Below are positions 1 to 64,000 of a stretch of 64,000 nucleotides of DNA, piece by piece. The notes under the pieces were generated by a model. It was not told where the DNA came from, did not search any database, and worked only from the letters and a program-made list of their open reading frames with translations. The translations under genes were made by a program, and so were the position numbers. The stretch is taken from assembly GCA_021513695.1 (NCBI GenBank), contig CP084166.1, positions 2,016,001 through 2,080,000 on the forward strand, read 5' to 3'. Source of the DNA: Candidatus Heimdallarchaeum aukensis (GTDB lineage Archaea; Asgardarchaeota; Heimdallarchaeia; Heimdallarchaeales; Heimdallarchaeaceae). The first letter of the stretch is position 1; every line of letters starts with the position of its first letter.

Positions 1-628
1 ATTTAGTAAAGCTATTGAAGCTGTAAAAGAAAAATCGCCCAAAAGAAAGTTCGTTGAATCGATTGATATGGCTATAAATCTTAAGGATGTAAATCTCAAA
101 GATCCATCTAAGAGGTTTCAGATAGATGTTATTCTTCCCCACGAGATAGAAAAAGAAATAAAAATCTGTCTCTTTGGTGAAGGTTCTCATCTAATTGAAG
201 CACAGCAACTCAAAATATCTAAAGTAATTGATAGAAAAGAGTTGGAAAACATATCTCGTGATCCTAAGTTAGCAAAGAAGATTGCACAGAGTTATGATTT
301 CTTCATTTCCAGCGCACAACTTATGCCTGTTATCGGTAAAACATTAGGGCGATATTTAGGGCCTAGAGGAAAAATGCCTAGACCCGTCCCGCCAACCGAA
401 CAACTAGAACCCCTAGTGAAAAACTATAGTCGAACCGTTAAATTACGTTTAAGGCAAAATCCTGTCGTACATTCACGAATTGGAACAATGAACATGGATA
501 CACAATACTTAGCAGAAAATGCAATGGCTGTACTTCGTGCTGTAGAGGGAAAACTCGAAAGAGGCGCAAGTAACATAAAATCAATTTATCTTAAATCGAC
601 TATGGGTCCTTCAGTAAAAGTAGAATAG
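1..628 (+). CDS. rpl1: 50S ribosomal protein L1 (5' end lies outside the window)
   Basis: The reading frame is open from position 2. The translation (FSKAIEAVKEKSPKRKFVESIDMAINLKDV...GPRGKMP...) matches the L1 family. The gene sits immediately upstream of L10/P0 and L12/P1, as in archaeal L1-L10-L12 operons. Confidence 0.9.
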   Translation, partial: FSKAIEAVKEKSPKRKFVESIDMAINLKDVNLKDPSKRFQIDVILPHEIEKEIKICLFGEGSHLIEAQQLKISKVIDRKELENISRDPKLAKKIAQSYDFFISSAQLMPVIGKTLGRYLGPRGKMPRPVPPTEQLEPLVKNYSRTVKLRLRQNPVVHSRIGTMNMDTQYLAENAMAVLRAVEGKLERGASNIKSIYLKSTMGPSVKVE

Positions 629-637
629 GTGACATAA

Positions 638-1654
638 ATGTCGTCAGTAAGAATTTCAGAAGCAAAAATACAAACAGTAGAGAAACTCAAATCAGAATTG
701 CTTTCCTATCCTATTATCGGTCTCGTAAAAATTGAGAACATTAATGCACGTGTAGTACAGAAGATGAGATCAGAACTTAGAAAAGAAGCTAAAATAGTAA
801 TGGCAAAGAACAATTTAATGAAACTAGCAATAGATCAAGTGAAAGATAAAGTAAAGGGGATAGAACAACTAAAAGAATACATTAAAGGACCTTGTGCATT
901 TTTATTAACAAAAACTAATCCTTTCAAACTAGCAACATACATGAACACAAACAAAGTTCCTGCCCCAGCAAAACCAGGACAAATAGCTTCAAATGATATA
1001 GTTGTTCCTGCAATGAATACAGGTATCCCTCCAGGACCCGTAATATCTGAATTGCAATCACTCGGACTGAAAACTAGAATTGAAGGAGGACAGATAAAAA
1101 TAGCTGAACCCTCCGTCGTTACAAAAGAAGGAGAAAAAGTAACTCGTTCTGTTGCTTTATTACTACGAAGATTGAACATTGAGCCTTTCTTCGTGGGATT
1201 AAGCATGACAGTAGCTCTACAAGATGGAACACTATTACACGGAAAAGATTTGATAGTAGACTATGAACAATATCTCAATAACTTACAATATGCCCATAGC
1301 AGAGCTTTGAACTTAGCAGTTAATGCAGGAATCGTAACAAAAAGAAGCTTACCTATTTTGATACAAAAAGTCTATCAACAAGCAATAAACTTGACTGTTA
1401 ATGCTGGAATAGCAACAACACGCACATTACCTATGTTACTCGCAAAAGTAAGAAGCCAAGCATTAGCGTTGACTAGAATAATAGGTGAAATAGATAGTAA
1501 TGCTGTTTCTGCTAAAGCGCTAGAAGCAGCAAAAACGGCTTCGGTGGCACAAAAAACCACTGTAAGCACGGACAATAAACAAAAACAAGAAGAAAAAGAA
1601 GAAGAGCCAGAAGAAGAGGAAGAAGACCTCGGATTAGGCGCACTATTTGGATAG
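638..1654 (+). CDS. rplP0: 50S ribosomal protein L10 / acidic stalk protein P0
   Basis: 338 aa. The N-terminus is P0-like. The C-terminus has an acidic [18 protein letters not shown] stalk motif identical to that of the downstream P1/L12 gene. Confidence 0.92.
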   Translation: MSSVRISEAKIQTVEKLKSELLSYPIIGLVKIENINARVVQKMRSELRKEAKIVMAKNNLMKLAIDQVKDKVKGIEQLKEYIKGPCAFLLTKTNPFKLATYMNTNKVPAPAKPGQIASNDIVVPAMNTGIPPGPVISELQSLGLKTRIEGGQIKIAEPSVVTKEGEKVTRSVALLLRRLNIEPFFVGLSMTVALQDGTLLHGKDLIVDYEQYLNNLQYAHSRALNLAVNAGIVTKRSLPILIQKVYQQAINLTVNAGIATTRTLPMLLAKVRSQALALTRIIGEIDSNAVSAKALEAAKTASVAQKTTVSTDNKQKQEEKEEEPEEEEEDLGLGALFG

Positions 1655-1664
1655 GTGAAAAAAA

Positions 1665-1967
1665 ATGGAATATGTATATGCAGCAATGATCCTACATGAA
1701 TTAGGAAAAGAAATAAATGAACAAGCAGTAAAAAAGGTTCTTGAAGCAGCAGGAGCTTCAGTAGATGAGTCAAGAGTAAAAGCTCTAGTAGCAGCTCTTG
1801 AAGAAGTAGACATCGAACAAGCTCTAGAAACAGCAGTAATGGCTGCTGCAGCTCCTTCAGCTCCAGCTTCAGCAGGTGGTGCAGAAGAAAAAGCTGAAGA
1901 GAAAAAAGAAGAACCTGAAGAAGAGGAAGAAGAAGAAGATCTAGGTCTTGGAGCTTTATTCGGATAA
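1665..1967 (+). CDS. rpl12: 50S ribosomal protein L12 / P1 stalk protein
   Basis: 100 aa. [30 protein letters not shown] with an Ala-rich hinge and a C-terminal [15 protein letters not shown] motif typical of archaeal P1. Confidence 0.93.
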
Positions 1968-2186
1968 AGCAAAATAAAGACCAAAGTCTTCTGAAGAAAA
2001 TTTTTTCTTTTCTTTATTCTCTTTTTAATTATTTATTTTTTTTAAGAACAATATTTTGAGAAAAAGAGAGTAAACTAAAAAATAAAGTTTGAAGCTTTAA
2101 AAGAAGAAGATAACAATAGAAAAGCTTTTTTAGGTACAAAAAAAAAGAATTATCGTAAATTAAAAACGCTATGGAAAAAGAAGAAA

Positions 2187-2260
2187 GCGGGGTTAGCAGA
2201 GTAGTTATGCGGCGGTCTGCAAAACCGTGGACAGGAGTGCAAATCTCCTACCCCGCTCCA
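2187..2260 (+). tRNA. tRNA-Cys (anticodon GCA)
   Basis: Cloverleaf read by hand. Acceptor stem GCGGGGT/ACCCCGC (7 bp). Anticodon stem GCGGT/ACCGT with loop CTGCAAA. T-arm AGGAG-TGCAAAT-CTCCT. Discriminator T followed by an encoded CCA. The overlapping ORF 2171..2386 is spurious. Confidence 0.75.
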
Positions 2261-2438
2261 ATAAGAGAAGAAAAAAACTTTTTTGAAAAATATTATTGCG
2301 TCAAAAGTTATGCTACTAATAACAGTCTAAACTTAAAAAAAGAATGTTTAGAAAATCAGAAAGTAAGAACATTCAGAGTACAGTAATATCGTAGGAAAAA
2401 CAATACTTAAATTAAGTTAGACGAAAGAGCAAACAATT

Positions 2439-3326
2439 ATGGTTTTTGTAATCTTTGTAGCTGGTTTACTAGAACATGATTCAGGAAAAACTACTCTATC
2501 TAAAGAGATAATCAAACACTTTAAGGACGAAGAAAATATAATAGTACAACCTTTCAAACCTTTAAGTGGGAATAATTTATATTATAACTTCAAAGAAATA
2601 AGAAAAAATTTTGATAAATACAAAGAGATACTATCACTAGATATAATAGAACTAGTAGAACAAGCAGAGACTAAAGTAGAAAATCCAACAATTAATAACC
2701 CAGTTCATAAATTAAATACGCCAGCAATACCTTACGAATTCATAAAGGAAGGAGTGACTCAAACTTATTATAATAGATTTACAGAAAGTGTGGCGTTAAT
2801 ACAAAGATTTACAATTATAGAAGAAGAGAATAAAAGCAAAAATTACTATATAATAAATAATCAAAGCTATAAAAATGCAAAGTTCTTTAATGAAGAAGAG
2901 ATAATAGAAGAATTAAGAAAAAAGGCAGAGAAAATAAACACATACTCAAATGAAGAAGAGTATATAGCTCTAAATATGGATTATTATGCTAAAGCAACAG
3001 AATCAACATTTAATTATTTTGAAAAAAAAGAAAAAATAATACTAATTGAGGGGTTTAACAACTCAGCTCATCCAGCGTGGTGCGTGAGAAAAGCAAATAT
3101 AGTAATATTAGTAGGACCAGGAACAATAATAACATACGAACCAGAAAAATACTTTACAGCAATAGATAATTATAGAATGATAAATAGAGAAAAATTAACA
3201 ATAACAAGTGATATAGTAAAACTACAAAAACCTGATGCAATGTTTAGATTTTCACTAAATAAGGAAGATCTGGATAAAAAAATAAAAAAGTTAATTGAGG
3301 AAATAAACAAAAAAAAGATAAAATAA
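2439..3326 (+). CDS. hypothetical protein with a deviant P-loop-like N-terminus (VAGLLEHDSGKTT)
   Basis: 295-aa ORF, Lys/Glu-rich. The N-terminus resembles dethiobiotin-synthetase or CobQ-type nucleotide-binding loops, but the resemblance is not conclusive. Confidence 0.45.
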   Translation: MVFVIFVAGLLEHDSGKTTLSKEIIKHFKDEENIIVQPFKPLSGNNLYYNFKEIRKNFDKYKEILSLDIIELVEQAETKVENPTINNPVHKLNTPAIPYEFIKEGVTQTYYNRFTESVALIQRFTIIEEENKSKNYYIINNQSYKNAKFFNEEEIIEELRKKAEKINTYSNEEEYIALNMDYYAKATESTFNYFEKKEKIILIEGFNNSAHPAWCVRKANIVILVGPGTIITYEPEKYFTAIDNYRMINREKLTITSDIVKLQKPDAMFRFSLNKEDLDKKIKKLIEEINKKKIK

Positions 3327-3497
3327 ATTGAGAATAAGATAAAATTAATTTAAAACAAAAACAAAGTAAAATTCTAGATATGCTGATTCGTTAATTCTCT
3401 TTTTTAAATTGCTAGAGAAATATATTAGGCAAAAATCCGATCTCATACAGCATTTAAAAGTTGGAAAAGTCTTAATTTGAAATAAGAAAAATGCAAG

Positions 3498-3605
3498 TGG
3501 TGCACGCGCCGGGATTTGAACCCGGGTTCCGTCAGTTCCACAACTACTTTCATACAGAAAGCAGCTTGGCAGTGACGAGTCCTAGCCAAACTAGACTACG
3601 CGAGC
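3498..3605 (-). tRNA. tRNA-Gly (anticodon GCC) with an intron of about 31 nt at or next to the anticodon loop
   Basis: Minus-strand read: GCTCGCG TA GTCT AGTTTGGCTA GGAC T CGTCA CTGCCAA [intron] TGACG GAAC CCGGG TTCAAAT CCCGG CGCGTGC A CCA. There is one T-T mismatch at acceptor pair 3-70. Confidence 0.7.
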
Positions 3606-3763
3606 ATAAATTATTTTTAACTAATTTCTGATTAATGCTTTTTCCTTCTTAATTAAATTTTTCGCTTATTGTTATGCTTTTCTTGATGTTGTAAATTCAA
3701 CGAAAATGGTTTAATAACTTTCCAAAAGATCTATTTTTTTTGAGATAATGAATGTAATTTAAC

Positions 3764-4684
3764 TTACTGTTCTTGTTTAACCCTTATTTTTTTCCAAACA
3801 ATTTCTTCATTTTTGGGCATTGTTTTATTTTGTACAAAGAATTCATCTATATATTCACACATTCTACACGTTTTGTTACAATAGTTCTTGTCTTTAATTC
3901 TAGGTGATAATTGTTCTTCAGATTTTAGTTTCTCAACAAAGGATATAATACTACTAATCCTTTTTAATTCTATATCCTCCTTAGGTATATCTAATATTAT
4001 TCTTTTCTTTTCATCATTGTTATTTAAGTACCACAGTTCAGGAGTAATTTCGATATTAGGTTTCTTTTTTCTAATAATTTCTGAGTAGGTTAACACTTGC
4101 CTTTTATCTCTTGGTGATTTTTTTCCTGTTTTTAGTTCTATCACTCTTATTGCTGTTCGATCTACTGTCCAAGCTAATATGTCTATTCTGCCTGTTAAAA
4201 GAAATTTTTCTGATAATTCATACTCAATTTTGTATTCAGTTCCGATAACAAGAGAAATTAATCTTCCTTTATTATTCTCTTCAACTAAAGTAGAACAAAG
4301 CATAGCCAAAGAGCGTAAATTAAAATAAAGCTCATCGTCAAACTTTACTTCTTTTTCTCTTTCAATTATACAATCAAAGTCCTTTTCTCCATCAGGAAAG
4401 AAAAATCTTTCTGTCAACTCATATAAAGCGGTAAAAAAAGATTCTTTGACGGATAGTTTTTCGTGTATGTAAAAATGTTGTACTAAGTCGAAATTGTTTG
4501 ATAAAACAGATTGTAGAAGTAGATGGTAAAAAGTTCCTAGCTCCATAGATCTTGAAGAAGAAGCATACTCTCTCAATTTATTCATTTTAAGTAGAACTTC
4601 AATATACGGTCTTATTGTACAAAAATCATCTTCAAGAACATCAGTAACGCTAATACTAACATGTTTTTGGAACATGACATTCAC
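3764..4684 (-). CDS. Cas4-like / RecB-family PD-(D/E)xK nuclease with a 4-Cys Fe-S cluster signature (solo, no CRISPR array)
   Basis: 306 aa. Motifs GRIDILAWTVD (D), VIELKTGKK (ExK) and RQVLTYSEI (QxxxY). One N-terminal Cys (DDFCTIRPY) and a C-terminal CNKTCRMCEY (CX3CX2C) cluster, as in Cas4/DUF83 nucleases. Confidence 0.6.
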   Translation of the reverse strand: MNVMFQKHVSISVTDVLEDDFCTIRPYIEVLLKMNKLREYASSSRSMELGTFYHLLLQSVLSNNFDLVQHFYIHEKLSVKESFFTALYELTERFFFPDGEKDFDCIIEREKEVKFDDELYFNLRSLAMLCSTLVEENNKGRLISLVIGTEYKIEYELSEKFLLTGRIDILAWTVDRTAIRVIELKTGKKSPRDKRQVLTYSEIIRKKKPNIEITPELWYLNNNDEKKRIILDIPKEDIELKRISSIISFVEKLKSEEQLSPRIKDKNYCNKTCRMCEYIDEFFVQNKTMPKNEEIVWKKIRVKQEQ

Positions 4685-4764
4685 GCTAATCTTTAATCTT
4701 TTAATAAATTTATAAAAAAGAAAAAAACATAGTCAAAAATAACACATCTTATTTTTTTATTATT

Positions 4765-6219
4765 ATGTTTATATATCGAAAAGTTATTTTTGAATTTGAA
4801 ATGGCTTCAAGAACACATATTCAAGAATATGAATCATGTATTGTTTTCCAGAAATTTATGATCGAAGAAAACATACTTGTTAATTTCTGTAAACATATCG
4901 ATTTTGGCATAGATGGTGAGCTGGATATATTACAAGAAGAGCCAAGGGATGATTTTTACGAAGAACGTAGAGCAATAGATATAGATTTAAGGAAAAAGGC
5001 TTTTGTTCAACTCAAATCTAAAAGAGAAAAAAGTAGGGTAAATGAAGATGGAACTGTTTCATATAGCTTTAAAAAACGACATTTAAAACTATGGCAAAAT
5101 TCGCCCATACCCGTTTTTGTTTTTTTGGTTTACCTTGATGACTCAAAAGAGATCTATTGGACATATGTTGATATTGACTTACAAATAGAAGAAGGGGAAT
5201 CGGAATGCCAAAACCTTACTCTTGAAAAACTAGAGAGGGGATGTAGAAATAAATTCAATAAGATAATTGAGGAGCATTATAAAAAAACAGGATACAAATA
5301 TAATGTCTCAACAAAATTACCAATGTTTAGAGATTTTATTGAAAGGAGAAAGCAAGGTTTAGAACTAAGAAAAAGTTTGATTTTCAAGGAATTAAATCCA
5401 ATAGAAGATAAAAAGGCTAAAATGTTAAGTCCTTTTCCTAAATCAGGATTGAGAAGCAAAACCAGCTACTCAGGATATGCCTTATCTATAGATGATTTCT
5501 ATGAAAAAATAGATGACGATGAATACATTAATGAGCTTTTTAGCCGTAAATCAAGGATAGAAAGCAATATTATTGAGAGTGTATATAAAGCAGAAGTAGC
5601 AAAGATAAAATATGATCTTGTAAATAATCACGAAACATTTTTTGATGATAGTTGGATTGAAATATTTGAAAATATAACAAAAATAACAGAGGAATATACA
5701 AGACCTATTTTGTTTATTAATAGTGAACTAAGAGATATTATTCGAGGGATTCCTGCAGCAGATAGACCTAGTCTAGTAAATCAAGTTCTTCATAATTCAA
5801 AAGAAGATGCAATATCACATTCTCATTATGAAAACATAATAAATGGAAAAAATGTTTATTTCTATTTCTTTTATATTCCTAGACACTTAAGTAAAAAGTT
5901 TCCTGTGTTAAACGATATTAAAATAATTATCTTAGATAGAGAAAAGGTAAAATATATTGTTAAAGAGCCATTAAGATTAGAATGGAGGACGATTACTAGG
6001 CCAGTTCAAGTTGATATTATCGATGGCGCAGCATATAAAGTTACAAAAAAAGAAGAAGAGTGGGATTGGTTTGACTTTACTTGTTATACTATAGGAGAAA
6101 TAAGAAATGAAGGACCAATAAAAATATACAAATTTTCCGAAGATGAGAAAAAGGAATTACAAGACTTTGAAGATAGACTAATAAAACTTACAAAATCAAG
6201 AAAGATTACCAAGGAATAA
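4765..6219 (+). CDS. hypothetical protein with an N-terminal restriction-endonuclease-like signature (HIDFGIDGELDILQE ... QLKSK)
   Basis: 484 aa. Divergently transcribed from the Cas4-like gene with an 80-bp gap. From memory, the N-terminal pattern (D-GIDG-E ... QxK ... PVFVFLVYLD) resembles the DUF4365 family. This could not be verified without a search. Confidence 0.4.
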   Translation: MFIYRKVIFEFEMASRTHIQEYESCIVFQKFMIEENILVNFCKHIDFGIDGELDILQEEPRDDFYEERRAIDIDLRKKAFVQLKSKREKSRVNEDGTVSYSFKKRHLKLWQNSPIPVFVFLVYLDDSKEIYWTYVDIDLQIEEGESECQNLTLEKLERGCRNKFNKIIEEHYKKTGYKYNVSTKLPMFRDFIERRKQGLELRKSLIFKELNPIEDKKAKMLSPFPKSGLRSKTSYSGYALSIDDFYEKIDDDEYINELFSRKSRIESNIIESVYKAEVAKIKYDLVNNHETFFDDSWIEIFENITKITEEYTRPILFINSELRDIIRGIPAADRPSLVNQVLHNSKEDAISHSHYENIINGKNVYFYFFYIPRHLSKKFPVLNDIKIIILDREKVKYIVKEPLRLEWRTITRPVQVDIIDGAAYKVTKKEEEWDWFDFTCYTIGEIRNEGPIKIYKFSEDEKKELQDFEDRLIKLTKSRKITKE

Positions 6220-6240
6220 TCACGTTTATTTTTTATTTAC

Positions 6241-6540
6241 TTATTCGTCTATTATTTTTTGTATTTCTTGTATAAATTCTGCTACTTTAGTTCCTTTTTC
6301 TGTTAGGCTAAAAACACGTTTATTGTAAGGAGGTAGGTATTCCTCTTCTATGAGTTCAAGGACGAGAAGTTTGTTAAGTGAAGTATAAACAGATGTTTGT
6401 GCTATACCAGGTATATTATCTATCAGTTGTGTGATCATTGCTTTTTTTTCAGATAATAGGTATAACAGTATCCTAAGAGCTCCTTTTTGTTCAAGTAAAG
6501 AAAGGGAACCTTCTCGTTCTCTCATTCTTCGGTATCCCAT
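6241..6540 (-). CDS. winged-helix transcriptional regulator (PadR/ArsR-like)
   Basis: 99 aa. ALRILLYLLSEKKAMITQLIDNIPGIAQTSVYTSLNKLLVLELIEEE is a typical HTH plus wing. It lies in the divergent promoter region with the downstream Rep/Par-like pair. Confidence 0.6.
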   Translation of the reverse strand: MGYRRMREREGSLSLLEQKGALRILLYLLSEKKAMITQLIDNIPGIAQTSVYTSLNKLLVLELIEEEYLPPYNKRVFSLTEKGTKVAEFIQEIQKIIDE

Positions 6541-6986
6541 ACCCTTAAACTGTCTAAGAGCTAAAAAATATTCTTATACAATTAATGTATGCATATATAC
6601 GAATGTTTTATATATGAGTAAACCAAATAATACGTAGGGGTTAAGCGACAGAATAAAAATAGAAATGAACCTAAGGAGCGATGAAAAAAGAATGATGGGT
6701 CAAAGATATGAGAAGAAAAGAAGAAAAAAACGTATATACGCCTTCTTCTGTAGTCTGTTCCGTACATAAATATATAGGGGACAAAGAGTTAGGTGTTTTG
6801 TGGATAAGTATTCAACTAGAGGGTGTAAAGCCTGATTTTTATAGTTTTGTTAGTAGAACATTTATAGGAAAAAAGTTTCTTTTATTTTTTTCTGCGTTTA
6901 TAAATTATTTTTATGATAAATATTGTAAACAACAAACCAAGAGGAGGAAAGAGAAGGACTTCTTCACTTCAAAAAAGTGAAACCGT

Positions 6987-8180
6987 GTGGTGGAGTTTAT
7001 GACTGTAAGTGAAAGGGGAAAGGATAAGTTTTTTTCAAATATCTATTATGATTTTAAAGGGGAAAAAAATAGAACCTTAGCAGATATAATTCCGTTTGAG
7101 TTTGAAGCAGTAATACAAGAGGAACATCTGATTGCTATTCAAGATATTAGAATAAAGGCAGGAATAAAATATCATCTACATATTAAAAGTTTGGAGACAG
7201 ATCAAAAATTACAAGGAGTAGACCTTTTAATTAGAAAACGTGGAGAGAAGATAGTTTTTACTTTGTCGCATCGAATGAAAAAACTGTTCAAAAAAGGAGA
7301 AAAAGTAAAGGTCAGTATCTTTTGTCCAACAGAAGATTTTTACGGTTTTTACGGAAGAAAACAAAAAGAAGGAATAAGAGATGTATCCATCCACAACGAT
7401 GAGATCTTGTGTATAGCTTTTATCTATCAAATGGGAGAAAATAAAAGGCTAATCAGTCTCAATAGCGAAAATGAAGAGTATTTGTCAAAATTAGAAGGAA
7501 TACAAGAGACTTTTCGTATCTTGGATGATAGAATAATAAGGAGAGATGAGGAAGGAAATGTCCCCTTTGAAGCTAAAAGTTACTCTAATTATGCAATAGT
7601 AAGATACTACACGATAATGAACAGGTATGATTTCATAAAGAATCAAGAAAATCACTCTTCTGTTTATACTTACTTCGTAGGAGATGAAAAAATCCTTCCT
7701 ACAGTAACATCCGTCAAAGCTTGTTTAGTGATAGTAATAAACAAGTCCTTGATTCCTATATGTCTAGAAGAGAGAGTAAGAAAAGAAATAAACATGTTTC
7801 TGGACAAAAAAATGCCTTTATTTAAAATACAAGACCAACTTTATGAATTAAAAAGAGTAATTTTGCAATGTATTAGAGCGTATTATAGACCTCCAGTAGC
7901 AGAAGAGACATATAACGAGTTCAACATTAAATCAATGCTTTTTCATTTAAACCGTCCAACTTCTCCTGTATACAAAGCAATTATATCCCTCATTTCTTTT
8001 GACAACTACATCTCAGTGGAAAAACTGGTAAAATATGTAGAAAAGAGGTATAAAATAAAAGATAGACGTTACATCAGTGAATCGTTAACAGAACTGATAA
8101 ATCTTGGAATTATAAAAAGAAAGGTTGAGGACGGAAAAGTAGGGGTAGGGGTTGTGAGGTCATATGATGAAAAAAGATGA
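6987..8180 (+). CDS. hypothetical protein with a C-terminal winged-helix-like region; candidate partner (centromere-binding or Rep-like) of the downstream ParA/MinD ATPase
   Basis: 397 aa. Overlaps the ParA-like gene by 17 nt, which indicates an operon. The C-terminus (ISVEKLVKYVEKRYKIKDRRYISESLTELINLGIIKRK) looks like a wH domain. There is no Walker A motif. Confidence 0.35.
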   Translation: MVEFMTVSERGKDKFFSNIYYDFKGEKNRTLADIIPFEFEAVIQEEHLIAIQDIRIKAGIKYHLHIKSLETDQKLQGVDLLIRKRGEKIVFTLSHRMKKLFKKGEKVKVSIFCPTEDFYGFYGRKQKEGIRDVSIHNDEILCIAFIYQMGENKRLISLNSENEEYLSKLEGIQETFRILDDRIIRRDEEGNVPFEAKSYSNYAIVRYYTIMNRYDFIKNQENHSSVYTYFVGDEKILPTVTSVKACLVIVINKSLIPICLEERVRKEINMFLDKKMPLFKIQDQLYELKRVILQCIRAYYRPPVAEETYNEFNIKSMLFHLNRPTSPVYKAIISLISFDNYISVEKLVKYVEKRYKIKDRRYISESLTELINLGIIKRKVEDGKVGVGVVRSYDEKR

Positions 8181-8964
8181 ACAAGGAAAAGTAGTGAGTT
8201 TTTTCAGTTTTTCAGGAGGAGTAGGTAAAACGACTTTAGTTGTTAACATCGCCAAAATATTAGCAGAACAAGGGAAGAAAACAATAGTGCTAGAACTAGA
8301 ATTACTTTCACCTAAATACCAAACTATTTTTGGGTTTAATCCTGCGAAATCTATAGATGAATTATATATGCAAGATTATAGAAACATCCTTGAACTAGAA
8401 ACGATTGATAGAATAATTAAGAAAAGTATAATTACAAACGATTATGGAGTAGATTTCATTATCCCTACTGCTCCAGCAACAATAGAAGATCTAATTAACA
8501 GAGATAGAGACTATCATCATAAAGATTTTGCAAACTTTATAAGAAATTTACTAGCTTATCTGCGGAAGAAATACGAAATAGTGTTGATAGACTCTCCAAG
8601 TATAACGAACACCGAAATAATGAGTGTTTTACTGCTATCAGATAAATTAGTTTATGTCTGTATTCCCCCTTTGGGAGATATATCTAAAGGAATAGAAAAA
8701 ATAAAAAAATTTCCAGAGAGTACATTCATCGATCCGATTGATGTGATAATAAATAAAGTACCAGTAGAAACAGAGAAAGAGAGACAAATATTGGAAAGAA
8801 AAATGAAAGAACAACTAAAGAAAGAACAAATAAACAAAGTAAGAGTAGTAGAATTATCACTAGATTATATAAAAGAGAATGTAAAAGAAAGGAGAATATA
8901 CATAGAAAAAGAAAAGGAAAAAAACATGTACCAAACACTGCTAAACTACAGTAAAGAATTATGA
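8164..8964 (+). CDS. ParA/MinD-family (SIMIBI) ATPase
   Basis: 266 aa. Deviant Walker A FSFSGGVGKTTLVVN and Walker B EIVLIDSPS. Confidence 0.75.
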   Translation: MMKKDEQGKVVSFFSFSGGVGKTTLVVNIAKILAEQGKKTIVLELELLSPKYQTIFGFNPAKSIDELYMQDYRNILELETIDRIIKKSIITNDYGVDFIIPTAPATIEDLINRDRDYHHKDFANFIRNLLAYLRKKYEIVLIDSPSITNTEIMSVLLLSDKLVYVCIPPLGDISKGIEKIKKFPESTFIDPIDVIINKVPVETEKERQILERKMKEQLKKEQINKVRVVELSLDYIKENVKERRIYIEKEKEKNMYQTLLNYSKEL

Positions 8965-8995
8965 TATCAAATTTAAAAGAAAAGAAAAATAAAGT

Positions 8996-9047
8996 CTATC
9001 ACTATCCCTATCTCTAAAACTATCACTATCACTATCATTATCACTAT
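8996..9047. repeat. (CTATCA)n hexanucleotide repeat tract
   Basis: ctatcactatccctatctctaaaactatcactatcactatcattatcactatt. Its reverse complement shares 19-20 identical bases (gatagtgatagtgatagtt) with the tract at 54963..55011. Confidence 0.75.
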
Positions 9048-9131
9048 TATTTTCATTTGAACTAGCAAAAAATAAACAAAACAAAACGAAAAGGGAAAAA
9101 AACACAAAAGAATGGAGATAAGAGAAAGAGA

Positions 9132-10514
9132 CTATCTTCTATTTTTTAAAAAACGGAGGAGATTTTTAAGGGAGAAAAGAGAAACAAAGGATAAGGGAGT
9201 AATTACGATTATTAAATACATCATCTGATTCTTAACTAAGGGATTGGTATGATTGTAAAATTCTTCAAGATTAGTTAGACCGTCCCCGTCAAAATCAAGA
9301 TAAGAGTCATTAGTCAAAGGGTCAGAACCATAATGAACTTCCCAACCGTCAGGTAAAAGGTCTCCATCAGTGTCGCTAGACCAAGGATCAGTACCATAAA
9401 CATGATCTTCAAGATAATCCAGAAGGTTATCTCCATCGAAATCGCTCCCACGAGGAAAAGGGTCAAAAGCTTTAGCCGCGCCATCGATAGGGTAAGGTTC
9501 AGAGCCATCAGTATCTGACCAATAGTTGCCAATAGAATAGACGGGGTCAAACCAAGTGTTATTTATCCCATCATCAAAAGCTTGAGAAAGGTTCTTACCT
9601 TGATTGTTCTTGAAAAAAACATTACGAGAGATAAAGTTGTTAGAAGCAGATTTGTAAATATATAGTCCATACTCGCTGTTATTAAAAAAAACATTAGAAG
9701 AAAGGTGATTGTTAGAACCACTTACGGACAAACCACTTCTTCTGCTCTCGGAAATAACGTTATCGGTCACAGTGTTATTATCCCCACCTATTGCTAACCC
9801 ATCATAATTGGTATAAATAATGGTATTATTTGATATGAAGTTATTATGTCCTGAACTAAGAATTCCCCGTTCTCCACTATACAACAAGTAGTTATTAGTA
9901 ATAACGTTAAAACAAGTGTCGGTCATATCAATGCCACTTGCCCATCTAGTGTAAGAAATGTTATTACCGCTAACCAAGTTGTGAGAACCGTAGTGGATAT
10001 CTATTGCCTCCTCGGTGTGAGTGATAAAATTGTTAATAATGACATTATCAGAACTATGTAATGTTATCAATTCGCGTGAATAAGTTTTATTGGTCCCACC
10101 AATAAGAGTGGAGCCTTCAAGATGAAGATGGGCATTATCCCGTGCTCCAATATTCCAAGGACTGTCGGTGTAAGTTAGGATAGTAGTATCATAGATCGCT
10201 AAAGAAGAATTATCATAGGCATAAATACTTAGAGAACCTACTCGATCATGTTCAATAACAATAAAACAGTTACGAAGAATAAGAGAGCCTTCGTCCTTGA
10301 CATCAACTCTGTTGGTAAGTTTAATAAACTCGTTCTCAACTACAGTAGGTTCGGTAATGTTCCAAATACCATCAGGGGGAGGAAAAGAGCCAGAGCTAGA
10401 TGCTGAAGAAGTAACTATCGGACTAAAAGTAGGTGAAAATAACATAATAGAAGAAAAAATCATAAACACAAGTACAAACGAATTCTTTTTCCTTTTTTTT
10501 AGAATAAATATCAT
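9132..10514 (-). CDS. secreted right-handed beta-helix (PbH1/NosD-like) protein with C-terminal thrombospondin-type-3/dockerin-like Ca-binding repeats and a C-terminal hydrophobic anchor
   Basis: 460 aa. N-terminal signal/TM segment. Repeated NNxIxxN / GxxxxGSNN beta-helix rungs. DFDGDNLLD...DTDGDLLPDGWE...DFDGDGLTNLEE repeats of the DxDxDG type. C-terminal TM segment followed by a basic tail. Confidence 0.7.
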   Translation of the reverse strand: MIFILKKRKKNSFVLVFMIFSSIMLFSPTFSPIVTSSASSSGSFPPPDGIWNITEPTVVENEFIKLTNRVDVKDEGSLILRNCFIVIEHDRVGSLSIYAYDNSSLAIYDTTILTYTDSPWNIGARDNAHLHLEGSTLIGGTNKTYSRELITLHSSDNVIINNFITHTEEAIDIHYGSHNLVSGNNISYTRWASGIDMTDTCFNVITNNYLLYSGERGILSSGHNNFISNNTIIYTNYDGLAIGGDNNTVTDNVISESRRSGLSVSGSNNHLSSNVFFNNSEYGLYIYKSASNNFISRNVFFKNNQGKNLSQAFDDGINNTWFDPVYSIGNYWSDTDGSEPYPIDGAAKAFDPFPRGSDFDGDNLLDYLEDHVYGTDPWSSDTDGDLLPDGWEVHYGSDPLTNDSYLDFDGDGLTNLEEFYNHTNPLVKNQMMYLIIVITPLSFVSLFSLKNLLRFLKNRR

Positions 10515-10652
10515 GAATAAATAGACCTTTTTTTATTAATAAATTTTTGTAAATTATTGCTTTACCAGTCATTTAATGTTATAAAACAGTAAATTAAAGT
10601 CACATTATAAAAGAAATAAATGAATTAAGAATAGTAAATTGGTACCTATAAA

Positions 10653-10710
10653 AAACGTCTATAAAAACTATCGACACTTTTGAGAAACGTCTATAAAAAC
10701 TATCGACACT
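10653..10710. repeat. tandem direct repeat, 2 x 26 bp (aaacgtctataaaaactatcgacact) with 32-bp period, containing a TATA-box-like core
   Basis: Copies at 10653..10678 and 10685..10710 are identical. They lie in the 780-bp intergenic region between the beta-helix gene and the giant operon. Confidence 0.8.
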
Positions 10711-11293
10711 AACTCAATTTCTAGCAAAAAATATCTCTTAAAATTATTTATAAAGTGGTAAAAAATTCTCCTGAGTTTAAATACTACCAATAGCTATATA
10801 TATCAGTAATTGACCAAAAAGAAAAAACTTCACACGATACTAAAAAATGTATTTTTATTTAATTAAAAGGCTGAAGAATAAGAAGTGGGATATATATACA
10901 CTGTTAGATAAAAACAACTTACGGGTTATAAAATTAAAGACGAAATAAAGAAAAAGAGAAAAATTTACAGGTATTTATAAATACCATATTGATTTAAATA
11001 AAAAAAGAGATAGTCACATTTTATGAGTCAATATAGTAAGAAATTGGTCAACCCCAAGTACCCAAACACTACTATGTTGACTCATAAATCCTTGAAAAAA
11101 TCAAAGTCAAGGATAACCCAGAAAGAAAAAATTGACTCATGTTGCTTTTTAGCAAACTTTTTTTCAATGACAGATCTGGGTGAAAAAAGGAAAGTGAAGA
11201 TTTTTTCACTTTCCACACTCTCCTTTAAGTTTATTTTCAAGCATAATAGTGCTTCTTTTTGTTCTCTTTCAAAAAAAATAAAGGTGGATAAGA

Positions 11294-14200
11294 ATGGAGA
11301 AAATAAAGATAAAGAAAAAATTAACAATTTATTCAATTTTAATAATATTAATATTCTCTAATTTAAGTGGATTGAATTTTAAATTTTTGCAAGCAGAAAA
11401 TGGAGATCAAAGTCCTCCATCTATACTCAGAGTAACACAGTTTCCTGAAGTTCCTACCCAATTCGATGGAGTGGTAGTCTATGTAGAAGTGGAAGACGAA
11501 ACAGGGTTCAGTTCTATATATTTGATGTACGAAAGGAATAATAACTTAACATCCATACCAATGAAGTATTTACCCAATTATTATGGGAATGGAACATGTT
11601 TTTACGCTTCTCTTCCTTCTTTTTCTGCAGGAACTAAAATAACTTATTTTATCGAAGTGACTGATTCGAGTGAGAATCAGAATATTGCACACTCACTAAA
11701 ATATGATTATGTGGTGGTGAGTGACGGAATACCAAAAATACAGTTATTAAACGAACCAAAATTTCTGTATTTAGGAGATGAATATAAATTCCAGTTTACA
11801 ATTTATGATGAGGATAATATTTCTCTTCAAGATACAGGGATTGATCCACCTTTATTATATTACAGAACAGAAAGAGTAGAAGGAACACAACAAGTAGTTT
11901 ATAATTCCACAACAGGGGTATTTGAAAGCGTTTTACCTTCTGTGAATCTACTAGATGGAGAAATGAGTGAAGGAGAAAATATAGAGGTGTGGGTAGGAGC
12001 TTATGATAAAAGTCCTGCACACCAGTATGGGGAGAGCAAACATTTGCAGTTACCTGTCATTAACGAGAAACCTTACATTTATGGCGTAGATAGGTATCCA
12101 TATATTCCTTTGTATAATGAAAGTTTCAATTTAACCACAACAATCTATTATAGAGAAAATATAGGTATGAATATCACGCAAGTATCAGCAACTATAAACC
12201 GATATGATGAGGTTACACAAAAAATTACAAAACAAAGTTATATTTTAACCCAAAGTGAATATTCAAAATTTGTATTTACAGGAATAATAGAATCGATTGG
12301 GTATATAGACAATATAGAATTGAAAATAAATTGTAAGTACACTTCAGATTACCAAATAGAAGAAGCAGAAGTAGAAAAACAAGAAAAAAGTTTTAGAGTA
12401 AGAGATTGCGAAGCGCCAACAATATTAGAAAGTGGATTTAGCAACGGGGTATCAACATTAAAAGAAGGAGAAGAAGTAAAAATCTATGCTAATGTACTTG
12501 ATCGTTTGAATACAAAAGATGTCACTGCAATAATTACTGAAGAGTATAAATCAGGATTGCAACTTATTCGTTCATCAAAGGAATATTTCCAGAAAATGGG
12601 TTATTATGGAGATGACGGGATAAGTTTTATTCAACAGATGAGTATTGATCAGAGTATAAGTGGAGATTTTTATTTTGATGGATTAGTTCTAAAAGAAGAA
12701 TATGTTAGTGCAGTGAGAAAAGAAGCAGCAAGTGAAACATTAGTTATTTACGCGGTAGAAGGAAAAAATGAATTATTTATCAAGATTATCAACCCAGAAG
12801 GGTTTGTTCCTTTAAGTTATAATCAGTTGGTTATACAAGCAAAAGCTATAGGACAAGATATTCTTTTAGCAGGAGTATACACTGATTTAGGAGAAACAGT
12901 TGTTTGGAATGAAACAGTAGGAGAGTATGTTTACGATAATGTACTGCCTATAGACAAGGTTTTTACTATAGATGAATACGGAACAGCTTGTTTATACAAT
13001 CTTCAAAATATGGACGATATTACAAATGCGATATGGATAAAATTCGTTCCTGCTGAAGGAGGAAATTTTAGTTCATCTGATGGTTTAAGTATTGATAATA
13101 TTAGATTGTTTAGTATAAATACTTTAAATGGCGAGAGAATAGACTCTTATCATCAAGAAATAAATCATGATTTTGTTGAATACTATGGCTATTATCAAGC
13201 TAAAAAGGTTGATCAATTAATAACTTTCTATATCCAAGCGAGCGACGGAATAAATATCCAAACCCAAAATAATGAGGAAACAATAATAGTAACTGATGGT
13301 AGACCTCCAACATTTGCCATCAAACAAATTTCTGGAGTGGATATAGGTGATATTGAAATCAACTTTAGCATGGCTATCACTGATTATTCTATAATAGATC
13401 CAACTGATGCAGTAAATGTTCGTTTTCATTACAAGATTAACGGATTAGAAGAAATAAGTGCGAACTTAACAGTTGAGAATAACTGGGACGATAAAGGAAA
13501 AGTGTGGGTGTATAGGCTTGACACTACAACAAATTTAAATTTCAACGATATGTGGAAATATTGGTTCAGTGCAGAAGATCCTTGTGGTAATCGTGGAGAA
13601 AGTAAACATTACTCTTTTGTTGTAGAAGAAAATAGTGCACCTACAATATCTTTAACTTGTCAGACCGTTACATATAATGGAGAAGAAAAAACAGTTGTTG
13701 ATCCTGCAGGGGCAGAAATAGGAATATCTGGAGAATATTTAGACATAAACATGGATATAACAGAGAATGAAGGAGGAAGTGGAATAAAACTTATCCAGCT
13801 ATATTGGTATACTTCTTCTCATGAATCAAATTGCTGGAGTTCGGAAGTATATAGTTTTATGTCTAGCTATTCTATCACTAATTTAACTGTAGCAGAAAAA
13901 ATGATACATAATTTCGATAAAGTAGGTATACTTTATTATTATGCACAAGTAATTGATCATGCAGGAAACATTTATCAAACACCAGAATATCAAGTACAGC
14001 TAATAGATAATGTAAATCCTATAATAAAAATCAACTCTGAATATAATAGTCCAAATGGGTTGTATAATGTCGACAATTCGTATGGTGATATAAGCTATAA
14101 TGAAGATGCATATATCACTTTAGAAATAGAAGATGCATCTACTATAACTAACCTAATTTTGGAGGCAGAAACATCTCAAGGTACCTTTGTAGGAGAAGTG

Positions 14201-17200
14201 GTATGGGACGAATATTATCATGATTGGACATTACAACATTATCAGATTAAAATAAATAAAGCGTGGGAAGTAGGAGAAAATATCAATCTAAAGATTACAG
14301 CGGTAGATTCTTTTGGAAATGCACTAAATAATATTTTTTTGGGTACAGAATACATTGTAGACAAACTTCCTCCTGTTTTACTCTCCTATTCGGATAATAA
14401 TTATGAACTGGGGGGAGGAGAAATAACTATTTCTTATCAAGTTAAGGATATAGGAAGTGTTGTAGCTTACCTTTATTATAATTTCAATTCTTCAGTGGAA
14501 ACACCCTCAACTGAAAATGCTACTCTTTCAGATTTTCAAGTAGCTGTAATGGATCTTGAATCAATAGATAATACGAAATATGCTCCTTATACTGAATGGT
14601 CATTTACCAAAACATTATCTCTGCCATCGGGAATATTATATCCTGCGGTATCAATATATTTTGTAGCATTAGATGAATATAATAACAGTTTAACATGTAT
14701 TGGAGGAAAAGCATATTCCCTACCTAATTTTGATATAGAAACAAGTATTTATACTCCTCGTATTGAATCATATAAAAAACTTGCTGATAAATTTGGAGAT
14801 TTTAGAGAATACCCCAGAGATAACGTAGATAAAAGATGGGTGGGAGAAACAGAAACAACTATAATTTCCTATGATTTTAGTGTAGAAGAAAATTTTTCTA
14901 TAAACTACGCTCATCCTTATGGAGATAGATTTGCAAAAAGTGTAGTAGATTTTTACACTCATTATTGTGAAAATAGTTTCTATGCTCTTGGAGCACCAGA
15001 TGGAAACATGGCAGAAGTTACTGGAAGTATACGTTTAGACATGGGGCATGAAGGAATAATAGTAAGTAAGCCTGGAGATGGAGCAGATTTCACAGTTTAT
15101 GGAGGGTCAGGACAATATCAAGTATTAGTATTTAACTCGTGGTTTCCTATGGAAGAATATCATTATCTAGGAACAGGAACGGGTATAACTTCTTGGGACT
15201 TAGAAGATGAAGGGTTAGATAAAGCACGATATGTAGAAATATGGAGTGAAACCGTAGAGGATGACATTCCAGTATATATTGATGCAATAGAAGCAATACA
15301 TTGTGATGGAGATAGTTTCACTGCTCAAGAATGGCAGAATGCAGAAGAAAATAATGGAATTCCAGCAAATATAGAAGATAAGCAACTTTCAATGTATTAC
15401 CATGGATATAATGAAAATAATGAAATATTAGAAATCACAGCCAATCCTGAATTTTATGACTACTTATATTTACCCCTATGGATGAATACTTATCTCCCTC
15501 AAATAAAACTGTCAATCAATTTTGTACAGCAACCTTATTCTGTTGATCTTTTTGCGGTAGATAATATGGCAAGAGATACTCTGATGCAAAATGGAAGTTA
15601 TGTGCATCTAGGAAAAATAGATGGCTCAGGAGTGTATTATTTTGCATGTTCATACCCTAATAGATACACAGGTGTGTTGTTTAAAATAAGACATAACTGG
15701 GCAAGAATAACGAGCGAACTTGTGCAAATGTACAATTATGAATTTACGCTTGATTATATTAAATTATTTGGCATTTTTTATAGAATAGAAGAATTATCAG
15801 GACCAAATTATTTGGAATTCGAAAAAATGTATGAAAAAAATAGCGGGAGAAATCCTGACCCTCTATTTTTGCAAATGGAAAATTATAATGGTGAAAATCA
15901 GAAAAGTGCAAGTATAGGTAATATCACAGAGGAAATATGGTATGATGCAATTAATGAATTGGAAGTTTTTTATGGTACAAAGGGAGAATGGTTTTATCTT
16001 GCAATTGATAGAGCAAGTGAGAAACCTAATAATTCCATTGTTACAGATGTTCAAATTGTTTATGTAGACGGAGAAAGATTATATTGGAAGAGTGCATACA
16101 ATAACCAAAAAAGAATAGCTTTAATTTTTGACACTTTAGAATTCTATGAAACTTATGGAGTGAGTAATTACTTTTACATTATGTCGAATGCAACGATTGA
16201 TGGAGATGGATTTACAGCTTATTATTATTCTTTTTATTCTAATAATGAATTGTTACAAGGGTTCAACTATGAAGGGATACCTCAGGCAGATTTCAGGACA
16301 GGTGATGCACTTAACCCCACTCTTGAAGATACAAGTTACGATTCTCCATGGTGGAATAACCCATTAGATTTTACCTCTCTCCATTCAGATAAACACGGGT
16401 GTATAGTCGTACAAATCCAAGAAAATCAATCTGGTAATCTTGATCATCTAAATTTTGAAGGATATTACTCCTTCTTGTTGGATGATCTCTATCTTGGTGG
16501 AGAAGAATTACATGAAAATAGAATCGGTTATCTCCCTATACATATAGAAGGATTTAGCTACTATAATGGAATAATGAACGGTTTTTATATTACTGACGAT
16601 ATTCACCCCAAACTAAGATTACAGACATCTATCGAGAATCTTTATTCTCATCCCTTAGAATTAAAGTATGTTCTTCCTGTCGCATTTATTGATTATGGAG
16701 AAGGGTGGTTACCCAGAGAAATAGAAAATTATGATAATAGCTACTTAGCTAATGAAAGATATAGATGGATTGAGGTAGAATTTCACAATAAGATTCAATA
16801 TGATATTACAGAACTAAATAATGATTCATGCACGCTTTGGCAGAAAGTGTTTGACTCTCAATCAAATGAGATTTATTTTGAAGAGAGCTATACTCATTAT
16901 AAGAGTAAAAATGTAGATAATGAATTTACTAAAAGTTTCTCCCACATAATCCCTGAATCAGAAGCTATTTTTCCAAGTTCTTATCAGTACTTTACTTATA
17001 GAGCAAGTTTAAACTATGTAGGAAGTATTTCTTCTTCCGATTACATACAAGTTGATTCACCAGAGTTTAGAATAGGAAATACAAAAAAAGAAGATTCAAA
17101 TATCAATGAACAATATGAAAGAGCGAAAGATGGAAACAGATTCTATTATTTCCTTCCATATGAGAGTGATACAAATTCTATTGCATTTGTGAATATCTCA

Positions 17201-20200
17201 TCTAAAACTATAAGATTTGACGATGAAGCTTGTACTCCAAGTAACATAATAGACAAGATAAACATAAAAGCTCGTTTATCTCTCGATATAGGGGAAAGTA
17301 TAGAAAAAGTTTCAATTTACAAAATATACGCAATAGATATTGAAAATAAAGAACATGTTCTATACTTATCAAATGATGATGAATACTATTTCGATTATAC
17401 AAGTGATCTAAATTATGAAATAGAATTAAATATTTCAGCAGATTCAGCGTATTTCTATATAATAAAAGAGTTTAAAGTAGAATTTAAAATAAAAACCTTT
17501 ACACAAAGTGCTCAAAATGTATTAGAAATATGTTTTGCAGAGTTGAAAGTTATCACTGATGAATTTTTACCATATGATGTCACCTATCCAAAGGATACAT
17601 CACCTCCTTCAATCAATCTAATTCCTGTCTCTCCTCTGAGTCTAGAAAATAGCACTTGGACGTTTTTATACTCTGCAGAAGATTATTCTGGATTGAAAAA
17701 TAATCAGTTCCAATATCGTATAAAATATGATTGGGGAGGAATAGATGATCAAGGTATAGTATATACTAAATCCGATAGTTATTCAGAATACATGGTTTTT
17801 GATCTTGGAGATATTTTTAATATTTATAGCCCTAGCCCTCAAATTGAGGGGGATGTTACCTATTACGCAAAGCGAATATGGATAGAAATTTATGCTGTGG
17901 ATGGTTCAATATGGGAAAATGAATATATCTATGAAAAAACATGGCAGATAGATGATGGTATCAATCCTTGGATAGAACAACAATTTAATTATCTTATTGT
18001 GCAAATGTACAATAATAGTCAGCTGATCTGGACAGAAGCGAAAGATATAGCAGGAGTAAATACAGTTGAACTCATAATAGTAAATATCGAAGATTTTCAT
18101 CATAATATTTATCAAATTAATGATATTTACACATTAAACAAAATTAACAATAGATGGTATTTAGGAGATGGTTTAACTCCATTTAGTTTTTACAAATATG
18201 GAGACGAGGAAATCATACCTTACAAAGTAAATTACTATTACACCATTCATGCAGAAGATGGAAAAGTATGGGATTCAGAAATATTTACTCTTCAATATAA
18301 GGATGGAATAGCTCCCAGCTACTATACTCACTCAATAGAAGCTTATACCGACGCAGAAGATGTGATAATTGAGATATGGACGTATGATGAGATATTTACT
18401 AGCGATGAACTAAATGTTTCAGCAGAATATTGTCAATCTATTTATGAGAATTTTGAATGGACAAATAATGGAACAATATATTATGAGAGTTTCAGTTTGC
18501 AAACTGATGGAGAAATAATTCACAATGGAGAAACGTACTATAGATATAAACTAGTTATTCCTCATGATAGAATTGAAGCAGGGTACGGAATAGTAGGAAA
18601 AATAATTGTTTCAGATCTAGCATCAATACCTAATGTTTTTACTATTCCCATAGAATTACAATTATATGACTCGAGAATAGTATTAGGAACGCCTTATCTT
18701 AATCCTACTCCGGATCAAAATGGCTATGTTCATTTTCTTTCTGATTTATCCCTATCAGTTACTATCATTGAATCGTATTATCCTACTCCTGTCGTATGGG
18801 CAGACGTGTATGTCAATAACGTTTACTCTACTACATTGAATCTGGGAACAGGAGATTATGTTACATACGTTTATGGTTCATTTGACTATAATACCTTAGG
18901 AGCAACATTACAAGATGAAGTAAGATTAGAGTTACATGCTTCAGCAACTATTAACACAGAAACAGTGAATGAAGAAGAAACAAGAATAATAGATTTCGTT
19001 TATTGGGACATTGTTCCTCCCGAGATTACCTATGTTTCTTCTATTCCTGCAAGAATGAACCCTGCAGAATTTACATTTAAGGTAAAAGAAGATATTAGGA
19101 CTATTATTCCTGGGTTAATTACAATCGAATATTCTCCCTATAATCAAAACAATTGGAATCCGTGTAGTGTGGATTATACTGAATCTTTGGGAAATGGAGA
19201 ATGGTTAGTTAATGCTTCGTTCGACAGTTCAAGCATGTCCGCAGGAGAAATATATGATTTTAATATAACAGTAACGGATTATTATAGTGTTACAAACTTA
19301 ATAGTCAGTCGAACTTTGACAGATATTACAGCTCCCACGGTTTTATTCAATTCTCCCTCCTCTCCAGGATACAGTCAAGATATTACAGTGGAAGCAGTTT
19401 TGGTCGATGATTCGGCAGTGGATACAGAAAACGTGTATATTAACTACAAGAACGAAAATGGAGAATGGGTATATACAACAAATTTCAGCAACGAACAAAA
19501 AATGATCTATGATGCTAATACTAACTCTTTCCACTTTACACTAGTATCAGAAAATCATCAAGCTCCTTACGCTATGCTGATAAAAATATGGTGTCAAGAT
19601 GAATATGCTAATTCACATTGGTCAGAATTCACAATATCTCTAGAAGATGACACTCCACCACTTATTATGAATGATGAAGTGTTAGTGAATATAGATAACA
19701 TCAATGAAATTACAGCGGTAGCAGATACTGAAATTGTCATAAGAGCAAGAGATGCTTGGTCAGAAATAAGAGAAACAGAAGTTCAAGTGTATAAAGAAGT
19801 AGGTACTGATAGCTGGGAACTAATAGCTGTTATTCTTCTTTCTCCAGACAGTAGTAGAGATGAAGGAATATTTAAGGGATATAGTGGAATATTAAATAGA
19901 GAAACACTTGAAACAAACAATGTTGTAACAGGAACTCGGTTGAAATTTATTCCTTGGTTTGTCGATGATAAAGGAAATGAAGTCGATACTTTGGAAGTTA
20001 CAAGGACGGTAATTGAAGGAAAGCCTGAAATAAAATCAGTAACTATGAATCCTTCCCCTAGTTCATATCTTCCTTATAATTCTACAGTAAATATAGAAGT
20101 TAACGCCACTTGCGTTTATGGTGTAGAGGACGTTAAATTAGATATATATATTGATGAAGTGTTGAAGATAGCTGATTATTCTTTCACTTTTGATTCTGGA

Positions 20201-23200
20201 ACAAACACATGGAAAACAGTTTTGCCAGACTTAAGTCAGTATGCAAGACAAAATGTAAAATTGATGATTTATTCGTATACAACTCCACCAGGAGAAAATA
20301 GTCTTTCTTCTTCTCCTGAAATCATAGAATATTATCTGAAAGACATCTATGCCCCAGTTTATCTTGAAAATAATATTCCCTTACTTTTTGCTGAACAATC
20401 TAATAATAAAGTATGGTTTGCTGTTTATGAAGATATAACGATATTAGCAGAAACAAACATTGCTGTAAAATTCAAAAAACATGGTATTATATCCACATAT
20501 TATGCTACAATTAATAGTATAACAAACTATTATGATGGCGATTGCAAGAAATACAAAATAGAGGCTACCTTAGATGATTTAATCAATTTTAGTGCGGGAG
20601 AAAATATAGATATAATTCTTGAGGTAACAGATGATGAAGGTAACCTTTTATCTCAGACTTTTGATGGCAGTTATGGTACAGGAATAACACTTATAGAATC
20701 TAACCCTCCAACTATAACTGTAGAATCTTCTTTTACTTCTTCTCAAGAAGAAGGTGTGGATTATGAAATAGGGTATAACGAAGATCTGATATTTGATTTT
20801 AGTTTAAATGACGTCTCTGGTGTAGATGTGGGAAGTGTAGCTTACAGTTATACAATTATTGATCCTTCTTCTTCATTTTCTCCCTCTGGAACAAATCCTT
20901 TTTCTTTTACAATAGGAAGTACGAATTATGATTACAATGCGTTAATTACAATAAACATTAATGCACAAGATATTCATGGTTTTGGTTCTTCTTTTCTTTA
21001 TCGTTTTAGAACAATAGATAATGTTCTTCCTTCGGATATTGTCTTTACAAGTGGGTTAAGTTCTACGATAGAAGTAGATTCACCCTATTCCTTTAGTTTT
21101 AGAGGAATAGATGAAATAACCCCTAACAAAAACATTGAATGTAAATATCGTTTGTCTTATGATGGGGGTTCAACTTGGACAAGTTACACCGTCTTAGATA
21201 CTTCTTCTTATGACTCTGCTAATGATGAGTGGGATGTTACAATTGGAGCTTATTCTGATTTGAGAACTGTAACTGTAGAAGTAGTTGTTACTGACCAAAG
21301 TGCCAATAGCAGAAGTGAAACTTTCTCATATACAGTTATAGATACTTTAGTTCCTGATATTACATGGGATAATGCACCCACGAGTTATGGTGATAACTCT
21401 GATTTGTGGTTTAGCGCATTTATCACTGACAATATAGCCGTAGATGAGAGTAGTATAGACTTTTATTATGTTAAACAAGGAGATTCTACAGTTTATCATT
21501 TAAGCTATGAAACAGATCCTTTACTTACAAATCTCTATAAAGCAAAAATACCTAACAGTGCTCTATCATGGCAAAATGTTGTTACTTATTATGTTTATGC
21601 AGAAGATAGTTCTGGTAATAGTTTAGAGATTTCTAAAACCGTAACAATAAATATTGATGAAAAAAAACCTATTATAAATTATTTTGATTATGGAGCTGAA
21701 AACACATTTTACTATTATGACTATTCAGTTGATGTTATAAAAGATTCTTGGGATTTCGAAGATGATACTGATGGGTGGGCAGATGCAGGAATATATTCTA
21801 GCCAACGGTATGTGAATGAATATGGAAATTTGATTGTGAGAGTAGACTCTGGAACAAGATACTATTTTGGTACATATTATTATGAATATACTCACCCTAT
21901 CAACATGGTAGATACTTCTTATCGTGTTTTCCGAATATCTTGGCGAGTAAACCATGTTCCCTCTGGAGCAAGCGTTAGAATGTGTGTGGGTGTTAGTTCT
22001 TCTGGTAATGGAGAAAACTTCTGGGATCATGATACTTGGAGATACTCTTCATGGTATTCAGATACAAATTGGCATACAAGTGTTTTCTACTTTGATTCTT
22101 TTGATTCTTCAACTGACGGGAGAAACATACAAAAAATACGTTTACACGTTGCTTCTAGTTCCAGTAGCGCAACTTTTACTCCAAGTACAGATTATTGGGC
22201 ATGTCAATATATTAATCTTTACGCACATGAAAATAAACCTTCCTTTGATAGGAGTGGAGCAATATATGTTACAGTAGACGACAACTCTGATTTATCTTCG
22301 GTAAAAGCGTATGTCAAACGTAGTGATCAGTCTTCTTGGCAAGGAGGATGGACTTTAACAAATTATATGACAAATAGATGGTATATTTACGCTAATGAGA
22401 TGTATTTTATTTGGTATTCTTCTTCAAGTTGGTATGATATCAAAGTCGTTGCAACAGATAGCAACTCCAACACTGAAACAGTCACTTTTACACAAAAAAT
22501 ACAAACCTTAGATATGAGATGGCCATCTATCACCAGTATCTCTTCTGATGACTACAATATTTACAATGACGAGTATTGTTATATTACTGTAAATACTTAC
22601 GACCCTGGTGACCCTTGGAATGGAGATCAAGGAGCATCAAGAATCTATTACTCTACTAATGTCGACTTCTATTATAAAGCATCTAGTCAGTCATACTGGA
22701 CACACTTTTCAACCAACTATTTTTCCGAAAGTGGAAAGTATGCAAATGCCAAATTCTCCGCTGCAAGTTCTTTTCCAGATCAAGATATACAGTTTAAGGC
22801 AATAGTTACGGACAGAGCAGGAAACTCTATTACTAGCAGTATTATTACCGTTCATGTAACTAAACGTCATAATGCTCCTGTTGTTGTTAGTAGATGGGAT
22901 TCAGGATATGATCAAACAAAAGCTAACGATTATTTCTATGCTCGAGCACATATTACTTGTGATACCGATGATATTTCTTCTGTTGACATACGTTATGGTC
23001 CTTCGACCTCTTCTTACACAACTTTGTCAGGTGGAGCTTCTAAATATTCGGGAACTTTAAGAGATGGTTACTGGCAGAAAGGTCTTTATGGTGGTGATAC
23101 AATAGGAGAAAGAGTTTACTTCAGTTTTAGAGCAAAAAGCGTCGCAGGGGTTACAGGTAGTTGGAGTAGCTGGGACTATGTAGAATATAAAGGGATTTTA

Positions 23201-23965
23201 CTCTCCCAAGAATACTATTCGGTGGACGATACTATCTATAAGGAGGATAGTTTATATGTTATGTTCCGTAATTATTTCTCATCAGAAAACTATTCTGTTT
23301 ACCTCAATTTATATGTTGAAAATTATTCTTTACCTCTGTCTCTTCTCCATGAAAATGATGAAGAGAGAAATGTTTATTCTGTTTATATCAAAAATGTAAT
23401 AGATAAATACCAATTAGAATTGTTAACTTATTCAGTTTCTATCAGAGACTATTTCAAAGTTCTATATACCTCTCGCAATTTCACTCTTTCTGTAGGCGAC
23501 GTTTCCCCACCTGTGATAGAAGAAATAAAAGTTAACTCTTTTTACAAATACGGTACACCAATTACAATCACATCTGTTGTCTCTGATAAAAATATGGACA
23601 AAGTAGAAGTAGAATTACTAGATCTTGATGAAAACAACGAATGGCGAGTCTATGAAAAATTATCTATGAAAGATACCTTTTCTTACTATTTTGTGAAATT
23701 TGAAGCCTTACGTATTCCTGGATATTACATAAGAGTTAAAGCTTCTGATAAGTCGTTTAATGTAGCTTATAGTGAAATTTTACGGGTGCATGTAGGAGAA
23801 AAAGTAAATAAAAACACTCAATCTTATTTTAATCAAGCCTTAATTTTATCATTCAGCTTGTTTATTGGCTCGTTGACTTTTATTCGTAAACGAACCTTTT
23901 TAAAAACAAAATTTTACTCTCTGAAATTTTTCAAAATAATAAATAAACAGTTTAGGAGGAAATAA
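11294..23965 (+). CDS. giant secreted surface protein (4223 aa) with about 18 tandem Ig-like/beta-sandwich modules and a C-terminal TM anchor
   Basis: SD-like AAGGTGGA lies 8 nt upstream. N-terminal signal peptide. Recurrent module-boundary motifs (PPTFAI, LPPVLL, SPPSINL, VPPEITY, TAPTVLF, NPPTITV, VPDITW, KKPIINY, SPPVIEE). Tyr/Asn/Ser/Thr-rich. C-terminal hydrophobic helix plus a basic tail (LILSFSLFIGSLTFIRKRTFLKTK). Confidence 0.85.
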   Translation: MEKIKIKKKLTIYSILIILIFSNLSGLNFKFLQAENGDQSPPSILRVTQFPEVPTQFDGVVVYVEVEDETGFSSIYLMYERNNNLTSIPMKYLPNYYGNGTCFYASLPSFSAGTKITYFIEVTDSSENQNIAHSLKYDYVVVSDGIPKIQLLNEPKFLYLGDEYKFQFTIYDEDNISLQDTGIDPPLLYYRTERVEGTQQVVYNSTTGVFESVLPSVNLLDGEMSEGENIEVWVGAYDKSPAHQYGESKHLQLPVINEKPYIYGVDRYPYIPLYNESFNLTTTIYYRENIGMNITQVSATINRYDEVTQKITKQSYILTQSEYSKFVFTGIIESIGYIDNIELKINCKYTSDYQIEEAEVEKQEKSFRVRDCEAPTILESGFSNGVSTLKEGEEVKIYANVLDRLNTKDVTAIITEEYKSGLQLIRSSKEYFQKMGYYGDDGISFIQQMSIDQSISGDFYFDGLVLKEEYVSAVRKEAASETLVIYAVEGKNELFIKIINPEGFVPLSYNQLVIQAKAIGQDILLAGVYTDLGETVVWNETVGEYVYDNVLPIDKVFTIDEYGTACLYNLQNMDDITNAIWIKFVPAEGGNFSSSDGLSIDNIRLFSINTLNGERIDSYHQEINHDFVEYYGYYQAKKVDQLITFYIQASDGINIQTQNNEETIIVTDGRPPTFAIKQISGVDIGDIEINFSMAITDYSIIDPTDAVNVRFHYKINGLEEISANLTVENNWDDKGKVWVYRLDTTTNLNFNDMWKYWFSAEDPCGNRGESKHYSFVVEENSAPTISLTCQTVTYNGEEKTVVDPAGAEIGISGEYLDINMDITENEGGSGIKLIQLYWYTSSHESNCWSSEVYSFMSSYSITNLTVAEKMIHNFDKVGILYYYAQVIDHAGNIYQTPEYQVQLIDNVNPIIKINSEYNSPNGLYNVDNSYGDISYNEDAYITLEIEDASTITNLILEAETSQGTFVGEVVWDEYYHDWTLQHYQIKINKAWEVGENINLKITAVDSFGNALNNIFLGTEYIVDKLPPVLLSYSDNNYELGGGEITISYQVKDIGSVVAYLYYNFNSSVETPSTENATLSDFQVAVMDLESIDNTKYAPYTEWSFTKTLSLPSGILYPAVSIYFVALDEYNNSLTCIGGKAYSLPNFDIETSIYTPRIESYKKLADKFGDFREYPRDNVDKRWVGETETTIISYDFSVEENFSINYAHPYGDRFAKSVVDFYTHYCENSFYALGAPDGNMAEVTGSIRLDMGHEGIIVSKPGDGADFTVYGGSGQYQVLVFNSWFPMEEYHYLGTGTGITSWDLEDEGLDKARYVEIWSETVEDDIPVYIDAIEAIHCDGDSFTAQEWQNAEENNGIPANIEDKQLSMYYHGYNENNEILEITANPEFYDYLYLPLWMNTYLPQIKLSINFVQQPYSVDLFAVDNMARDTLMQNGSYVHLGKIDGSGVYYFACSYPNRYTGVLFKIRHNWARITSELVQMYNYEFTLDYIKLFGIFYRIEELSGPNYLEFEKMYEKNSGRNPDPLFLQMENYNGENQKSASIGNITEEIWYDAINELEVFYGTKGEWFYLAIDRASEKPNNSIVTDVQIVYVDGERLYWKSAYNNQKRIALIFDTLEFYETYGVSNYFYIMSNATIDGDGFTAYYYSFYSNNELLQGFNYEGIPQADFRTGDALNPTLEDTSYDSPWWNNPLDFTSLHSDKHGCIVVQIQENQSGNLDHLNFEGYYSFLLDDLYLGGEELHENRIGYLPIHIEGFSYYNGIMNGFYITDDIHPKLRLQTSIENLYSHPLELKYVLPVAFIDYGEGWLPREIENYDNSYLANERYRWIEVEFHNKIQYDITELNNDSCTLWQKVFDSQSNEIYFEESYTHYKSKNVDNEFTKSFSHIIPESEAIFPSSYQYFTYRASLNYVGSISSSDYIQVDSPEFRIGNTKKEDSNINEQYERAKDGNRFYYFLPYESDTNSIAFVNISSKTIRFDDEACTPSNIIDKINIKARLSLDIGESIEKVSIYKIYAIDIENKEHVLYLSNDDEYYFDYTSDLNYEIELNISADSAYFYIIKEFKVEFKIKTFTQSAQNVLEICFAELKVITDEFLPYDVTYPKDTSPPSINLIPVSPLSLENSTWTFLYSAEDYSGLKNNQFQYRIKYDWGGIDDQGIVYTKSDSYSEYMVFDLGDIFNIYSPSPQIEGDVTYYAKRIWIEIYAVDGSIWENEYIYEKTWQIDDGINPWIEQQFNYLIVQMYNNSQLIWTEAKDIAGVNTVELIIVNIEDFHHNIYQINDIYTLNKINNRWYLGDGLTPFSFYKYGDEEIIPYKVNYYYTIHAEDGKVWDSEIFTLQYKDGIAPSYYTHSIEAYTDAEDVIIEIWTYDEIFTSDELNVSAEYCQSIYENFEWTNNGTIYYESFSLQTDGEIIHNGETYYRYKLVIPHDRIEAGYGIVGKIIVSDLASIPNVFTIPIELQLYDSRIVLGTPYLNPTPDQNGYVHFLSDLSLSVTIIESYYPTPVVWADVYVNNVYSTTLNLGTGDYVTYVYGSFDYNTLGATLQDEVRLELHASATINTETVNEEETRIIDFVYWDIVPPEITYVSSIPARMNPAEFTFKVKEDIRTIIPGLITIEYSPYNQNNWNPCSVDYTESLGNGEWLVNASFDSSSMSAGEIYDFNITVTDYYSVTNLIVSRTLTDITAPTVLFNSPSSPGYSQDITVEAVLVDDSAVDTENVYINYKNENGEWVYTTNFSNEQKMIYDANTNSFHFTLVSENHQAPYAMLIKIWCQDEYANSHWSEFTISLEDDTPPLIMNDEVLVNIDNINEITAVADTEIVIRARDAWSEIRETEVQVYKEVGTDSWELIAVILLSPDSSRDEGIFKGYSGILNRETLETNNVVTGTRLKFIPWFVDDKGNEVDTLEVTRTVIEGKPEIKSVTMNPSPSSYLPYNSTVNIEVNATCVYGVEDVKLDIYIDEVLKIADYSFTFDSGTNTWKTVLPDLSQYARQNVKLMIYSYTTPPGENSLSSSPEIIEYYLKDIYAPVYLENNIPLLFAEQSNNKVWFAVYEDITILAETNIAVKFKKHGIISTYYATINSITNYYDGDCKKYKIEATLDDLINFSAGENIDIILEVTDDEGNLLSQTFDGSYGTGITLIESNPPTITVESSFTSSQEEGVDYEIGYNEDLIFDFSLNDVSGVDVGSVAYSYTIIDPSSSFSPSGTNPFSFTIGSTNYDYNALITININAQDIHGFGSSFLYRFRTIDNVLPSDIVFTSGLSSTIEVDSPYSFSFRGIDEITPNKNIECKYRLSYDGGSTWTSYTVLDTSSYDSANDEWDVTIGAYSDLRTVTVEVVVTDQSANSRSETFSYTVIDTLVPDITWDNAPTSYGDNSDLWFSAFITDNIAVDESSIDFYYVKQGDSTVYHLSYETDPLLTNLYKAKIPNSALSWQNVVTYYVYAEDSSGNSLEISKTVTINIDEKKPIINYFDYGAENTFYYYDYSVDVIKDSWDFEDDTDGWADAGIYSSQRYVNEYGNLIVRVDSGTRYYFGTYYYEYTHPINMVDTSYRVFRISWRVNHVPSGASVRMCVGVSSSGNGENFWDHDTWRYSSWYSDTNWHTSVFYFDSFDSSTDGRNIQKIRLHVASSSSSATFTPSTDYWACQYINLYAHENKPSFDRSGAIYVTVDDNSDLSSVKAYVKRSDQSSWQGGWTLTNYMTNRWYIYANEMYFIWYSSSSWYDIKVVATDSNSNTETVTFTQKIQTLDMRWPSITSISSDDYNIYNDEYCYITVNTYDPGDPWNGDQGASRIYYSTNVDFYYKASSQSYWTHFSTNYFSESGKYANAKFSAASSFPDQDIQFKAIVTDRAGNSITSSIITVHVTKRHNAPVVVSRWDSGYDQTKANDYFYARAHITCDTDDISSVDIRYGPSTSSYTTLSGGASKYSGTLRDGYWQKGLYGGDTIGERVYFSFRAKSVAGVTGSWSSWDYVEYKGILLSQEYYSVDDTIYKEDSLYVMFRNYFSSENYSVYLNLYVENYSLPLSLLHENDEERNVYSVYIKNVIDKYQLELLTYSVSIRDYFKVLYTSRNFTLSVGDVSPPVIEEIKVNSFYKYGTPITITSVVSDKNMDKVEVELLDLDENNEWRVYEKLSMKDTFSYYFVKFEALRIPGYYIRVKASDKSFNVAYSEILRVHVGEKVNKNTQSYFNQALILSFSLFIGSLTFIRKRTFLKTKFYSLKFFKIINKQFRRK

Positions 23966-23967
23966 AA

Positions 23968-26900
23968 ATGCAAAAAATCAAATCTAAAATGAATACTTTT
24001 CTAGGCAAATTGAATAAACGTAGTCTTGTTATTACAGGAGTAGCGTTATTTATTTCAGTAATTGTTATCCTTCAGAGTTTCTCTATTGCTCTCTATCCTC
24101 AATCATCAGACGATGATAGCTATACCTTTTTCTACTCTGACTTTTCAGATAAAGAAGAGTGGAAAGGAGTTTATCGCTTATCTTGGGGGTCTATAATTGT
24201 AGATAGTAATTTTAATGCTATGAGTAAAAAAATAGACCTTTATTGGTATGGTATGCAACAGTTGTTCTTAGAAGTGAAAGGAATAGATAGTTTAAAACTT
24301 GATTCTTCTTCAGCAATACAAGTTATAGACGCTGATACTTCTCGCATCTTATATGAACTTCGAGGATCTCAACTTTCTTCATTTAATGTCTCTGTAGACT
24401 TGTCCGCATACGTGTATGAAGACACTTCAGCGCTATATATCAATATTATTGGAAGCATAAAAATTATTGATTATATAAGAATTTTTACTCCTAAACTGTA
24501 TTATCATAATTTTCTTAACGATGGAAAAACTTTTCCGAATGCTTATCACGAATTTAATCAGTTATATATTGATTATTTAGCCTACACAGAAGAAGTGACC
24601 TATGAAACTCCAGTTATCAAAGTTCCAGAAGGTAATAACGTTAATCTTACTTTCGCTTTTAATTTAGTCCCATCGCTTACTTCTAATTATTCTATGTTTG
24701 CTCATATTTATGCCGATATATATGGATTAGGAGGTTTTGGTGAAGTAGAACAGCGAATAGAATTAGGATACAGTTATACAAATATGAGTTTTGGAGCAGA
24801 CTATGTCTCTCTTATTGATAAAGAAATAACACTTTTAGGAAACTACTATGTAAGATTTTACTTAAATTTTGATTGTTTTGAAACAAATGAGGAAGACATA
24901 CAAATAAAATTAATTGCTTTTTTCATTCAACCTCACAATAACGTTGAAGAGCAGTCTGAATATGTCGACCCTGCACTTTATATTCGCAAATCTCCCAATG
25001 CTTATATCTCTGAACAAGTAGTAGAAGGAAGGGTATTTAATGCTCTTACCGTTGATAGACAAGGATACATTGCTACATATAAGATCTCACATATGGATAC
25101 GATATTTTATGATAAATTAGATCCAAGCACTATTGAAGAAAATTATACAATAGGTAACCCTGATACCTTAGTATATGATTTCGACAGTTCTAAGAATCTG
25201 AGATTAAACTCCTCAGGTTACCTTTATTCCTCTGAGTCTATTGGTAGTGATTTCTCTGTTTCTACTTCTTTTAATCTTAATAGTTTAGCAAGTAACCGTA
25301 TTTTTGCAGGTATAGGTATTTATGGCACACATTCTTACGAATTTGCTGTAGGGAATATGACTCTTTATGAAGAAACTTATGTTGATGAAGAGACAACCAC
25401 AGTGAAAGTAAAAGAGGTTTATCAAGCTTATTTACATGTCTACAAAGACAATTTATTAATTCGCTCTTATGCTCTCAATCAGACTTTTGGAGAAGGACAA
25501 GTTATTTCTCTTTCCCTTTCCTCTAAATTTGGTTATAAAGCTTATAGTGTTCAAATTAATTATGAAGAAATAGTTATTTCTCTTTCCGAGATTATAGCGA
25601 TAGGAGGAAAACCAGGTATATTTGCTAAAATTCCTCAACCTAGCCCTGATAACTTTGTTTCCTTTTACTACTTATCCGCAAGTGGTATAACAGAATATAG
25701 TCCCCGTCGTTTATTGATTTATAGTAAAACTCAACAATATGTTACTGTTGTACTTAAAGCTACAAGAATCAATCCTTTGAGTTTTTCTTCGGAAAAAGTA
25801 GTTATAGACGAAAAGAAGTTATCTCAAAACAAAGAAGGTATACTTTATTTTTCTTATATTCCTAAACCTTTTGAGTATATTCATTTAGAAGTGTATTGTA
25901 CTAATCCTGATGAAGAGCTAACTAGTTCATTTAGTATTTTGGCTATGAAATTCTCAGGAATACACGAATATAATACAATTATCCCCTCTTATGATTACTA
26001 TGATATATCTGATTCTGTCTATTTCGAGAAACGTAATCTTATTTCTGAAGACCTTTCTGATAATTTTATTGCCTCTTATGACGCAATAGTAGAAGAAAGG
26101 TATAGTTTATTGGAGATAGGTGCTGAAGCACAAGACTCTCTTCCCGATACCCAAATAGATATTTATACTCGAAAATTAAATAGTGGGCTTCCTTTCACCT
26201 TCCAAGGAACAGTTTACTGGACTGAACATGAAAGTGGAAGTTTCTTTTCTCATGTTCTTTATCTTGATCTTTCACCCGGAAATTATGAGATAAGATTAGA
26301 ACGACCTTTAATTTTTACAAGTAAATTAAATATTAGTTACCTTCTTCTTCGACCTTTGACCTCTTATGCTAATGCTGTAACTGATTCAGTAGGTTTTACC
26401 AACCCTTTATCTTGGGAAAAAGATTTTACCACTGATAAAATTGATGCATTCAATGGTATAGACCAGTTTATAGAAGAGAGTTATTACTCTTTAGTTCATC
26501 CCAGTTGTTATATGAAAGACGATGGAAATGGGAACTATGAACAATATACTGATTGGACGCCTTCTACAGATGATACACAGATATGGTCAGTAGAAGATAA
26601 CCTTGCTTCCTTTGTAGGAGGAGTAAAACTTGATATTCCTGATGTTTCCACTGGTCCTGAAGGCTATCCCTATTTGCGTTTTGTTGCTAGAACATATTCA
26701 AACTGTACAATAGACTTAAAATTAACTTTAACTTACTCTGATGGAAGCACAAACGAGTACTATTATTCTGTTTCTCAAGAACCAAAAGTATACTTTTTCA
26801 ATTTTGATTATACTGATAGTCTTAAAATTTTATCGGGAATAGAATTTTTCACCAACTATATCCTTTATAACGATAAGGACGAGTCTGTTATCGTTTCCGA

Positions 26901-29900
26901 TATTCATCTTTATCGCTTTACTAACATAGAAGTCAAACTAGAAGATCAGTCGTATTTAGATGATAGTGGATTTGACACCTCTGACTATTCAGGAGACAAT
27001 TTTTCTGTTGCTCCCTTTTTGAGCGATTATTATGGCTTGCTTGATATAGATTTAAATTATATTCCATCAAACGAAAGGGTTAAAGTATGGACAGATAACG
27101 ATGCGGAAGGATTAAAACAATATTACTATAATTATAACAACCATTATTTGCTTCCTTCTACCGTTACTGTTCCTATAAACGATTGGAGGGTAAATAAAGG
27201 AGCGTCAGTAGGAATCTATTCTACTCCCTTAACTTCATTGAATCTTAATTTTATGATTAGTATGGATATTGAAAATAGAAAGACGTTTAATGAGGATATG
27301 ACAATTGAACTTTTTGAATATAAATTCAAGCCTAATACTGATGCTTATGCTACTTCTCTTCCTTATTCTTATTATAAACTTAAGTTCTATCTTTATGGTT
27401 CAATTGAAATGCAAAATGAAGAAGGAGAGATGGAAGGAGGATATTTGTACTACCGTTTATTTGCTTATGATGGAGTAGAAGAAACTGAACTTACTCCTAC
27501 TTACGATATGTTGAGCGATAATACTGATTTTCTTCAAGCTATATCTACTAATACTTTAGACTTTCCTAATATGCTAAGAATAACTGAAAATTATGAAAAA
27601 GGTATTACGCACCTTATTTATAATACAAATGAAGAAAGTGAACTTCGTGCTGTTTTTCCTGTCAATTTTGAAGAAGCGTATACTATTTCTATTCACTTTG
27701 GTCAAGATCAAGAAATTAAAAGAGAGTATGCCGATGCTGATTCTAAAGATGAGGTTTTTGACACACCATTTTTTGTAGGTGTATCCTCTTTTGACACTTT
27801 TCTGGATCTATATGGAGGAAGTGGAGAAAAAGCTACTCTATTATTCGCTGATGTAACAATTCCTAGTTCAATGTTTCCTTCTCTTTTTATTCAGACTTCT
27901 GAAGCTATTAACTCCACTACTGAACTTACATGGGGAACAGATTATTCTATTAATTGGTCACCTGAACCTACTTTCTATGTTAATTCTTACGAACCTTCTA
28001 GAAACGAAGAGACAGGGTATAAACCTCTTGCACATCACATTAACTTGTTTGAAAACCGTTATTTACTTTTGGAAGATTTAAAAACAATTTTTGAAGAAAT
28101 AGATGTTACTCCCTATTTAGTAAACGAAAACTATGGAGACTTTATTTATTTACCCAAATATTATTCTGCCACGCTTTCTACTCTTCAAGATGTATATGTT
28201 ACTACTTATGACTTAAGCTTTGAAGGGACAGGAAATTTCCAACTTATAGGTAATACCATACTCAAATCTTATATTTTTGATTATAACGACGAGAAAAACA
28301 AAAATTGGAAAAATGAATTTATTGATAAAACTGTTAGTTCTTTGAAGTTTATTTCTACTTATGAAAAAGACACTTTACCTAAAACCTATCTTTCATGTTT
28401 AGATTATTTATCTTATGAATATTACGCAAAAAACAAAAAAAGAGAGTATTCTTTTACTGACGGTTTTACTAATTATGAAGACTGGACAACAGTTGATTTT
28501 AGCCTCTTTGAAAGAGTAAAAGAACCTTCTTTACGTTCTTCTCCTCTAGGCTTAGTTATAGATGAGAATTCCATAGATTTTACCAGCGAAAATATGGATA
28601 GTATTTACGATTATTTTGACCCCACTGATGAGTTAGAAGATCTTTTCTCTTTTTCTGGAAAAACTATATATTATCTTCCCAGTTACTATATGAAAGGAGG
28701 AAATGACCAACCTGGTCATAGCCTTTGGGATAGAGTAATTGCAGGTGAAGCATTTCAAGGATTTAACCCTTCCTCTTCCCCCTATTATCAGAACCAGCTA
28801 TATCTTTACAACAATTGGATGTACGATTTGCAAAGCCAAATAATACAAAAAGAAGGATATAATATATATGACCAGAATGAATTACAGATTTATAATATCT
28901 ACGATGAAATTCCAGGTGATCACCGTGACTTTTCTTGTATGTTACCCGATTATTTAAGATTTAAACCAGTTTACTATTCTACTAGTTTACCTAAAAATTT
29001 TATATGGTCGTTTGATATAAACGTTGATTCATGGAGTCTTGGTAACCTTGCTGAAAACTATGTCAAATTTTTTGACAAAGAAGAAGGAAGATACTCTTTC
29101 TATATTAGTATACCTATTATTTTACCTTCTCATGGAAACAAACCTTATTATCAAGATTTAGCCCAAGCTCCCAATGTGTTAAGACTTTTCATCTATTATG
29201 ATTCAGGAACAGAATATCACGATTCAGATACAGAGACAGGATTTTTTAAACTTGACCCCCATTATAGTATCTATTTAGGTCGATCGATAATAGGAATTTG
29301 GAAGGCTTCAGAAAGTGTATCCCTCCATTTCGAAATAGCGGTAGAGGAAAAAGAGATAGACGAGAGTTATGCTATTTATCAAGAGGGTGTTAATGGAGGT
29401 CCTCAAATTACAGCTTATTACGATTATAACCTCCAGATGTGGATAAATAATGACAATATGTACTGGGATTTGCTTAAATTGCCGATGTGGATGTTGACAA
29501 TAGCTTATCCATATAAAGACAAAGATGATAATAAAGCAATACCCAATAACTACCAGTACGACCTCATGTATAATCAGTTATTTAATACTCAAAACTCTGA
29601 AAACGGTTATATCAACCCTCAATATTCTGAGGCTTTTAACACTTACTACAAAGGATTATATGGGGATAAAGAACCTAATGGTTTTCAACCTGACGCTAGA
29701 CTGTTTTTCGATACTGGGTCATTAACTGAACATACTTACCATTGGTTGCAATATCAACGTTCTTTAGTTTCCGATAAATATTACTCTTTATCTTTATCCG
29801 AGTACGGTATCGACCCTTCTAACCCTTCTCTTTACGATTGGGATTATCACTATTATAGCAGAGACAATTATGCAGGAATGGTTCGTTCAGATTTAGCGGA

Positions 29901-32900
29901 TGTAAGGTTTGAGAACCCTCGATATGTTAGTGGAGAATATAATTGGGCTAACATAGCAAATGAAATTTATGAATATGATACTGCTTTATATAACATAGAT
30001 TATGCTTTAGATAATAGTTTATACAAAATCCCACAAAGAACAATAGGTTTTGGAGTCAATTATCCTTTTGTGGGGATAAGTGACGTTTCTATTACTCCTC
30101 TTAACTCTATTCAGACAACTGATCTGGATGAGGATGGAGAAGAAGATTTCTCAATTATCAACGGAGACGTAGCAACGGATGGAGAAAATGTTATAGTTAA
30201 ACCTGGTAGTGCAATAACCTCTTTAGATCTGACAAATGATTTGGATATAGCTATTAAATATAAAGACATAATATCTTCTTGTAGGGGTTATTATGATAAC
30301 ACTTTTCTAGACTACTCTTTCGAAGTTGGGTTACAAGATTTGCATAACCCTAATCTTAAATATTATTTTTATATGAAAAATAGCTATCCATATAACCAAT
30401 ATTTTGAGTATGTAAATTCAGGACAGATTGATAATATCGTTCCTTTTACAGAAGACGATTCTTTACCAAGTTTAGATTCAGAAATAACTCAACCACTTAT
30501 GGGAACATATGTGGGGATAAAAGGTTACGCTCAGAGTTCGTCAGACTATTCATTAATAACAGACACACTTTCTTCTACTTTCAAACGTATATTTCAACCC
30601 AAGAATTCGATTTTATATGATTATTTAAATATAAAATATGATGTTACCACTAAAATATTGACTTTTATACTCTGGTCGGAAAAATACGGTAATAAGCAAT
30701 CCTATGAAATAAGCTATAACCTTTCGGAAACAGGAGAATTAGGAACGAATGATTTGACAAATTATACCTTATATTTTAAGACAGAGAACGCTTACTTGTT
30801 TATAGATAAGATTTACACTCGAACCTTTATGCCTGTAGAGGATACTAATTCTGAACGCTATTACAGAGGAGCAGGAAAACTAGGGGATTATTATCTTTAC
30901 TCTCCTGTTAATCATGGGTTAGAATTACAAAATCAAGTTAAACTTAACTATGAAGATTATAATCTTAATTCTTTTCCTTCCACTGAATTTTATTTCATAC
31001 CTACTTCAGAGTCCAGTTTCTCCTTAGATTTATTTGGAATAAAGAGTGATGATACACTCGAGAATTTTCTTAAGTTGGAAATAAATGGAAAAGAGTGTAA
31101 ACTTTCATTAGATTCTGGAGACTCATGGAATTCTCTCAATAATACAGAAATAGAGAATATGTTTGATGTGGTGAATAGTTATACTTGGAACAGTTTATCT
31201 ATTCATCGTGGGAGTGAAGAAGACCAGCTGATTATAACTCTGAATAATCAAGATTATCCTTTCGTTTTTCATATTGATACCGAGGAATATTATAAGTACA
31301 AGTTCACTTTAACTCATAAGCGTTCAAGAACTATAATAGACAATTTATCTTTCCTTTCTCTCTATGAGGAATTTGAAAATGAAAGAAAATTGTTAGACGA
31401 TGAGTGGGAAAAAGATATTTCTCGAGGATTTTACAGACAGATACAGGTGACAAAAGCTCAATCCCAACTAATTATTTATGGTGCATCGATTATAGAAGGA
31501 GAAACAGAAGTTACAGTGACCTTCAATGATGACCCCACTACTACTGTCAGTCAAATTTGGAAACAATCTTCTATAGGATTGAAAATGGACTATTATTCTT
31601 ATCTTATACCTTCTTCTGTCGATATGTCTTTGCCAGTTAAAGTTTCTCTTTCTGTTAGTAATATGGCTATAATCAATTGGTTAAGTATTGAACCGATGAA
31701 AGATATTGAGTCTATACTTTATCTTTCTAACAATAATAAGTATATAGACCAAGTCTATAGTCCAATGGAGTATCTTTCTGGTTCAGAACTTGTCTATTCT
31801 TCCACCTATGAGCAACCTCATGCTCTTGAAGTCGGAGGAACAACACAAGTAAAGTTCAAGTATAATTATTCTCCTGAAGATCTAGATGTCGCTCCTAACG
31901 TGGTTTTTGAAGGATTTATAAAAGGACAAGGTAAAATCTCTTTCTCTTTTCAAGTTAAACTTCCAGACAAATTTACTAGTTTGAATGTGAATTTCATAGG
32001 TTTAGTAGGTGTAGGAGAGAGTACAGAGCAGTATATTGCTACAATCAGCAGAGAAGAAAAAACGATTACTTATTCCGCTATTCTAAGTTCAGCAGAGGAG
32101 CAAGAACAGTGGAAATATTTCTATATTAGCCTTTATCAGCTTGCGAGACATATTCCTAAAGAATTACTTGTAGATAATTATTCAAATGGAAATAAAGAGG
32201 TTGATCTATTAGATGAAAATTACCCTGTTTCTGGTATAATTTCTGATGCAAAAATGGTCGTTAATTATGAAGGTTCATATGTGGAAAAAATCATCCAATT
32301 AGAAAAAGGAGCAAATCAAAATCTATACATTTCTGACTTGAAATCTACAATTACTAACATCCATAGCGCATATCCTTACGAAAATGCTTTATCTTCTTTG
32401 CCTGAGGAAATAAAATGGAAAAAATATGATGTTCCATTTGATGGGTATATTCCTCTTGATAATGTCTATCTTGATGATTTTGACGGTAGTTCGTATTATA
32501 TCTACGATGTAGTGGTTTATGTTGATGCTTCCACTTATTCTAAAGTACATTTAACAGTTGAAACTGAGGGATCTTTTGTTCTTTCTAACCGCTACTCTAT
32601 AATATTACAAAAGATGGGTTTTTCAAACGAAGTTGTTTCTACAGTCTTTAGCGCACAACAAGGATATACTCCCTTGTATCTTCACGTTGTTTTTCCAAAA
32701 ACAGCTTTTAATCAGAATATACGCATTCAATACATCTCCAATGGAGGAGTGGCTATAAGTGCTGAAAACAATAGAGAAGGAGATGCCATATCAGAGTGGT
32801 TGATCTCTACTCCTTTCTATTCGGAAAAAAATGAGGACACCGTTGATTATCTTAATTTTATTTCACAAGTTACACCTATGGAAGGAGAGCGATTCGAAAA

Positions 32901-35900
32901 AAGAGTAGTAGATTCAGAAGGATTTACCCACACAGAAACAATAGAATTTTCTGAATTCACTTTTCCTGGATTTTGTCCTATCTTAGACTTTGTTCCTCAT
33001 GCTGTTCCTTCAGGTTATTCTGTTATTCTCACTACTACGCTCGATTTCGCCAAAAGTTTGAACACTTCCTTAGTTCTACTTCTAAACAAAGAAAGTGGCA
33101 TAACAATACAATCCTTACTTTGGGATGAGACTCCACTTCTTTACATCAATGAAGGAGTATTTAACGAAATTGACTCCGATTTGGAAAATGGTATGATTAC
33201 TATACCTTTGAATAGTGAAGGGTTAACTGTCAACAGTCTCTTTTCTCCTAAAGAAAACAACCCTAATGAGTATGGTTTCATAGAAAACGACCCTGATTAT
33301 AACTTTCATTTTTCATCTTCTGACCCTTATAGTATAAAAACATCCTCTGTTAACCCTGATTCTGTTATTTTGAACAACAAAGGCATTCACAGAATAGTTA
33401 TCCAATTAACCTTTCCTTCTCCTTATAATACAGATTTTGGAATATATTTGGAAAATGTAGATGATAGCGTGCGAACTGTTTTATCTCCCTCAGATAAAGC
33501 AATAGACTTTCATGCAATCGCACAGAAGAACTTTATTCAATTTGAAAACGATCTTCATCAACCTCAAACTCTTGCTCAATTAGAGAAAAACGAGAATACT
33601 TTATTTAAATCACGATATTTCAAAGATGACTATGGTCAATACCATTCCTATAGAATTTATAGTCTTGGCTTTTCTGATGAATACACCTTAGATAAAGGAA
33701 AGAAATGGAAAATATATGATGGTGATACTGATGATTCTAACGATGTTATCTATGAAAGTACAGCTCACTACAATTGGAAACATGTAATAGGAAAGATGAA
33801 TTTTGCAATTGTTATAGATGAAGGAACTCCACAAGTTTTGCAATTGCCTTTTAATTTTCTAGTAGGTTACATGGTCTTTTGTGATTGGCTAGATACAAAT
33901 GGAGATGGATTAGAAGATACATGTGCTCCTTATATAGGTCTAGCAGACCCCTTAGATGCTAGTTCTACTTACGATGATGTAAAAAAAGGTGTAGTGTATA
34001 ATACAGAGGAAGAGAAGAAAATAAGTTATGATGTTACTGATGAACAACAAGCAGAACTCAAGAATCTTACTGTACGCCAATCGTTGATATCTTCTCTTTC
34101 AACTACAGTAATTACAAAAACAGAAGAAACCATCCCCTTATCCTACACTTCTGACGAAATAGCTGCTATTCAAAACAATGGATTAACTCTTGATCGTTAT
34201 CTTCATTCTTTAATAGAAAATGACTATTTGACCTACTCTGAAGATATTGCAAGAGTAGAAATAACTATTAGTTCTTCAAATAATAAAGAAATTGACCTTG
34301 CTTATGATTATGATAAAGAAATATTGTTCACCCACAGTGTTGATAATGCTACAGGAGAAGAAGAAAAAATAGTCTATGATTTTAGATATGACTGTTTTTC
34401 TGTCCTCACTCCTGATGCTCTTGCTAACGACAACTACAGAGTAGATTTTTATACTTTTAATAATAAACTAAGTCTCTATGATACCGATTTGTATAAACTT
34501 AAAGAAACGCCTAATTCTTACGGATTGTTAGATGATCCACAAACTCTTTCACCTATGGTAGTCTTAGAAAATTATAACTATGAAATAAAAGAAACAGTTA
34601 ATAGTCTTGATTCAAAAGATGAAGAAATTTTAAACAATAGTCCAACAACAATTGTAGACGCTTTTGTTCAAGGATTAAGTCTTTCTCAACTAAGCGTGGA
34701 AATGTATGATGCTGAAATAGAGATGGATTATTACAGTTTAGATCTCTTCTATTCTGTTTTCTTTAATGAATATTTGACTCTACAACAATTCTTCTATTCT
34801 CAAGAAACATTAAATAACAACCAGAATTATCAGTATTATCCTACTGGGACAATCCAATTTGCTAAATGGATTAGTTCAATACTTAACTCCTATATAATCC
34901 AACAATCAGACAAATTATTTGATGAATACCAAAACCGTACTTCTCGATATGATTCAGAGAAAAAAGCTATAGCTGCTATGTCCTTTTTGTTAGACCTTAT
35001 TATTCCTTATCGCGGATTCAAAACCTACGGTTCGGAACCTAAACCAGAAGAGACTCATCACCCACGTTTCTCTAGTTATGTGGACTTCAAATATAGTCTA
35101 GTTATGTTTTGGGGATTAATCTTAGGTAATAGTGCAGGCTGTGGAATACCTAAAAATTCTGTCTCTCTGTTTAGCGAGAGTGAGAGAACTGGAAAACTCT
35201 TGATGATTGACGAATTATGGGATAAAGCTATTAAACACTGGAACTTGGCAGATAAAAGTAGAATAGATGATCCTAGCGAATATTTGCCCTATACTGACCG
35301 AGCTGTAGTAGACAAAATACTGTTTGACGCCAGAGTAAGAGGAGATGAAGCTATGATCGACTGGATAACAAATGAAGATTATAGTGCTGAGGCTTATTAC
35401 ATGCAACCCTATGGAGTGGATTATTCGATCTATTACTGGTTGAAGGCTTTTACTATTCAACAAGGATATGACCCTTATGCTATCAAGGTTTACACCATTG
35501 AAGAGATGAATAGTCAAGAGAGAGAAGATTTTGACGAAAATTATTTTGTTATAGGCGTTCCTGTTTCCACAATCGAAGACCAATATTTAGAATATAACTG
35601 GTTTGTAAGTCTAGATAAAGAAACACGTGTGCCCACTTCTGCTACATCACAACTAATAGACTTTATCCCTCTTGTATTCGGTCAAAGTTCTAATCCACAT
35701 ATAAGAACAATGATGAAAATAATTAAAAGATTAGGAAATGCAGCAAAAGGAGAAAATTTCGGTTATAATACTTTTAGCATGAGTGAATTCAGCTTAATCG
35801 TTACTTTAGAATTTTTAGTTAATCTTGTAGATATAGGCGCTTTACTTATTGATATCAGAGATGCCTATATAGGAGCTACTCCTTTCATACGCAAAATGTC

Positions 35901-38900
35901 GCTCATGCAAATACCAATGGATATACTAGATTTGTTCACTCCAGGACCTTTTTCTCTCGTAGGAAATACAATGAATAAAATTTTCAAATCTATAGTCGGA
36001 GACGTTACCTTAGAAGTAAATAGGATAACAAAAACATTTAATTTACTAGATATTGTACAAAATTTCCCAAAAGGAGAGTGGAAAAGCATTGCTCGAGCAG
36101 CAGGAAAATCAGAACTAATGATCTGGATAGTTGGAGCAGCACAAGTGACTTACCGTTTCTCTAAACTAGCCAATCAATTCTATCAATGGTTCTTCTTCCT
36201 CCCGCAAAAGATTTTCATGAGTAGTTTACAAATAACTTTAGGGTCATTCATGATATTTGCCTCTAAAATGATTTATGCCATCAGAAGAATGGATATCGAA
36301 GAAGCAATGTTGTTAAACATTAAAGCGCAAAAATACTTCAACCAAGGACTAGATGATACCGCTAAAATGACAAGAGCTATATTAAGCCATCCAAAAATGC
36401 TAGCAAGATTTGGAACTGAAGAACTTATAGAACGAGCAAATATAGTAGCAAAATATTACATGAACATTATTATAAAGAAAGTAATGGAATTGGAAGCAAC
36501 ATCAAAAGCAATACTAGAATCGGTTGAAAAGTCACGCTTCTATGTTATGATGGCCTTAAGATATGCTACACATATGTACATGAACACCCCAGGAGGAGTA
36601 GGTATACACTTCTCTCCCAATTTAATTGATAATGAGAAAGAAACTGAAGGAATAAGACATTTCAACACCGTGGATAATATTTTGCCAAAATTAGAATATG
36701 AAATAGCAATGTATTACTGGAAGCATGAATATCTAGCGGATGATGAAAAAATAAAAGAGTATAATAGTGAAAAATTCAATTTCAGAGATGTAGAAAGCGC
36801 AAAAATACATATAACTATAGCTTTTTCATCTATTGCTGCAATACATTCGACACCAGAATCATTCCAAAGATATAAAGAACTACTAGAATACACAGATAAG
36901 AGGTTAATAGAAATAAAAAATGAAAAGGGTGAAAATCTAGAGTATACACCTATATGGTGGATTTTACATTTGCCTGTTGATCCCTCGCTACAAAAACTAG
37001 CCCTTAGCCACATATTTGATGAATCACCTGCAGTTTCACTGCTTCTAAAAGTTCTAATGGTAGAGAAAGGTCTTAACGAAGACTTATTAGAAAATAATAT
37101 CGACGATATAGATGAATACAATAAAGAAGTTCATTCCATTTTAGATCAAATTTTATCTTCTTCCCCCCTAAATATAAGTCATAAAGTCTTTATCCTTGAA
37201 AAAGATGAAAAAGGGAATCATATCTGGAAAGCAAGAATTTTAGATTTGTTAGGGCAATCTGAAGGATCATTAACTAAGTTAAGGACACGAGATGAATATA
37301 TTAAGTGGTCTGTAATCGGTAGAACAGGAATAGACTTGTTAGGCCTTTTCGGAAGTGAAGAATTAAAAAACTATTTTCCCAAAGGAGTAAGAAATGCTTT
37401 AACTGCTAGAAATGATCAAACTTCAATAATCTATGAGCTTATATGTATGGGATTATTAGATTTTAGATTTTATACAGATGATAAAAATGTAAAGGATCAA
37501 TTAAAAATTGATTTTCCAGAGCATGACTTTGAAAAAGAACCCAGTATTAGCATTGCTGAATTAGCTAAAAAATATAGTAAATATGATATTCTAGAATTAT
37601 TTGAAAAAAGTAATTTTATTAGACAGACTCTTATAAGTAATGGAGTAGACGGATTAATACACAGTACAAAAATAGGAAAGTCTCTTTATTCTGTTAAAGA
37701 TTCAACGGGAATATTCAATAAAGCTAATTCAAAAAATATTTTATACTCTGTAGCAGCTGAAAATGCATATATAGGTCATGGAAGTGTTATTTATTATTAT
37801 GATAAGCTACAAGGTGATATTATCACGGATATAGATAATAAATTGATATACAATGCTAGATATTATGATCCTACAGCTTCAAAATCACCTAAACCTTTTG
37901 TTCCAGGCGATGCAATATTACTCTATGATTCCAATGTAAATCGTTATCTGTTTTTAAGAACTAATTTTCCTGAGGACACTATGCTAAATCAAAATCAGAA
38001 ACTAGATGAATATAGTGGTTTTAAAAGAGAAATTAACGTGTTTTGGTTTCAAATAAACAAAGATACAAATGAGGGAGAGATAGTTTATGATACATTAGAA
38101 CACTATTGTTATGAAAATGAAAAACTGAAGGAAGGAATAAAAGTTGTTGGAACGGAGGATATTTTGCAAGAGGTAGATAAGTTTCATCCAAAGAGAAATA
38201 AAATAAGAAGTAGTCAACCTATAATATCAATAGAAGCAAAGCAAAATGGAGGGAACATAGATTACGTTGTCTCAATGGATGAACAACTTCCTTTATTTAG
38301 GTTTATAGGTGGAGATTATTCAACTGCAACAGAAAAAGACATCAATTTTGCTAGTTTTCTTTACCCAAGAAAACATTCCAACGATATTGTTTTCGGATTG
38401 CAAGATGATAACTTAGATTTTATCGATGAAAAGGGTTTATGGCCTATCCATATGGGTTTAAGCCCAGGAAGGTTTACATACAACGTGCAAAACATATATT
38501 TAGATGAGATTAATTCAGCAAAAGCGTTATTGGATAAATTAGATGAATTAGATAACTTGCCTGTAGTAGAAGTTAAAACAAAGGATAATGAATATATAAC
38601 TCGACCAGCAACAGTTCAGGAAGTAAATCAACAGAGAGTATATGAGTTAATTAGATGGTACTCTACAAGTCAAGTGTATACTTATTATGTGTCTAGTTTA
38701 AATAAAGAAAATAAAGCATTTTTGTGCAGAGCATATCTAGATGATTGGAATGCAGCTAAATCGTTAGGTGAAATCATAGAAATAGCAGAAGATACTAATG
38801 GAAATCTATACCAGAAATATGGTTATGAGAATAAACAAGAATATCTAACCTTTAGAATGAATGTTATTCAAACAATAATAAACGAACAAGAACAGTTCTA

Positions 38901-40641
38901 TAAATACAAGTTTAAAGATGAAAGTGATTTAACAAAAGAAGAAAAGTTGGTAATATTTCTAAAAGAACAAAAAGAATTTTTTGAAAGATTACATAATGAC
39001 GCTGCTAAAATAGAGGCATTTCAAGAACCATTTTTTTCAAACTTGAGACTAGACATTAAAGAAGTCGATACATATAATGTACTTAATTATCGCAGTTTAG
39101 AATCGTCAATTGAATTACTTTTATTAAATAGATTTGACTCGTATAATAAGATACACTTATTCGAAGGAGATGTACCTTTTTCAAGAAACCCGATGAAATT
39201 CGGTTTCGATAATGTAATTGTCCAAATAGGTACGAGAGCATTCATAAACAAGGTCAAAGAAGAGGGAATATTAGATTTTGATGAAGATAAAAATTCAGTA
39301 TTAGAACTAGCTAATAAAGTATTTAAAAGAAAAACAGTTATAAAACCATTAATCCGCGGACCAATAAAAGCAAAATCAATTGCTTTTCTCCAACATGAAG
39401 AAACAATGGCTAAACTGAACAATTATAAAACATTGCAAAAAATATCCAAAGAAGAAATAAGGCTCTGGAAACTTTACAACAAAAAATTAGATAATGAAAA
39501 AGGCCATTTGACTGTAGAGCAACTATACGAAATAGAAGAAGAGTTCAACAATATAAATGGAAAAAATATAGTAGGAAAACAAGGAGCAGGGATGACAGTA
39601 ATAGAAGATGGAAACACATATGTTGTAAAAATATACAGTCTCATCAGTGATTTAAGATATAATAACAAAATTCATGCAGGTAGTGAGGCAAATAAGTATG
39701 ATATTGCAGAAAGAGTGTTGGGACTAGCACAACACATAAAGTACGTAGCAAAGGAAGGAAGAATATACATTAATTATGCAATGGCAAACATTCTTTATCT
39801 GATAAAAACACTAACAAACGGTAAAATGGAAATAGATGACGTCCAGAATCTAAGGGACCTGGGAAATCCAAAGGAATTAGAAGCTATACTAGTAAATAAT
39901 TTAGGGGAAGAAAGAACAAAAGAAATACTAAATATTTTAGAAGAAGTAACCATAAGAACGAAAAGAAAAATAAAACAAGGAAAAGATTATTCCATAGAAA
40001 ATATAGAAAAAGGACAATCGTTGGCTTTTCAAATTGGATATGTGGATCTGAAAAATATAACCCCTGAGGTAAGAGGAAAATTAAGGCTACAAGGGATGTT
40101 ATTGAGAGAAATCTTGATGTTACTGGATATAATATATGGACTATATTATACAGGAAGAAATTATATGAAACGCCTAGATATTAATTTAGCGCAAACAACA
40201 GTAATTTTCGAAAAAACAACGGAAGAAGGCAAAACAATACTAAAATTAAAAGACGTAAAAACAAGCACAGAACAAGAAATGAATGGAGAGTTCATATCAT
40301 CACTGAACGATTTCGACCAAAAAACAGCATCAATAATAGAAAAACTGGCTGAAACTAAATATTCATCAGTATTTGGACCAGAATTTATGACTAGAGAACA
40401 ATTAAGAAAATTGGTAGATGAAATAATAGAAGAATATGAGAGTATACTAAAATTGAAAATAAGAAAATTCAATGAAATATTAACTCAAGACGATATGGAA
40501 GTAGAACTAGTAGCAAAGAAATTCAAAATAGAAGAATTGCTAAAAATGCTAACACCTAAAGGATTATGGTCAATGTACGAGCAAAAGAAAAGAAATAATG
40601 AAAAAAGAGGACAAACAAAAATAACAGACTTCCTAATTTAA
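23968..40641 (+). CDS. giant membrane protein (5557 aa): N-terminal signal-anchor, about 3600-aa ectodomain, cluster of hydrophobic helices, and an about 1400-aa Lys/Glu-rich cytoplasmic tail
   Basis: The start codon is 3 nt after the stop of the preceding giant gene, with GGAGG 8 nt upstream. N-terminal TM segment (LVITGVALFISVIVILQSF). Hydrophobic segments near aa 3660-4100 (KYSLVMFWGLILGNSAG, LMIWIVGAAQV, QITLGSFMIFASKMIYAI). The C-terminal third has a charged, helical-looking composition. Confidence 0.85.
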   Translation: MQKIKSKMNTFLGKLNKRSLVITGVALFISVIVILQSFSIALYPQSSDDDSYTFFYSDFSDKEEWKGVYRLSWGSIIVDSNFNAMSKKIDLYWYGMQQLFLEVKGIDSLKLDSSSAIQVIDADTSRILYELRGSQLSSFNVSVDLSAYVYEDTSALYINIIGSIKIIDYIRIFTPKLYYHNFLNDGKTFPNAYHEFNQLYIDYLAYTEEVTYETPVIKVPEGNNVNLTFAFNLVPSLTSNYSMFAHIYADIYGLGGFGEVEQRIELGYSYTNMSFGADYVSLIDKEITLLGNYYVRFYLNFDCFETNEEDIQIKLIAFFIQPHNNVEEQSEYVDPALYIRKSPNAYISEQVVEGRVFNALTVDRQGYIATYKISHMDTIFYDKLDPSTIEENYTIGNPDTLVYDFDSSKNLRLNSSGYLYSSESIGSDFSVSTSFNLNSLASNRIFAGIGIYGTHSYEFAVGNMTLYEETYVDEETTTVKVKEVYQAYLHVYKDNLLIRSYALNQTFGEGQVISLSLSSKFGYKAYSVQINYEEIVISLSEIIAIGGKPGIFAKIPQPSPDNFVSFYYLSASGITEYSPRRLLIYSKTQQYVTVVLKATRINPLSFSSEKVVIDEKKLSQNKEGILYFSYIPKPFEYIHLEVYCTNPDEELTSSFSILAMKFSGIHEYNTIIPSYDYYDISDSVYFEKRNLISEDLSDNFIASYDAIVEERYSLLEIGAEAQDSLPDTQIDIYTRKLNSGLPFTFQGTVYWTEHESGSFFSHVLYLDLSPGNYEIRLERPLIFTSKLNISYLLLRPLTSYANAVTDSVGFTNPLSWEKDFTTDKIDAFNGIDQFIEESYYSLVHPSCYMKDDGNGNYEQYTDWTPSTDDTQIWSVEDNLASFVGGVKLDIPDVSTGPEGYPYLRFVARTYSNCTIDLKLTLTYSDGSTNEYYYSVSQEPKVYFFNFDYTDSLKILSGIEFFTNYILYNDKDESVIVSDIHLYRFTNIEVKLEDQSYLDDSGFDTSDYSGDNFSVAPFLSDYYGLLDIDLNYIPSNERVKVWTDNDAEGLKQYYYNYNNHYLLPSTVTVPINDWRVNKGASVGIYSTPLTSLNLNFMISMDIENRKTFNEDMTIELFEYKFKPNTDAYATSLPYSYYKLKFYLYGSIEMQNEEGEMEGGYLYYRLFAYDGVEETELTPTYDMLSDNTDFLQAISTNTLDFPNMLRITENYEKGITHLIYNTNEESELRAVFPVNFEEAYTISIHFGQDQEIKREYADADSKDEVFDTPFFVGVSSFDTFLDLYGGSGEKATLLFADVTIPSSMFPSLFIQTSEAINSTTELTWGTDYSINWSPEPTFYVNSYEPSRNEETGYKPLAHHINLFENRYLLLEDLKTIFEEIDVTPYLVNENYGDFIYLPKYYSATLSTLQDVYVTTYDLSFEGTGNFQLIGNTILKSYIFDYNDEKNKNWKNEFIDKTVSSLKFISTYEKDTLPKTYLSCLDYLSYEYYAKNKKREYSFTDGFTNYEDWTTVDFSLFERVKEPSLRSSPLGLVIDENSIDFTSENMDSIYDYFDPTDELEDLFSFSGKTIYYLPSYYMKGGNDQPGHSLWDRVIAGEAFQGFNPSSSPYYQNQLYLYNNWMYDLQSQIIQKEGYNIYDQNELQIYNIYDEIPGDHRDFSCMLPDYLRFKPVYYSTSLPKNFIWSFDINVDSWSLGNLAENYVKFFDKEEGRYSFYISIPIILPSHGNKPYYQDLAQAPNVLRLFIYYDSGTEYHDSDTETGFFKLDPHYSIYLGRSIIGIWKASESVSLHFEIAVEEKEIDESYAIYQEGVNGGPQITAYYDYNLQMWINNDNMYWDLLKLPMWMLTIAYPYKDKDDNKAIPNNYQYDLMYNQLFNTQNSENGYINPQYSEAFNTYYKGLYGDKEPNGFQPDARLFFDTGSLTEHTYHWLQYQRSLVSDKYYSLSLSEYGIDPSNPSLYDWDYHYYSRDNYAGMVRSDLADVRFENPRYVSGEYNWANIANEIYEYDTALYNIDYALDNSLYKIPQRTIGFGVNYPFVGISDVSITPLNSIQTTDLDEDGEEDFSIINGDVATDGENVIVKPGSAITSLDLTNDLDIAIKYKDIISSCRGYYDNTFLDYSFEVGLQDLHNPNLKYYFYMKNSYPYNQYFEYVNSGQIDNIVPFTEDDSLPSLDSEITQPLMGTYVGIKGYAQSSSDYSLITDTLSSTFKRIFQPKNSILYDYLNIKYDVTTKILTFILWSEKYGNKQSYEISYNLSETGELGTNDLTNYTLYFKTENAYLFIDKIYTRTFMPVEDTNSERYYRGAGKLGDYYLYSPVNHGLELQNQVKLNYEDYNLNSFPSTEFYFIPTSESSFSLDLFGIKSDDTLENFLKLEINGKECKLSLDSGDSWNSLNNTEIENMFDVVNSYTWNSLSIHRGSEEDQLIITLNNQDYPFVFHIDTEEYYKYKFTLTHKRSRTIIDNLSFLSLYEEFENERKLLDDEWEKDISRGFYRQIQVTKAQSQLIIYGASIIEGETEVTVTFNDDPTTTVSQIWKQSSIGLKMDYYSYLIPSSVDMSLPVKVSLSVSNMAIINWLSIEPMKDIESILYLSNNNKYIDQVYSPMEYLSGSELVYSSTYEQPHALEVGGTTQVKFKYNYSPEDLDVAPNVVFEGFIKGQGKISFSFQVKLPDKFTSLNVNFIGLVGVGESTEQYIATISREEKTITYSAILSSAEEQEQWKYFYISLYQLARHIPKELLVDNYSNGNKEVDLLDENYPVSGIISDAKMVVNYEGSYVEKIIQLEKGANQNLYISDLKSTITNIHSAYPYENALSSLPEEIKWKKYDVPFDGYIPLDNVYLDDFDGSSYYIYDVVVYVDASTYSKVHLTVETEGSFVLSNRYSIILQKMGFSNEVVSTVFSAQQGYTPLYLHVVFPKTAFNQNIRIQYISNGGVAISAENNREGDAISEWLISTPFYSEKNEDTVDYLNFISQVTPMEGERFEKRVVDSEGFTHTETIEFSEFTFPGFCPILDFVPHAVPSGYSVILTTTLDFAKSLNTSLVLLLNKESGITIQSLLWDETPLLYINEGVFNEIDSDLENGMITIPLNSEGLTVNSLFSPKENNPNEYGFIENDPDYNFHFSSSDPYSIKTSSVNPDSVILNNKGIHRIVIQLTFPSPYNTDFGIYLENVDDSVRTVLSPSDKAIDFHAIAQKNFIQFENDLHQPQTLAQLEKNENTLFKSRYFKDDYGQYHSYRIYSLGFSDEYTLDKGKKWKIYDGDTDDSNDVIYESTAHYNWKHVIGKMNFAIVIDEGTPQVLQLPFNFLVGYMVFCDWLDTNGDGLEDTCAPYIGLADPLDASSTYDDVKKGVVYNTEEEKKISYDVTDEQQAELKNLTVRQSLISSLSTTVITKTEETIPLSYTSDEIAAIQNNGLTLDRYLHSLIENDYLTYSEDIARVEITISSSNNKEIDLAYDYDKEILFTHSVDNATGEEEKIVYDFRYDCFSVLTPDALANDNYRVDFYTFNNKLSLYDTDLYKLKETPNSYGLLDDPQTLSPMVVLENYNYEIKETVNSLDSKDEEILNNSPTTIVDAFVQGLSLSQLSVEMYDAEIEMDYYSLDLFYSVFFNEYLTLQQFFYSQETLNNNQNYQYYPTGTIQFAKWISSILNSYIIQQSDKLFDEYQNRTSRYDSEKKAIAAMSFLLDLIIPYRGFKTYGSEPKPEETHHPRFSSYVDFKYSLVMFWGLILGNSAGCGIPKNSVSLFSESERTGKLLMIDELWDKAIKHWNLADKSRIDDPSEYLPYTDRAVVDKILFDARVRGDEAMIDWITNEDYSAEAYYMQPYGVDYSIYYWLKAFTIQQGYDPYAIKVYTIEEMNSQEREDFDENYFVIGVPVSTIEDQYLEYNWFVSLDKETRVPTSATSQLIDFIPLVFGQSSNPHIRTMMKIIKRLGNAAKGENFGYNTFSMSEFSLIVTLEFLVNLVDIGALLIDIRDAYIGATPFIRKMSLMQIPMDILDLFTPGPFSLVGNTMNKIFKSIVGDVTLEVNRITKTFNLLDIVQNFPKGEWKSIARAAGKSELMIWIVGAAQVTYRFSKLANQFYQWFFFLPQKIFMSSLQITLGSFMIFASKMIYAIRRMDIEEAMLLNIKAQKYFNQGLDDTAKMTRAILSHPKMLARFGTEELIERANIVAKYYMNIIIKKVMELEATSKAILESVEKSRFYVMMALRYATHMYMNTPGGVGIHFSPNLIDNEKETEGIRHFNTVDNILPKLEYEIAMYYWKHEYLADDEKIKEYNSEKFNFRDVESAKIHITIAFSSIAAIHSTPESFQRYKELLEYTDKRLIEIKNEKGENLEYTPIWWILHLPVDPSLQKLALSHIFDESPAVSLLLKVLMVEKGLNEDLLENNIDDIDEYNKEVHSILDQILSSSPLNISHKVFILEKDEKGNHIWKARILDLLGQSEGSLTKLRTRDEYIKWSVIGRTGIDLLGLFGSEELKNYFPKGVRNALTARNDQTSIIYELICMGLLDFRFYTDDKNVKDQLKIDFPEHDFEKEPSISIAELAKKYSKYDILELFEKSNFIRQTLISNGVDGLIHSTKIGKSLYSVKDSTGIFNKANSKNILYSVAAENAYIGHGSVIYYYDKLQGDIITDIDNKLIYNARYYDPTASKSPKPFVPGDAILLYDSNVNRYLFLRTNFPEDTMLNQNQKLDEYSGFKREINVFWFQINKDTNEGEIVYDTLEHYCYENEKLKEGIKVVGTEDILQEVDKFHPKRNKIRSSQPIISIEAKQNGGNIDYVVSMDEQLPLFRFIGGDYSTATEKDINFASFLYPRKHSNDIVFGLQDDNLDFIDEKGLWPIHMGLSPGRFTYNVQNIYLDEINSAKALLDKLDELDNLPVVEVKTKDNEYITRPATVQEVNQQRVYELIRWYSTSQVYTYYVSSLNKENKAFLCRAYLDDWNAAKSLGEIIEIAEDTNGNLYQKYGYENKQEYLTFRMNVIQTIINEQEQFYKYKFKDESDLTKEEKLVIFLKEQKEFFERLHNDAAKIEAFQEPFFSNLRLDIKEVDTYNVLNYRSLESSIELLLLNRFDSYNKIHLFEGDVPFSRNPMKFGFDNVIVQIGTRAFINKVKEEGILDFDEDKNSVLELANKVFKRKTVIKPLIRGPIKAKSIAFLQHEETMAKLNNYKTLQKISKEEIRLWKLYNKKLDNEKGHLTVEQLYEIEEEFNNINGKNIVGKQGAGMTVIEDGNTYVVKIYSLISDLRYNNKIHAGSEANKYDIAERVLGLAQHIKYVAKEGRIYINYAMANILYLIKTLTNGKMEIDDVQNLRDLGNPKELEAILVNNLGEERTKEILNILEEVTIRTKRKIKQGKDYSIENIEKGQSLAFQIGYVDLKNITPEVRGKLRLQGMLLREILMLLDIIYGLYYTGRNYMKRLDINLAQTTVIFEKTTEEGKTILKLKDVKTSTEQEMNGEFISSLNDFDQKTASIIEKLAETKYSSVFGPEFMTREQLRKLVDEIIEEYESILKLKIRKFNEILTQDDMEVELVAKKFKIEELLKMLTPKGLWSMYEQKKRNNEKRGQTKITDFLI

Positions 40642-40664
40642 AAATAGTAAATAAAGAAAAAAAC

Positions 40665-40768
40665 TGGTGCGTCAACCGGGAATTGAACCCGGGCCGTCGA
40701 ATCTCTTCTTGAGGCTTCTAGACGCCATATAATGGAAGTCCGACGTACTACCACTATACTATTGACGC
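40665..40768 (-). tRNA. tRNA-Gly (anticodon TCC) with an intron of about 30 nt
   Basis: Minus-strand read: GCGTCAA TA GTAT AGTGGTA GTAC G TCGGA CTTCCAT [intron] TTCGA CGGC CCGGG TTCAATT CCCGG TTGACGC A CCA. Confidence 0.7.
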
Positions 40769-40984
40769 TTTCTTTGTTTTTTTCTTTCTATTCTTTTGAT
40801 TACCGATTTCTTTTTAACTTTTATGGATTTTGTCTTTTTCTTTTTTTTCTTCTTTCTCTTCTTTTTTTTATTTTTAATTTATGTTTCTCTTCTTTTTTTT
40901 ATTTGTTTAAAATCAATATATTTAAGTAACGTTGTTTTGTTTCTGACTTAAGATATACTAACATTATTTAGAGGAGAATATATT

Positions 40985-41482
40985 ATGAGTTCAGATACAG
41001 TTACTGTTGATCTTTTAGTAGATGGTGGTAAAGCTACCCCTGGTGGTGCTATGGGCCCTGCTCTTGGTCCTACTGGTGTTAATATCAAGCAAGTTGTCGA
41101 TGAAATTAACAAGCAAACTCAAGCTTATAAAGGTATGAAGGTTCCTGTTACTGTTACCGTTTTCAAGAAAACACGTGAGTTTACCCTTTCCGTTGGTATT
41201 CCTCCTGCTTCTGCTCTTATTTTAAAAGAAGCTGGTATTTCCAAGGGTTCTGGTACTCCTAATACTGAGGTTGTTGGTAATATTACTTTTCAACAGTTGA
41301 TCAATGCTGCTAAAGCTAAATGGCCTGATCTTACTGCTGCTACCCTTGCTGCTGCTTGTAAAGAGTTGCTTGGGACCATGGTTTGTATGGGTATTACTTG
41401 TGATGGTAAAGCTCCTCGTGTAGTTCAGAAGGAGATAGATGAAGGAGTATATGATGATATTCTCTCTGAGAATGAGGATTAA
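40985..41482 (+). CDS. rpl11: 50S ribosomal protein L11
   Basis: 165 aa. VDGGKATPGGAMGPALGPTGVNIKQVVDEIN and PPASALILKEAGI are hallmark L11 motifs. Strongly biased (T/C-ending) codon usage, typical of highly expressed genes. Confidence 0.93.
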   Translation: MSSDTVTVDLLVDGGKATPGGAMGPALGPTGVNIKQVVDEINKQTQAYKGMKVPVTVTVFKKTREFTLSVGIPPASALILKEAGISKGSGTPNTEVVGNITFQQLINAAKAKWPDLTAATLAAACKELLGTMVCMGITCDGKAPRVVQKEIDEGVYDDILSENED

Positions 41483-41558
41483 ATTTCGTTATAAACAAAG
41501 TTTATGAATGCTAGTAAAAAATTAAACATGAAGTATATTTAAAATAGAGGTATAGATA

Positions 41559-41753
41559 ATGAGCAAATTTATTAACAATACTCGTTCTTTCGTTATTCGT
41601 AGTAGACGTTTACTTCGTCATGCTAAAAAGCCTAGTCGTCGAGAGCTTTCCATGACTGCTAAAATTACTGCTTTAGGTATTATAGTCATTGGATTAATCG
41701 GTTGGGTTCTTCATCTTATGTTCAACGTTATACTTGACGCTATTAACAAATGA
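41559..41753 (+). CDS. secE: protein translocase subunit SecE / Sec61-gamma
   Basis: 64 aa. A basic N-terminus followed by a single TM helix (ITALGIIVIGLIGWVLHLMFNVIL). Located directly upstream of spt5, as in archaea. Confidence 0.75.
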   Translation: MSKFINNTRSFVIRSRRLLRHAKKPSRRELSMTAKITALGIIVIGLIGWVLHLMFNVILDAINK

Positions 41754-41799
41754 TATTATTCTTTCTTACGTTTTACTTAAACCTCGTGGAGATGAAATT

Positions 41800-42294
41800 A
41801 TGCCAATATATGCATTGAGAACAGCAATAGGGCAGGAACAATCTGTTTCTGAGTATTTAGCTCGTCGAGCAGATAAACGACCAGAGCTTGATATTAAAGC
41901 TATTTTGGTTACTGGTTCTCTTAAAGGTTATATCTTTATAGAATCAAGTTCAATTGATCACATAGAGTTACTAGTTGAAGGAGTCAGACACGTAAGGAAA
42001 CGTCCTCGTTCTTCTAGAGCTGAAGAGATACCTATTAATGAGCTAGAACATTTTCTTATGCCTCGTCCTGTTATTGAAGGGGTAAACCCTGGTGATATAG
42101 TAGAAATCGTCTCTGGTCCCTTTAAGGGTTCTCGAGCACGTGTCACAGATATTCATTCTGCAAAAGAAGAAGTTACCTTGGAGCTTTTAAGTGTTGATCT
42201 TCAAATACCCGTTACTATTTCTGGAGAATCAATACGCGTTATCGAAAAGGCCGCAACTGAAAAGGAAGAGGAAGAAGGAGAGTATCTTTTATAG
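41800..42294 (+). CDS. spt5: transcription elongation factor Spt5 (NusG homolog)
   Basis: NGN domain (MPIYALRTAIGQEQSVSEYLARR) plus a KOW motif (GDIVEIVSGPFKGSRARV). The in-frame ATG at 41800 was chosen over the upstream ORF-track start at 41734. Confidence 0.85.
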   Translation: MPIYALRTAIGQEQSVSEYLARRADKRPELDIKAILVTGSLKGYIFIESSSIDHIELLVEGVRHVRKRPRSSRAEEIPINELEHFLMPRPVIEGVNPGDIVEIVSGPFKGSRARVTDIHSAKEEVTLELLSVDLQIPVTISGESIRVIEKAATEKEEEEGEYLL

Positions 42295-42326
42295 ATAACT
42301 AATTATTTTTTGCCTATTTTTCTTTC

Positions 42327-44684
42327 TTGTTCAGAACTTTATTCTTTTTTTGTTCCTTAAGCGTAACCTTTTTTATTTTTCCTCAATACATACTCTGGAT
42401 AGCAAAATTGACCTCCTATATTCCTTTATCTCTTTCTGATGTTGTGCATAAAATAAGTATCTATGAGTCTGAATTGAATTTATTTAATAGTTCCAAGAAA
42501 AAAAACTTTGGTATCTACTATACCCCTGACTTTATAGTTGATTATATTGTTTCTAACGCTTTTCTTAGATATTTATCGAAGTTTGACAGCGATATTCCGC
42601 AATTAGTTAAGAAAATCTTGTCTCTTAACTCAAACCTCTCAAATCATGAAAAAAAGATTCTAATATATTTACACCAACATATTTTTCCAAATATAACTGT
42701 CTGTGATATATCGATGGGTTGGGGTGTCTTCCTCATCCATACATTTGATTACTTATTTTTACTGCGTAAAAACGTATTTATTCTTTTATATTCTCCTTCT
42801 TCTTCTGAATTAGAAGAGGAAAGCAAAAAAATCGCTATAGATATCATTCAGAATAGTCTTTTTGGTGCTGATCTTTCCGAAAAGGCTATAGAATTGGCTC
42901 AATTAAAGTTATTTAAACAAGTAATGGAAGCTCTAAATTGTTCTAATATTAAACTTCCTCGTGCTAATTTTAGACAAGGAAATAGTTTACTAGGTTTTAT
43001 TAATAAAGAATATATTAATGGAAAGGATTCTACAAACTACTGGGTTGAACTTTTTTTATCTAAATTTAAAAAGAAAACATTAATCACAGAAGTTTATAAC
43101 TTTTTAAGAAAACAAAAACTAGTTCATTGGAAATCATTTTTTCCTCAATTGAGAAATCGAGAAGGTTTTGATATTATCGTAGGAAATCCCCCCTACATCA
43201 ATGTTAAACGTTTACCACAAATTGAGAGATATATTTATGCAAGCATTTATGAAACTTATAATTCCAACGGTGATCTATCTAACGTTTTCTGGGAACGTGC
43301 ATTATCAATATTACGTCCCTCTGGAGTTGTTTCTTTTATAGTTCCTCGATACTGGTTAGAGGGTAAAGATAGCAATAAATTGAGATATTTTATCCAGAAG
43401 AATTCTAGAATCCTTGAAATCATGGACTTCCAAAGTAATAGGAGTTTGTTTTCTGAGAGCGAAAAAAAGTTGGGGGTCGATGTTTCTATTGTAACTTTAG
43501 AAAAAAGAAAAGAAAAAGGATTGTTTGACGTTTATATTTTACAAAATTCTGAGAGAATAACCTCTGTCAATAAACATAATTTTCTTGTTAAACAAATCGA
43601 TCAAGAATCCCTCTCCTCTTCAAGATGGAACTTTAATGTTCCTAAACTGGTTGAATATCTCGATGAACATAGTTGTTTAACACTTGGGGGAGATAAAGAA
43701 AATAATATTCCTGGTGTGTGTTATATCGGGAAAGGTTGTTCAACAGGTAATAATTCAATATTTACTTTAAAAAAAATTAAAGATAATATATTTGAAGGAT
43801 ATAAAAAAGTTAAACTTTCTCTCCCTGAAAATGAACAAAGAGTTTTAAGAAGATTAATTAAAAATAGTGATATTACCCGCTATTTTCTTAAAAAACAAGA
43901 GCGATATTGGATATTTCTCAAAGACAAGTCTATTTCAGATTACCCTATGATTGAGCAGTATCTACATAAGTATATCGAGAAACTCAAAGAAACACAAAAA
44001 AAATATGGTAGTAAGAACTTCTTTGACTATGCAGCCTATCGCTCTTTAAATTTAATTGATAGTGTTCCAAAAATCGTAACGCCATATCAGTCTTCAATTA
44101 ATAGATTTGCTTTAGTTAAAAGTAAAGCGCCCCTAACAATTAATGAAACAGATGTTATCACTCTTGTTATCAAACAAGAAATGCGTTCTAAGTTGGACTG
44201 GTTTTTTCTTCTTTCTCTTCTAAATTCTGAACTTTTACATTATTATATTAAACACAGAAACAAAAAAATTTACTATCTCTACGATTTTAGAACAAGTCAA
44301 ATTACCACTCTACCTATTCAAGTCTCTCACAACCAAAAAGTGGTAAGTTTCTTTTCTGAATGTATGTACAGAGCACAAGCACTTCAATTGGATGATAGAC
44401 TATATATGCAAGTCAGATCTAAACTCGAGTTTATAATAAATTCTTTGGTTTTTGAAATTTATCTTAGAGAGAAACTATCTTCAGAATTAGAAGAAGTGTT
44501 GCAAGAAATTGTCTTTACGCAGAAACCTGAAGTCATTAATTTTAAACGCGAAAATGAATTTCTTTCAAAAATATTGTCCTCTCCTACAATTATTAAACAA
44601 CTAAGACAGATTTACTCAAATAAGGAAGTAACCTCTGTAGTTAAAGATTTAAGTTTACCCTATTCAAAATTTATTATAAAGTGA
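42327..44684 (+). CDS. gamma-class N6-adenine DNA methyltransferase (Eco57I/TaqI-like) with a large C-terminal target-recognition region; orphan, with no adjacent restriction nuclease
   Basis: 785 aa. Motif X GIYYTPDFIVDYIV, motif I CDISMGWGVFL and motif IV IVGNPPYIN occur in that (gamma) order. The true start is probably downstream of the hydrophobic N-terminal 40 aa. Confidence 0.75.
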   Translation: MFRTLFFFCSLSVTFFIFPQYILWIAKLTSYIPLSLSDVVHKISIYESELNLFNSSKKKNFGIYYTPDFIVDYIVSNAFLRYLSKFDSDIPQLVKKILSLNSNLSNHEKKILIYLHQHIFPNITVCDISMGWGVFLIHTFDYLFLLRKNVFILLYSPSSSELEEESKKIAIDIIQNSLFGADLSEKAIELAQLKLFKQVMEALNCSNIKLPRANFRQGNSLLGFINKEYINGKDSTNYWVELFLSKFKKKTLITEVYNFLRKQKLVHWKSFFPQLRNREGFDIIVGNPPYINVKRLPQIERYIYASIYETYNSNGDLSNVFWERALSILRPSGVVSFIVPRYWLEGKDSNKLRYFIQKNSRILEIMDFQSNRSLFSESEKKLGVDVSIVTLEKRKEKGLFDVYILQNSERITSVNKHNFLVKQIDQESLSSSRWNFNVPKLVEYLDEHSCLTLGGDKENNIPGVCYIGKGCSTGNNSIFTLKKIKDNIFEGYKKVKLSLPENEQRVLRRLIKNSDITRYFLKKQERYWIFLKDKSISDYPMIEQYLHKYIEKLKETQKKYGSKNFFDYAAYRSLNLIDSVPKIVTPYQSSINRFALVKSKAPLTINETDVITLVIKQEMRSKLDWFFLLSLLNSELLHYYIKHRNKKIYYLYDFRTSQITTLPIQVSHNQKVVSFFSECMYRAQALQLDDRLYMQVRSKLEFIINSLVFEIYLREKLSSELEEVLQEIVFTQKPEVINFKRENEFLSKILSSPTIIKQLRQIYSNKEVTSVVKDLSLPYSKFIIK

Positions 44685-44708
44685 TTTTACCGATACAATT
44701 TTCTATTT

Positions 44709-45146
44709 TTAAGTCAATAATTTGCCTAATTTAATAGCTGCTCTTTCTAAATCTAAAAATAGTAAACCAAGTTTTGTGTCTGGTGTAGTGGAAACGGTGA
44801 TAACTGCATTTTCTCCTGCTTGCATTGTAACAATATATCCATTATCTCCTTCAATAAGAATCTTCTTTACTTTTCCTTTTCTTAATTCTGAAACCACACG
44901 TTCCCCTAGAGACAAGCTTGCTGCAGTCATTGCTGAAATGCGAGTTTCATCAATGTTGTCCAACATTAATGAAGCTATGGGTAACCCTTCGACAGAAACA
45001 ACCGCGATATCTAAAATCCCTGGGGACTTGAATCTTAATTCACTTATACAATCAGTTATTTCTTCACTAATTTTGTTTGTTAGAATTCCAAAAGACAATA
45101 TTTTCACTCCTAATTTTTCCTTTGATTGTTCTCCTTTTTTATACAA
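44709..45146 (-). CDS. Roadblock/LC7 (MglB-like) domain protein
   Basis: 145 aa. ILDIAVVSVEGLPIAS ... KILIEGDNGYIVTMQAGENAVITV is the typical roadblock fold signature. The antisense ORF 44722..45207 is rejected. Confidence 0.65.
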   Translation of the reverse strand: MYKKGEQSKEKLGVKILSFGILTNKISEEITDCISELRFKSPGILDIAVVSVEGLPIASLMLDNIDETRISAMTAASLSLGERVVSELRKGKVKKILIEGDNGYIVTMQAGENAVITVSTTPDTKLGLLFLDLERAAIKLGKLLT

Positions 45147-45434
45147 AAATAGAACTTATAAAGACCACAAAATGTTAGTGATAATTCAAAAAGAAAATAG
45201 TTTTTAGCAGTAGGCACTAACCTTTCTTCTAAAGTTTTTGCAATATGTCTGTCTCAACCCTCTCCTTTCATTGTATGTTTAGGTTGAGTTACCAAGTGAT
45301 TAAACTTCCTTTAGTTTTCTCTCTTGAAAGACTGAGTGCGAAAAACTTACGTAAAAAAGTAAATTATATCAATCGACACACTTAAATCATTTAATAATCG
45401 GTTGAGGACAAAGGTTAGATTTTGGTGAATCAGT

Positions 45435-47549
45435 GTGACTAAGCTTGAAAAACTATTAAGGCCTGAAAGCGTAGTAATTATTGGCGCTTCTTCTGATGAA
45501 AAGAAAGTTGGTTATGCAGCATTAAAAAATATGATTGATTGTGGGTTCAAAGGAAGGTTATATGCTGTTAATCCCAAAGCTGAACGCTATAATTATGAAA
45601 TTTTGGGTGTCAAGTGTTATTCTCGTGTAAGCGATATCGAAGATACAATTGATCTAGCAGTAATTTGCATTCCTGCACGGTTTATTCCTGCAACTATTGA
45701 AGAATTAGGTGGAAAGAAAGTCCCATATGTTGCTGTAATAACTGCTGGTTTTAAAGAAGTTGGAGAAGAAGGAGCAAAACTTGAAAAGGAACTAGTTGAA
45801 CTTGTGAAAAAATACAACATGAGAATGGTAGGGCCGAATATTTTAGGTATAATAGATACTATTGCACCTATAAATGCAAGTTTTGCAGAACAAACTCCAA
45901 TAAGAGGAGATATTGCATTTATATCCCAAAGTGGAGCTCTTTTAACGGGTATTCTAGATTGGAGTAGAGCAGAGGGAATAGGCTTCTCATCTTTTATAAG
46001 TATAGGTAATAAAGCAGATCTGGACGCAACAGACTTTATTGAAGCTTTAGGTGAGGATAAGCATACAAAAGCAATATTGGCTTATTTGGAAAGTATAAAT
46101 CGAGGGGAAGAATTCATTAAGATTTGTTCTGAAGTAACGAGGACAAAACCTGTCCTTATTATTAAATCAGGAAGATCAAAAGCTGGAGCAAAGGCAGCAT
46201 CTTCACACACAGGAAGTATGGCTGGTGCAGATACAACTTATGATGTTGCTTTTGAAAAATGTGGTGTAATAAGAGCTGATGATGCTGAAGAATTGTTTGA
46301 TATGGCATTTTCATTCAGTTGTATGCCTATACCAAAAGGAAATAGAATAGTAATAATTACTAATGCTGGTGGACCTGGAATTCTGGCAACTGATGCTGCC
46401 GAAAGAGAAGGGTTAGAATTAGCAGAGATATCCCCCGAGTTTGAGGCAAAATTAAGAGAATTTCTACCTCCTGCATCAAGTTTCAAAAATCCGATAGATG
46501 CCTTAGGAACAGCACAAGGAGAGGATTATGGACGGATAATAGAACTAGCATGTAAAGAAGAAAATATAGATGGAATAGTCGTTATTTTAACGCCACAAGC
46601 TATGACCGAAGGACAAGAAACTGCAGAAAGAATTGTGGAGATGCATGAAAAATATCCTGAAAAACCTATCATTGCAGTTTTTATAGGGGGAGAATCATTA
46701 GGCCCCGCAATATATTATTTGAAGAAACACAAAATACCCACATTTACACTTCCAGAGAGAGGGGTTGGAGCTATGGCCGCTATGGCAAGATATGCTAAAA
46801 TAAAAAACAGGCCAGAAGATGAACCTATACCTGAAATAGAAGTAGATAAACAGAGAGTAGAAGAAATATTCAAGAAAGTAAGGGCTGAAGGTAGAAAAAC
46901 GTTATATGGCACAGAAGCAAAAGAAGTGGTAAAGGTATATGGAATAACTACTCCTGCGGCTAAATTAGCAAAAACAAGCGATGAAGCTAAACAAATCGCT
47001 AAAGAACTAGGTTTCCCTGTAGTTATGAAGATAACAGGGGAAGGAATTATGCATAAAAGTGACATCGGAGGAGTAAAAGTAGGTATAAAAAATGAAGAAG
47101 AAGTAGAAAAAGCTTTTACTGAAATAATGGAAAATGTAAAGAAACATTATCCAAACGCAGAAAGCCTAATAGAAGTGCAATATATGGCTCCTCTAGGAAG
47201 AGAATTAATAACAGGAATATTACAAGATCCTCAATTTGGTCCACTAGTAATGATAGGATTAGGAGGAATATATACCAACTTCCTTAAAGATGCAGCTTTC
47301 GGTTTAGCTCCACTAAGCTACAAAGAAGCTGAAATTGTGTTAAGAAAAACAAAATCTTACACATTGTTAAAAGGAGTAAGAGGAGAAAAACCTTCAGATA
47401 TAAAGGCAATAGTTGACACTATGGTGAAAATATCACTGCTTGCAAGAGATTTCAAAAACGATATTAAAGAGATGGACGTAAACCCATTCTTCGCTTATGA
47501 AGAAGGAAAAGGAATCTCAGCAGTAGATGTAAAAATAGTACTTAATTAA
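45435..47549 (+). CDS. acd: acetyl-CoA synthetase (ADP-forming), fused alpha/beta subunits
   Basis: 704 aa. N-terminal CoA-binding domain (SVVIIGASSDEKKVGYA), succinyl-CoA-synthetase-like middle region, C-terminal ATP-grasp (LYGTEAKEVVKVYGI...PVVMKI). Confidence 0.85.
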   Translation: MTKLEKLLRPESVVIIGASSDEKKVGYAALKNMIDCGFKGRLYAVNPKAERYNYEILGVKCYSRVSDIEDTIDLAVICIPARFIPATIEELGGKKVPYVAVITAGFKEVGEEGAKLEKELVELVKKYNMRMVGPNILGIIDTIAPINASFAEQTPIRGDIAFISQSGALLTGILDWSRAEGIGFSSFISIGNKADLDATDFIEALGEDKHTKAILAYLESINRGEEFIKICSEVTRTKPVLIIKSGRSKAGAKAASSHTGSMAGADTTYDVAFEKCGVIRADDAEELFDMAFSFSCMPIPKGNRIVIITNAGGPGILATDAAEREGLELAEISPEFEAKLREFLPPASSFKNPIDALGTAQGEDYGRIIELACKEENIDGIVVILTPQAMTEGQETAERIVEMHEKYPEKPIIAVFIGGESLGPAIYYLKKHKIPTFTLPERGVGAMAAMARYAKIKNRPEDEPIPEIEVDKQRVEEIFKKVRAEGRKTLYGTEAKEVVKVYGITTPAAKLAKTSDEAKQIAKELGFPVVMKITGEGIMHKSDIGGVKVGIKNEEEVEKAFTEIMENVKKHYPNAESLIEVQYMAPLGRELITGILQDPQFGPLVMIGLGGIYTNFLKDAAFGLAPLSYKEAEIVLRKTKSYTLLKGVRGEKPSDIKAIVDTMVKISLLARDFKNDIKEMDVNPFFAYEEGKGISAVDVKIVLN

Positions 47550-47645
47550 TTAAAATAAAGAATTTTAAATAAATTCTCTTCTTTTTTTGTTTTTTATTTA
47601 TAAAAGCAAATAAATTTTAAATAATACCATAAAAGTAGGAAAAAC

Positions 47646-48335
47646 ATGGTGCTTTTAGAGATTCTTGTACTCCTTGTAGGATATATCTGTGGCTCGATTC
47701 CCGTAGGTTTCTTAATAGGAAAAATAGGTTATAATATTGATGTAAGAAAACATGGTAGTGGAAATATAGGAATGGCAAATGTAATGCGTCTATGCGGAAA
47801 AAAAGCAGGAATAATGACAATGATAGGTGATATGGTAAAAGGAACAATTGCCGTTCTAAGTGGGAGAATATTAATATGGACAAAAAATTTTGAAGGATTA
47901 GGAAAAATAGGACAAGTAGAATTAACAAATGAAGGGTTATTTCTGTCATTAATAGTCTTTACAACAATAATAGGGCATAGTTTTCCAATATGGTTAAAGT
48001 TTAAAGGAGGGAAATCAGCAAGTGTGGGAGGAGGAGCAATATTAGGAATAAACCCAATAGCATTTGTAATAATAATGAGTTTATGGATTGTTATACTTAA
48101 AAAAACTAAATATACTTCACTTTCAAATTTAGTAGCAGGTATGCTCTATCCTCCATTGTTATGGGTGTTCGCGGGAACTGATCCTTTCTTTAACAACAAT
48201 TGGCAAGCAGCAATAGTAGGAGCAATATGTTTGTTGTTTGTAATCTGGAGACATAGGGAAAATGTGTCAAGGTTAATAAAAGGAACAGAAAGAAAAATTG
48301 GACAAAAAGAAAAAATAGAAGAGAAAAAAGACTAG
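47646..48335 (+). CDS. plsY: PlsY-like glycerol-3-phosphate acyltransferase family membrane protein
   Basis: 229 aa, multi-TM. N-terminus LLVGYICGSIPVGFLIGK and the signature HGSGNIGMANVMR (compare GSGNxGATN of PlsY). Confidence 0.6.
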   Translation: MVLLEILVLLVGYICGSIPVGFLIGKIGYNIDVRKHGSGNIGMANVMRLCGKKAGIMTMIGDMVKGTIAVLSGRILIWTKNFEGLGKIGQVELTNEGLFLSLIVFTTIIGHSFPIWLKFKGGKSASVGGGAILGINPIAFVIIMSLWIVILKKTKYTSLSNLVAGMLYPPLLWVFAGTDPFFNNNWQAAIVGAICLLFVIWRHRENVSRLIKGTERKIGQKEKIEEKKD

Positions 48336-48431
48336 AATTAAAATAATGGATAGTTTAGTTCTTTTTAAGTTCTTTTTTGAAAAATTGATTTTTCTTATTT
48401 TTTACTGATTAAAAACGTTTTAATTATTGAA

Positions 48432-49178
48432 ATGAGAGAAAAGAATATAATGAAGAGAAAAATCTCAAAGTCAATCAGTGCACTAGAAATCATAGGTATA
48501 ATAATAGTTGCGTCAGCAGCAACAATATTGATAGTAACAAACATTCAACTAGTAAAAGTAGAAGAGATTTTTCTTGAAAAAGAGTACATAAAAGGAGAGA
48601 ATGTGACATTAAAAGTCCAAATAAATAAAAAAATAGAAGAGATCTCAGAAATAGATTATTGTCTGGTGGGGATAAAATCAGAAAATTACTCTTATGAGGG
48701 AGTGTTCAAAGCAAACATAGAAAAAATAGAAATAGATAATTTAAAAACAAAAAGAACAAACATCACAGTATCATTAAAACCATTAATTAAAAATGAAAAT
48801 GGATATTATGCATTAAACGTAGGAAATTATGAAATAGAAAGCCTAGAGTTAAAAATAGGAAGAAAAATAATCAAGCATAGATTAAATGCAAATTTCGTTA
48901 TAAAACATGGAGAAGAGGAAGAAAGAATAAAAAATGGAAATTTTGAACAAGAAGGAGATTATTGGATAATAGAATACAATAAAGAAAAATTTACACTAAA
49001 TTTTAAAGAAAATGAGTATACAGATGGAAAAGCACTAATCTTAAGAAAAAATGAGGAAAAGACAGAAACAAATCAAACATCTATATTGACTATGACACAG
49101 AAAATTAAACTAAAAGATATACACTACCTAGAAATGGATGTAAAAGTAATAAGTGAAAATGAGAGTAAAGTAAATTAA
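48432..49178 (+). CDS. putative type IV pilin-like protein (class III signal peptide)
   Basis: 248 aa. N-terminus MKRKISKSISALEIIGIIIVASAATILIV has basic residues, a small residue at -1, Glu at +5 and then a hydrophobic helix. The rest is Lys/Glu/Asn-rich. Confidence 0.4.
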   Translation: MREKNIMKRKISKSISALEIIGIIIVASAATILIVTNIQLVKVEEIFLEKEYIKGENVTLKVQINKKIEEISEIDYCLVGIKSENYSYEGVFKANIEKIEIDNLKTKRTNITVSLKPLIKNENGYYALNVGNYEIESLELKIGRKIIKHRLNANFVIKHGEEEERIKNGNFEQEGDYWIIEYNKEKFTLNFKENEYTDGKALILRKNEEKTETNQTSILTMTQKIKLKDIHYLEMDVKVISENESKVN

Positions 49179-49180
49179 GT

Positions 49181-50032
49181 GTGAAAATTAACAATAAAGA
49201 AAGAAAACATGTGCAAGAAATAGATGAAAAAAGCAAAATGCATCAAAAAATAATTTTTGGAGAAATAAAAGAAGAAAATGAAGAAGCAAACATATCAATA
49301 GAAATAACAACAACAGAAGAAATAAACAAAGATTTTGAAATAATAATTGACAACGTGTCAATAAAAGCTTATGAAAAAAAGATTTTCATAGCAATATTAG
49401 ATAATAACTGGAAAATAGCACAAGGAAAGGTAATAAGAAACGAGACAGAGATAGCAGTAGAAAGAGCATCAAAATATTTCGAGAAGAACCTGGGTATAAA
49501 ACTAATACCACTGGTAAGAGTAGAGTGGAAACTAGAAAGTGAAAACAAAATAATAAGCTTAGATGAGATGCATGAAAAAGCAATAAAAGATGCAGAAAAA
49601 TTGTTGGGATTAAAACAAGAGTGGATAGTAGAAAAAGGAAGATCAGAAAAAAATAATGGGTTCGATATGCTAAACGCTTTCACAAATAAAACAGGAGAAC
49701 ATTTCGGATTTATATTCGGAGGAGAAAATGCAGCCTTCCACTTCGCTCAATCAAATTACCTGCAAAAAGCACTAAATGAAGCAGGAATGGGATACATACA
49801 AGTAACAGTGATAGATGAATGGGCAGAAAGCCTGGTACAACATGAAGTAAGCCATATATTCGGAGCAAAAGATAGAGACAGTAGAGAGTATGAACCAAGT
49901 GTGATGACAAAACAATTGACAACAGAAGAAGTAATAAAAGCATTTATAGAAGGAAAAATGTGGTTACAATGCAATAATTGGTTAATAGAAGACATGAAAA
50001 TAATGATAGAAAATGTAGAACTATTCAAATAA
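49181..50032 (+). CDS. hypothetical protein with an HExxH zincin-like motif (LVQHEVSHIFGAKDRD)
   Basis: 283 aa. Starts 3 nt after the upstream pilin-like gene (GTG start, or ATG at 49238). Only one HExxH motif, so the metalloprotease call is tentative. Confidence 0.35.
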   Translation: MKINNKERKHVQEIDEKSKMHQKIIFGEIKEENEEANISIEITTTEEINKDFEIIIDNVSIKAYEKKIFIAILDNNWKIAQGKVIRNETEIAVERASKYFEKNLGIKLIPLVRVEWKLESENKIISLDEMHEKAIKDAEKLLGLKQEWIVEKGRSEKNNGFDMLNAFTNKTGEHFGFIFGGENAAFHFAQSNYLQKALNEAGMGYIQVTVIDEWAESLVQHEVSHIFGAKDRDSREYEPSVMTKQLTTEEVIKAFIEGKMWLQCNNWLIEDMKIMIENVELFK

Positions 50033-50200
50033 AAATAAAGAAAAAAGACAAAAGAAGCAATGGGTGGGAAAAAGAAAAATTGTAACTATCAGAAAGCGAA
50101 AACTTTAATTAATAATTTGGAAGCAGTAATCCGTCAATAAAAAGAAAAAATTGACAAAAAAGAAAAAAGAAAAATGGCAAAAACGCCCACTAAAAGCGCT

Positions 50201-50277
50201 GGCGGGGTAGTCTAGCTTGGTATGGCCCCTGGTTTGGGACCAGGTGATCAGGAGTTCAAGTCTCCTCTCCGCCACCA
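50201..50277 (+). tRNA. tRNA-Pro (anticodon TGG)
   Basis: GGCGGGG TA GTCT AGCTTGGTA TGGC C CCTGG TTTGGGA CCAGG TGATC AGGAG TTCAAGT CTCCT CTCCGCC A CCA. No intron. Confidence 0.8.
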
Positions 50278-50425
50278 TTTTCCTTTGTTTTGAGGCTTTT
50301 TCAGTTCTTTCTTCTGGGAAGATATGCATATTTTACTATTTGAATAAATAATCTAATTATTATGACCAATAATTGTTAGCTCATATTCACTGTATTCTCG
50401 TAACTAACAACAAAAAAACGCTTTG

Positions 50426-51178
50426 TTATTCTGACGAACTGGAGAGTAAATCCTCTGCTCTTAACTTTTTACTAGTTCTCCTATTATAATTTTCTTGAAT
50501 TCTATTAAGGCCGCTATAAAAATCATTATACCTGTTAATTTGTTTTGTAGTTTTTCTTTTTTCTTCATTTTTTCTCTCACGATTAAAAAGATAAGAGAAA
50601 TATTCTCTAACTGACAAACCTGTCTCCTTTATATGATTAAATAATAAACCAATTACGTAGGCAATAGGAAAAACAATTATGGCTATAATAAAGAGATATT
50701 TAAGCCAATCTACACTTTTTCCTACTACTAGAAGAACAATAACAGTTGGTAAATATAATGCTGAAATAGTAGCTACGATTATTGCTATTATATAAAAAAA
50801 TTCAAAAAAAAGTCTACTTATGCTATATGCACCACTTGAAAGATACTTAAACAACAGCCCAACTCCAAAGTTCACAGTAAAAATACCCAAAATAGTGAAC
50901 ATAAATAGATAAACAAGGCTGTTTGTAGGATACTTTTTAAGAGCAATTACATAAAGAATCGAGGATCCTAAAACAGTACAAATAATCTGGACAAAAGGCT
51001 TCCATCTCGACCAGTTTTTACTCACATACTTAGAGGTTTTTCTTTTTGGTGGAGTCTTTATACTAGCCTCAGCTTCGCCATATTCAGCAAGTTTTACAGC
51101 TGTAGAATATAGGCTCATACGTCTCCTCTTTTGTGTTAATTGCTTATGAAAGTCCTTTTCCTTTTTTTTACTGTACAT
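50426..51178 (-). CDS. multi-pass membrane protein, function unknown
   Basis: 250 aa. A basic N-terminal region followed by about 5 hydrophobic helices. Confidence 0.5.
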   Translation of the reverse strand: MYSKKKEKDFHKQLTQKRRRMSLYSTAVKLAEYGEAEASIKTPPKRKTSKYVSKNWSRWKPFVQIICTVLGSSILYVIALKKYPTNSLVYLFMFTILGIFTVNFGVGLLFKYLSSGAYSISRLFFEFFYIIAIIVATISALYLPTVIVLLVVGKSVDWLKYLFIIAIIVFPIAYVIGLLFNHIKETGLSVREYFSYLFNRERKNEEKRKTTKQINRYNDFYSGLNRIQENYNRRTSKKLRAEDLLSSSSE

Positions 51179-51658
51179 TAAAACGAAAATCTCAATAAAT
51201 ATTTATAAATTTTATCTATTAAGAAGTATTATGACTAATTAGAACTATCTTGATAATACTCTAAAAGACTAGTTACTAAAAGTAAACAATAAACATAAAA
51301 AACAACCACACCCTAGAAAACTTAGAAAGAGAGTAGTTAAAAAGTACAGAATGGAGAGGAAGTAACCTAAACCGCAGTATAGTAAATATTGAGTAGAAAA
51401 ACCATCTATAAGCGAATTAAAAAGATAAGGAAGATACTAATAAAGAATGGTGTGTAAACACTCGGATGTATCAAAGAAGGGAAAGCGGAAGATCCACCAT
51501 AATTATCACTGATTTAATATCCTGTACTCAGTAGGACACCTAAACCTCTCAAACGGGTATCGAAGATGACAAAAGATTCTTCCATGAGAAGGTAATCCAT
51601 TTTGTTAGTAATTGACCTCTTAATCTTAATTCTCTATAAACTAATTAAAATAGGAACT

Positions 51659-51797
51659 TGGTGCCCCGACCGGGAACCTCAAAAAAAATGCCTCAACATT
51701 TTTCTTTTTGAACCCGGGTCTGCGGATATTCCTGCCACATCCGCGAACTTTAGCATGTGAAAGTCCGCAATGATTGGCCGAGCTACACCATCGGGGC
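51659..51797 (-). tRNA. tRNA-Glu (anticodon TTC) with two introns (anticodon loop, about 30 nt; T-loop, about 33 nt)
   Basis: Minus-strand read: GCCCCGA ... T GCGGA CTTTCAC [ATGCTAAAGTTCGCGGATGTGGCAGGAATA] TCCGC AGAC CCGGG TTCAA[AAAGAAAAATGTTGAGGCATTTTTTTTGAGG]TT CCCGG TCGGGGC A CCA. The acceptor and T stems are perfect. The T-loop is 41 nt long unless an intron is removed from it. Confidence 0.65.
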
Positions 51798-51999
51798 ATA
51801 GAGTTTTTGTCTTGTTGAAATGATAGAATTAAATTGATTTTTAATATTTTTGTTTGTCGTGTCCTCTTATTAATAATGATTTTCTTTATATTCTGTTATT
51901 ATCTTACAGAGATAAATTTAAAAAATAAATGTTAACTCGTTTCTTAATCCATATAGAAAAACTGCTCGTTTCCTACTTTGTTCATTTGCTTAAAATTTC

Positions 52000-52084
52000 G
52001 CGGGGATTGCCGAGCGGTCAAAGGCGCTGGACTTAGGATCCAGTCCTTAGTGGTTCGAGAGTTCGAATCTCTCTCCCCGCACCA
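52000..52084 (+). tRNA. tRNA-Leu (anticodon TAG), class II with a long variable arm
   Basis: GCGGGGA TT GCC GAGCGGTCAAA GGC G CTGGA CTTAGGA TCCAG [long variable arm] GAGAG TTCGAAT CTCTC TCCCCGC A CCA. Confidence 0.85.
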
Positions 52085-52095
52085 TTTCTTCTTTT
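52057..52095 (+). repeat. attL-like 39-bp direct repeat (3' end of tRNA-Leu plus 11 nt downstream)
   Basis: gagagttcgaatctctctccccgcaccatttcttctttt is repeated identically at 54886..54924. Confidence 0.85.
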
Positions 52096-52127
52096 ATCTT
52101 TATATATTTCCTTTTCCTTTTTTCTTT

Positions 52128-54881
52128 ATGGTTGCTTTTTCTCCTACTTTTTCTGTTATCGATTCTTTCTCTTTTCTTCACGACCCTCAATTTGTTTTTT
52201 TACTTCAGACTTTTATTGATTCTTCCCCTGACTTTTTTTCGTTTCTTTCTCTTCTTTCTTCCTCTTCTCCCTCTTCTCTTTCTTCTTTTGTAAGGGACAT
52301 TTTTTTACTTATTTCTTTTGATGATCCTTTTTCTCTTTCTTCTTCCTCTTTTCATTTTTTTGATTCTCATTTTAATTGGAAATCTTTTCTTTCCTTTTTC
52401 CTTGATTCTTTTTCTTCCCGTAAATTTTCTCTTTGCAATTTTTCTTTATTTTATGCTCATTTTTCTTTTTTGCATTTTTCTATTCCTAATTTTTTATCTG
52501 ATTTTGCATTCTTTTTTTTATCTGATTTAGATTTTAATTTTTTATCTTCTTCCTTTTTCAGTTCTTTTTTCTCTTTTGAATCTTTTTATGATTTTTTCTT
52601 TTCTTATTTTGATTCTTTTTTACCTTCCTATCGTCTCCTTATGCGTCATCGTTTTAATTCTTCTCCTAACCATTTTTTTCCTCCTTTTCTTCCATTCCTT
52701 CGTTCTGAAGAGGTTAGCTCTTATTTTAAGTCCTTTCTGTATATTTGTGGCTTTGATAAATCTGTTTTCGGTTTTGGTTCTTCTCGTGCTAAGGTTGATC
52801 CTCGTCAATTTGCTGAGTCTTTTCAAACTTCTTGGATTAAATTGCACTTTCATTTAGACAAAATGCGTTTTCCTTTTACTCTTTCTTCTACTCGTGTTCT
52901 TTCTCTTTATCATCCTGGTCGTTATGTTTCTTCTGTTAATCCAAGTAATGGTTTTGACGATCTAATTGTTTTTTCTTCCTCCTCTTCCATTCCATCCTCT
53001 CTTTCCTCTTCTCCTTCTTCTCTTTCTTCCTTTTCTTCTCCCGTTTCTCCCTGCTTTACTATTTGTGTTATTGAGCAAAAAATGAACCATTTAGACGTTA
53101 AGCGTTTAGATAGTCCTTCTTCCTCTTCCGATTTTACGCGTTATCTCTCTTACCTTGCTAAAACCCACTTAAATCCCTTTATTCTTCTTTTACAAGCGTT
53201 TCATTATCCTGAAAAAGATAGACTTAAATTGTCCTCTCTATTGTATGATCGCTCTTTAACTTATTCTAACTCTGTTGGATTAGACTTTTTACGTAAAATC
53301 ACGAATGGTGATTTTCTATCTTCTCTTAAACTAATTGAACCTTCTTTAGATGATCAAACTATCAATAATATTCTTCGGGGTTCTATTATCCAGCACCAGC
53401 TTATTTCTTTGATTAAGTCTGGTTTTTGTTTTAAATTGGCTTTTGTTGATGGTTATTATACCGTTAAAAAGAGGTATCCTGGTGACCTGGTCTCTTCTGT
53501 TATATGTTATTATAATTGTTTAAATGGTTCTTGCGTTGAAATCCATTTTCCTTCGTCGCTATTTGAAATAAGAATAGATTCTAGGGGTCATTTTCTTGTA
53601 CCTCAGTACTCTGAATCTCAGATTTCTTCATATGCAAAGACAGAAAACGAGCTTATGGCTTATCAGGAACTCAACAATCTATTTAACACTTTACGGAGCG
53701 ATATGATTTTTAATGTAAATATTTTGTCTCTCCCTCCTTTTGAAATTGTAAAAAAAGTTAATTTATATCAAAAAAAGATTCTCTTTTTTTTACTTAATTC
53801 TAGACGAATTGCTGATTTAAGTATCTTTAACGATGGTTTTGTTAAATCTTATTTGGAAATTTTTACTTTACCAAAAACAGCTCATCGGATCAAGAGATAC
53901 TTATCCTATATACACGATTCACTTTCAATTTTTCCCTATTCGTTTTATCAGCAGTGGAATGCTCCTTTTGGCGATAGACTAAAAAACATGTTCTCTGGTT
54001 CTTTTAGTCGTGATACCCTTCTTTGTAAGCGTTTTAAAGAAAAGCTTCTTGAGTTTATTTTATCCTCTGATTATGATTTTTCCGAAATGCCTTTAGAATT
54101 TATTGAAACTAAGTTACGTCATTCACCTGATATTCAAATTTTTTTAGATTGCTATTTTAGTCAGTTTGCTCTTTATCCTGACGGTAATTTTTTACGGTTT
54201 AAACATAATAAAATTTCTTTGAAAGCTCTTGCTTTTTGGGATGAGACCAACAATCAATGGTTTTCGCTTAACAAGAAGCGTTTTTACATTTTATTGAACT
54301 TTGAAGATATTTTAGCTAATATAAGTAAGGAAGTGTCTTTTAAAGTAACAAAAAATCTTTTGCTTTTTCCTATTAAATTTAGTTTAAATAAACGCACAGG
54401 GCAGTTATCAGCTCTATTTAATACTGATTTTACTAACACTGAAGTAAACAGAATTTGGGTTGCATATCTTAAAAAATTGAAAGGAATGGATCTTTCCTTT
54501 GAGATTTTGTCCTCTTTTTCTTATGGTCAACGAAATAAGCGGAGTGGAATTGATTTATTCTATAACTGTAACCAAAAAAAGCTTTCAATATTGTTGGCAA
54601 TATTATCAGAAACTATTAAGTTGTGGAGTTTGGTTAAAGAACTTGTCCTTAACGTTGTTTATAAAAAATTAGATTCTGAAATGGATAAAATTATCTTATC
54701 TACCAAAGGAGATAAAATTGTTCTCAATGGCAAGCAATACAAAATGGTCTTACTCAATTACAATGAAAGTAATTCAAGGGTTAGGTGGTCGTTTAAACAC
54801 TACCTATTTCCTGTTGAAGGAACAATTATTGATGATTTTGTTAAAAAATGTTATTCTATTTATACTGATTTATTTTCTTAG
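52128..54881 (+). CDS. element-encoded hypothetical protein; start uncertain (the ORF-track start at 51978 runs through tRNA-Leu and is an artefact)
   Basis: A long frame stays open to 54881. The first roughly 320 codons are Ser/Phe/Leu-rich low complexity from the polypyrimidine tract, where all three plus frames lack stops. The C-terminal roughly 600 aa (from about MNHLDVKRLD at 53084) have normal protein-like composition. No catalytic motifs were recognised. Confidence 0.4.
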   Translation: MVAFSPTFSVIDSFSFLHDPQFVFLLQTFIDSSPDFFSFLSLLSSSSPSSLSSFVRDIFLLISFDDPFSLSSSSFHFFDSHFNWKSFLSFFLDSFSSRKFSLCNFSLFYAHFSFLHFSIPNFLSDFAFFFLSDLDFNFLSSSFFSSFFSFESFYDFFFSYFDSFLPSYRLLMRHRFNSSPNHFFPPFLPFLRSEEVSSYFKSFLYICGFDKSVFGFGSSRAKVDPRQFAESFQTSWIKLHFHLDKMRFPFTLSSTRVLSLYHPGRYVSSVNPSNGFDDLIVFSSSSSIPSSLSSSPSSLSSFSSPVSPCFTICVIEQKMNHLDVKRLDSPSSSSDFTRYLSYLAKTHLNPFILLLQAFHYPEKDRLKLSSLLYDRSLTYSNSVGLDFLRKITNGDFLSSLKLIEPSLDDQTINNILRGSIIQHQLISLIKSGFCFKLAFVDGYYTVKKRYPGDLVSSVICYYNCLNGSCVEIHFPSSLFEIRIDSRGHFLVPQYSESQISSYAKTENELMAYQELNNLFNTLRSDMIFNVNILSLPPFEIVKKVNLYQKKILFFLLNSRRIADLSIFNDGFVKSYLEIFTLPKTAHRIKRYLSYIHDSLSIFPYSFYQQWNAPFGDRLKNMFSGSFSRDTLLCKRFKEKLLEFILSSDYDFSEMPLEFIETKLRHSPDIQIFLDCYFSQFALYPDGNFLRFKHNKISLKALAFWDETNNQWFSLNKKRFYILLNFEDILANISKEVSFKVTKNLLLFPIKFSLNKRTGQLSALFNTDFTNTEVNRIWVAYLKKLKGMDLSFEILSSFSYGQRNKRSGIDLFYNCNQKKLSILLAILSETIKLWSLVKELVLNVVYKKLDSEMDKIILSTKGDKIVLNGKQYKMVLLNYNESNSRVRWSFKHYLFPVEGTIIDDFVKKCYSIYTDLFS

Positions 54882-54885
54882 GCTT

Positions 54886-54924
54886 GGAGAGTTCGAATCT
54901 CTCTCCCCGCACCATTTCTTCTTT
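54886..54924 (+). repeat. attR-like 39-bp direct repeat (copy of the tRNA-Leu 3' end)
   Basis: Identical to 52057..52095. The flanking sequence diverges immediately outside the repeat. Confidence 0.85.
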
Positions 54925-54962
54925 TCTTTTGTTTTCTTTTTCGTTTTGTTTCGTTTTGTTTA

Positions 54963-55011
54963 TTTTTTGATAGTGATAGTGATAGTTACACCTTTTTTGA
55001 TAGTGATAGAC
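54963..55011. repeat. (GATAGT)n repeat tract, inverted copy of the 8996..9047 tract
   Basis: ttttttgatagtgatagtgatagtt...ttttttgatagtgatagac. Lies just outside attR, at a convergent gene end. Confidence 0.75.
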
Positions 55012-55012
55012 T

Positions 55013-55708
55013 TTATTTTTCTCTTATTGTTCCGTAAATTCTCATATATCTTGGTTTTATTTTTTTTCTTTTGATGTATCTTTTTATTATCGTCACATCT
55101 ACTATTATTTTTACTCCTATCATTATCATCAATATTGTTTCTATTGTTCCATTGAATACCAGTAGATAAATTAGGAATTCTTCATCTCCTGCTGCATTAG
55201 CTATTGAAGCTATTACTGAAACAATTATTGAATAGAATCCGAATATTTGGTATAATATACTTCCCACTTTAATATCTGTTATTTTTTTTATTCTTGTTAG
55301 CATTAGATCTATTTTTCTGAATCCTATTGCTCTTGACGCTAGACTTATTAGAATCGCAAAGCTTCCGAAAACCACACTTCCTATAGTGAATGGTTTTAAT
55401 ATTTCTCCTATTGCATAAATCAACAAATATGTTCTTCCTTGCATTCCTTCCTTTCTGACGTGGTCTTTAAAGTATAGGTCTGCTATTCCTCCGAAGCTTA
55501 ATGCTATTGGTATTAAGCTTAGAGCTATTACTGCAGCAAAAATATAATCAAAAAACCAATTTACTGCTCTTAAGTATTGTATTGTCCTGTTCGACAGATT
55601 TATTGCTGCTGCTATTGTAAACAAAATGCTTCCCGTTATTGCTAAAAAAGAAAATTTGTTTATTTCTGTGTTAAATATTTTCTTCTGCTTTTCTTCGTTT
55701 GAGACCAT
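55013..55708 (-). CDS. membrane protein, paralog of the 59285..59950 gene
   Basis: 231 aa, about 6 TM segments. Conserved blocks are shared with the 59285 protein (REGx...L.IY.I.E ... SI.Y..FG.Y.I.V....IA.A.....E...YL......E.I....IG.K...D...I..YI). Confidence 0.5.
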   Translation of the reverse strand: MVSNEEKQKKIFNTEINKFSFLAITGSILFTIAAAINLSNRTIQYLRAVNWFFDYIFAAVIALSLIPIALSFGGIADLYFKDHVRKEGMQGRTYLLIYAIGEILKPFTIGSVVFGSFAILISLASRAIGFRKIDLMLTRIKKITDIKVGSILYQIFGFYSIIVSVIASIANAAGDEEFLIYLLVFNGTIETILMIMIGVKIIVDVTIIKRYIKRKKIKPRYMRIYGTIREK

Positions 55709-55723
55709 GCTTAAACCCTTTTT

Positions 55724-56593
55724 TTATACTTCTGATGCTAAGAGAAAGTCTGCTTCCTTTGCGTTAAATGAGCTTCTCACAAACGGAGCTGAAGCTACGA
55801 ACTTAAATCCCAGCTCATAACCTATTTTTTCATATTCCTTAAAAGTATCTGGGTGAACGTATTCTTCTATTTCTAAGTTTGAGCTTGGTGGTTTCAGATA
55901 TTGTCCTATAGTTAATATGTCACAATCTACTTTTCTTAAATCCTTTAATACTTGTATTACTTCTTCTTTTGTTTCTCCTAGTCCAACCATTATTCCTGAT
56001 TTAGTTAATATTTCCTTACTATATTCTTTGACCATCTTCAGTACTTTTAATGATATTTCATAATTTGCTTGTGGTGTGACTTTTTTATATAATCTTGGTA
56101 CTACCTCTACATTGTGATTAATTATGTTTGGTTTTGCTTCTATTATTGTTTTAATGCTCTCCTCTTTTCCTTTCATGTCAGGTATAAGTAGTTCTATTAT
56201 CAAATCTTCTTTATATTCTCTTAATTTTCTTGTTATTTCGGCGAAATGTGCAGCTCCTCCATCTGGTAAATCATCTCTTGTTACTGATGTGACTACTACG
56301 TGCTCTAAATTTAGTTTTTTAGCTGCTTCAACAATATGTTTTGGTTCCATGGGATCTAGTGGTTGTGGTCTTCCTGTTGTAATATCGCAAAATTTACAAT
56401 TTCTTGTACAGACATTTCCCATCACTAGAAATGTTGCAGTTTTATTTACAAAGCATTTTCCTATATTTGGGCACATTGATTCTTCGCATACTGTATGTAG
56501 ATGCAGTTCTCTCATAAGTTTTTGAACTTGTTTTATCTCTTCCCTCTGCACCTTCCCAATTCTTAACCATTCTGGCTTTCTTACATTTGGCAT
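55724..56593 (-). CDS. lipA: lipoyl synthase
   Basis: 289 aa. Radical-SAM CxxxCxxC motif (CTRNCKFCDI) plus an N-terminal Cys cluster (CEESMCPNIGKC). Confidence 0.88.
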   Translation of the reverse strand: MPNVRKPEWLRIGKVQREEIKQVQKLMRELHLHTVCEESMCPNIGKCFVNKTATFLVMGNVCTRNCKFCDITTGRPQPLDPMEPKHIVEAAKKLNLEHVVVTSVTRDDLPDGGAAHFAEITRKLREYKEDLIIELLIPDMKGKEESIKTIIEAKPNIINHNVEVVPRLYKKVTPQANYEISLKVLKMVKEYSKEILTKSGIMVGLGETKEEVIQVLKDLRKVDCDILTIGQYLKPPSSNLEIEEYVHPDTFKEYEKIGYELGFKFVASAPFVRSSFNAKEADFLLASEV

Positions 56594-56617
56594 TATTACT
56601 CACTTTTCTTTATTGTT

Positions 56618-57349
56618 TTATTGTTTTTCTATTTCTCTTTCTCTTTCTTTTTTTTCTATTTTTGTCAATAAATCTCTTGGTGAAAGATCCTTAATTTCTA
56701 TGTTAAATACTTTAGTAAAATTGTTTTTAAATTTCTCATACACTTCACGCATATCAACGCTTCTATTTAGAACTTCCTCGAGTGATATGGGTATAAAATC
56801 TGTTATTCCGCATGGAATTATCATTTGAAAATGACTCATATTTGTATTTACATTCAGTGCTAATCCGTGTGATGTTATATGCTTTGATGCTCTCGCTCCG
56901 ACAGCAGCTATTTTGGATATTTGACCATTATGTTCTATCCACACTCCAGGATATTCTTCTCTTCTGAAACCTTTTATGTTGTATTCCATTATCGTTTGAA
57001 TTACTACTTCTTCCATTTTGTGAACGAACTCGGGTATAGTGATTTTCAATTGTATTAAATCTAATAAAAAGTAAGCTACTAATTGTCCTGGGCCGTGATA
57101 TGTTACTTTTCCACCTCTTCTAATTTCAACAACTTCAATTCCTTCTTTTTCCAACACCTCATCACTAACAAGAATTTCACTTCTCTTTCCTTGTTTCCCT
57201 AAAGTAAAAACTGGTGGATCATGTTGTAACAATAACAGAAAATTGTCGTATTGTCTATCTTCCTCTTTTATGTTTCTTATTTTATTCTGTATCTCTAATG
57301 CGCTTAAATAATCGATAGTATCGTATTTTATAACAAAACATTCACTCAT
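56618..57349 (-). CDS. lipB: octanoyltransferase (lipoyl(octanoyl) transferase)
   Basis: 243 aa. RRGGKVTYHGPGQLVAYFLLDL is the LipB signature. Located immediately upstream of lipA. Confidence 0.85.
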   Translation of the reverse strand: MSECFVIKYDTIDYLSALEIQNKIRNIKEEDRQYDNFLLLLQHDPPVFTLGKQGKRSEILVSDEVLEKEGIEVVEIRRGGKVTYHGPGQLVAYFLLDLIQLKITIPEFVHKMEEVVIQTIMEYNIKGFRREEYPGVWIEHNGQISKIAAVGARASKHITSHGLALNVNTNMSHFQMIIPCGITDFIPISLEEVLNRSVDMREVYEKFKNNFTKVFNIEIKDLSPRDLLTKIEKKEREREIEKQ

Positions 57350-57510
57350 TAAGTTATTTTTTTCTTATTCTTTTTACAGATTTCGATTGGACGATACCCC
57401 TAATATTTGTGATTAAAACTCTCTTTCTTTTATTTTTGTCCTTTTTTAAAGAAACACTAAATTCAAAAACTTGAAAAAGGTACTAATCAACGCTCCTATG
57501 AGATAAAAAG

Positions 57511-57786
57511 GTGAACTCAATGAGCGTAAAAGTTTACAAAATTACTGGACATTATAAGAAGGGCAAACAAAGGATAAAATTCAGCAAGTTTGTTCGTGCG
57601 TTAAATCCACAAGATGCTTTGGAAAATATTTATGCAATTATGGGTAGTAAACATCACGTAAAGAGAACTGAGATCGTTCTTACTGAAGATAGCATTCGTG
57701 AAATTACTGATCCCAATGAAATAACAGATCAGTATGTTCATACATTCACAACTGACGATAACCTAAAAATCCCAAAAAAGGCTTAG
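57511..57786 (+). CDS. rplX: 50S ribosomal protein LX (L18Ae/L20A family)
   Basis: 91 aa. KVYKITGHYKKGKQRIKFSKFVRALNPQDALENIYAIMGSKHHVKRTEIVL. First gene of the conserved archaeal LX-pfdA-ftsY cluster. Confidence 0.8.
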   Translation: MNSMSVKVYKITGHYKKGKQRIKFSKFVRALNPQDALENIYAIMGSKHHVKRTEIVLTEDSIREITDPNEITDQYVHTFTTDDNLKIPKKA

Positions 57787-57787
57787 T

Positions 57788-58225
57788 GTGATAAGATTGG
57801 CAAGTAATAAACCCCAAATTGGCCAGGAAGAATTAAGTAAGTTACTTTATTCTGCTCAACAACTAGAGCAACAAGCTGGTCAATATCAGAAACAGCTAGA
57901 GGTCTTTCAAAGTTATTTAGCTGATATGAATAATGCTGAAAAAGCAATGAAAGAGCTCAAGAATATCTCTGATGAAAAAAATATTCTCGTTCCAATAGGT
58001 GCAGGTAATTTCATTCATGCATCAGTAAAGAAAACAGAGAAAGTTATTTCCTCTTTAGGTGCAGGAGTACATGCAGAGATACCAATCGACCAGGCATTAG
58101 CTAACATAGAAAAAAGAAAAACTGATGTAAACAATCAAATCTCACAAGTACAGGCAAATTATAACCAAGTAATTGAGAGACTAAAAGAAATCGATTCTTT
58201 TGTTAGAATGATACAACAAGGATAA
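57788..58225 (+). CDS. pfdA: prefoldin alpha subunit
   Basis: 145 aa. Coiled-coil, beta-hairpin (ILVPIGAGNFIHASV), coiled-coil architecture. Position matches the archaeal LX-pfdA-ftsY cluster. Confidence 0.8.
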   Translation: MIRLASNKPQIGQEELSKLLYSAQQLEQQAGQYQKQLEVFQSYLADMNNAEKAMKELKNISDEKNILVPIGAGNFIHASVKKTEKVISSLGAGVHAEIPIDQALANIEKRKTDVNNQISQVQANYNQVIERLKEIDSFVRMIQQG

Positions 58226-58248
58226 TCTTTCTTTACGGGGGAATTTTT

Positions 58249-59163
58249 TTGTTCAAAAATATGAAAAAAAGCCTTTCTTCTCTTTTGAAGAAGATCACTA
58301 TTGCCGAACTTAACCAAAAGACTATAAAAAAGGTAATTCACCCCCTTAAGGACATACTAATACAAAATGAAGTAGCGGTGGTAACAGCTGATAAAATTTG
58401 TGAAAGTGTTTCAGATAAGTTACTAAATGTTGAGTATAAACGTATGTCTTCTCCAAAAAGCCTTATCCTAGAAGCTTTACGCTCTTCATTATTAGAAATT
58501 TTACAACCAGAAGAGACAATTGATTTATTGAGTTTAGTAGAAGAATATAAAAAGAAAAAACAGCCTTTAGTCATTGCCTTCTTTGGAATAAATGGCGTTG
58601 GTAAAACTCTTTCAATAGCTAAATTAGGCTATTACTTGAAAAAAAATGACATTTCTTCTGTTTTTGCTGCGTCAGATACCTTTAGAGCTGGAAGTATACA
58701 ACAATTGGAGCAACATGCAAAAAAAGTAGGGGTAAAAATTATTTCTCAAACATATGGTTCTGATGCTGCAGCAGTAGCTTTTGATGCAGTATCACATGCT
58801 TCAGCTAAAGGAATTGATGTAGTTCTAATTGATACGGCAGGAAGGATGGAAACAAATAAGAACTTAATGGCTGAATTACAGAAATTAGATAGAGTTGTTG
58901 AACCTGATTTGAAGATTTTTGTAGGTGATGCTTTAACAGGTAATTCTTTAGTATCTCAAGCAGAATTATTTAATAGTAAGATAGGTATTGATGCTTCAAT
59001 TATTAATAAGATGGATGCAGATGTTAAAGGAGGAGCAACAATCTCTGTTGTGCATGCTACAAGGAAACCAATTTTATTTATAGGCGTAGGACAAAAATAT
59101 AATGACTTAAAACCATTTATTCCTGAACAAATAATCAAGAATGTTCTTCCAGATAAAATTTGA
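58249..59163 (+). CDS. ftsY: signal recognition particle receptor FtsY
   Basis: 304 aa. SRP-GTPase motifs FFGINGVGKTLSIAKL, DTFRAGSIQQL, DTAGRMETN and NKMDADVKGG. The start may be the ATG at 58261. Confidence 0.9.
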   Translation: MFKNMKKSLSSLLKKITIAELNQKTIKKVIHPLKDILIQNEVAVVTADKICESVSDKLLNVEYKRMSSPKSLILEALRSSLLEILQPEETIDLLSLVEEYKKKKQPLVIAFFGINGVGKTLSIAKLGYYLKKNDISSVFAASDTFRAGSIQQLEQHAKKVGVKIISQTYGSDAAAVAFDAVSHASAKGIDVVLIDTAGRMETNKNLMAELQKLDRVVEPDLKIFVGDALTGNSLVSQAELFNSKIGIDASIINKMDADVKGGATISVVHATRKPILFIGVGQKYNDLKPFIPEQIIKNVLPDKI

Positions 59164-59284
59164 ATTGAACCTTTTCACCTTTTACACTTGGAGTTCTATA
59201 GATAACTTGATTATTCACTATCGTAATGTTTAAAGAACTGATTTTTTGTTTGAAAACTACTAACGATAAGGTTTGTGAATTAAA

Positions 59285-59950
59285 TTGGACGTTTCTCACG
59301 AAGCATTACTACCGTTAAAAATAGAATATCATTTTAAGGAAACATTCATTTGGAGCTTTTCAGGTGTAATTTTGTTATTGCTTTCTTCATTATTCAACAT
59401 CATAGACCTTTTAGTTACAAGATGGGCTTATGTCGGATGGTTCCGACAATACCTAATAAGATCAACGATGTCTATTAGCTTTCTTCCCCTTGCAATAGGT
59501 TTTGGGATGATTTTTTCTAACTTTTTTGTAGGTTTTATAAGGCGAGAAGGAGAATTAGCAAAAAATTGGCTGATTGTTTATAGTATAGCAGAAATGGTCT
59601 CGCTTTTTACATTAAGTACAATAGTATTAGGTGCGTTTACTCTGCTAGCAATTATTTTCGGTAAATTGATAGCATTTATTTACTTAGACAGAGTTTTTTT
59701 GAAACTTAAAAAAAATGATGAGGTAAAGATAAATTTTAGTTTAATTTATCCGCTTTTTGGCTCCTACAGGATAGTAGTAGCTATAGTTGTAGGAATAGCA
59801 GCAAATGTAAGAGATTATGAAACAGAGCTATATTTGATAGCTGTAAATGCAACACTAGAAGCAATTTTTACCTTTATTATAGGAATAAAGTTGTTAATAG
59901 ACCTACTTAAAATTCGTTCTTATATAAATAGTAAAAGAAAGAAAAAATGA
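59285..59950 (+). CDS. membrane protein, paralog of the 55013..55708 gene
   Basis: 221 aa, about 6 TM segments. See the paralog entry. Confidence 0.5.
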   Translation: MDVSHEALLPLKIEYHFKETFIWSFSGVILLLLSSLFNIIDLLVTRWAYVGWFRQYLIRSTMSISFLPLAIGFGMIFSNFFVGFIRREGELAKNWLIVYSIAEMVSLFTLSTIVLGAFTLLAIIFGKLIAFIYLDRVFLKLKKNDEVKINFSLIYPLFGSYRIVVAIVVGIAANVRDYETELYLIAVNATLEAIFTFIIGIKLLIDLLKIRSYINSKRKKK

Positions 59951-59967
59951 AAAATAAAATCTTTGAA

Positions 59968-60936
59968 TCACTCAAATACCTTTTTCACAGGTTCAAAGAT
60001 TTTTGCTAATTCGGTAGCAATAACTTTCTTTAAATCTAGAGGATGAAGATTTCCCTCAACAAAGGTTTTTTCTAATTCTTCATAATTATTGAAAGAAATA
60101 TCTCCGCCAAATTTTTCGGGTCTTTCAACAGTTAATGATTTAATGTTCGGAAAAATAATCAATTTTGCAATCTGAAGAACAGGATTGTCTTCAACGATTT
60201 TAGCAGGACAATATGCCTTCTTAAGTTTGCGTTGAATATCCTCCTTGGAATCTATGACAGATATCATCGATTCTGGGATTGAAGAAGACATCTTTGATCC
60301 TGGGCCCATGAGGGAAGAAATAAGAGGAGTGTGAATACATACGGGAGGTTTTAACTTTAATTCACTAGGGAAAACTTCTCTAGCTAACATGTGAATCTTT
60401 CTTTGCTCCATTCCTCCTTGTGCAGCGTCAAGATCAAGATATTTAATATCTAATACTTGCATAAGTGGATAAATCATCTGAGATACGGTAGCATTTTCAA
60501 TATCTCGAGCAATTTCTTGCATAGATCGTAAACCACGGTTAATAGTTACACGCAAAGCTAGACGGTGTAAGTCTTGAATGTATTCCTTGTCATATTGAAA
60601 CTCGCTACCAAGAACGATTTCAGGATTTTTAAGGCCTAAGGCACGCATAGCTTTTTCCCAGAGAACGCAATTTTCACTTATTTCCTCTTCAGTACCTTTT
60701 TTGTTCAAAAGTGCATGAACGTCAGCTAGTAAAATCTTAATATGAAAACCGGCACTTTCAAGATCTTTTAACTTCATTACAGTAACTGCATGACCAAGAT
60801 GAACAGGACCACTAGGTTCGTAGCCAGTATAAATGTTAGGTGAATCTTTAGTCTCTAAAAGCTCTTTTAATTCCTGTTCAGTAACAATTTCAGTAGTATT
60901 ATACTTAATAAGATCAATTTTTTTTGCAGTGTCCAT
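59968..60936 (-). CDS. tyrS: tyrosyl-tRNA synthetase (archaeal type)
   Basis: 322 aa. HIGH-type motif YTGYEPSGPVHLGHAV, ILLADVHALLNKKG, and a KMSKS-type motif KMSSS. Confidence 0.85.
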   Translation of the reverse strand: MDTAKKIDLIKYNTTEIVTEQELKELLETKDSPNIYTGYEPSGPVHLGHAVTVMKLKDLESAGFHIKILLADVHALLNKKGTEEEISENCVLWEKAMRALGLKNPEIVLGSEFQYDKEYIQDLHRLALRVTINRGLRSMQEIARDIENATVSQMIYPLMQVLDIKYLDLDAAQGGMEQRKIHMLAREVFPSELKLKPPVCIHTPLISSLMGPGSKMSSSIPESMISVIDSKEDIQRKLKKAYCPAKIVEDNPVLQIAKLIIFPNIKSLTVERPEKFGGDISFNNYEELEKTFVEGNLHPLDLKKVIATELAKIFEPVKKVFE

Positions 60937-61279
60937 TTAAATCAACAGTTAAAGTGGGTTAAAAACCATTTTACTAAAAATAATAAATACTTGTTGTTTC
61001 TGAGGAGAAAAAGGAAGAGAATTAGAACGAATAGTTCAATAAACTATTTTGATTTACAAATTAGCATCCTGTTTATTCACTTGGACATTAATAACTTTTC
61101 ATTTAATTGATAGTAAACTGGGCGTAGTTAAATATTGATTAGCTTAATTTTTGTAAGACAACTTTGCTCTCAAGGATAGTTAGAAAAAAACCATCTAAAG
61201 AAGAAAAAAAGAATAAAAGCTATTTTTATCTGAAAAAGATTTTTAACAGAAAAAATCAGTATACTACATAGGTGATTAA

Positions 61280-61513
61280 ATGGCAACAGCTTTTATATTA
61301 ATAAATAGTGAAATAGGAGAAGAAAAATCTGTTCTCGAACAACTGCTAGGGATGCCAAATGTGAAAGAAGCTCATGTAGTTTATGGTGTATATGACCTAA
61401 TAGCTAAAATTGAATCGGAAACAATGGATTCTTTAAAAAAGATTGTAACTGATAACTTAAGAGTATTAGAAAATGTTCGCTCAACAATGACTATGATTTG
61501 TGTAGAAAAATAA
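61280..61513 (+). CDS. stand-alone Lrp/AsnC-type RAM (ligand-binding) domain protein
   Basis: 77 aa. ILINSEIGEEKSVLEQLLGMPNVKEAHVVYGVYDLIAKIES matches the AsnC C-terminal domain fold signature. Confidence 0.65.
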   Translation: MATAFILINSEIGEEKSVLEQLLGMPNVKEAHVVYGVYDLIAKIESETMDSLKKIVTDNLRVLENVRSTMTMICVEK

Positions 61514-61617
61514 CTAAGATAACAATAATTAGTTAATAAATAACAAAAAAAAAAGAAATTTGTCTCTTTTTTTCCTTTTTTCTTTTTCCCCATCTACTAC
61601 TTTTTGAAATAATTTTT

Positions 61618-62325
61618 TTATAGGTTGACATTTTGTTCTTCTTCAAAGTTATAAAGTGAAGCTAAAACGTGAGAAATAACAGAAAAAAGCTCTAATCCAT
61701 GAGGATAAATTGATAATCGATAATCAACAAATTTAGAGTCAATATTAAGGTGTCCATGGGAAAATCCACCAAAAATGAGCAGAGGATTTGAACAACGAGA
61801 AGAAAGAAGATAAGCATATTCACGAGAAGGTAAGACATCTCCCTTTTGAGAAAATTCAACAATAAGGTCATGTTTTTCACGAGCAGAAATTAAGAATTGA
61901 GTTAAAGATTGAGGATGAAGAGTGAGTAAAGGCTCATCAGAAAGAGGAGGAACACGGCCTTCCTTGAAAAGTTGAATCATAAGCCCCTTAAAACGATCTA
62001 AATTTTTAGGAAGACGAATAGAAGGATGGAATTCTATGATTAGATCATTAATGGTATGAATAAAGACACGAAGACGGCGATCTTGAGAAAGAAGAGAACC
62101 AAAACAGGCAAGAAGAGCTAAATGTGGAATATCAGGACGACCACGCTTGGATAAATTAGGTAAATTAGACATAAAACGAGAATGATAATTGGAATCAAGA
62201 ATAATATCACTAGGTTTTTTCTTTATCTTGCGAAAAAAGTTACGGACGGGTAAATTGGATAAAAGCTCTGAAGGAAAAGTTTCCAGAGAAGAATCAGCAA
62301 CAAGGATGGTATAAACATGGGGCAT
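61618..62325 (-). CDS. nep1: ribosome biogenesis protein Nep1 (Emg1; SPOUT pseudouridine-N1 methyltransferase)
   Basis: 235 aa. ILDSNYHS ... RGRPDIPHLALL matches the Nep1 RPDIxHxxLL signature. Confidence 0.75.
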   Translation of the reverse strand: MPHVYTILVADSSLETFPSELLSNLPVRNFFRKIKKKPSDIILDSNYHSRFMSNLPNLSKRGRPDIPHLALLACFGSLLSQDRRLRVFIHTINDLIIEFHPSIRLPKNLDRFKGLMIQLFKEGRVPPLSDEPLLTLHPQSLTQFLISAREKHDLIVEFSQKGDVLPSREYAYLLSSRCSNPLLIFGGFSHGHLNIDSKFVDYRLSIYPHGLELFSVISHVLASLYNFEEEQNVNL

Positions 62326-62469
62326 AATTTGGCATGCGCAACAAACGTAATTAATTTTTCTGATACGAGGATAAATTGGAAGGAAAAGAAGAAGGGAAAA
62401 AAGAAGAAAAAAATAAGCGAAAAAACAACTTTTTAATGGGAAAAAAAAACAGTAATTAGGAATATAAAC

Positions 62470-63516
62470 ATGCCAAGTATTGTAAAATATGAAAATGGAA
62501 TAAGAGTGATAGATACAGAAAGAAAAACTAGTCTAATAGCTGATCCAACAACAATAGCAACAGCAAAAAAGAATACAGCAGCAATAATAACACATGCACA
62601 TACAGATCACGCAATAGCCTTCCCAAATGAAGGAATAAAAGTATACGCAACAAAAATAGCAAGTGAATTGTTTTCAACATTAACAGGAAAAAAAAGCAAA
62701 AATACATTTTTCATGGAATATAATAAAGAAATAAAAATTAAAGAAATGAATATAGAAGCACTGCCAGCAGGACACTTGCTAGGAGCAGCACAAATTCTGT
62801 TTAAAACAGAAAAAAAGAACATACTGTATACAGGAGATATAAGCTTTGGAAAAATGAAAACAGTAAAAGAAGCAAAAGAACCAGAAGAAAAAATAGACAT
62901 ACTGATAACAGAAGCAACATACGGAAAACCAGACCTATACTTCGAACCAAGAGAAACAGTAAAAATGAAAATATTCAACTGGATAGTAGAAAAAATAAAA
63001 GAAAATAACTTGGCAGTAATAAATGTGGGAAATCTGGGGCCCGCACAAGAAATAATAGCTTATCTAAATGAAATGCTAGAAATAGATATCTATTGCAACA
63101 AAAAAACAAGTAGAATAAATGAAGTGTACAAAAAAAACGGAATAAAACTAAAATACAAAGAAATAGAAGAAATAGAAGAAAAAATAGACCCAAAAAATAG
63201 CCTGATACTGTTATCAAGAGGAGAAAAAAAAATACCAGAAAAAATAATAAAAGAAAAAATAAAAGTGAAAAGAGCAATAGTAACAGGACAGGCAGCAAGA
63301 TTTAATTATACAAGTTTCGAAAAAGCTTTTCCGTTCTCGATGCACGCAAATACAAAAGAAATAGAAGAATACGCTAAAAAAATAAAACCAAAGAAAATAT
63401 ATACATTATATGGATTTGAAAGTGAATTGGCAGCTTATCTAAGAAAAAAAATAAATGTGGATGCTAGGCCATTAAAAATAGCAAATGAAAAATTACCAAT
63501 AGAGGAGTTCTTTTAA
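62470..63516 (+). CDS. metallo-beta-lactamase-fold hydrolase, probably a small beta-CASP-family nuclease
   Basis: 348 aa. HAHTDH (HxHxDH), LPAGHLLG, TGDISF, TEATYG and SMHAN motifs in the MBL/beta-CASP order. Confidence 0.55.
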   Translation: MPSIVKYENGIRVIDTERKTSLIADPTTIATAKKNTAAIITHAHTDHAIAFPNEGIKVYATKIASELFSTLTGKKSKNTFFMEYNKEIKIKEMNIEALPAGHLLGAAQILFKTEKKNILYTGDISFGKMKTVKEAKEPEEKIDILITEATYGKPDLYFEPRETVKMKIFNWIVEKIKENNLAVINVGNLGPAQEIIAYLNEMLEIDIYCNKKTSRINEVYKKNGIKLKYKEIEEIEEKIDPKNSLILLSRGEKKIPEKIIKEKIKVKRAIVTGQAARFNYTSFEKAFPFSMHANTKEIEEYAKKIKPKKIYTLYGFESELAAYLRKKINVDARPLKIANEKLPIEEFF

Positions 63517-63607
63517 AGAATATAAATCTAAGAAAGGAGAAAAAGAGACCCAAAAAGAAAAATTTAAGAAAGAAAGAGAAAGAGTAAAACGAAAAAAAGT
63601 CAAGACA

Positions 63608-63733
63608 GGGGCATTAGCTCAGCTTGGTTTAGAGCATCCGGCTCATAATTTGCGTCCTAGAAACAGTCTAATTCATTAAGAACGCAAAAGAGCGACCGGA
63701 TGGTCATCGGTTCAAATCCGATATGCCCCACCA
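63608..63733 (+). tRNA. tRNA-Met/Ile2 (anticodon CAT) with an intron of about 47 nt; elongator type
   Basis: GGGGCAT TA GCTC AGCTTGGTTT AGAGC A TCCGG CTCATAA [intron] CCGGA TGGTC ATCGG TTCAAAT CCGAT ATGCCCC A CCA. It lacks the three G-C pairs of initiator tRNAs. Confidence 0.75.
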
Positions 63734-63896
63734 GCTCTTTTGATATAGTTTATCGTTTTTCTTCAGTGCAAGAAAAAGGCTATTGGAAAATTTTTTTATT
63801 ATATTCTTATTTTCCGTTTTTACACTTTTTCTCTTTCTTTGCTTTAACGATAAATCTATAAATTGTTTTCTTTAATTTATTTATTGTCTAATATAG

Positions 63897-64000
63897 GTGA
63901 TTGAACTGGATGATAAATTTCAGAAAATAGTTGATGATATCCGAGCTCTTCGTATTCAAGGAGCGACCAATATTGCTATTGAGGGCGTTAAGGCTTTCTC
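63897..64000 (+). CDS. eIF-2B alpha/delta / MTR-1-P isomerase family protein (N-terminal fragment; runs off the window end)
   Basis: GTG start. MIELDDKFQKIVDDIRALRIQGATNIAIEGVKAF matches the conserved N-terminal helix of the eIF-2B-like family. Confidence 0.55.
   Translation, partial: MIELDDKFQKIVDDIRALRIQGATNIAIEGVKAF

Follow-up and report, generated by a model that had tools for sequence, protein, structure and literature searches.

Locus and element

The window, by which we mean the whole 64,000-nucleotide stretch of the Candidatus Heimdallarchaeum aukensis genome analyzed here, carries an aloposon. To our knowledge, no non-viral integrated elements other than aloposons have so far been described in Heimdallarchaeia, which among archaeal groups is the closest to eukaryotes. 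Two giant genes with no known function fill most of the element, which is laid out as follows:

4765..8964, + strand: upstream aloposon gene block of four ORFs (Pfam matches, ORF list)
4765-6219, + strand: DUF4365 protein (Pfam)
6708-6980, + strand: small ORF of the upstream block (ORF list)
6987-8180, + strand: third ORF of the upstream block (ORF list)
8164-8964, + strand: MinD/ParA-like ATPase (AAA_31/CbiA/ParA)
9132..10514, - strand: NosD/beta-helix protein inside the element, bearing a TSP3 repeat, a signal at the N terminus, and a membrane anchor at the C terminus (Pfam, hydropathy)
11294..23965, + strand: giant gene 1 (4,223 aa), whose product has a signal at the N terminus and, at aa 4178-4198, a C-terminal membrane anchor, after which comes a basic tail
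23968..40641, + strand: giant gene 2 (5,557 aa), the gene under study, with orthologue P0004 and distant full-length homologues P0005 and P0009
40668..40768, - strand: intron-containing tRNA, Gly-UCC by manual reading, 27 nt after the giant 2 stop codon

Aloposons are described as tandem genes encoding proteins of 3,000-6,000 aa, with four upstream genes that include a MinD/ParA ATPase and with a downstream tRNA that differs from copy to copy (Wu et al. 2022, Nat Microbiol, PMC8813620). That description, together with the orthologue P0004 and the gene order, identifies the element. Specifically, the two giant genes lie 2 nt apart and encode proteins within the described size range, the ATPase and three further ORFs lie consecutively upstream, and the tRNA lies 3' of giant gene 2. 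P0004 is K9W46_10605 of Ca. H. endolithica PR6; its identity to giant 2 is 96% over aa 1-3300 and 84% across aa 715-5531. A different tRNA follows the PR6 gene, 36 nt downstream of its stop codon. Thus, in both genomes, a tRNA lies within 27-36 nt of the stop, and no immunity-like gene was found downstream of the tail. Homology of the host sequence to PR6 stops at nt 4726. The tRNA at 40668-40768 is the presumed integration site, and a search for an att-type direct repeat of it at the element's other end found none. Likewise, no sequence similarity between the two giants was found. In the original description, the giant-gene pair is named Otus and Ephialtes, and the Aloposon2/Aloposon3 pair is termed “highly conserved”; the main text does not use the words “transmembrane,” “C-terminal,” or “polymorphic,” and it gives no topology or tail analysis of the giants (PMC8813620).

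Anchor, body, and junction of giant protein 2

An earlier, sequence-only reading of this DNA placed the giant 2 ORF and its coordinates correctly (nt 34960 is codon 3665); the region it singled out makes up the C-terminal third of giant gene 2. It proposed a receptor-like giant that combines a huge ectodomain, a multi-helix membrane segment at roughly aa 3660-4100, and a long cytoplasmic tail. The tripartite layout is borne out: a huge exported body leads into a hydrophobic junction, and a tail of ~1,450 aa with a distinct composition follows.

24025..24081, + strand: N-terminal signal-anchor, aa 20-38 (KD 2.49, GES 2.09, dG -0.5)
24082..34935, + strand: exported body, aa 39-3656, acidic and S/T/Y-rich, with 24 N-X-S/T sequons
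34936..36297, + strand: conserved helical junction, aa ~3657-4110, the final part of the protein with homology throughout the family (hhalign 99.7-99.9%)
35089..35151, + strand: hydrophobic stretch a, aa 3708-3728 (GES 1.46, dG +4.1)
35788..35862, + strand: hydrophobic helix b, aa 3941-3961, then an invariant DIRD (aa 3962-3965)
35908..35931, + strand: invariant QIPMDIxD motif, aa 3981-3988
36196..36273, + strand: invariant FLP (aa 4077-4079), then hydrophobic stretch c (aa 4082-4102; GES 1.54, dG +5.7)
36298..40638, + strand: polymorphic K/E-rich tail, aa 4111-5557, with homologues only within its own allele group
38200..39057, + strand: best-conserved tail core, aa ~4745-5030 (73-80% identity among three alleles)

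The signal-anchor has seven K/R residues ahead of it and an acidic stretch behind it (N-in orientation), and it is conserved in P0004, P0005, and P0009. The body is 90-100% identical to that of PR6 and 25-31% identical to those of the distant lineages. That giant 2 is more than a simple repeat adhesin is upheld by the finding of neither internal repeats nor Pfam domains. Indeed, Pfam, NCBIfam, PADLOC, and PHROGs searches with the whole protein and with the three tail types described below gave nothing significant, sequence and profile searches of the PDB and tblastn against phage genomes gave no match, and scans of metagenome and viral contigs with a junction profile, an N-terminal profile, and P0005 revealed no loci.

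Across the family, the junction carries the motif string ExLxN...AL..DIRD...F.R...QIPMDIxD...FLP. Kyte-Doolittle 19-mer peaks of at least 1.2 lie at aa 3709-27 (1.30), 3943-61 (2.21), and 4087-4105 (1.43). Clusters of such peaks number three in the 450 aa of the junction versus five in the preceding 3,650 aa. The clustering of hydrophobic stretches reported at aa 3660-4100 is real; their scores, however, are weak and marginal on the three hydropathy scales used. Specifically, Hessa-type 19-mer dG falls below 0 only at the N-terminal anchor, and the junction segments lie between +3.2 and +5.7. A TopPred-like GES scan was calibrated on the window's own proteins, among which real multi-pass helices score 1.0-2.2 and soluble false positives reach 1.37. 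The junction candidates therefore fall in a grey zone. The “short loops” said to separate the stretches are instead gaps of ~210 and ~120 aa. Nor is a multi-helix membrane segment evident, as only helix b is conserved as hydrophobic. Every lineage retains the hydrophobicity of helix b (KD 2.21, 1.66, and 1.56; dG +3.2 to +5.6), in which E3948, L3950, N3952, A3958, and L3959 are invariant. The P0005 equivalent of stretch a contains Arg. The equivalents of stretch c in P0003/P0009 and P0005 are not hydrophobic, with several Lys in the distant homologues. An AlphaFold2 model of aa 3650-4450 had a pLDDT of 33.6 and was unusable.

In the topology that the sequence-only reading implies, the N-in anchor would be followed by a giant extracellular loop, one stop-transfer helix within the junction (aa 3941-3961 being the likeliest, by itself or along with an even number of others), and a cytoplasmic 1,450-aa tail that couples outside events to partners inside the cell. 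The family-wide hydrophobicity of helix b is in keeping with this idea, as are an RR pair after aa 4105 and the GES values of stretches a and c, which overlap those of the weaker genuine membrane helices of PlsY. A similar predicted layout is reported for the Omnitrophota Dockerin-type giants, in which a long N-terminal region that lacks membrane helices and is predicted to be extracellular precedes C-terminal predicted membrane helices and then an intracellular region; according to the authors, TMHMM and DeepTMHMM disagree on such giants (West-Roberts et al. 2023, bioRxiv 10.1101/2023.11.21.568195). Against a stop-transfer role, the core of helix b harbors an invariant Glu and an invariant Asn and its dG is positive throughout, while stretches a and c are not kept hydrophobic. 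Moreover, Pfam, NCBIfam, PADLOC, PHROGs, and PDB searches found no conserved signaling or output domain in the tail. The properties of the tail itself weigh further on this topology.

Composition, exchange, and sequon content of the tail

The tail is K/E-rich, as had been claimed: K+E amounts to 19.0% in aa 4111-5557 versus 12.0% in aa 41-3650, and S+T+Y to 15.5% versus 25.1%. It is also not Cys-rich, the entire protein being Cys-poor. A coiled-coil-like character was not recovered; specifically, a crude heptad scan gave no segment above the 99.9th percentile of shuffles. The AlphaFold2 model of aa 4540-5020 (pLDDT 35.4) was unusable and had low-confidence secondary structure of mixed alpha/beta type. 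A composition classifier trained on the window's other proteins changes sign at ~aa 4000 in giant 2, and the tails of giant 2 and P0005 resemble the organism's cytoplasmic proteins. This cytoplasm-like switch, which is sharp in giant 2, P0004, and P0005, favors a cytoplasmic tail; the weak shift in P0009 counts against one.

Homology among the three family lineages ends at the junction, and the ~1,400-aa tails beyond it are mutually unrelated. BLAST homology of giant 2 to P0005 stops at giant 2 aa 4084 and that to P0009 at aa 4122. By hhalign, junction pairs score 99.7-99.9%, whereas every tail pair scores at most 0.4%. No further tail homologues emerged from an exhaustive HMMER search across 1.84 billion representatives. 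Over 31514-35832 of the window, the DNA of contig L001 matches at 100%, and beyond that point at ~75%; the first P0001 mismatch is nt 35833, inside helix b. The PR6 allele diverges from giant 2 at ~aa 4225. Between near-identical elements, body dS amounts to 0.03-0.35 and tail dS to 0.8-1.1 (the host baseline of 0.31 comes from a single gene), and tail dN/dS is 0.18-0.5, with the lowest values (0.18-0.3) in the core at aa ~4745-5030. The P0005 lineage (P0008) repeats this body/tail pattern of divergence. The recombination breakpoints lie within or just 3' of the junction. Judged from these comparisons, the ~1,450-aa tail behaves as an exchangeable cassette, anciently diverged yet under purifying selection. 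A receptor-like role fits poorly with this picture: the tail is the variable, recombination-swapped part of the protein and not a conserved signaling module, and being the least conserved part is the opposite of what typical receptors display.

Tail cassettes also occur on their own. In PR6, tail-only ORFs of 109 and 1,118 aa adjoin secY and match P0005 aa 4067-5265 only, and a second fragment there is 98% identical. The orphan 1,118-aa ORF lacks a signal peptide and, if expressed, would be cytoplasmic, which favors the topology with a cytoplasmic tail. These orphan cassettes could be remnants of decayed insertions. A search for a tail-like fragment elsewhere in the window found none. Separately, P0002 was dismissed as a chimeric short-read fragment, its C-terminal string having been recognized as translated sequencing adaptor.

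Could the tail be a poorly constrained, decaying, or mis-assembled extension, i.e., a fused gene, a pseudogene tail, or a chimeric contig? Its lack of homologues and domains, its fast divergence, and the abrupt drop in identity along L001 are what such an origin would produce. Yet at least four assemblies, including a closed genome, contain uninterrupted ORFs of 5,234-5,557 aa, the low dN/dS of the tail is accompanied by elevated dS, the core is conserved, and the avoidance of sequons described next implies selection. We consider such an extension extremely improbable, and a pseudogene or an assembly artefact specifically is contradicted by dN/dS and the intact ORFs.

The tail had been said to lack a glycosylation-like composition. 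The effect is stronger than claimed. Giant 2 has 2 N-X-S/T sequons in its tail versus 9.6 expected, P0005 has 0 versus 10.7, and P0009 has 0 versus 12.2. Pooled, the three unrelated tail types possess 2 sequons versus 32.5 expected (combined Poisson P ~1e-11). Related tail alleles have 3 of 8.7 and 4 of 8.3 expected. Control motifs in the tails (five to seven, reverse and offset) occur at expectation, and 19 cytoplasmic proteins, with 38 sequons versus 35.5 expected, show no avoidance. Avoiding sequons would be pointless for a domain located in the cytoplasm. OST3/STT3/ribophorin are encoded in the host genus (PMC8813620). Sequon avoidance therefore argues that the tail meets the glycosylation machinery and hence would be exported. 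It also argues against the cytoplasmic placement of the tail; set beside the composition of helix b and the exchange of the tail, it leaves the receptor-like topology doubtful in our judgment.

Interpretation and comparison with known systems

The best explanation of giant 2, and one that we regard as an even bet, is that this giant sits N-anchored at the cell surface, where it presents or delivers a C-terminal module that can be swapped. The N-in signal-anchor would hold the exported, sequon-bearing, acidic body of ~3,600 aa, which is conserved family-wide, and the conserved helical junction of ~450 aa would follow with its invariant motifs and few moderately hydrophobic helices. We infer that the tail crosses the membrane along with the rest of the protein and must remain glycan-free. 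If so, the giant would be an N-terminally anchored surface stalk and the tail its swappable C-terminal specificity or effector module. In that case, the junction helices would not span the membrane permanently; they would form a helical core that is buried, or else a device for conditional membrane insertion or for processing.

Several observations are counted against this explanation. These are the cytoplasm-like composition of the tail in giant 2 and P0005; the hydrophobicity of helix b in all lineages (KD 1.56-2.21), which a dedicated topology predictor might call a membrane helix; the indirectness of sequon avoidance, together with a sequon-free zone that giant protein 1 possesses too (aa 3099-3998); the signal-less orphan tail ORF; the finding of no toxin, binding, or enzymatic domain in any of the three tail types and of no immunity-like gene; the two unusable AlphaFold2 models; and the possibility that the orphan cassettes are insertion remnants.

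A stronger form of the surface-giant explanation is contact-dependent effector delivery. The hypothesis is that the body serves as a stalk and that the tail is translocated into a neighbor's cytoplasm, with the junction inserting into the target membrane and/or being cleaved at the DIRD or QIPMD motifs. The layout is polymorphic-toxin-like, in that a conserved body and an invariant motif at the junction go together with C-terminal modules that are unrelated to one another and with orphan cassettes, and the hydrophobic helices of the junction bear conserved acidic residues. A tail that is both cytoplasm-like in composition and strict in avoiding sequons is, moreover, what would be expected of an exported, translocation-competent domain that works in a cytoplasm. 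Nonetheless, searches for a toxin or enzyme domain came up empty, the tails exceed known polymorphic toxin domains 5-10 times in length, the tRNA follows after 27 nt in place of an immunity gene, cleavage and translocation are hypothetical, and the orphan cassettes have the alternative origin given above. We deem delivery unlikely. In its fullest version, which strikes us as a long shot, the aloposon giants would constitute an archaeal contact-dependent delivery machine, sequence-unrelated to the bacterial ones, in which an N-anchored, glycosylated 3,600-aa stalk bears a conserved junction that would insert into a target membrane or be cleaved there and would then release a glycan-free 1,400-aa effector of cytoplasm-like composition into a neighboring Asgard cell. 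Recombination with silent tail-only copies would serve to exchange the effector cassettes.

The conserved exported body, the invariant junction, and the exchangeable tail free of glycosylation sites point to cell-surface recognition or effector delivery over signaling. They provide a first concrete handle on the role of one aloposon giant, and sequon avoidance offers a simple topology clue, readable from sequence, that could be applied to other giant archaeal proteins, on which standard topology predictors reportedly disagree. If the delivery reading is true, Asgard archaea would possess machinery for inter-cell conflict or cell-cell contact, which bears on models of the interactions between the archaeal ancestor of eukaryotes and its partner cells. 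If the delivery-machine reading is true, the archaeal lineage nearest to eukaryotes would have its first polymorphic effector system, and a transposon-like element would be what carries it.

We infer that giant 2 may work by a logic like that of polymorphic C-terminal cassette systems (CdiA, Rhs) or of tip swapping in phage tail fibers. Polymorphic toxin systems include CdiA of contact-dependent inhibition, Rhs/YD proteins, and MafB (Zhang, Aravind et al. 2012; Hayes et al.). Giant 2 has their arrangement of a conserved N-terminal region and non-homologous C-terminal modules with a conserved motif between. Like them, it has a large exported N-terminal part, a short invariant boundary motif, C-terminal modules swapped by recombination, and candidate orphan C-terminal cassettes. 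Unlike them, giant 2 is without FHA or YD repeats and without VENN or PxxxxDPxGL motifs, its tails are of ~1,400 aa versus 100-300 aa and come without a recognized toxin domain or immunity gene, its host is a single-membrane archaeon, and its gene resides on a mobile element, next to that of another giant to which it is unrelated. Mosaic phage tail fibers and receptor-binding proteins likewise have a conserved N-terminal part and C-terminal tips that are swapped at conserved junctions, and giant 2 shares both the conserved N-terminal part and the recombinational C-terminal exchange at a conserved junction. In contrast to tail fibers, it lacks similarity to phage sequences (PHROGs, tblastn), it has an N-terminal membrane anchor, and its element is without virion genes. 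The Omnitrophota Dockerin-type giants have the layout that the sequence-only reading proposed for giant 2, but they carry dockerin and discoidin domains and have no homology to it. Finally, the aloposons of Wu et al. 2022 are the same system; here, the tail of giant 2 is seen as a divergent, swapped cassette.

The locus and its relatives

The window is archaeal, with a G+C content of about 32%; it carries genes for an archaeal/eukaryotic-type ribosomal protein L10/P0 and a Spt5 homologue, and several intron-containing tRNA genes. It harbors two giant genes that are unrelated to one another:

11294-23965: giant gene 1, ORF of 4,223 aa, 2 nt upstream of giant gene 2
23968-40641, + strand: giant gene 2, ORF of 5,557 aa (product p2), site of the finding

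Four co-directional ORFs, including one for a MinD/ParA-like ATPase (8164-8964), lie 5' of both giants, and a tRNA gene lies 27 nt past the stop codon of giant gene 2. The locus is an aloposon: it matches the published signature of this Ca. Heimdallarchaeum element, namely the tandem giants Otus and Ephialtes, a group of four genes before them that includes MinD/ParA, and insertion at a tRNA that follows the giants (Wu et al. 2022, PMC8813620). The p2 orthologue in Ca. H. endolithica PR6, K9W46_10605 (P0004, 5,541 aa), is encoded next to another tRNA in another neighbourhood, and such a difference is likewise reported for the Aloposon2/Aloposon3 pair (Wu et al. 2022, PMC8813620). Thus, giant gene 2 is already in the literature. 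The words "transmembrane," "C-terminal," and "polymorphic" occur nowhere in the main text of that paper, which therefore provides neither a topology nor a tail analysis of the giants.

An Eco57I-type restriction-modification methylase gene (42327-44684, +) lies just beyond the right end of the element, and a PD-(D/E)XK gene and a tRNA flank its left end; in PR6, the latter two are found 7 kb past the giant gene instead. Some 39 kb separates the ribosomal L1/L10/(L12) genes and tRNA-Cys (68-2260) from the genes for L11 and Spt5/NusG (40985-42294), an interval that holds the aloposon along with a few further genes. The 780-nt intergenic region 5' of giant gene 1 contains a tandem pair of 32-nt repeats (10644-10707; ACCTATAAAAAACGTCTATAAAAACTATCGAC, 88% identical), a candidate regulatory or partition site. 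Elsewhere, this Asgard genome encodes a glycerol-3-phosphate acyltransferase of the PlsY type (47646-48335, +), an ester-lipid enzyme of bacterial type, beside an ADP-forming acetyl-CoA synthetase-like gene (45435-47549). A 967-aa ORF (51978-54881, +) overlaps tRNA-Leu (52000-52084); its first ~400 aa are F/S/L-rich and of low complexity, encoded by strongly T/C-skewed DNA, and only the C-terminal ~560 aa, which have no Pfam match, are protein-like. Three tRNA genes (3501-3605, -; 40668-40768, -; 63608-63730, +) are found by Rfam and missed by ARAGORN, apparently owing to introns.

The p2 family is very sparsely represented in the database. When aa 3931-5100 were searched exhaustively with HMMER against 1.84 billion representatives, only three proteins matched: P0001, a partial allele; P0002, a chimeric fragment; and P0003, a fragment covering the junction alone. 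P0004 emerged from word-index searches and a cluster look-up, as did two full-length but distant lineages:

P0005/P0006: 5,274 and 5,335 aa, Heimdallarchaeaceae
P0009: 5,234 aa

P0002, a 205-aa ENA fragment, was set aside as a chimera: it matches aa 4098-4225, has an unrelated signal-peptide-like start, and ends in a string, VSYTHLTLPTN, that reads as translated sequencing adaptor. It serves as a caution regarding short-read-derived proteins in the collection.

Non-homologous tails exchanged by recombination

p2 consists of four parts: an N-terminal anchor, a body (aa 39-3656), a junction (aa ~3657-4110), and a tail (aa 4111-5557). BLAST homology stops at p2 aa 4084 with P0005 and at aa 4122 with P0009. 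The junctions align pairwise with hhalign probabilities of 99.7-99.9% and carry invariant motifs, whereas every pairing of the three tail types, small profiles included, yields 0.4% or less. The tails are of similar length (1,447, about 1,330, and about 1,410 aa), and no domain was found in any tail type in any library searched.

The switch is also visible among close relatives. At the DNA level, contig L001, which encodes P0001, matches window 31514-35832 at 100% identity; differences start at nt 35833, inside a junction helix (helix b, aa 3941-3961), and identity is ~75% from ~nt 36300. For the PR6 allele, protein identity is 90-100% as far as ~aa 4225 and 40-75% beyond. Within the P0005 lineage, identity likewise falls at the junction in P0008. 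dS is 0.03-0.35 for the bodies and 0.8-1.1 for the tails of close relatives; the one host gene common to both loci has a dS of 0.31. The tails are therefore older than the elements carrying them, to which they were joined by recombination within the junction or shortly beyond it. The tail dN/dS of 0.18-0.5 indicates purifying selection. That the tail is an artefact or a decaying extension is essentially excluded.

Tail-only copies exist in PR6. Two ORFs, of 109 and 1,118 aa, correspond solely to aa 4067-5265 of P0005 (54-64% identity), and a further piece of 175 aa matches the P0005 C-terminus at 98% identity. They lie between a ribosomal protein operon and secY, beside a duplicated 5' piece of secY, and could be silent cassettes or remnants of a decayed insertion. 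The locus is a 6.6-kb insertion (nt 4137-10740 of the Ca. H. endolithica segment CP084167.1 1889004-1909645) that holds pieces of 109, 1,118, and 213 aa copying just the tail of a P0005-type giant gene, an LRR protein gene in the opposite orientation, and the duplicated secY piece (84 aa, Plug_translocon).

Membrane helices and composition of p2

The sole unambiguous membrane helix of p2 is the N-terminal anchor, aa 20-38 (KD 2.49, GES 2.09, dG -0.5), which is common to p2, P0004, P0005/P0006, and P0009 among the homologues recovered. It is flanked by seven K/R residues on its N-terminal side and an acidic stretch on its C-terminal side, indicating an N-in orientation. The sequence-only reading placed a multi-helix membrane segment at the junction. 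Hydrophobic stretches do cluster there, at aa 3700-4105, with three Kyte-Doolittle peaks within 450 aa versus five in the preceding 3,650 aa. Scores of the three junction candidates:

aa 3708-3728, stretch a: GES 1.46, KD 1.30, dG +4.1
aa 3941-3961, helix b: no GES peak at 0.6 or above, KD 2.21, dG +3.2
aa 4082-4102, stretch c: GES 1.54, KD 1.23, dG +5.7

Calibration on the window's own proteins, with multi-pass helices from PlsY, a DUF4271 protein, and others, gave GES 1.0-2.2 for genuine helices and false peaks of up to 1.37 in soluble proteins, so the junction candidates fall in a grey zone. In the junction alignment, helix b alone is hydrophobic in all lineages (KD 2.21, 1.66, 1.56). It contains invariant E3948 and N3952 and is directly followed by an invariant DIRD motif. 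Stretch a gains an Arg in P0005; the counterpart of stretch c is Lys-rich in P0003/P0009 and non-hydrophobic in P0005. Thus, a conserved multi-helix membrane domain is unsupported, and by sequence one unusual helix, at most, could span the membrane.

The tail is indeed K/E-rich, as had been proposed. The compositional shift is real and sharp: from aa 41-3650 to aa 4111-5557, K+E rises from 12.0% to 19.0% and S+T+Y falls from 25.1% to 15.5%. The proposed coiled-coil character did not hold up, as a crude heptad scan of p2 revealed no excess over shuffled sequence. A log-odds classifier trained on 14 cytoplasmic proteins versus giant 1 and a secreted beta-helix protein, all from the window, called all 200-aa windows of aa 1-4000 surface-like and six of the eight beyond cytoplasm-like, the other two (aa 4601-5000) lying near zero. 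P0004 and P0005 show the same flip, and P0009 a weaker one. AlphaFold2 models of aa 3650-4450 and aa 4540-5020, built without the diverse homologues P0005 and P0009, had unusably low pLDDT values of 33.6 and 35.4.

Sequon avoidance and the side of the membrane

The tails avoid sequons, in line with the earlier remark that the p2 tail lacks a glycosylation-like composition.

N-glycosylation sequons (N-X-S/T, X not Pro) in the tails; expected counts from shuffling within 60-aa blocks
p2: observed 2, expected 9.6
P0005: observed 0, expected 10.7
P0009: observed 0, expected 12.2
P0004 (related allele): observed 3, expected 8.7
P0001 (related allele): observed 4, expected 8.3

Pooled, the three mutually unrelated tails contain 2 sequons versus 32.5 expected (Poisson P ~1e-11). 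The control motifs [ST]-X-N, N-[ST], N-X-X-[ST], and D-X-[ST] occur at expectation in all five tails, as do Q-X-[ST], N-X-[AG], and N-X-[DE] in the p2, P0004, P0001, and P0005 tails. Nineteen cytoplasmic proteins from the window and PR6 contain 38 sequons versus 35.5 expected. Each body has 22-42, the last at aa 3656 (p2), 3515 (P0005), and 3557 (P0009); the sequon-poor zone starts slightly upstream of the junction. The host genus encodes OST3/STT3/ribophorin (PMC8813620). Giant 1 has a 900-aa sequon-free zone (aa 3099-3998, ~12 N-X-S/T expected) that precedes its C-terminal membrane anchor (aa 4178-4198) and may be a functional partner of the sequon-free tail of giant 2.

Since a cytoplasmic domain is under no pressure against sequons, the simplest reading of these counts is that the tail crosses the membrane and is kept glycan-free. 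This evidence is indirect, and it is at odds with two of the three tail types being cytoplasm-like in composition, a feature that could reflect an alpha-rich fold or a module whose final place of work is a cytoplasm. That composition, together with helix b, favors the bitopic receptor originally envisaged, with its tail inside the cell; given the sequon avoidance, we consider such a receptor unlikely. We give an even chance to the arrangement in which the N-terminus anchors p2 and everything downstream is exported, the conserved body serving as a stalk and the tail as a swappable specificity or effector module. That p2 is a true delivered-effector system appears quite improbable. While p2 shares no sequence with CdiA, Rhs, or phage tail fibres and has neither a toxin domain nor an immunity gene, an exchangeable tail of this kind would resemble in logic the C-terminal cassettes of CdiA and Rhs and the tips of phage tail fibres.

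Follow-up and report, generated by a model that had tools for sequence, protein, structure and literature searches.

A tRNA-Glu(UUC) gene of Candidatus Heimdallarchaeum aukensis with two putative introns of the bulge-helix-bulge type, one of them in the T-loop

Introns at the 59/60 site, embedded in bulge-helix-bulge (BHB) motifs, and multi-intron tRNAs have been described in Crenarchaeota and Thermoproteales (Marck & Grosjean 2003; Sugahara 2007, 2008), as reviewed in PMC4090602. The same review lists 59/60 as a non-canonical tRNA intron site and states that the archaeal endonuclease EndA cleaves the two bulges of a BHB wherever this is present; it also summarises, in its account of Fujishima et al. 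2010, the recent gain and transposition of tRNA introns in Thermoproteales. A survey of Asgard archaea that included a Heimdallarchaeota MAG has likewise dealt with tRNA introns of the non-canonical and multiple kinds (Kaneta et al. 2018, PMC5829648); these archaea, again including the Heimdallarchaeota MAG, encode an (alpha-beta)2 EndA with an L1 loop, which has been tied to a lenient recognition of the substrate (PMC5829648). In Atabeyarchaeia and Freyarchaeia, the tRNA genes mostly contain introns, often more than one per gene (Valentin-Alvarado et al. 2024, PMC11291895). Given these two Asgard surveys, the statement of the initial annotation of the locus studied here, i.e., that such genes are confined to a few archaeal lineages, is outdated. 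No description of a tRNA-Glu intron at 59/60 was found in either survey, and the Heimdallarchaeum genome paper (PMC8813620) treats tRNA genes only as annotations or integration sites and is silent on their introns.

The locus lies in a stretch of 64,000 nucleotides (hereinafter, the window) of the genome of Ca. H. aukensis, with a GC content of about 32% and an archaeal gene neighbourhood (form III RuBisCO, Nep1, prefoldin, and SRP54). A tRNA-Glu(TTC) gene with two introns and a 75-nt product had been proposed at 51659-51797. The analysis of the sequence bears out both the placement and the identity: G1 and the final A of the encoded CCA fall exactly at the two ends, on the minus strand, and the 139 nt comprise three exons and two introns, with a genome-encoded CCA (Table 1). 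Once the sequence is spliced in silico, with the loss of the 30 and 31 nt of the two inserts, ARAGORN recognizes in it a tRNA-Glu(ttc) of 75 nt plus CCA, with all the stems intact. Pairing is perfect in the acceptor stem (7 bp), the anticodon stem (5-6 bp), and the T stem (5 bp), as had been reported, and the D stem (GUGU/UCAU) is the usual one for archaeal tRNA-Glu; the minimum free energy (MFE) fold of the spliced sequence is a cloverleaf (-35.2 kcal/mol, z = -3.2). The extra sequence at the anticodon region, put at roughly 30 nt, measures 30 nt, while the T-loop had been overestimated at 41 nt, 38 nt being actually present between the T-stem strands (a 7-nt loop and the 31-nt insert).

Table 1. 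Features of the tRNA-Glu(UUC) locus and of the other interrupted tRNA genes, in window positions.
Feature	Position	Strand	Remarks
Candidate archaeal TATA box, AATTTAATT	51827..51835	(-)	30-38 nt upstream of tRNA position 1; putative, read from the sequence
tRNA-Glu(UUC), whole gene	51797->51659	(-)	In minus-strand order: GCCCCGAUGGUGUAGCUCGGCCAAUCAUUGCGGACUUUCAC / AUGCUAAAGUUCGCGGAUGUGGCAGGAAUA / UCCGCAGACCCGGGUUCAAA / AAGAAAAAUGUUGAGGCAUUUUUUUUGAGGU / UCCCGGUCGGGGCACCA
Exon 1	51757..51797	(-)	tRNA positions 1-38 under the BHB-symmetric 38/39 reading; end at 51758 under the conventional 37/38 reading; anticodon UUC at 51759-51761
Anticodon-side intron, 30 nt	51727..51756	(-)	51728-51757 under the 37/38 reading; from BHB scans and centroid fold
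Exon 2	51707..51726	(-)	Anticodon-stem 3' strand, variable loop, T-stem 5' strand, T-loop 54-59 (UUCAAA)
T-loop intron, 31 nt, AAGAAAAAUGUUGAGGCAUUUUUUUUGAGGU	51676..51706	(-)	Site 59/60; strict hBHBh'
Exon 3	51659..51675	(-)	U60, T-stem and acceptor-stem 3' strands, discriminator A, encoded CCA (51659-51661)
Gly-GCC tRNA gene	3501-3605	(-)	31-nt intron at 37/38
Gly-UCC tRNA gene	40668-40768	(-)	30-nt intron at 37/38
CAU tRNA gene	63608-63730	(+)	47-nt intron at 37/38

ARAGORN, one of the tRNA predictors that had been proposed as a check, recognizes the spliced sequence and does not call the unspliced gene in the window, where it calls three other tRNAs. Likewise, Rfam RF00005 run on the window does not report the gene, neither with the gathering threshold nor with the cut-off set to E<=10. 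The three exons are colinear inside 139 nt, an arrangement that does not correspond to a split or permuted tRNA. A self-splicing group I or II intron, whose catalytic core spans hundreds of nucleotides, was also considered and discarded, the inserts being just 30 and 31 nt long and the Rfam matches beyond tRNA being noise. On the whole, the locus is very probably a functional Heimdallarchaeum tRNA-Glu(UUC) gene interrupted by two protein-spliced archaeal introns of the BHB type.

The folding of the exon-intron junctions, suggested in the initial annotation as a further check, disclosed a strict BHB motif at the T-loop and a relaxed one at the anticodon side. An exhaustive BHB scan of the 139-nt precursor ranked the T-loop motif far above the rest. 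In this motif, the T stem (CCGGG/CCCGG, 5 bp) is followed by a central 4-bp helix formed by U54-U55-C56-A57 (UUCA) with UGAG of the intron, by two 3-nt bulges (5' AA/A and 3' GU/U, where the slash marks the cut), and by an outer helix (AGAAAAAUG/CAUUUUUUU, 9-10 bp) that ends in the loop UUGAGG. Opposite-strand 3-nt bulges, a 4-bp spacer helix, and flanking helices are therefore all present, as in a strict hBHBh'. With cuts behind the second bulge nucleotide on either side, i.e., after precursor positions 91 and 122, nucleotides 92-122 (window 51706-51676) would be excised; since this leaves the T-loop UUCAAAU, which is the same as in the orthologues, the intron site is 59/60, within the range where a second intron had been expected (at or near 58-60).

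The specificity of this motif was evaluated in two ways. In a SPLITS-like scan, each strict BHB on both strands of the 64-kb window was excised and the product submitted to ARAGORN; the T-loop site was the only strict BHB in the window whose excision yields a tRNA. Besides, a strict BHB at the exact cut sites is formed by 0.09% of random 31-mers (32% GC); when the insert is shuffled with its composition preserved, the frequency is 0.4-1.3%, or 0.007-0.05% if an outer helix of the observed length is also required. A chance origin of the T-loop BHB is thus unlikely. As for its stability, the MFE fold of the T arm plus intron (-18.6 kcal/mol, z = -4.0) retains both T stem and outer helix but lacks the central helix; the strict BHB conformer, at -13.9 kcal/mol, lies 4.7 kcal/mol above it in the thermodynamic model.

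The 30-nt anticodon-side intron does not form a strict BHB in the BHB scans; the best motif is a relaxed one, which is also contained in the centroid fold of the precursor. It consists of a central helix pairing U33-U34-U35-C36 with GGAA, a proper 3-nt 5' bulge (A37-C38/A), and a 5-bp outer helix, with the 3' splice site (UA/U39) in an asymmetric 1x2 or 2x3 internal loop adjoining the anticodon stem. The two-fold symmetry of this motif suggests an intron at 38/39 and a mature loop CUUUCAC; in the 37/38 register the loop is CUUUCAA, and the central helix is less strong, including one C-A mismatch and two G-U pairs. The register is ambiguous from the sequence, both 37/38 and 38/39 being possible. 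A rival two-hairpin fold of this intron is more stable than the BHB (-16.9 vs -11.4 kcal/mol). In its first hairpin ("helix P"), which is retained throughout the family, the 5' part of the intron pairs with tRNA positions 27-36; 95.6% of cells are paired, with no covariation.

In most genomes, the intron reads GAAAGUCCGC in its 5' part, which is conserved and almost perfectly complementary to positions 27-36 of the tRNA (minus strand of window 51743-51768; also in orthologues L008-L029); the resulting helix of 7-10 bp competes both with the anticodon stem and with the BHB. Across the orthologues, the central helix of the anticodon-side BHB is conserved and the outer helix is merely 2 bp long in most; the covariation amounts to a single double change, which affects the outer helix, and to zero in the central one, which can be explained by the orthologue sequences being too similar. 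A role of this intron as a C/D-box guide was dropped, the intron being too short and its box-like motifs unconserved in this gene.

In order to compare the gene with its relatives, the 5'-half pattern of tRNA-Glu(UUC) was scanned against the GTDB species-representative genomes, which gave 26 loci, 14 of which are labelled Heimdallarchaeota (13) or Kariarchaeota (1). Orthologous tRNA-Glu(UUC) genes with a 30-31-nt anticodon-side intron occur in Ca. H. endolithica PR6 and in ten Heimdallarchaeaceae MAGs. In all of them this intron is located at the same site, with conserved 5' and 3' sequences; being common to all the Heimdallarchaeaceae orthologues examined, it is old. The T-loop intron has a quite different distribution, since it is present in just one of the 12 Heimdallarchaeaceae orthologues, that of the genome studied here, the other 11 (11/11) having an uninterrupted UUCAAAU.

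The closest sequenced relative is PR6, the sister species of Ca. H. aukensis from the same project (88% ANI; PMC8813620). The LipA (lipoyl synthase) encoded 4 kb away from the gene shows 98% identity with its counterpart in Ca. H. endolithica, the next matches, in Heimdallarchaeaceae MAGs, being at 75-78% identity. The PR6 locus (L007) is syntenic with the window (identities of 95.4% and 94.8% across 5.3 kb and 1.0 kb, respectively), and the two halves of its tRNA-Glu gene align to window positions 51797-51707 and 51675-51600. The 31 nt predicted to be excised by means of the BHB are, to the base, the 31 nt missing from PR6. Moreover, the PR6 gene is recognized by the Rfam tRNA model (49.6 bits), which accepts a 32-nt insertion in the anticodon loop; it is the T-loop insert, then, that hides the gene of the window from this model.

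Among nine distinct orthologues, compensatory double changes affect two pairs of the acceptor stem and, in PR6, two pairs of the anticodon stem, which shows that selection acts on the cloverleaf. The PR6 swaps, with respect to the window and all the other orthologues, are 27-43 G-C to A-U and 28-42 C-G to U-A; positions 26/44 are also swapped there, and the flanks are nevertheless about 95% identical (L007 6892-6897 and 6937-6942 vs window 51765-51770 and 51720-51726). The complete PR6 genome contains a single match to the tRNA-Glu(UUC) 5'-half pattern, at the syntenic locus. According to this count, taken from PR6, the gene probably exists in a single copy, on which the reading of GAA would depend.

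A low-complexity, A/T-rich, and palindromic insert might also be an assembly or sequencing artefact arising in a hairpin-forming stretch. The same sequence was retrieved, however, from a separately assembled 1.6-kb contig (L030) of the Logan assembly of SRR15988954, in which both inserts are present and which is base-for-base identical from tRNA position 5 onward; even though the two assemblies may share one sequencing run, an artefact would not be expected to form a strict BHB with exact tRNA-restoring boundaries, and this explanation is extremely improbable. Further carriers of the T-loop allele were sought by means of the neighbouring proteins, and the contigs retrieved were too short or non-syntenic, L030 being the only one that covers the gene. 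Window-type LipA was found in runs SRR15988954, SRR15988958, and SRR15988959, and PR6-type LipA in runs SRR15988956, SRR15988960, and SRR15988961.

The restriction of the insert to one of the 12 orthologues might also indicate a gene recently inactivated by a 31-nt hairpin, through missplicing or premature termination, with tRNA-Glu(UUC) supplied by another gene. The insert contains a run of eight U (U8). Oligo-U tracts are termination signals in archaeal transcription, and part of the transcripts could therefore end before exon 3. The failure of ARAGORN and Rfam to find the gene would fit with inactivation as well, and the same holds for the lack of other copies marking an established intron family. 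Indeed, a search of the window for the 20-nt core of the T-loop intron (AAAAATGTTGAGGCATTTTT, <=3 mismatches) gave no second copy, and the exact 20-nt core retrieved from the metagenome contigs (11 matches, JGI) and viral contigs (one match) lies in unrelated contexts, none of them in a tRNA. It should be noted, however, that the insert forms a strict BHB restoring exactly the ancestral UUCAAAU, an outcome to be expected from only about 0.1-1% of inserts that are random or shuffled, and that the exon stems are all intact; furthermore, a back-up gene is not to be expected, as the complete PR6 genome matches the 5'-half pattern only once, at the syntenic locus. An inactivated gene is thus quite improbable, and a functional gene with a spliceable T-loop intron is preferred.

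The distribution of the T-loop intron also bears on its origin. The 11 lineages that lack it retain the anticodon-side intron, so that one recent gain is the most parsimonious scenario; we infer gain rather than loss, and the T-loop intron is most simply regarded as a recent acquisition of the lineage of the window. The alternative is an intron ancestral to the genus and precisely lost in PR6, e.g., by recombination with the cDNA of a partly processed tRNA. Precise intron loss is a known process, and the comparison covers only two genomes at the Heimdallarchaeum level. Yet the ten more distant orthologues also lack the T-loop intron and possess the anticodon-side one; either the loss must then have recurred, or the gain is still a recent event at the level of the genus. 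In addition, if the loss had been mediated by a cDNA, the anticodon-side intron, which PR6 keeps, should have disappeared as well. This scenario is hence improbable, and a gain is to be preferred.

The more specific reading, that the 59/60 intron arose de novo very recently in a single Heimdallarchaeum lineage, arriving with a complete strict BHB on universally conserved T-loop bases, is somewhat favoured here. Two 9-nt identities of the T-loop intron, one shared with other Heimdall tRNA-Glu genes (acceptor strand, GTTGAGGCA) and one with an insert upstream of the PR6 gene (AGAAAAATG), were treated as coincidences. The additional matches given by a relaxed SPLITS-like scan of the window and 15 related loci fell in att repeats or at the 3' ends of tRNAs and were artefacts.

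Concerning the maturation of the transcript, the primary transcript would fold to form a BHB at each exon-intron junction. EndA, presumably the enzyme involved, would cut inside both 3-nt bulges of the T-loop BHB, and an RtcB-type ligase would then join the exons into a 75-nt tRNA already carrying CCA, with a predicted spliced 59-60 junction …GGGUUCAAA/UCCCGG…. We infer that the precursor is cut at both BHBs and ligated to mature tRNA-Glu; a splicing of this kind usually also yields the intron in circular form. The U8 run of the T-loop intron, and the fact that the strict BHB conformer is not the MFE fold, speak against this model. The initial annotation had maintained that such introns imply a broad-specificity splicing endonuclease; this does not hold for the T-loop intron, whose motif is a strict hBHBh', and does hold for the relaxed anticodon-side motifs, which, here and in three neighbouring tRNA genes, call for a lenient enzyme, in agreement with the Asgard (alpha-beta)2 EndA (PMC5829648). 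A tblastn search of the window with an approximate Methanocaldococcus EndA query gave no significant match.

Overall, four of the seven tRNA genes of the window are interrupted. The two tRNA-Gly genes and the CAU tRNA gene of Table 1 show imperfect BHB motifs and an encoded CCA, and they are all found by Rfam (3/3) and not by ARAGORN (0/3).

Other features were disclosed in the surroundings of the tRNA-Glu gene. In PR6, 41 extra nucleotides (comprising AGACAAAA repeats and more) are located between the conserved AATTTAATT and tRNA position 1 (window 51798-51840 vs L007 6818-6864), so that the candidate TATA box would lie about 75 nt upstream there vs about 34 nt in the window. The PR6 sequence just downstream of tRNA-Glu (L007 7352-8000) is located about 41 kb away in the window (9895-10549, 86% identity), which places a rearrangement breakpoint immediately downstream of the gene. 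The window also harbors, at 47646-48335 on the plus strand, a homologue of the bacterial-type PlsY glycerol-3-phosphate acyltransferase (Pfam PF02660, E = 1e-48).

The 3' part of the neighbouring tRNA-Leu(UAG) gene (52000-52084), i.e., T arm, acceptor strand, CCA, and downstream bases, is repeated about 2.8 kb downstream (repeat at 54877-54915; 52046-52121 matches 54877-54947). Such a repeat is the signature of an element integrated in the tRNA gene (window 52085-54947). About 1.9 kb of the element (52832-54763) are missing from the syntenic PR6 locus. The element carries a 967-aa ORF (51978-54881) with a Ser/Phe-rich N-terminal part and zero Pfam matches, and its plus strand is strongly T-rich (AT skew -0.40).

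As to the meaning of these data, probably the only tRNA-Glu gene reading GAA escapes the standard finders; since neither ARAGORN nor the Rfam tRNA model sees it, an automatic annotation would list an essential tRNA as missing. The same gene in the closest relative is devoid of the T-loop intron, which would make the locus an instance of intron gain, dated and exact to the base, from the lineage closest to eukaryotes. If the de novo gain were true, the two genomes would represent a natural before/after pair for studying the acquisition of BHB introns in the archaeal group closest to eukaryotes, and might permit testing the idea that T-arm introns spread by breaking the tRNA attachment sites of integrating elements; the neighbouring tRNA-Leu carries an integrated element of such an attachment-site-using kind.

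The T-loop intron belongs to a known class, that of the non-canonical BHB introns and multi-intron tRNAs already reported for Asgard archaea, and the locus adds a Heimdallarchaeum example to it, without revealing any novel type of element or any novel enzyme. As in the Crenarchaeota and Thermoproteales cases, a short 59/60 T-loop intron and an anticodon-side intron coexist in one gene, the exon bases provide one strand of the BHB central helix, and the standard finders miss the gene; unlike those cases, the host is an Asgard archaeon (Heimdallarchaeum) rather than a member of TACK, and the intron is the only strong non-canonical one in the approximately 190 kb of Heimdallarchaeaceae sequence scanned, whereas Thermoproteales possess dozens per genome. 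As in the gains described in Thermoproteales (Fujishima et al. 2010), close relatives reveal a "modern" intron in a pre-existing tRNA gene at a BHB-capable site; in contrast to the transposition cases of that group, no donor of similar sequence was found in the window, the JGI metagenome contigs, or the viral contigs. The disrupted tRNAs of the Asgard surveys (PMC5829648, PMC11291895) belong to the same superphylum and share with this gene non-canonical or multiple introns, attributed to the (alpha-beta)2 EndA with the L1 loop. While those surveys report genome-wide counts, the intron is here polymorphic between congeneric genomes; what the locus adds is the exact placement of a strict motif at 59/60, a probably essential tRNA missed by the finders, and a presence/absence contrast with PR6.

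Follow-up and report, generated by a model that had tools for sequence, protein, structure and literature searches.

A candidate single-gene integrative element between duplicated tRNA-Leu 3′ ends in Candidatus Heimdallarchaeum aukensis

We analysed a 64-kb window (the whole stretch of DNA under study, with positions counted from its first letter) of the genome of Candidatus Heimdallarchaeum aukensis, an Asgard archaeon. The locus described here consists of a tRNA-Leu gene, two copies of a direct repeat and one intact gene between them:

52000–52084, plus strand: complete tRNA-Leu(UAG), with the CCA encoded (ARAGORN; Rfam tRNA model, 59.1 bits).
52057–52095, plus strand: left direct repeat, attL-like, made of the 28 nt of the tRNA 3′ end and 11 nt downstream (39/39 identity with 54887–54925).
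52099–52106, plus strand: TATA-box-like motif TTTATATA, 22 nt upstream of ATG 52128, read from the sequence and kept in PR6, L004, L015 and L019.
52128–54881, plus strand: the only gene of the element, 917 amino acids from ATG 52128, of an uncharacterised family confined to Heimdallarchaeia.
52128–52640, plus strand: pyrimidine-rich 5′ part of the gene, encoding by its composition a Phe/Ser/Leu-rich N-terminal extension (27% F, 26% S).
54887–54925, plus strand: right direct repeat, attR-like, a displaced tRNA 3′ fragment that begins 5 nt past the stop codon of the open reading frame (ORF).

ARAGORN and Rfam agreed on the position of tRNA-Leu(TAG), and the tRNA sequence was identical in four related assemblies (PR6, L004, L015 and L019). 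The repeat, GAGAGTTCGAATCTCTCTCCCCGCACCATTTCTTCTTTT, is identical at 39 of 39 positions at a spacing of 2830 bp, exactly the duplication reported in the first-pass annotation. Upstream of it, one mismatch is followed by two further matching bases (TT). No terminal inverted repeats were present among the repeats found at the element. At the left junction the tRNA is complete, with its 3′ end rebuilt at the left end of the element, and the att-like repeat first noted at this tRNA gene is real.

The reading that nothing was inserted, and that the repeat arose by chance, as an assembly artefact or through tandem duplication of part of the tRNA region, is effectively refuted. It can draw on the mere existence of a repeat and on Logan contig L022, which ends inside the repeat. 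Against it, a 39/39 match is impossible by chance in 64 kb, and this is the sole direct repeat of at least 24 nt in the window that is not of low complexity; because of this uniqueness a chance origin is excluded. Furthermore, the right copy comprises no more of the tRNA than its final 28 nt, lacks the 5′ two-thirds and directly follows the stop codon of the ORF (TAG, 54879–54881), so that it is not a tandem tRNA duplication. Two closed genomes showed the same structure, as did several metagenome assemblies made independently.

The gene between the repeats is separated from the left one by 32 nt and from the right one by 5 nt, without room for a second gene. In GenBank it is annotated as K9W45_09175, with a start at ATG 52641 and a length of 746 amino acids. 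We consider ATG 52128 the likely start. Judged by the usual position of archaeal TATA boxes, the motif TTTATATA upstream of it may belong to a promoter carried by the element, from which an mRNA with a short leader or none would be made. An ORF start at 51978, obtained with translation table 11, was an artefact of the A-poor sequence. The stretch from 52096 to 52640 consists of 82% pyrimidines and 12% A, which makes it the most extreme 500-nt stretch of the window and confirms the description of the interior as compositionally foreign, with a T/C-rich and A-poor plus strand. Over 52096–52832, the frame of the ORF contained no stop codon, versus 2 and 25 in the other two plus-strand frames. On the purine-rich complementary strand, each of the three frames contained 8–16 stop codons, and a gene on that strand was therefore ruled out.

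The gene is under purifying selection. Compared with the homologous locus in assembly L015, dN/dS was 0.26 overall and 0.19 over codons 331–700, and all indels were in-frame. The frame of the N-terminal extension was also open in L015. Compared with PR6, the 5′ part contained an 18-nt in-frame indel, and in its most T/C-rich part six of the nine substitutions fell on codon position 3. Because the gene is under purifying selection, the element is not decayed.

The same repeat-flanked insertion in the same tRNA was found in six other Heimdallarchaeum assemblies, namely the closed genome of H. endolithica PR6 and L004, L005, L006, L015 and L019. Related genomes with the same interior also had the flanking repeat. 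The suggested search for an empty tRNA-Leu site in related genomes yielded none, as all seven assemblies of the locus were occupied. The 28-nt tRNA end, used as the query in a scan of the GTDB species genomes, retrieved only PR6, also occupied, and a scan of JGI metagenomes returned unrelated tRNAs only. Look-ups through the neighbouring proteins gave five more occupied loci, together with contigs that ended at or before the repeat; a contig of a more distant member of the Heimdallarchaeaceae was rearranged and had no tRNA-Leu nearby. No excised circle was found. The 5′ part of the element was 96.1% identical to that of PR6, and 5.3 kb of flanking host DNA was 95.4% identical. The shared site in all seven assemblies and a divergence similar to that of the flanking host genes imply that the element is old and fixed, and probably immobile now. 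The right repeat has mutated from CCA to CTA in L004, L005, L006 and L019, as expected for a non-functional remnant.

The locus varied in its interior, with at least three variants. In four assemblies, which we call variant B, the middle of the gene was replaced by a mini-CRISPR array; the array does not occur in the window. Two features of the window are relevant here:

52833–54762, plus strand: part of the gene absent from variant B (PR6, L004, L005 and L019) and replaced there by ~437 bp with the mini-CRISPR array, from alignments and sequences.
53384–53419, plus strand: protospacer of spacer 1 of the mini-array (H. endolithica PR6, L004 and L019), encoding the most conserved motif of the family, IIQHQLISLIKS.

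Two of the 30-nt repeats in the mini-array are identical, further copies carry 5 and 8 mismatches, and the spacers measure 36 and 35 nt. The modal spacer length in Heimdallarchaeum arrays is 36 nt. In reverse complement, GTTAAAATTGGACTAAGATAGGATTGAAAT, the repeat was identical to the Pyrococcus furiosus repeat at 23 of 30 positions (our own count, with the sequence from PMC3737339). By its repeats, its spacer lengths and this related repeat, the insert in PR6, L004 and L019 is a CRISPR array. Its repeat was absent from the window and from IMG/VR and did not match any Rfam CRISPR-DR model, and no cas genes were present in the 8-kb PR6 locus. Spacer 1 differed from the window at 3 of 36 positions (BLAST E = 7e-9) and from L015 at 2 of 36, whereas shuffled spacers had at least 10 mismatches. 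Its target lies in the part of the gene that is deleted from the array-bearing genomes. Spacer 2 had no match in the window or in IMG/VR. The spacer match would escape the published CRISPR screen of Heimdallarchaeum, because this screen applied a 95% identity cut-off. The PR6 mini-array is not the orphan array C4 of Wu et al., which has 18 spacers.

The gene product matched nothing in Pfam, NCBIfam, PADLOC, PHROGs or the PDB. Searches of the ORF and six relatives in the same five databases, with the PDB queried by sequence and by profile, gave nothing credible, and no known fold was matched. This agrees with the earlier view of a single long ORF without recognisable integrase, Rep or capsid motifs. 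Neither the ORF nor its relatives matched a tyrosine recombinase, intact or split, in Pfam, NCBIfam or PHROGs, and the ORF contained no transposase domain and no LAGLIDADG, HNH, GIY-YIG or other known homing domain. We also rejected the possibility of a partitioned SSV-type integrase whose frame runs across the att site, since the plus-strand frames are open there merely because the sequence is A-poor and the homologues have no such N-terminal part. An HUH motif (HFH in ‘KLHFHLD’) was ruled out as well, as it is not conserved in the relatives. The family is small and sporadic, comprises proteins of 725–917 amino acids, partly fragmented, and was found in Heimdallarchaeia only. The Phe/Ser/Leu-rich extension is absent from its other members. 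In a third profile search for the family, low-complexity words dominated and close relatives alone were returned.

All members that have the N-terminal region share one core:

52812–53081, plus strand: conserved N-terminal core, E ... GFDD ... (I/V/F)E-x-K, with the Glu at 52815–52817, GFDD at 52950–52961 and IEQK at 53070–53081.

The core was conserved in the window protein, in P0005, P0009 and P0016, and in the N-terminal fragment of L016. At the level of the sequence motif only, it resembles a PD-(D/E)xK nuclease motif; there was no significant profile or fold match to a known PD-(D/E)xK member. The predicted secondary structure of the core is alpha-beta-beta-beta-alpha, with pLDDT < 50 in that region.

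Two distant members of the family likewise stand alone, each between copies of the 3′ end of the gene that precedes it. In the first (L020/L021), an ORF at 697–2874 lies between 65-bp repeats (564–628 and 2908–2971) that are identical at 61 of 65 positions and represent the 3′ end of a ~300-nt region resembling a structured non-coding RNA. In the second (L013/L014), a member of 906 amino acids is bracketed by duplicates of the final ~49 codons (about 147 bp) of fumarate hydratase beta. These copies had a pS of 0.90 and a pN of 0.21, with 11, 9 and 29 differences at the three codon positions, which implies that they evolved separately as working genes and that the insert brought one of them along. 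In each of the three bracketed cases, the ORF is oriented as its target gene and its distance to the repeats is just 5–110 nt, so that there is no space for another gene. For P0005 (in L009), a flanking duplication was absent at both the DNA and protein level.

This recurrent architecture bears on the idea that the gene is all that is left of a larger provirus or plasmid at the tRNA, retained as beneficial or addictive (for instance, as a defence or toxin-like nuclease). Such a remnant would suit a gene that is under purifying selection yet dispensable, as its loss in variant B indicates, in an old and fixed element at a variable locus with several interior variants. However, the ORF fills the space between the repeats nearly exactly, the fit is also tight at the two other targets, and independent decay would not arrive at the same single gene three times. 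The lack of a PADLOC match argues against it as well. We therefore regard this explanation as improbable.

The main rival to integration by the element's own protein is movement by a helper. In that case, a conventional tyrosine integrase encoded elsewhere, by a virus or another integrated element, would recognise the att sites of a non-autonomous mini-element, and the ORF would be cargo moved in trans, now or once, much as in cis-mobilisable elements or the mini-Yucahu-i of Atabeyarchaeia. Repeats on both sides without a known recombinase fit an integrase-less att-flanked element, provided that the ORF is not itself a recombinase, and the ORF carries no recombinase signature. Tyrosine integrases, as generally known, usually leave tRNA 3′-end repeats such as the 39-bp one here (Williams 2002, cited in PMC8813620). 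Moreover, Heimdallarchaeum genomes contain many integrases and other tRNA-linked elements, and a 2,644-bp integrase-less mini-element that circularises has been described from another Asgard lineage (PMC11529989). Against a helper, no integrase was found among the scanned ORFs of the window, and in the closed PR6 genome the 28-nt att core, which a helper with the same core would share, occurred at this locus only. Three diverged members at three unrelated targets would furthermore call for three different helpers, each leaving this gene alone. We consider movement by a helper possible but rather unlikely.

As to its origin, the recommended check of virus and plasmid databases yielded no relatives of the gene in IMG/VR, among the INPHARED phages or in PLSDB. 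Exact 17-mers of the gene were absent from the FASTA file of the published Heimdallarchaeum mobilome, which places the element outside that mobilome. The solitary homologues between repeats, the CRISPR spacer match and the sporadic, often fragmented family point to a mobile, foreign element, and these observations support the att-type integration reading of the locus.

The explanation that we favour, with a probability of roughly 45%, is an old and fixed element from a family of single-gene integrative elements, each of which enters and rebuilds the 3′ end of a gene and uses its own protein as the enzyme. Site-specific recombination would have placed a foreign unit of 2,830 bp in the 3′ end of tRNA-Leu(UAG). 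The tRNA would be rebuilt at the left junction, with the displaced 28-nt tRNA end and 11 nt staying behind as the right repeat; by carrying a replacement copy of the target 3′ end, the element would keep the host gene functional. Insertion probably predated the divergence of H. aukensis and H. endolithica and was presumably followed by vertical inheritance. In aukensis-type lineages, selection keeps the gene intact, with its own promoter-like TATA box beside the left repeat. The host would treat the gene as foreign, as the endolithica-type lineage has the middle deleted and carries in its place a mini-CRISPR array with a spacer that matches the deleted part.

Because its relatives stand alone between duplicated 3′ ends of targets as different as a tRNA, a structured RNA and fumarate hydratase beta, we infer that the protein supplies target-specific cutting or joining for insertion. 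A protein with a nuclease-like motif would thus probably provide the integration function. More tentatively, and with less confidence than in the favoured explanation as a whole, it may be a site-specific integrase or integration nuclease of a new kind, with no sequence relationship to the tyrosine, serine, DDE and HUH enzymes. Together with a short promoter and a replacement 3′ end it could then form the smallest self-sufficient archaeal integrative element, with lineages homing to tRNA, structured RNA and protein-coding 3′ ends, and the mini-array in the sister species could reflect a CRISPR-driven deletion repaired from the array.

Among the known archaea, Heimdallarchaeia are the closest relatives of eukaryotes, and their mobile DNA is little known. 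If a single protein does insert the element, it would represent a new recombination or nuclease activity with built-in specificity for gene ends, which would bear on the evolution of recombinases and possibly offer a tool. On a more conservative reading, too, the locus clearly illustrates, at one tRNA across closely related genomes, how a selfish gene became fixed and was removed by CRISPR.

The locus shares features with several known systems. Tyrosine-integrase elements in tRNA genes (SSV-type, pNOB8-type and phage-like islands) also insert at the tRNA 3′ end and leave a direct repeat of tens of bp, one copy of which restores the tRNA while the other stays behind as a fragment at the opposite end. 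In contrast, the present element has no integrase gene, whole or partitioned, spans 2.8 kb with one gene of an uncharacterised family and was not seen in an excised form. Phage 21 and e14 integrate into the 3′ end of icd and are full prophages with lambda-type integrases. As in the fumarate hydratase beta case, they carry their own diverged target 3′ end, so that the gene stays intact and the original end is displaced, whereas the insert here is a single uncharacterised gene.

Free-standing homing endonuclease genes are likewise solitary, selfish and sporadic genes beside or within conserved genes, and the possible nuclease motif is a further likeness. Homing, however, copies between alleles without target duplication, whereas 3′ ends were duplicated in all three bracketed cases and known homing domains were lacking. 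Unlike in insertion sequences and DDE transposons, the repeats are 39–147-bp copies of gene ends instead of short duplications, with one copy per locus and no transposase.

Archaeal viruses reportedly carry mini-CRISPR arrays, and CRISPR self-targeting is reported to delete genomic islands (Medvedeva 2019; Vercoe 2013). The two-spacer orphan array resembles these cases in that a spacer of it matches a competing or resident mobile element and the target is missing from the spacer-bearing genome; it differs in lying within the remnant of its own target gene, in sister genomes. We know of no other array so placed.

Cis-mobilisable elements and the mini-Yucahu-i of Atabeyarchaeia are also small, flanked by attachment repeats and devoid of a recombinase of known type. 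Mini-Yucahu-i (2.6 kb) is nested in the plasmid that serves as its helper and has ParG and RuvB-like genes (PMC11529989), whereas no helper was found here and one gene family occurs alone at three different targets. The Aloposons of Heimdallarchaeum (Wu et al. 2022, PMC8813620) occur in the same host genus and are tRNA-linked, but they are tens of kb long and contain giant genes in tandem as well as a ParA-like module, none of which is shared by the 2.8-kb element. One Aloposon is located within the same 64-kb window, at 11294–40641.

The unit at tRNA-Leu is an inserted, horizontally derived element. Its target was identified by ARAGORN and Rfam:

52000-52084: tRNA-Leu(TAG), with CCA encoded

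The 39-nt string GAGAGTTCGAATCTCTCTCCCCGCACCATTTCTTCTTTT at 52057-52095 recurs, at a spacing of 2,830 bp, as a base-identical copy at 54887-54925, which confirms the exact repeat of the tRNA-Leu 3′ end reported in the first-pass annotation. This pair is the sole long repeat outside low-complexity sequence within the 64-kb window, and repeats flanking an insertion in a tRNA gene are a textbook signature. The right copy contains just the final 28 nt of the tRNA and begins 5 nt past the stop codon, which excludes the tandem tRNA gene duplication that had been raised as another origin of the repeat. The interior is indeed T/C-rich and A-poor: its first ~550 nt (82% pyrimidine, 12% A) form the most extreme stretch of the window.

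The 28-nt tRNA end was used to scan GTDB at one genome per species. It matched a single one, the closed H. endolithica PR6 genome, whose orthologous locus also holds two copies, spaced 1,353 bp. Further Heimdallarchaeum loci were retrieved via neighbouring proteins (L004, L005, L006 and L019) or via the element protein (L015, the second aukensis-type assembly GCA_054383115.1). The insertion was present and repeat-flanked in all seven assemblies of the locus, so that the interior never occurred without its repeats. The empty tRNA-Leu site that was to be looked for in related genomes was found neither among these assemblies nor in the GTDB scan. That the arrangement is an artefact or due to chance is very improbable. 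Between aukensis and PR6, the 5′ part of the element is 96.1% identical and the flanking host DNA (5.3 kb) 95.4%, which indicates that the insertion took place before the two species diverged and that its inheritance since then has been vertical. The right repeat is mutated from CCA to CTA in four assemblies, as expected of a remnant that serves no purpose; the left repeat, being part of the tRNA, is unchanged. The seven assemblies gave no sign of continued movement at this locus. An independent aukensis-type assembly (L022, a Logan contig of SRR15988954) ends at 11698, exactly within the 39-bp repeat. De Bruijn graph assemblies are expected to break at repeats; a sample that mixes occupied and empty sites would also fit this break.

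The only database identity of the element's ORF is the hypothetical protein K9W45_09175 of Candidatus Heimdallarchaeum aukensis. The in-frame ATG nearest the 5′ end, at 52128, yields 917 aa, and the GenBank start at 52641 yields 746 aa; a table-11 start at 51978, within the tRNA, was rejected as an artefact of the A-poor sequence. The motif TTTATATA at 52099-52106 lies 22 nt upstream of the ATG at 52128, where the TATA box of a leaderless archaeal transcript is usually located, and is a putative box of this kind. The pyrimidine-rich part is coding now or was until recently, as indicated by several results: over 52096-52832 the ORF frame contains no stops (2 and 25 in the other two plus-strand frames), an 18-nt indel relative to H. 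endolithica is in frame, and third codon positions account for six of the nine substitutions in the stretch richest in T/C. Between the window and L015, dN/dS of the gene was 0.26 overall and 0.19 for codons 331-700, with all indels in frame; host neighbour genes compared with PR6 gave 0.12-0.23. Judged by these ratios and indels, the gene is intact and under selection, rather than decayed, which was one of the options given in the first-pass annotation.

The interior occurs in three variants:

Variant A (window and L015): full gene
Variant B (PR6, L004, L005 and L019): parts equivalent to window 52096-52832 and 54763-54886 retained
Variant C (L006): distinct from both others upstream of the conserved terminal ~120 bp, with 165 bp available

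In variant B, the 1.93 kb between the retained parts is swapped for ~437 bp that begin with a mini-CRISPR array:

L001 (PR6) 5770-5459, minus strand: mini-CRISPR array
L004 9920-9610: mini-CRISPR array
L019 1122-1430: mini-CRISPR array

Two of its 30-nt repeats are identical, while the third has five mismatches and the fourth eight; these two degenerate copies are on the side where the leader is presumed to be. In reverse complement, the repeat (GTTAAAATTGGACTAAGATAGGATTGAAAT) matches the Pyrococcus furiosus repeat (PMC3737339) at 23 of 30 positions by manual count. The spacers measure 36 and 35 nt, and the modal spacer length in Heimdallarchaeum arrays is 36 nt (PMC8813620). In the deleted gene, window 53384-53419 differs from spacer 1 at three positions (two in L015), whereas shuffled spacers always had at least 10 mismatches; spacer 2 was without a match. 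The match would have escaped the published spacer screen because of its 95% cut-off, and identity with the orphan array C4 of the same paper was rejected, since C4 has 18 spacers (PMC8813620). The spacer target encodes the most conserved motif of the protein family, IIQHQLISLIKS. In the canonical repeat orientation, the predicted crRNA would pair with the mRNA of the gene; on the protospacer strand, CCA flanks the protospacer on its 5′ side. The spacer 1 match argues that the gene was sampled as foreign by a CRISPR system. The spacer-bearing genomes lack the target, and the array sits within the remnant of its own target gene, collinear with the target. In L019 (407-1270), the loss of 1 nt where gene and array join lets the reading frame of the truncated gene continue through repeat, spacer and repeat. 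Gene callers therefore predict P0018, a 287-aa protein whose spacer-encoded part reads as the native motif, probably by coincidence, both lengths (30 and 36 nt) being multiples of three.

Seven relatives of the element protein emerged from an exhaustive HMMER search covering 1.8 billion representative proteins, and all named ones came from Heimdallarchaeota or Heimdallarchaeaceae MAGs. The virus and plasmid searches that had been proposed (IMG/VR, GenBank phages and PLSDB) yielded none. The relatives align from about residue 200 over the rest of the protein at 23-27% identity, and only the Heimdallarchaeum copies have the Phe/Ser-rich N-terminus. Among the conserved blocks are AE.FQ..W.K.H, GFDD, (I/V/F)E.K, KQNQLISLIK, HQQW.APF and PDGNFW. 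The pattern E...GFDD...ExK and a predicted alpha-beta-beta-beta-alpha order recall PD-(D/E)xK nucleases, a likeness unsupported by any profile or fold search run; both structure models are poor in this region. That the unit is a trimmed remnant of a larger element, keeping a useful or addictive nuclease, seems decidedly unlikely. Some family members are split or truncated:

L016 3-2844: gene split into ORFs of 442 and 497 aa
L017 2173-2580 and 3974-5131: two separate C-terminal fragments on one contig

Adjacent to the fragments on both contigs are a small GTPase gene and a conserved neighbour of 333-335 aa.

Other insertions of this kind, at unrelated targets, again carry a member of the gene family as their only passenger. 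In L013/L014, the genes for fumarate hydratase beta and alpha are separated by a 906-aa member, and the final ~49 codons of the beta gene are present twice. One copy completes the beta gene upstream of the insert; the other, a stop-preceded remnant, abuts the start of the alpha gene. The two are 69% identical without gaps, with pS 0.90, pN 0.21 and 11/9/29 differences by codon position, a pattern indicating that they diverged as working genes and that one came with the insert. Phage integration into icd likewise brings its own copy of the target gene end. In L020/L021, a 725-aa member (697-2874) is flanked by direct repeats of 65 bp (564-628 and 2908-2971; 61/65 identical). The left repeat is the 3′ end of a conserved non-coding region of ~300 nt, the target of this insertion:

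L020 300-640 and L009 5585-5950: structured non-coding region downstream of a PAC2 gene, ~70% identity

A 16-bp helix closes its fold, in which nine pairs are compensatory between these two sequences; the region includes a terminator-like hairpin and matched no Rfam family. In all three bracketed cases, the family gene is the only gene between the repeats (margins 5-110 nt), has the orientation of the target gene and lies 3′ of the rebuilt target end. The well-sampled P0005 locus (L009-L012) showed no flanking duplication.

With three diverged proteins at three targets, each alone between repeats, the simplest account is that the protein itself is the insertion agent. The family protein would select the target and carry out insertion, and the element would bring a replacement copy of the target gene's end; we assign this reading a probability of roughly 0.45. 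Mobilization by a standard integrase in trans has a precedent in Asgard archaea, mini-Yucahu-i (PMC11529989), but appears rather unlikely; neither a helper nor a second att copy was found in the closed PR6 genome and the scanned window ORFs. The element would be categorically new only if the family protein proves to be the recombinase. New are an integrase-less one-gene unit from a family without known relatives, its recurrence at three kinds of gene end, and a sister-species allele with a mini-CRISPR array in place of its own target. The element is absent from the Heimdallarchaeum genome paper and its mobilome file (PMC8813620).

The window also contains an aloposon-like block (8164-40768) as described by Wu et al. 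2022 (PMC8813620):

8164-8964: ParA/MinD-like gene
11294-23965: giant ORF of 4,223 aa, in tandem with the next
23968-40641: giant ORF of 5,557 aa
40668-40768, minus strand: intron-bearing tRNA at the end of the block

The genes around the element are archaeal and include intron-bearing tRNAs. One of these (51660-51797, minus strand), just upstream of tRNA-Leu, is longer than its PR6 and L015 counterparts by a 31-nt insertion towards the T-loop, which could be a second intron or reflect a disabled gene; ARAGORN and Rfam missed it in the window, and Rfam detected the PR6 copy. Between the two tRNAs lies a TTGTCTTTTTG-type microsatellite (window ~51800-51815, L001 ~6800-6860, L004 10950-11051) of variable copy number, short in the window and expanded in PR6, L004 and L019. 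The copy number of GATAGT units directly downstream of the right repeat (54970-55012) also differs between assemblies.
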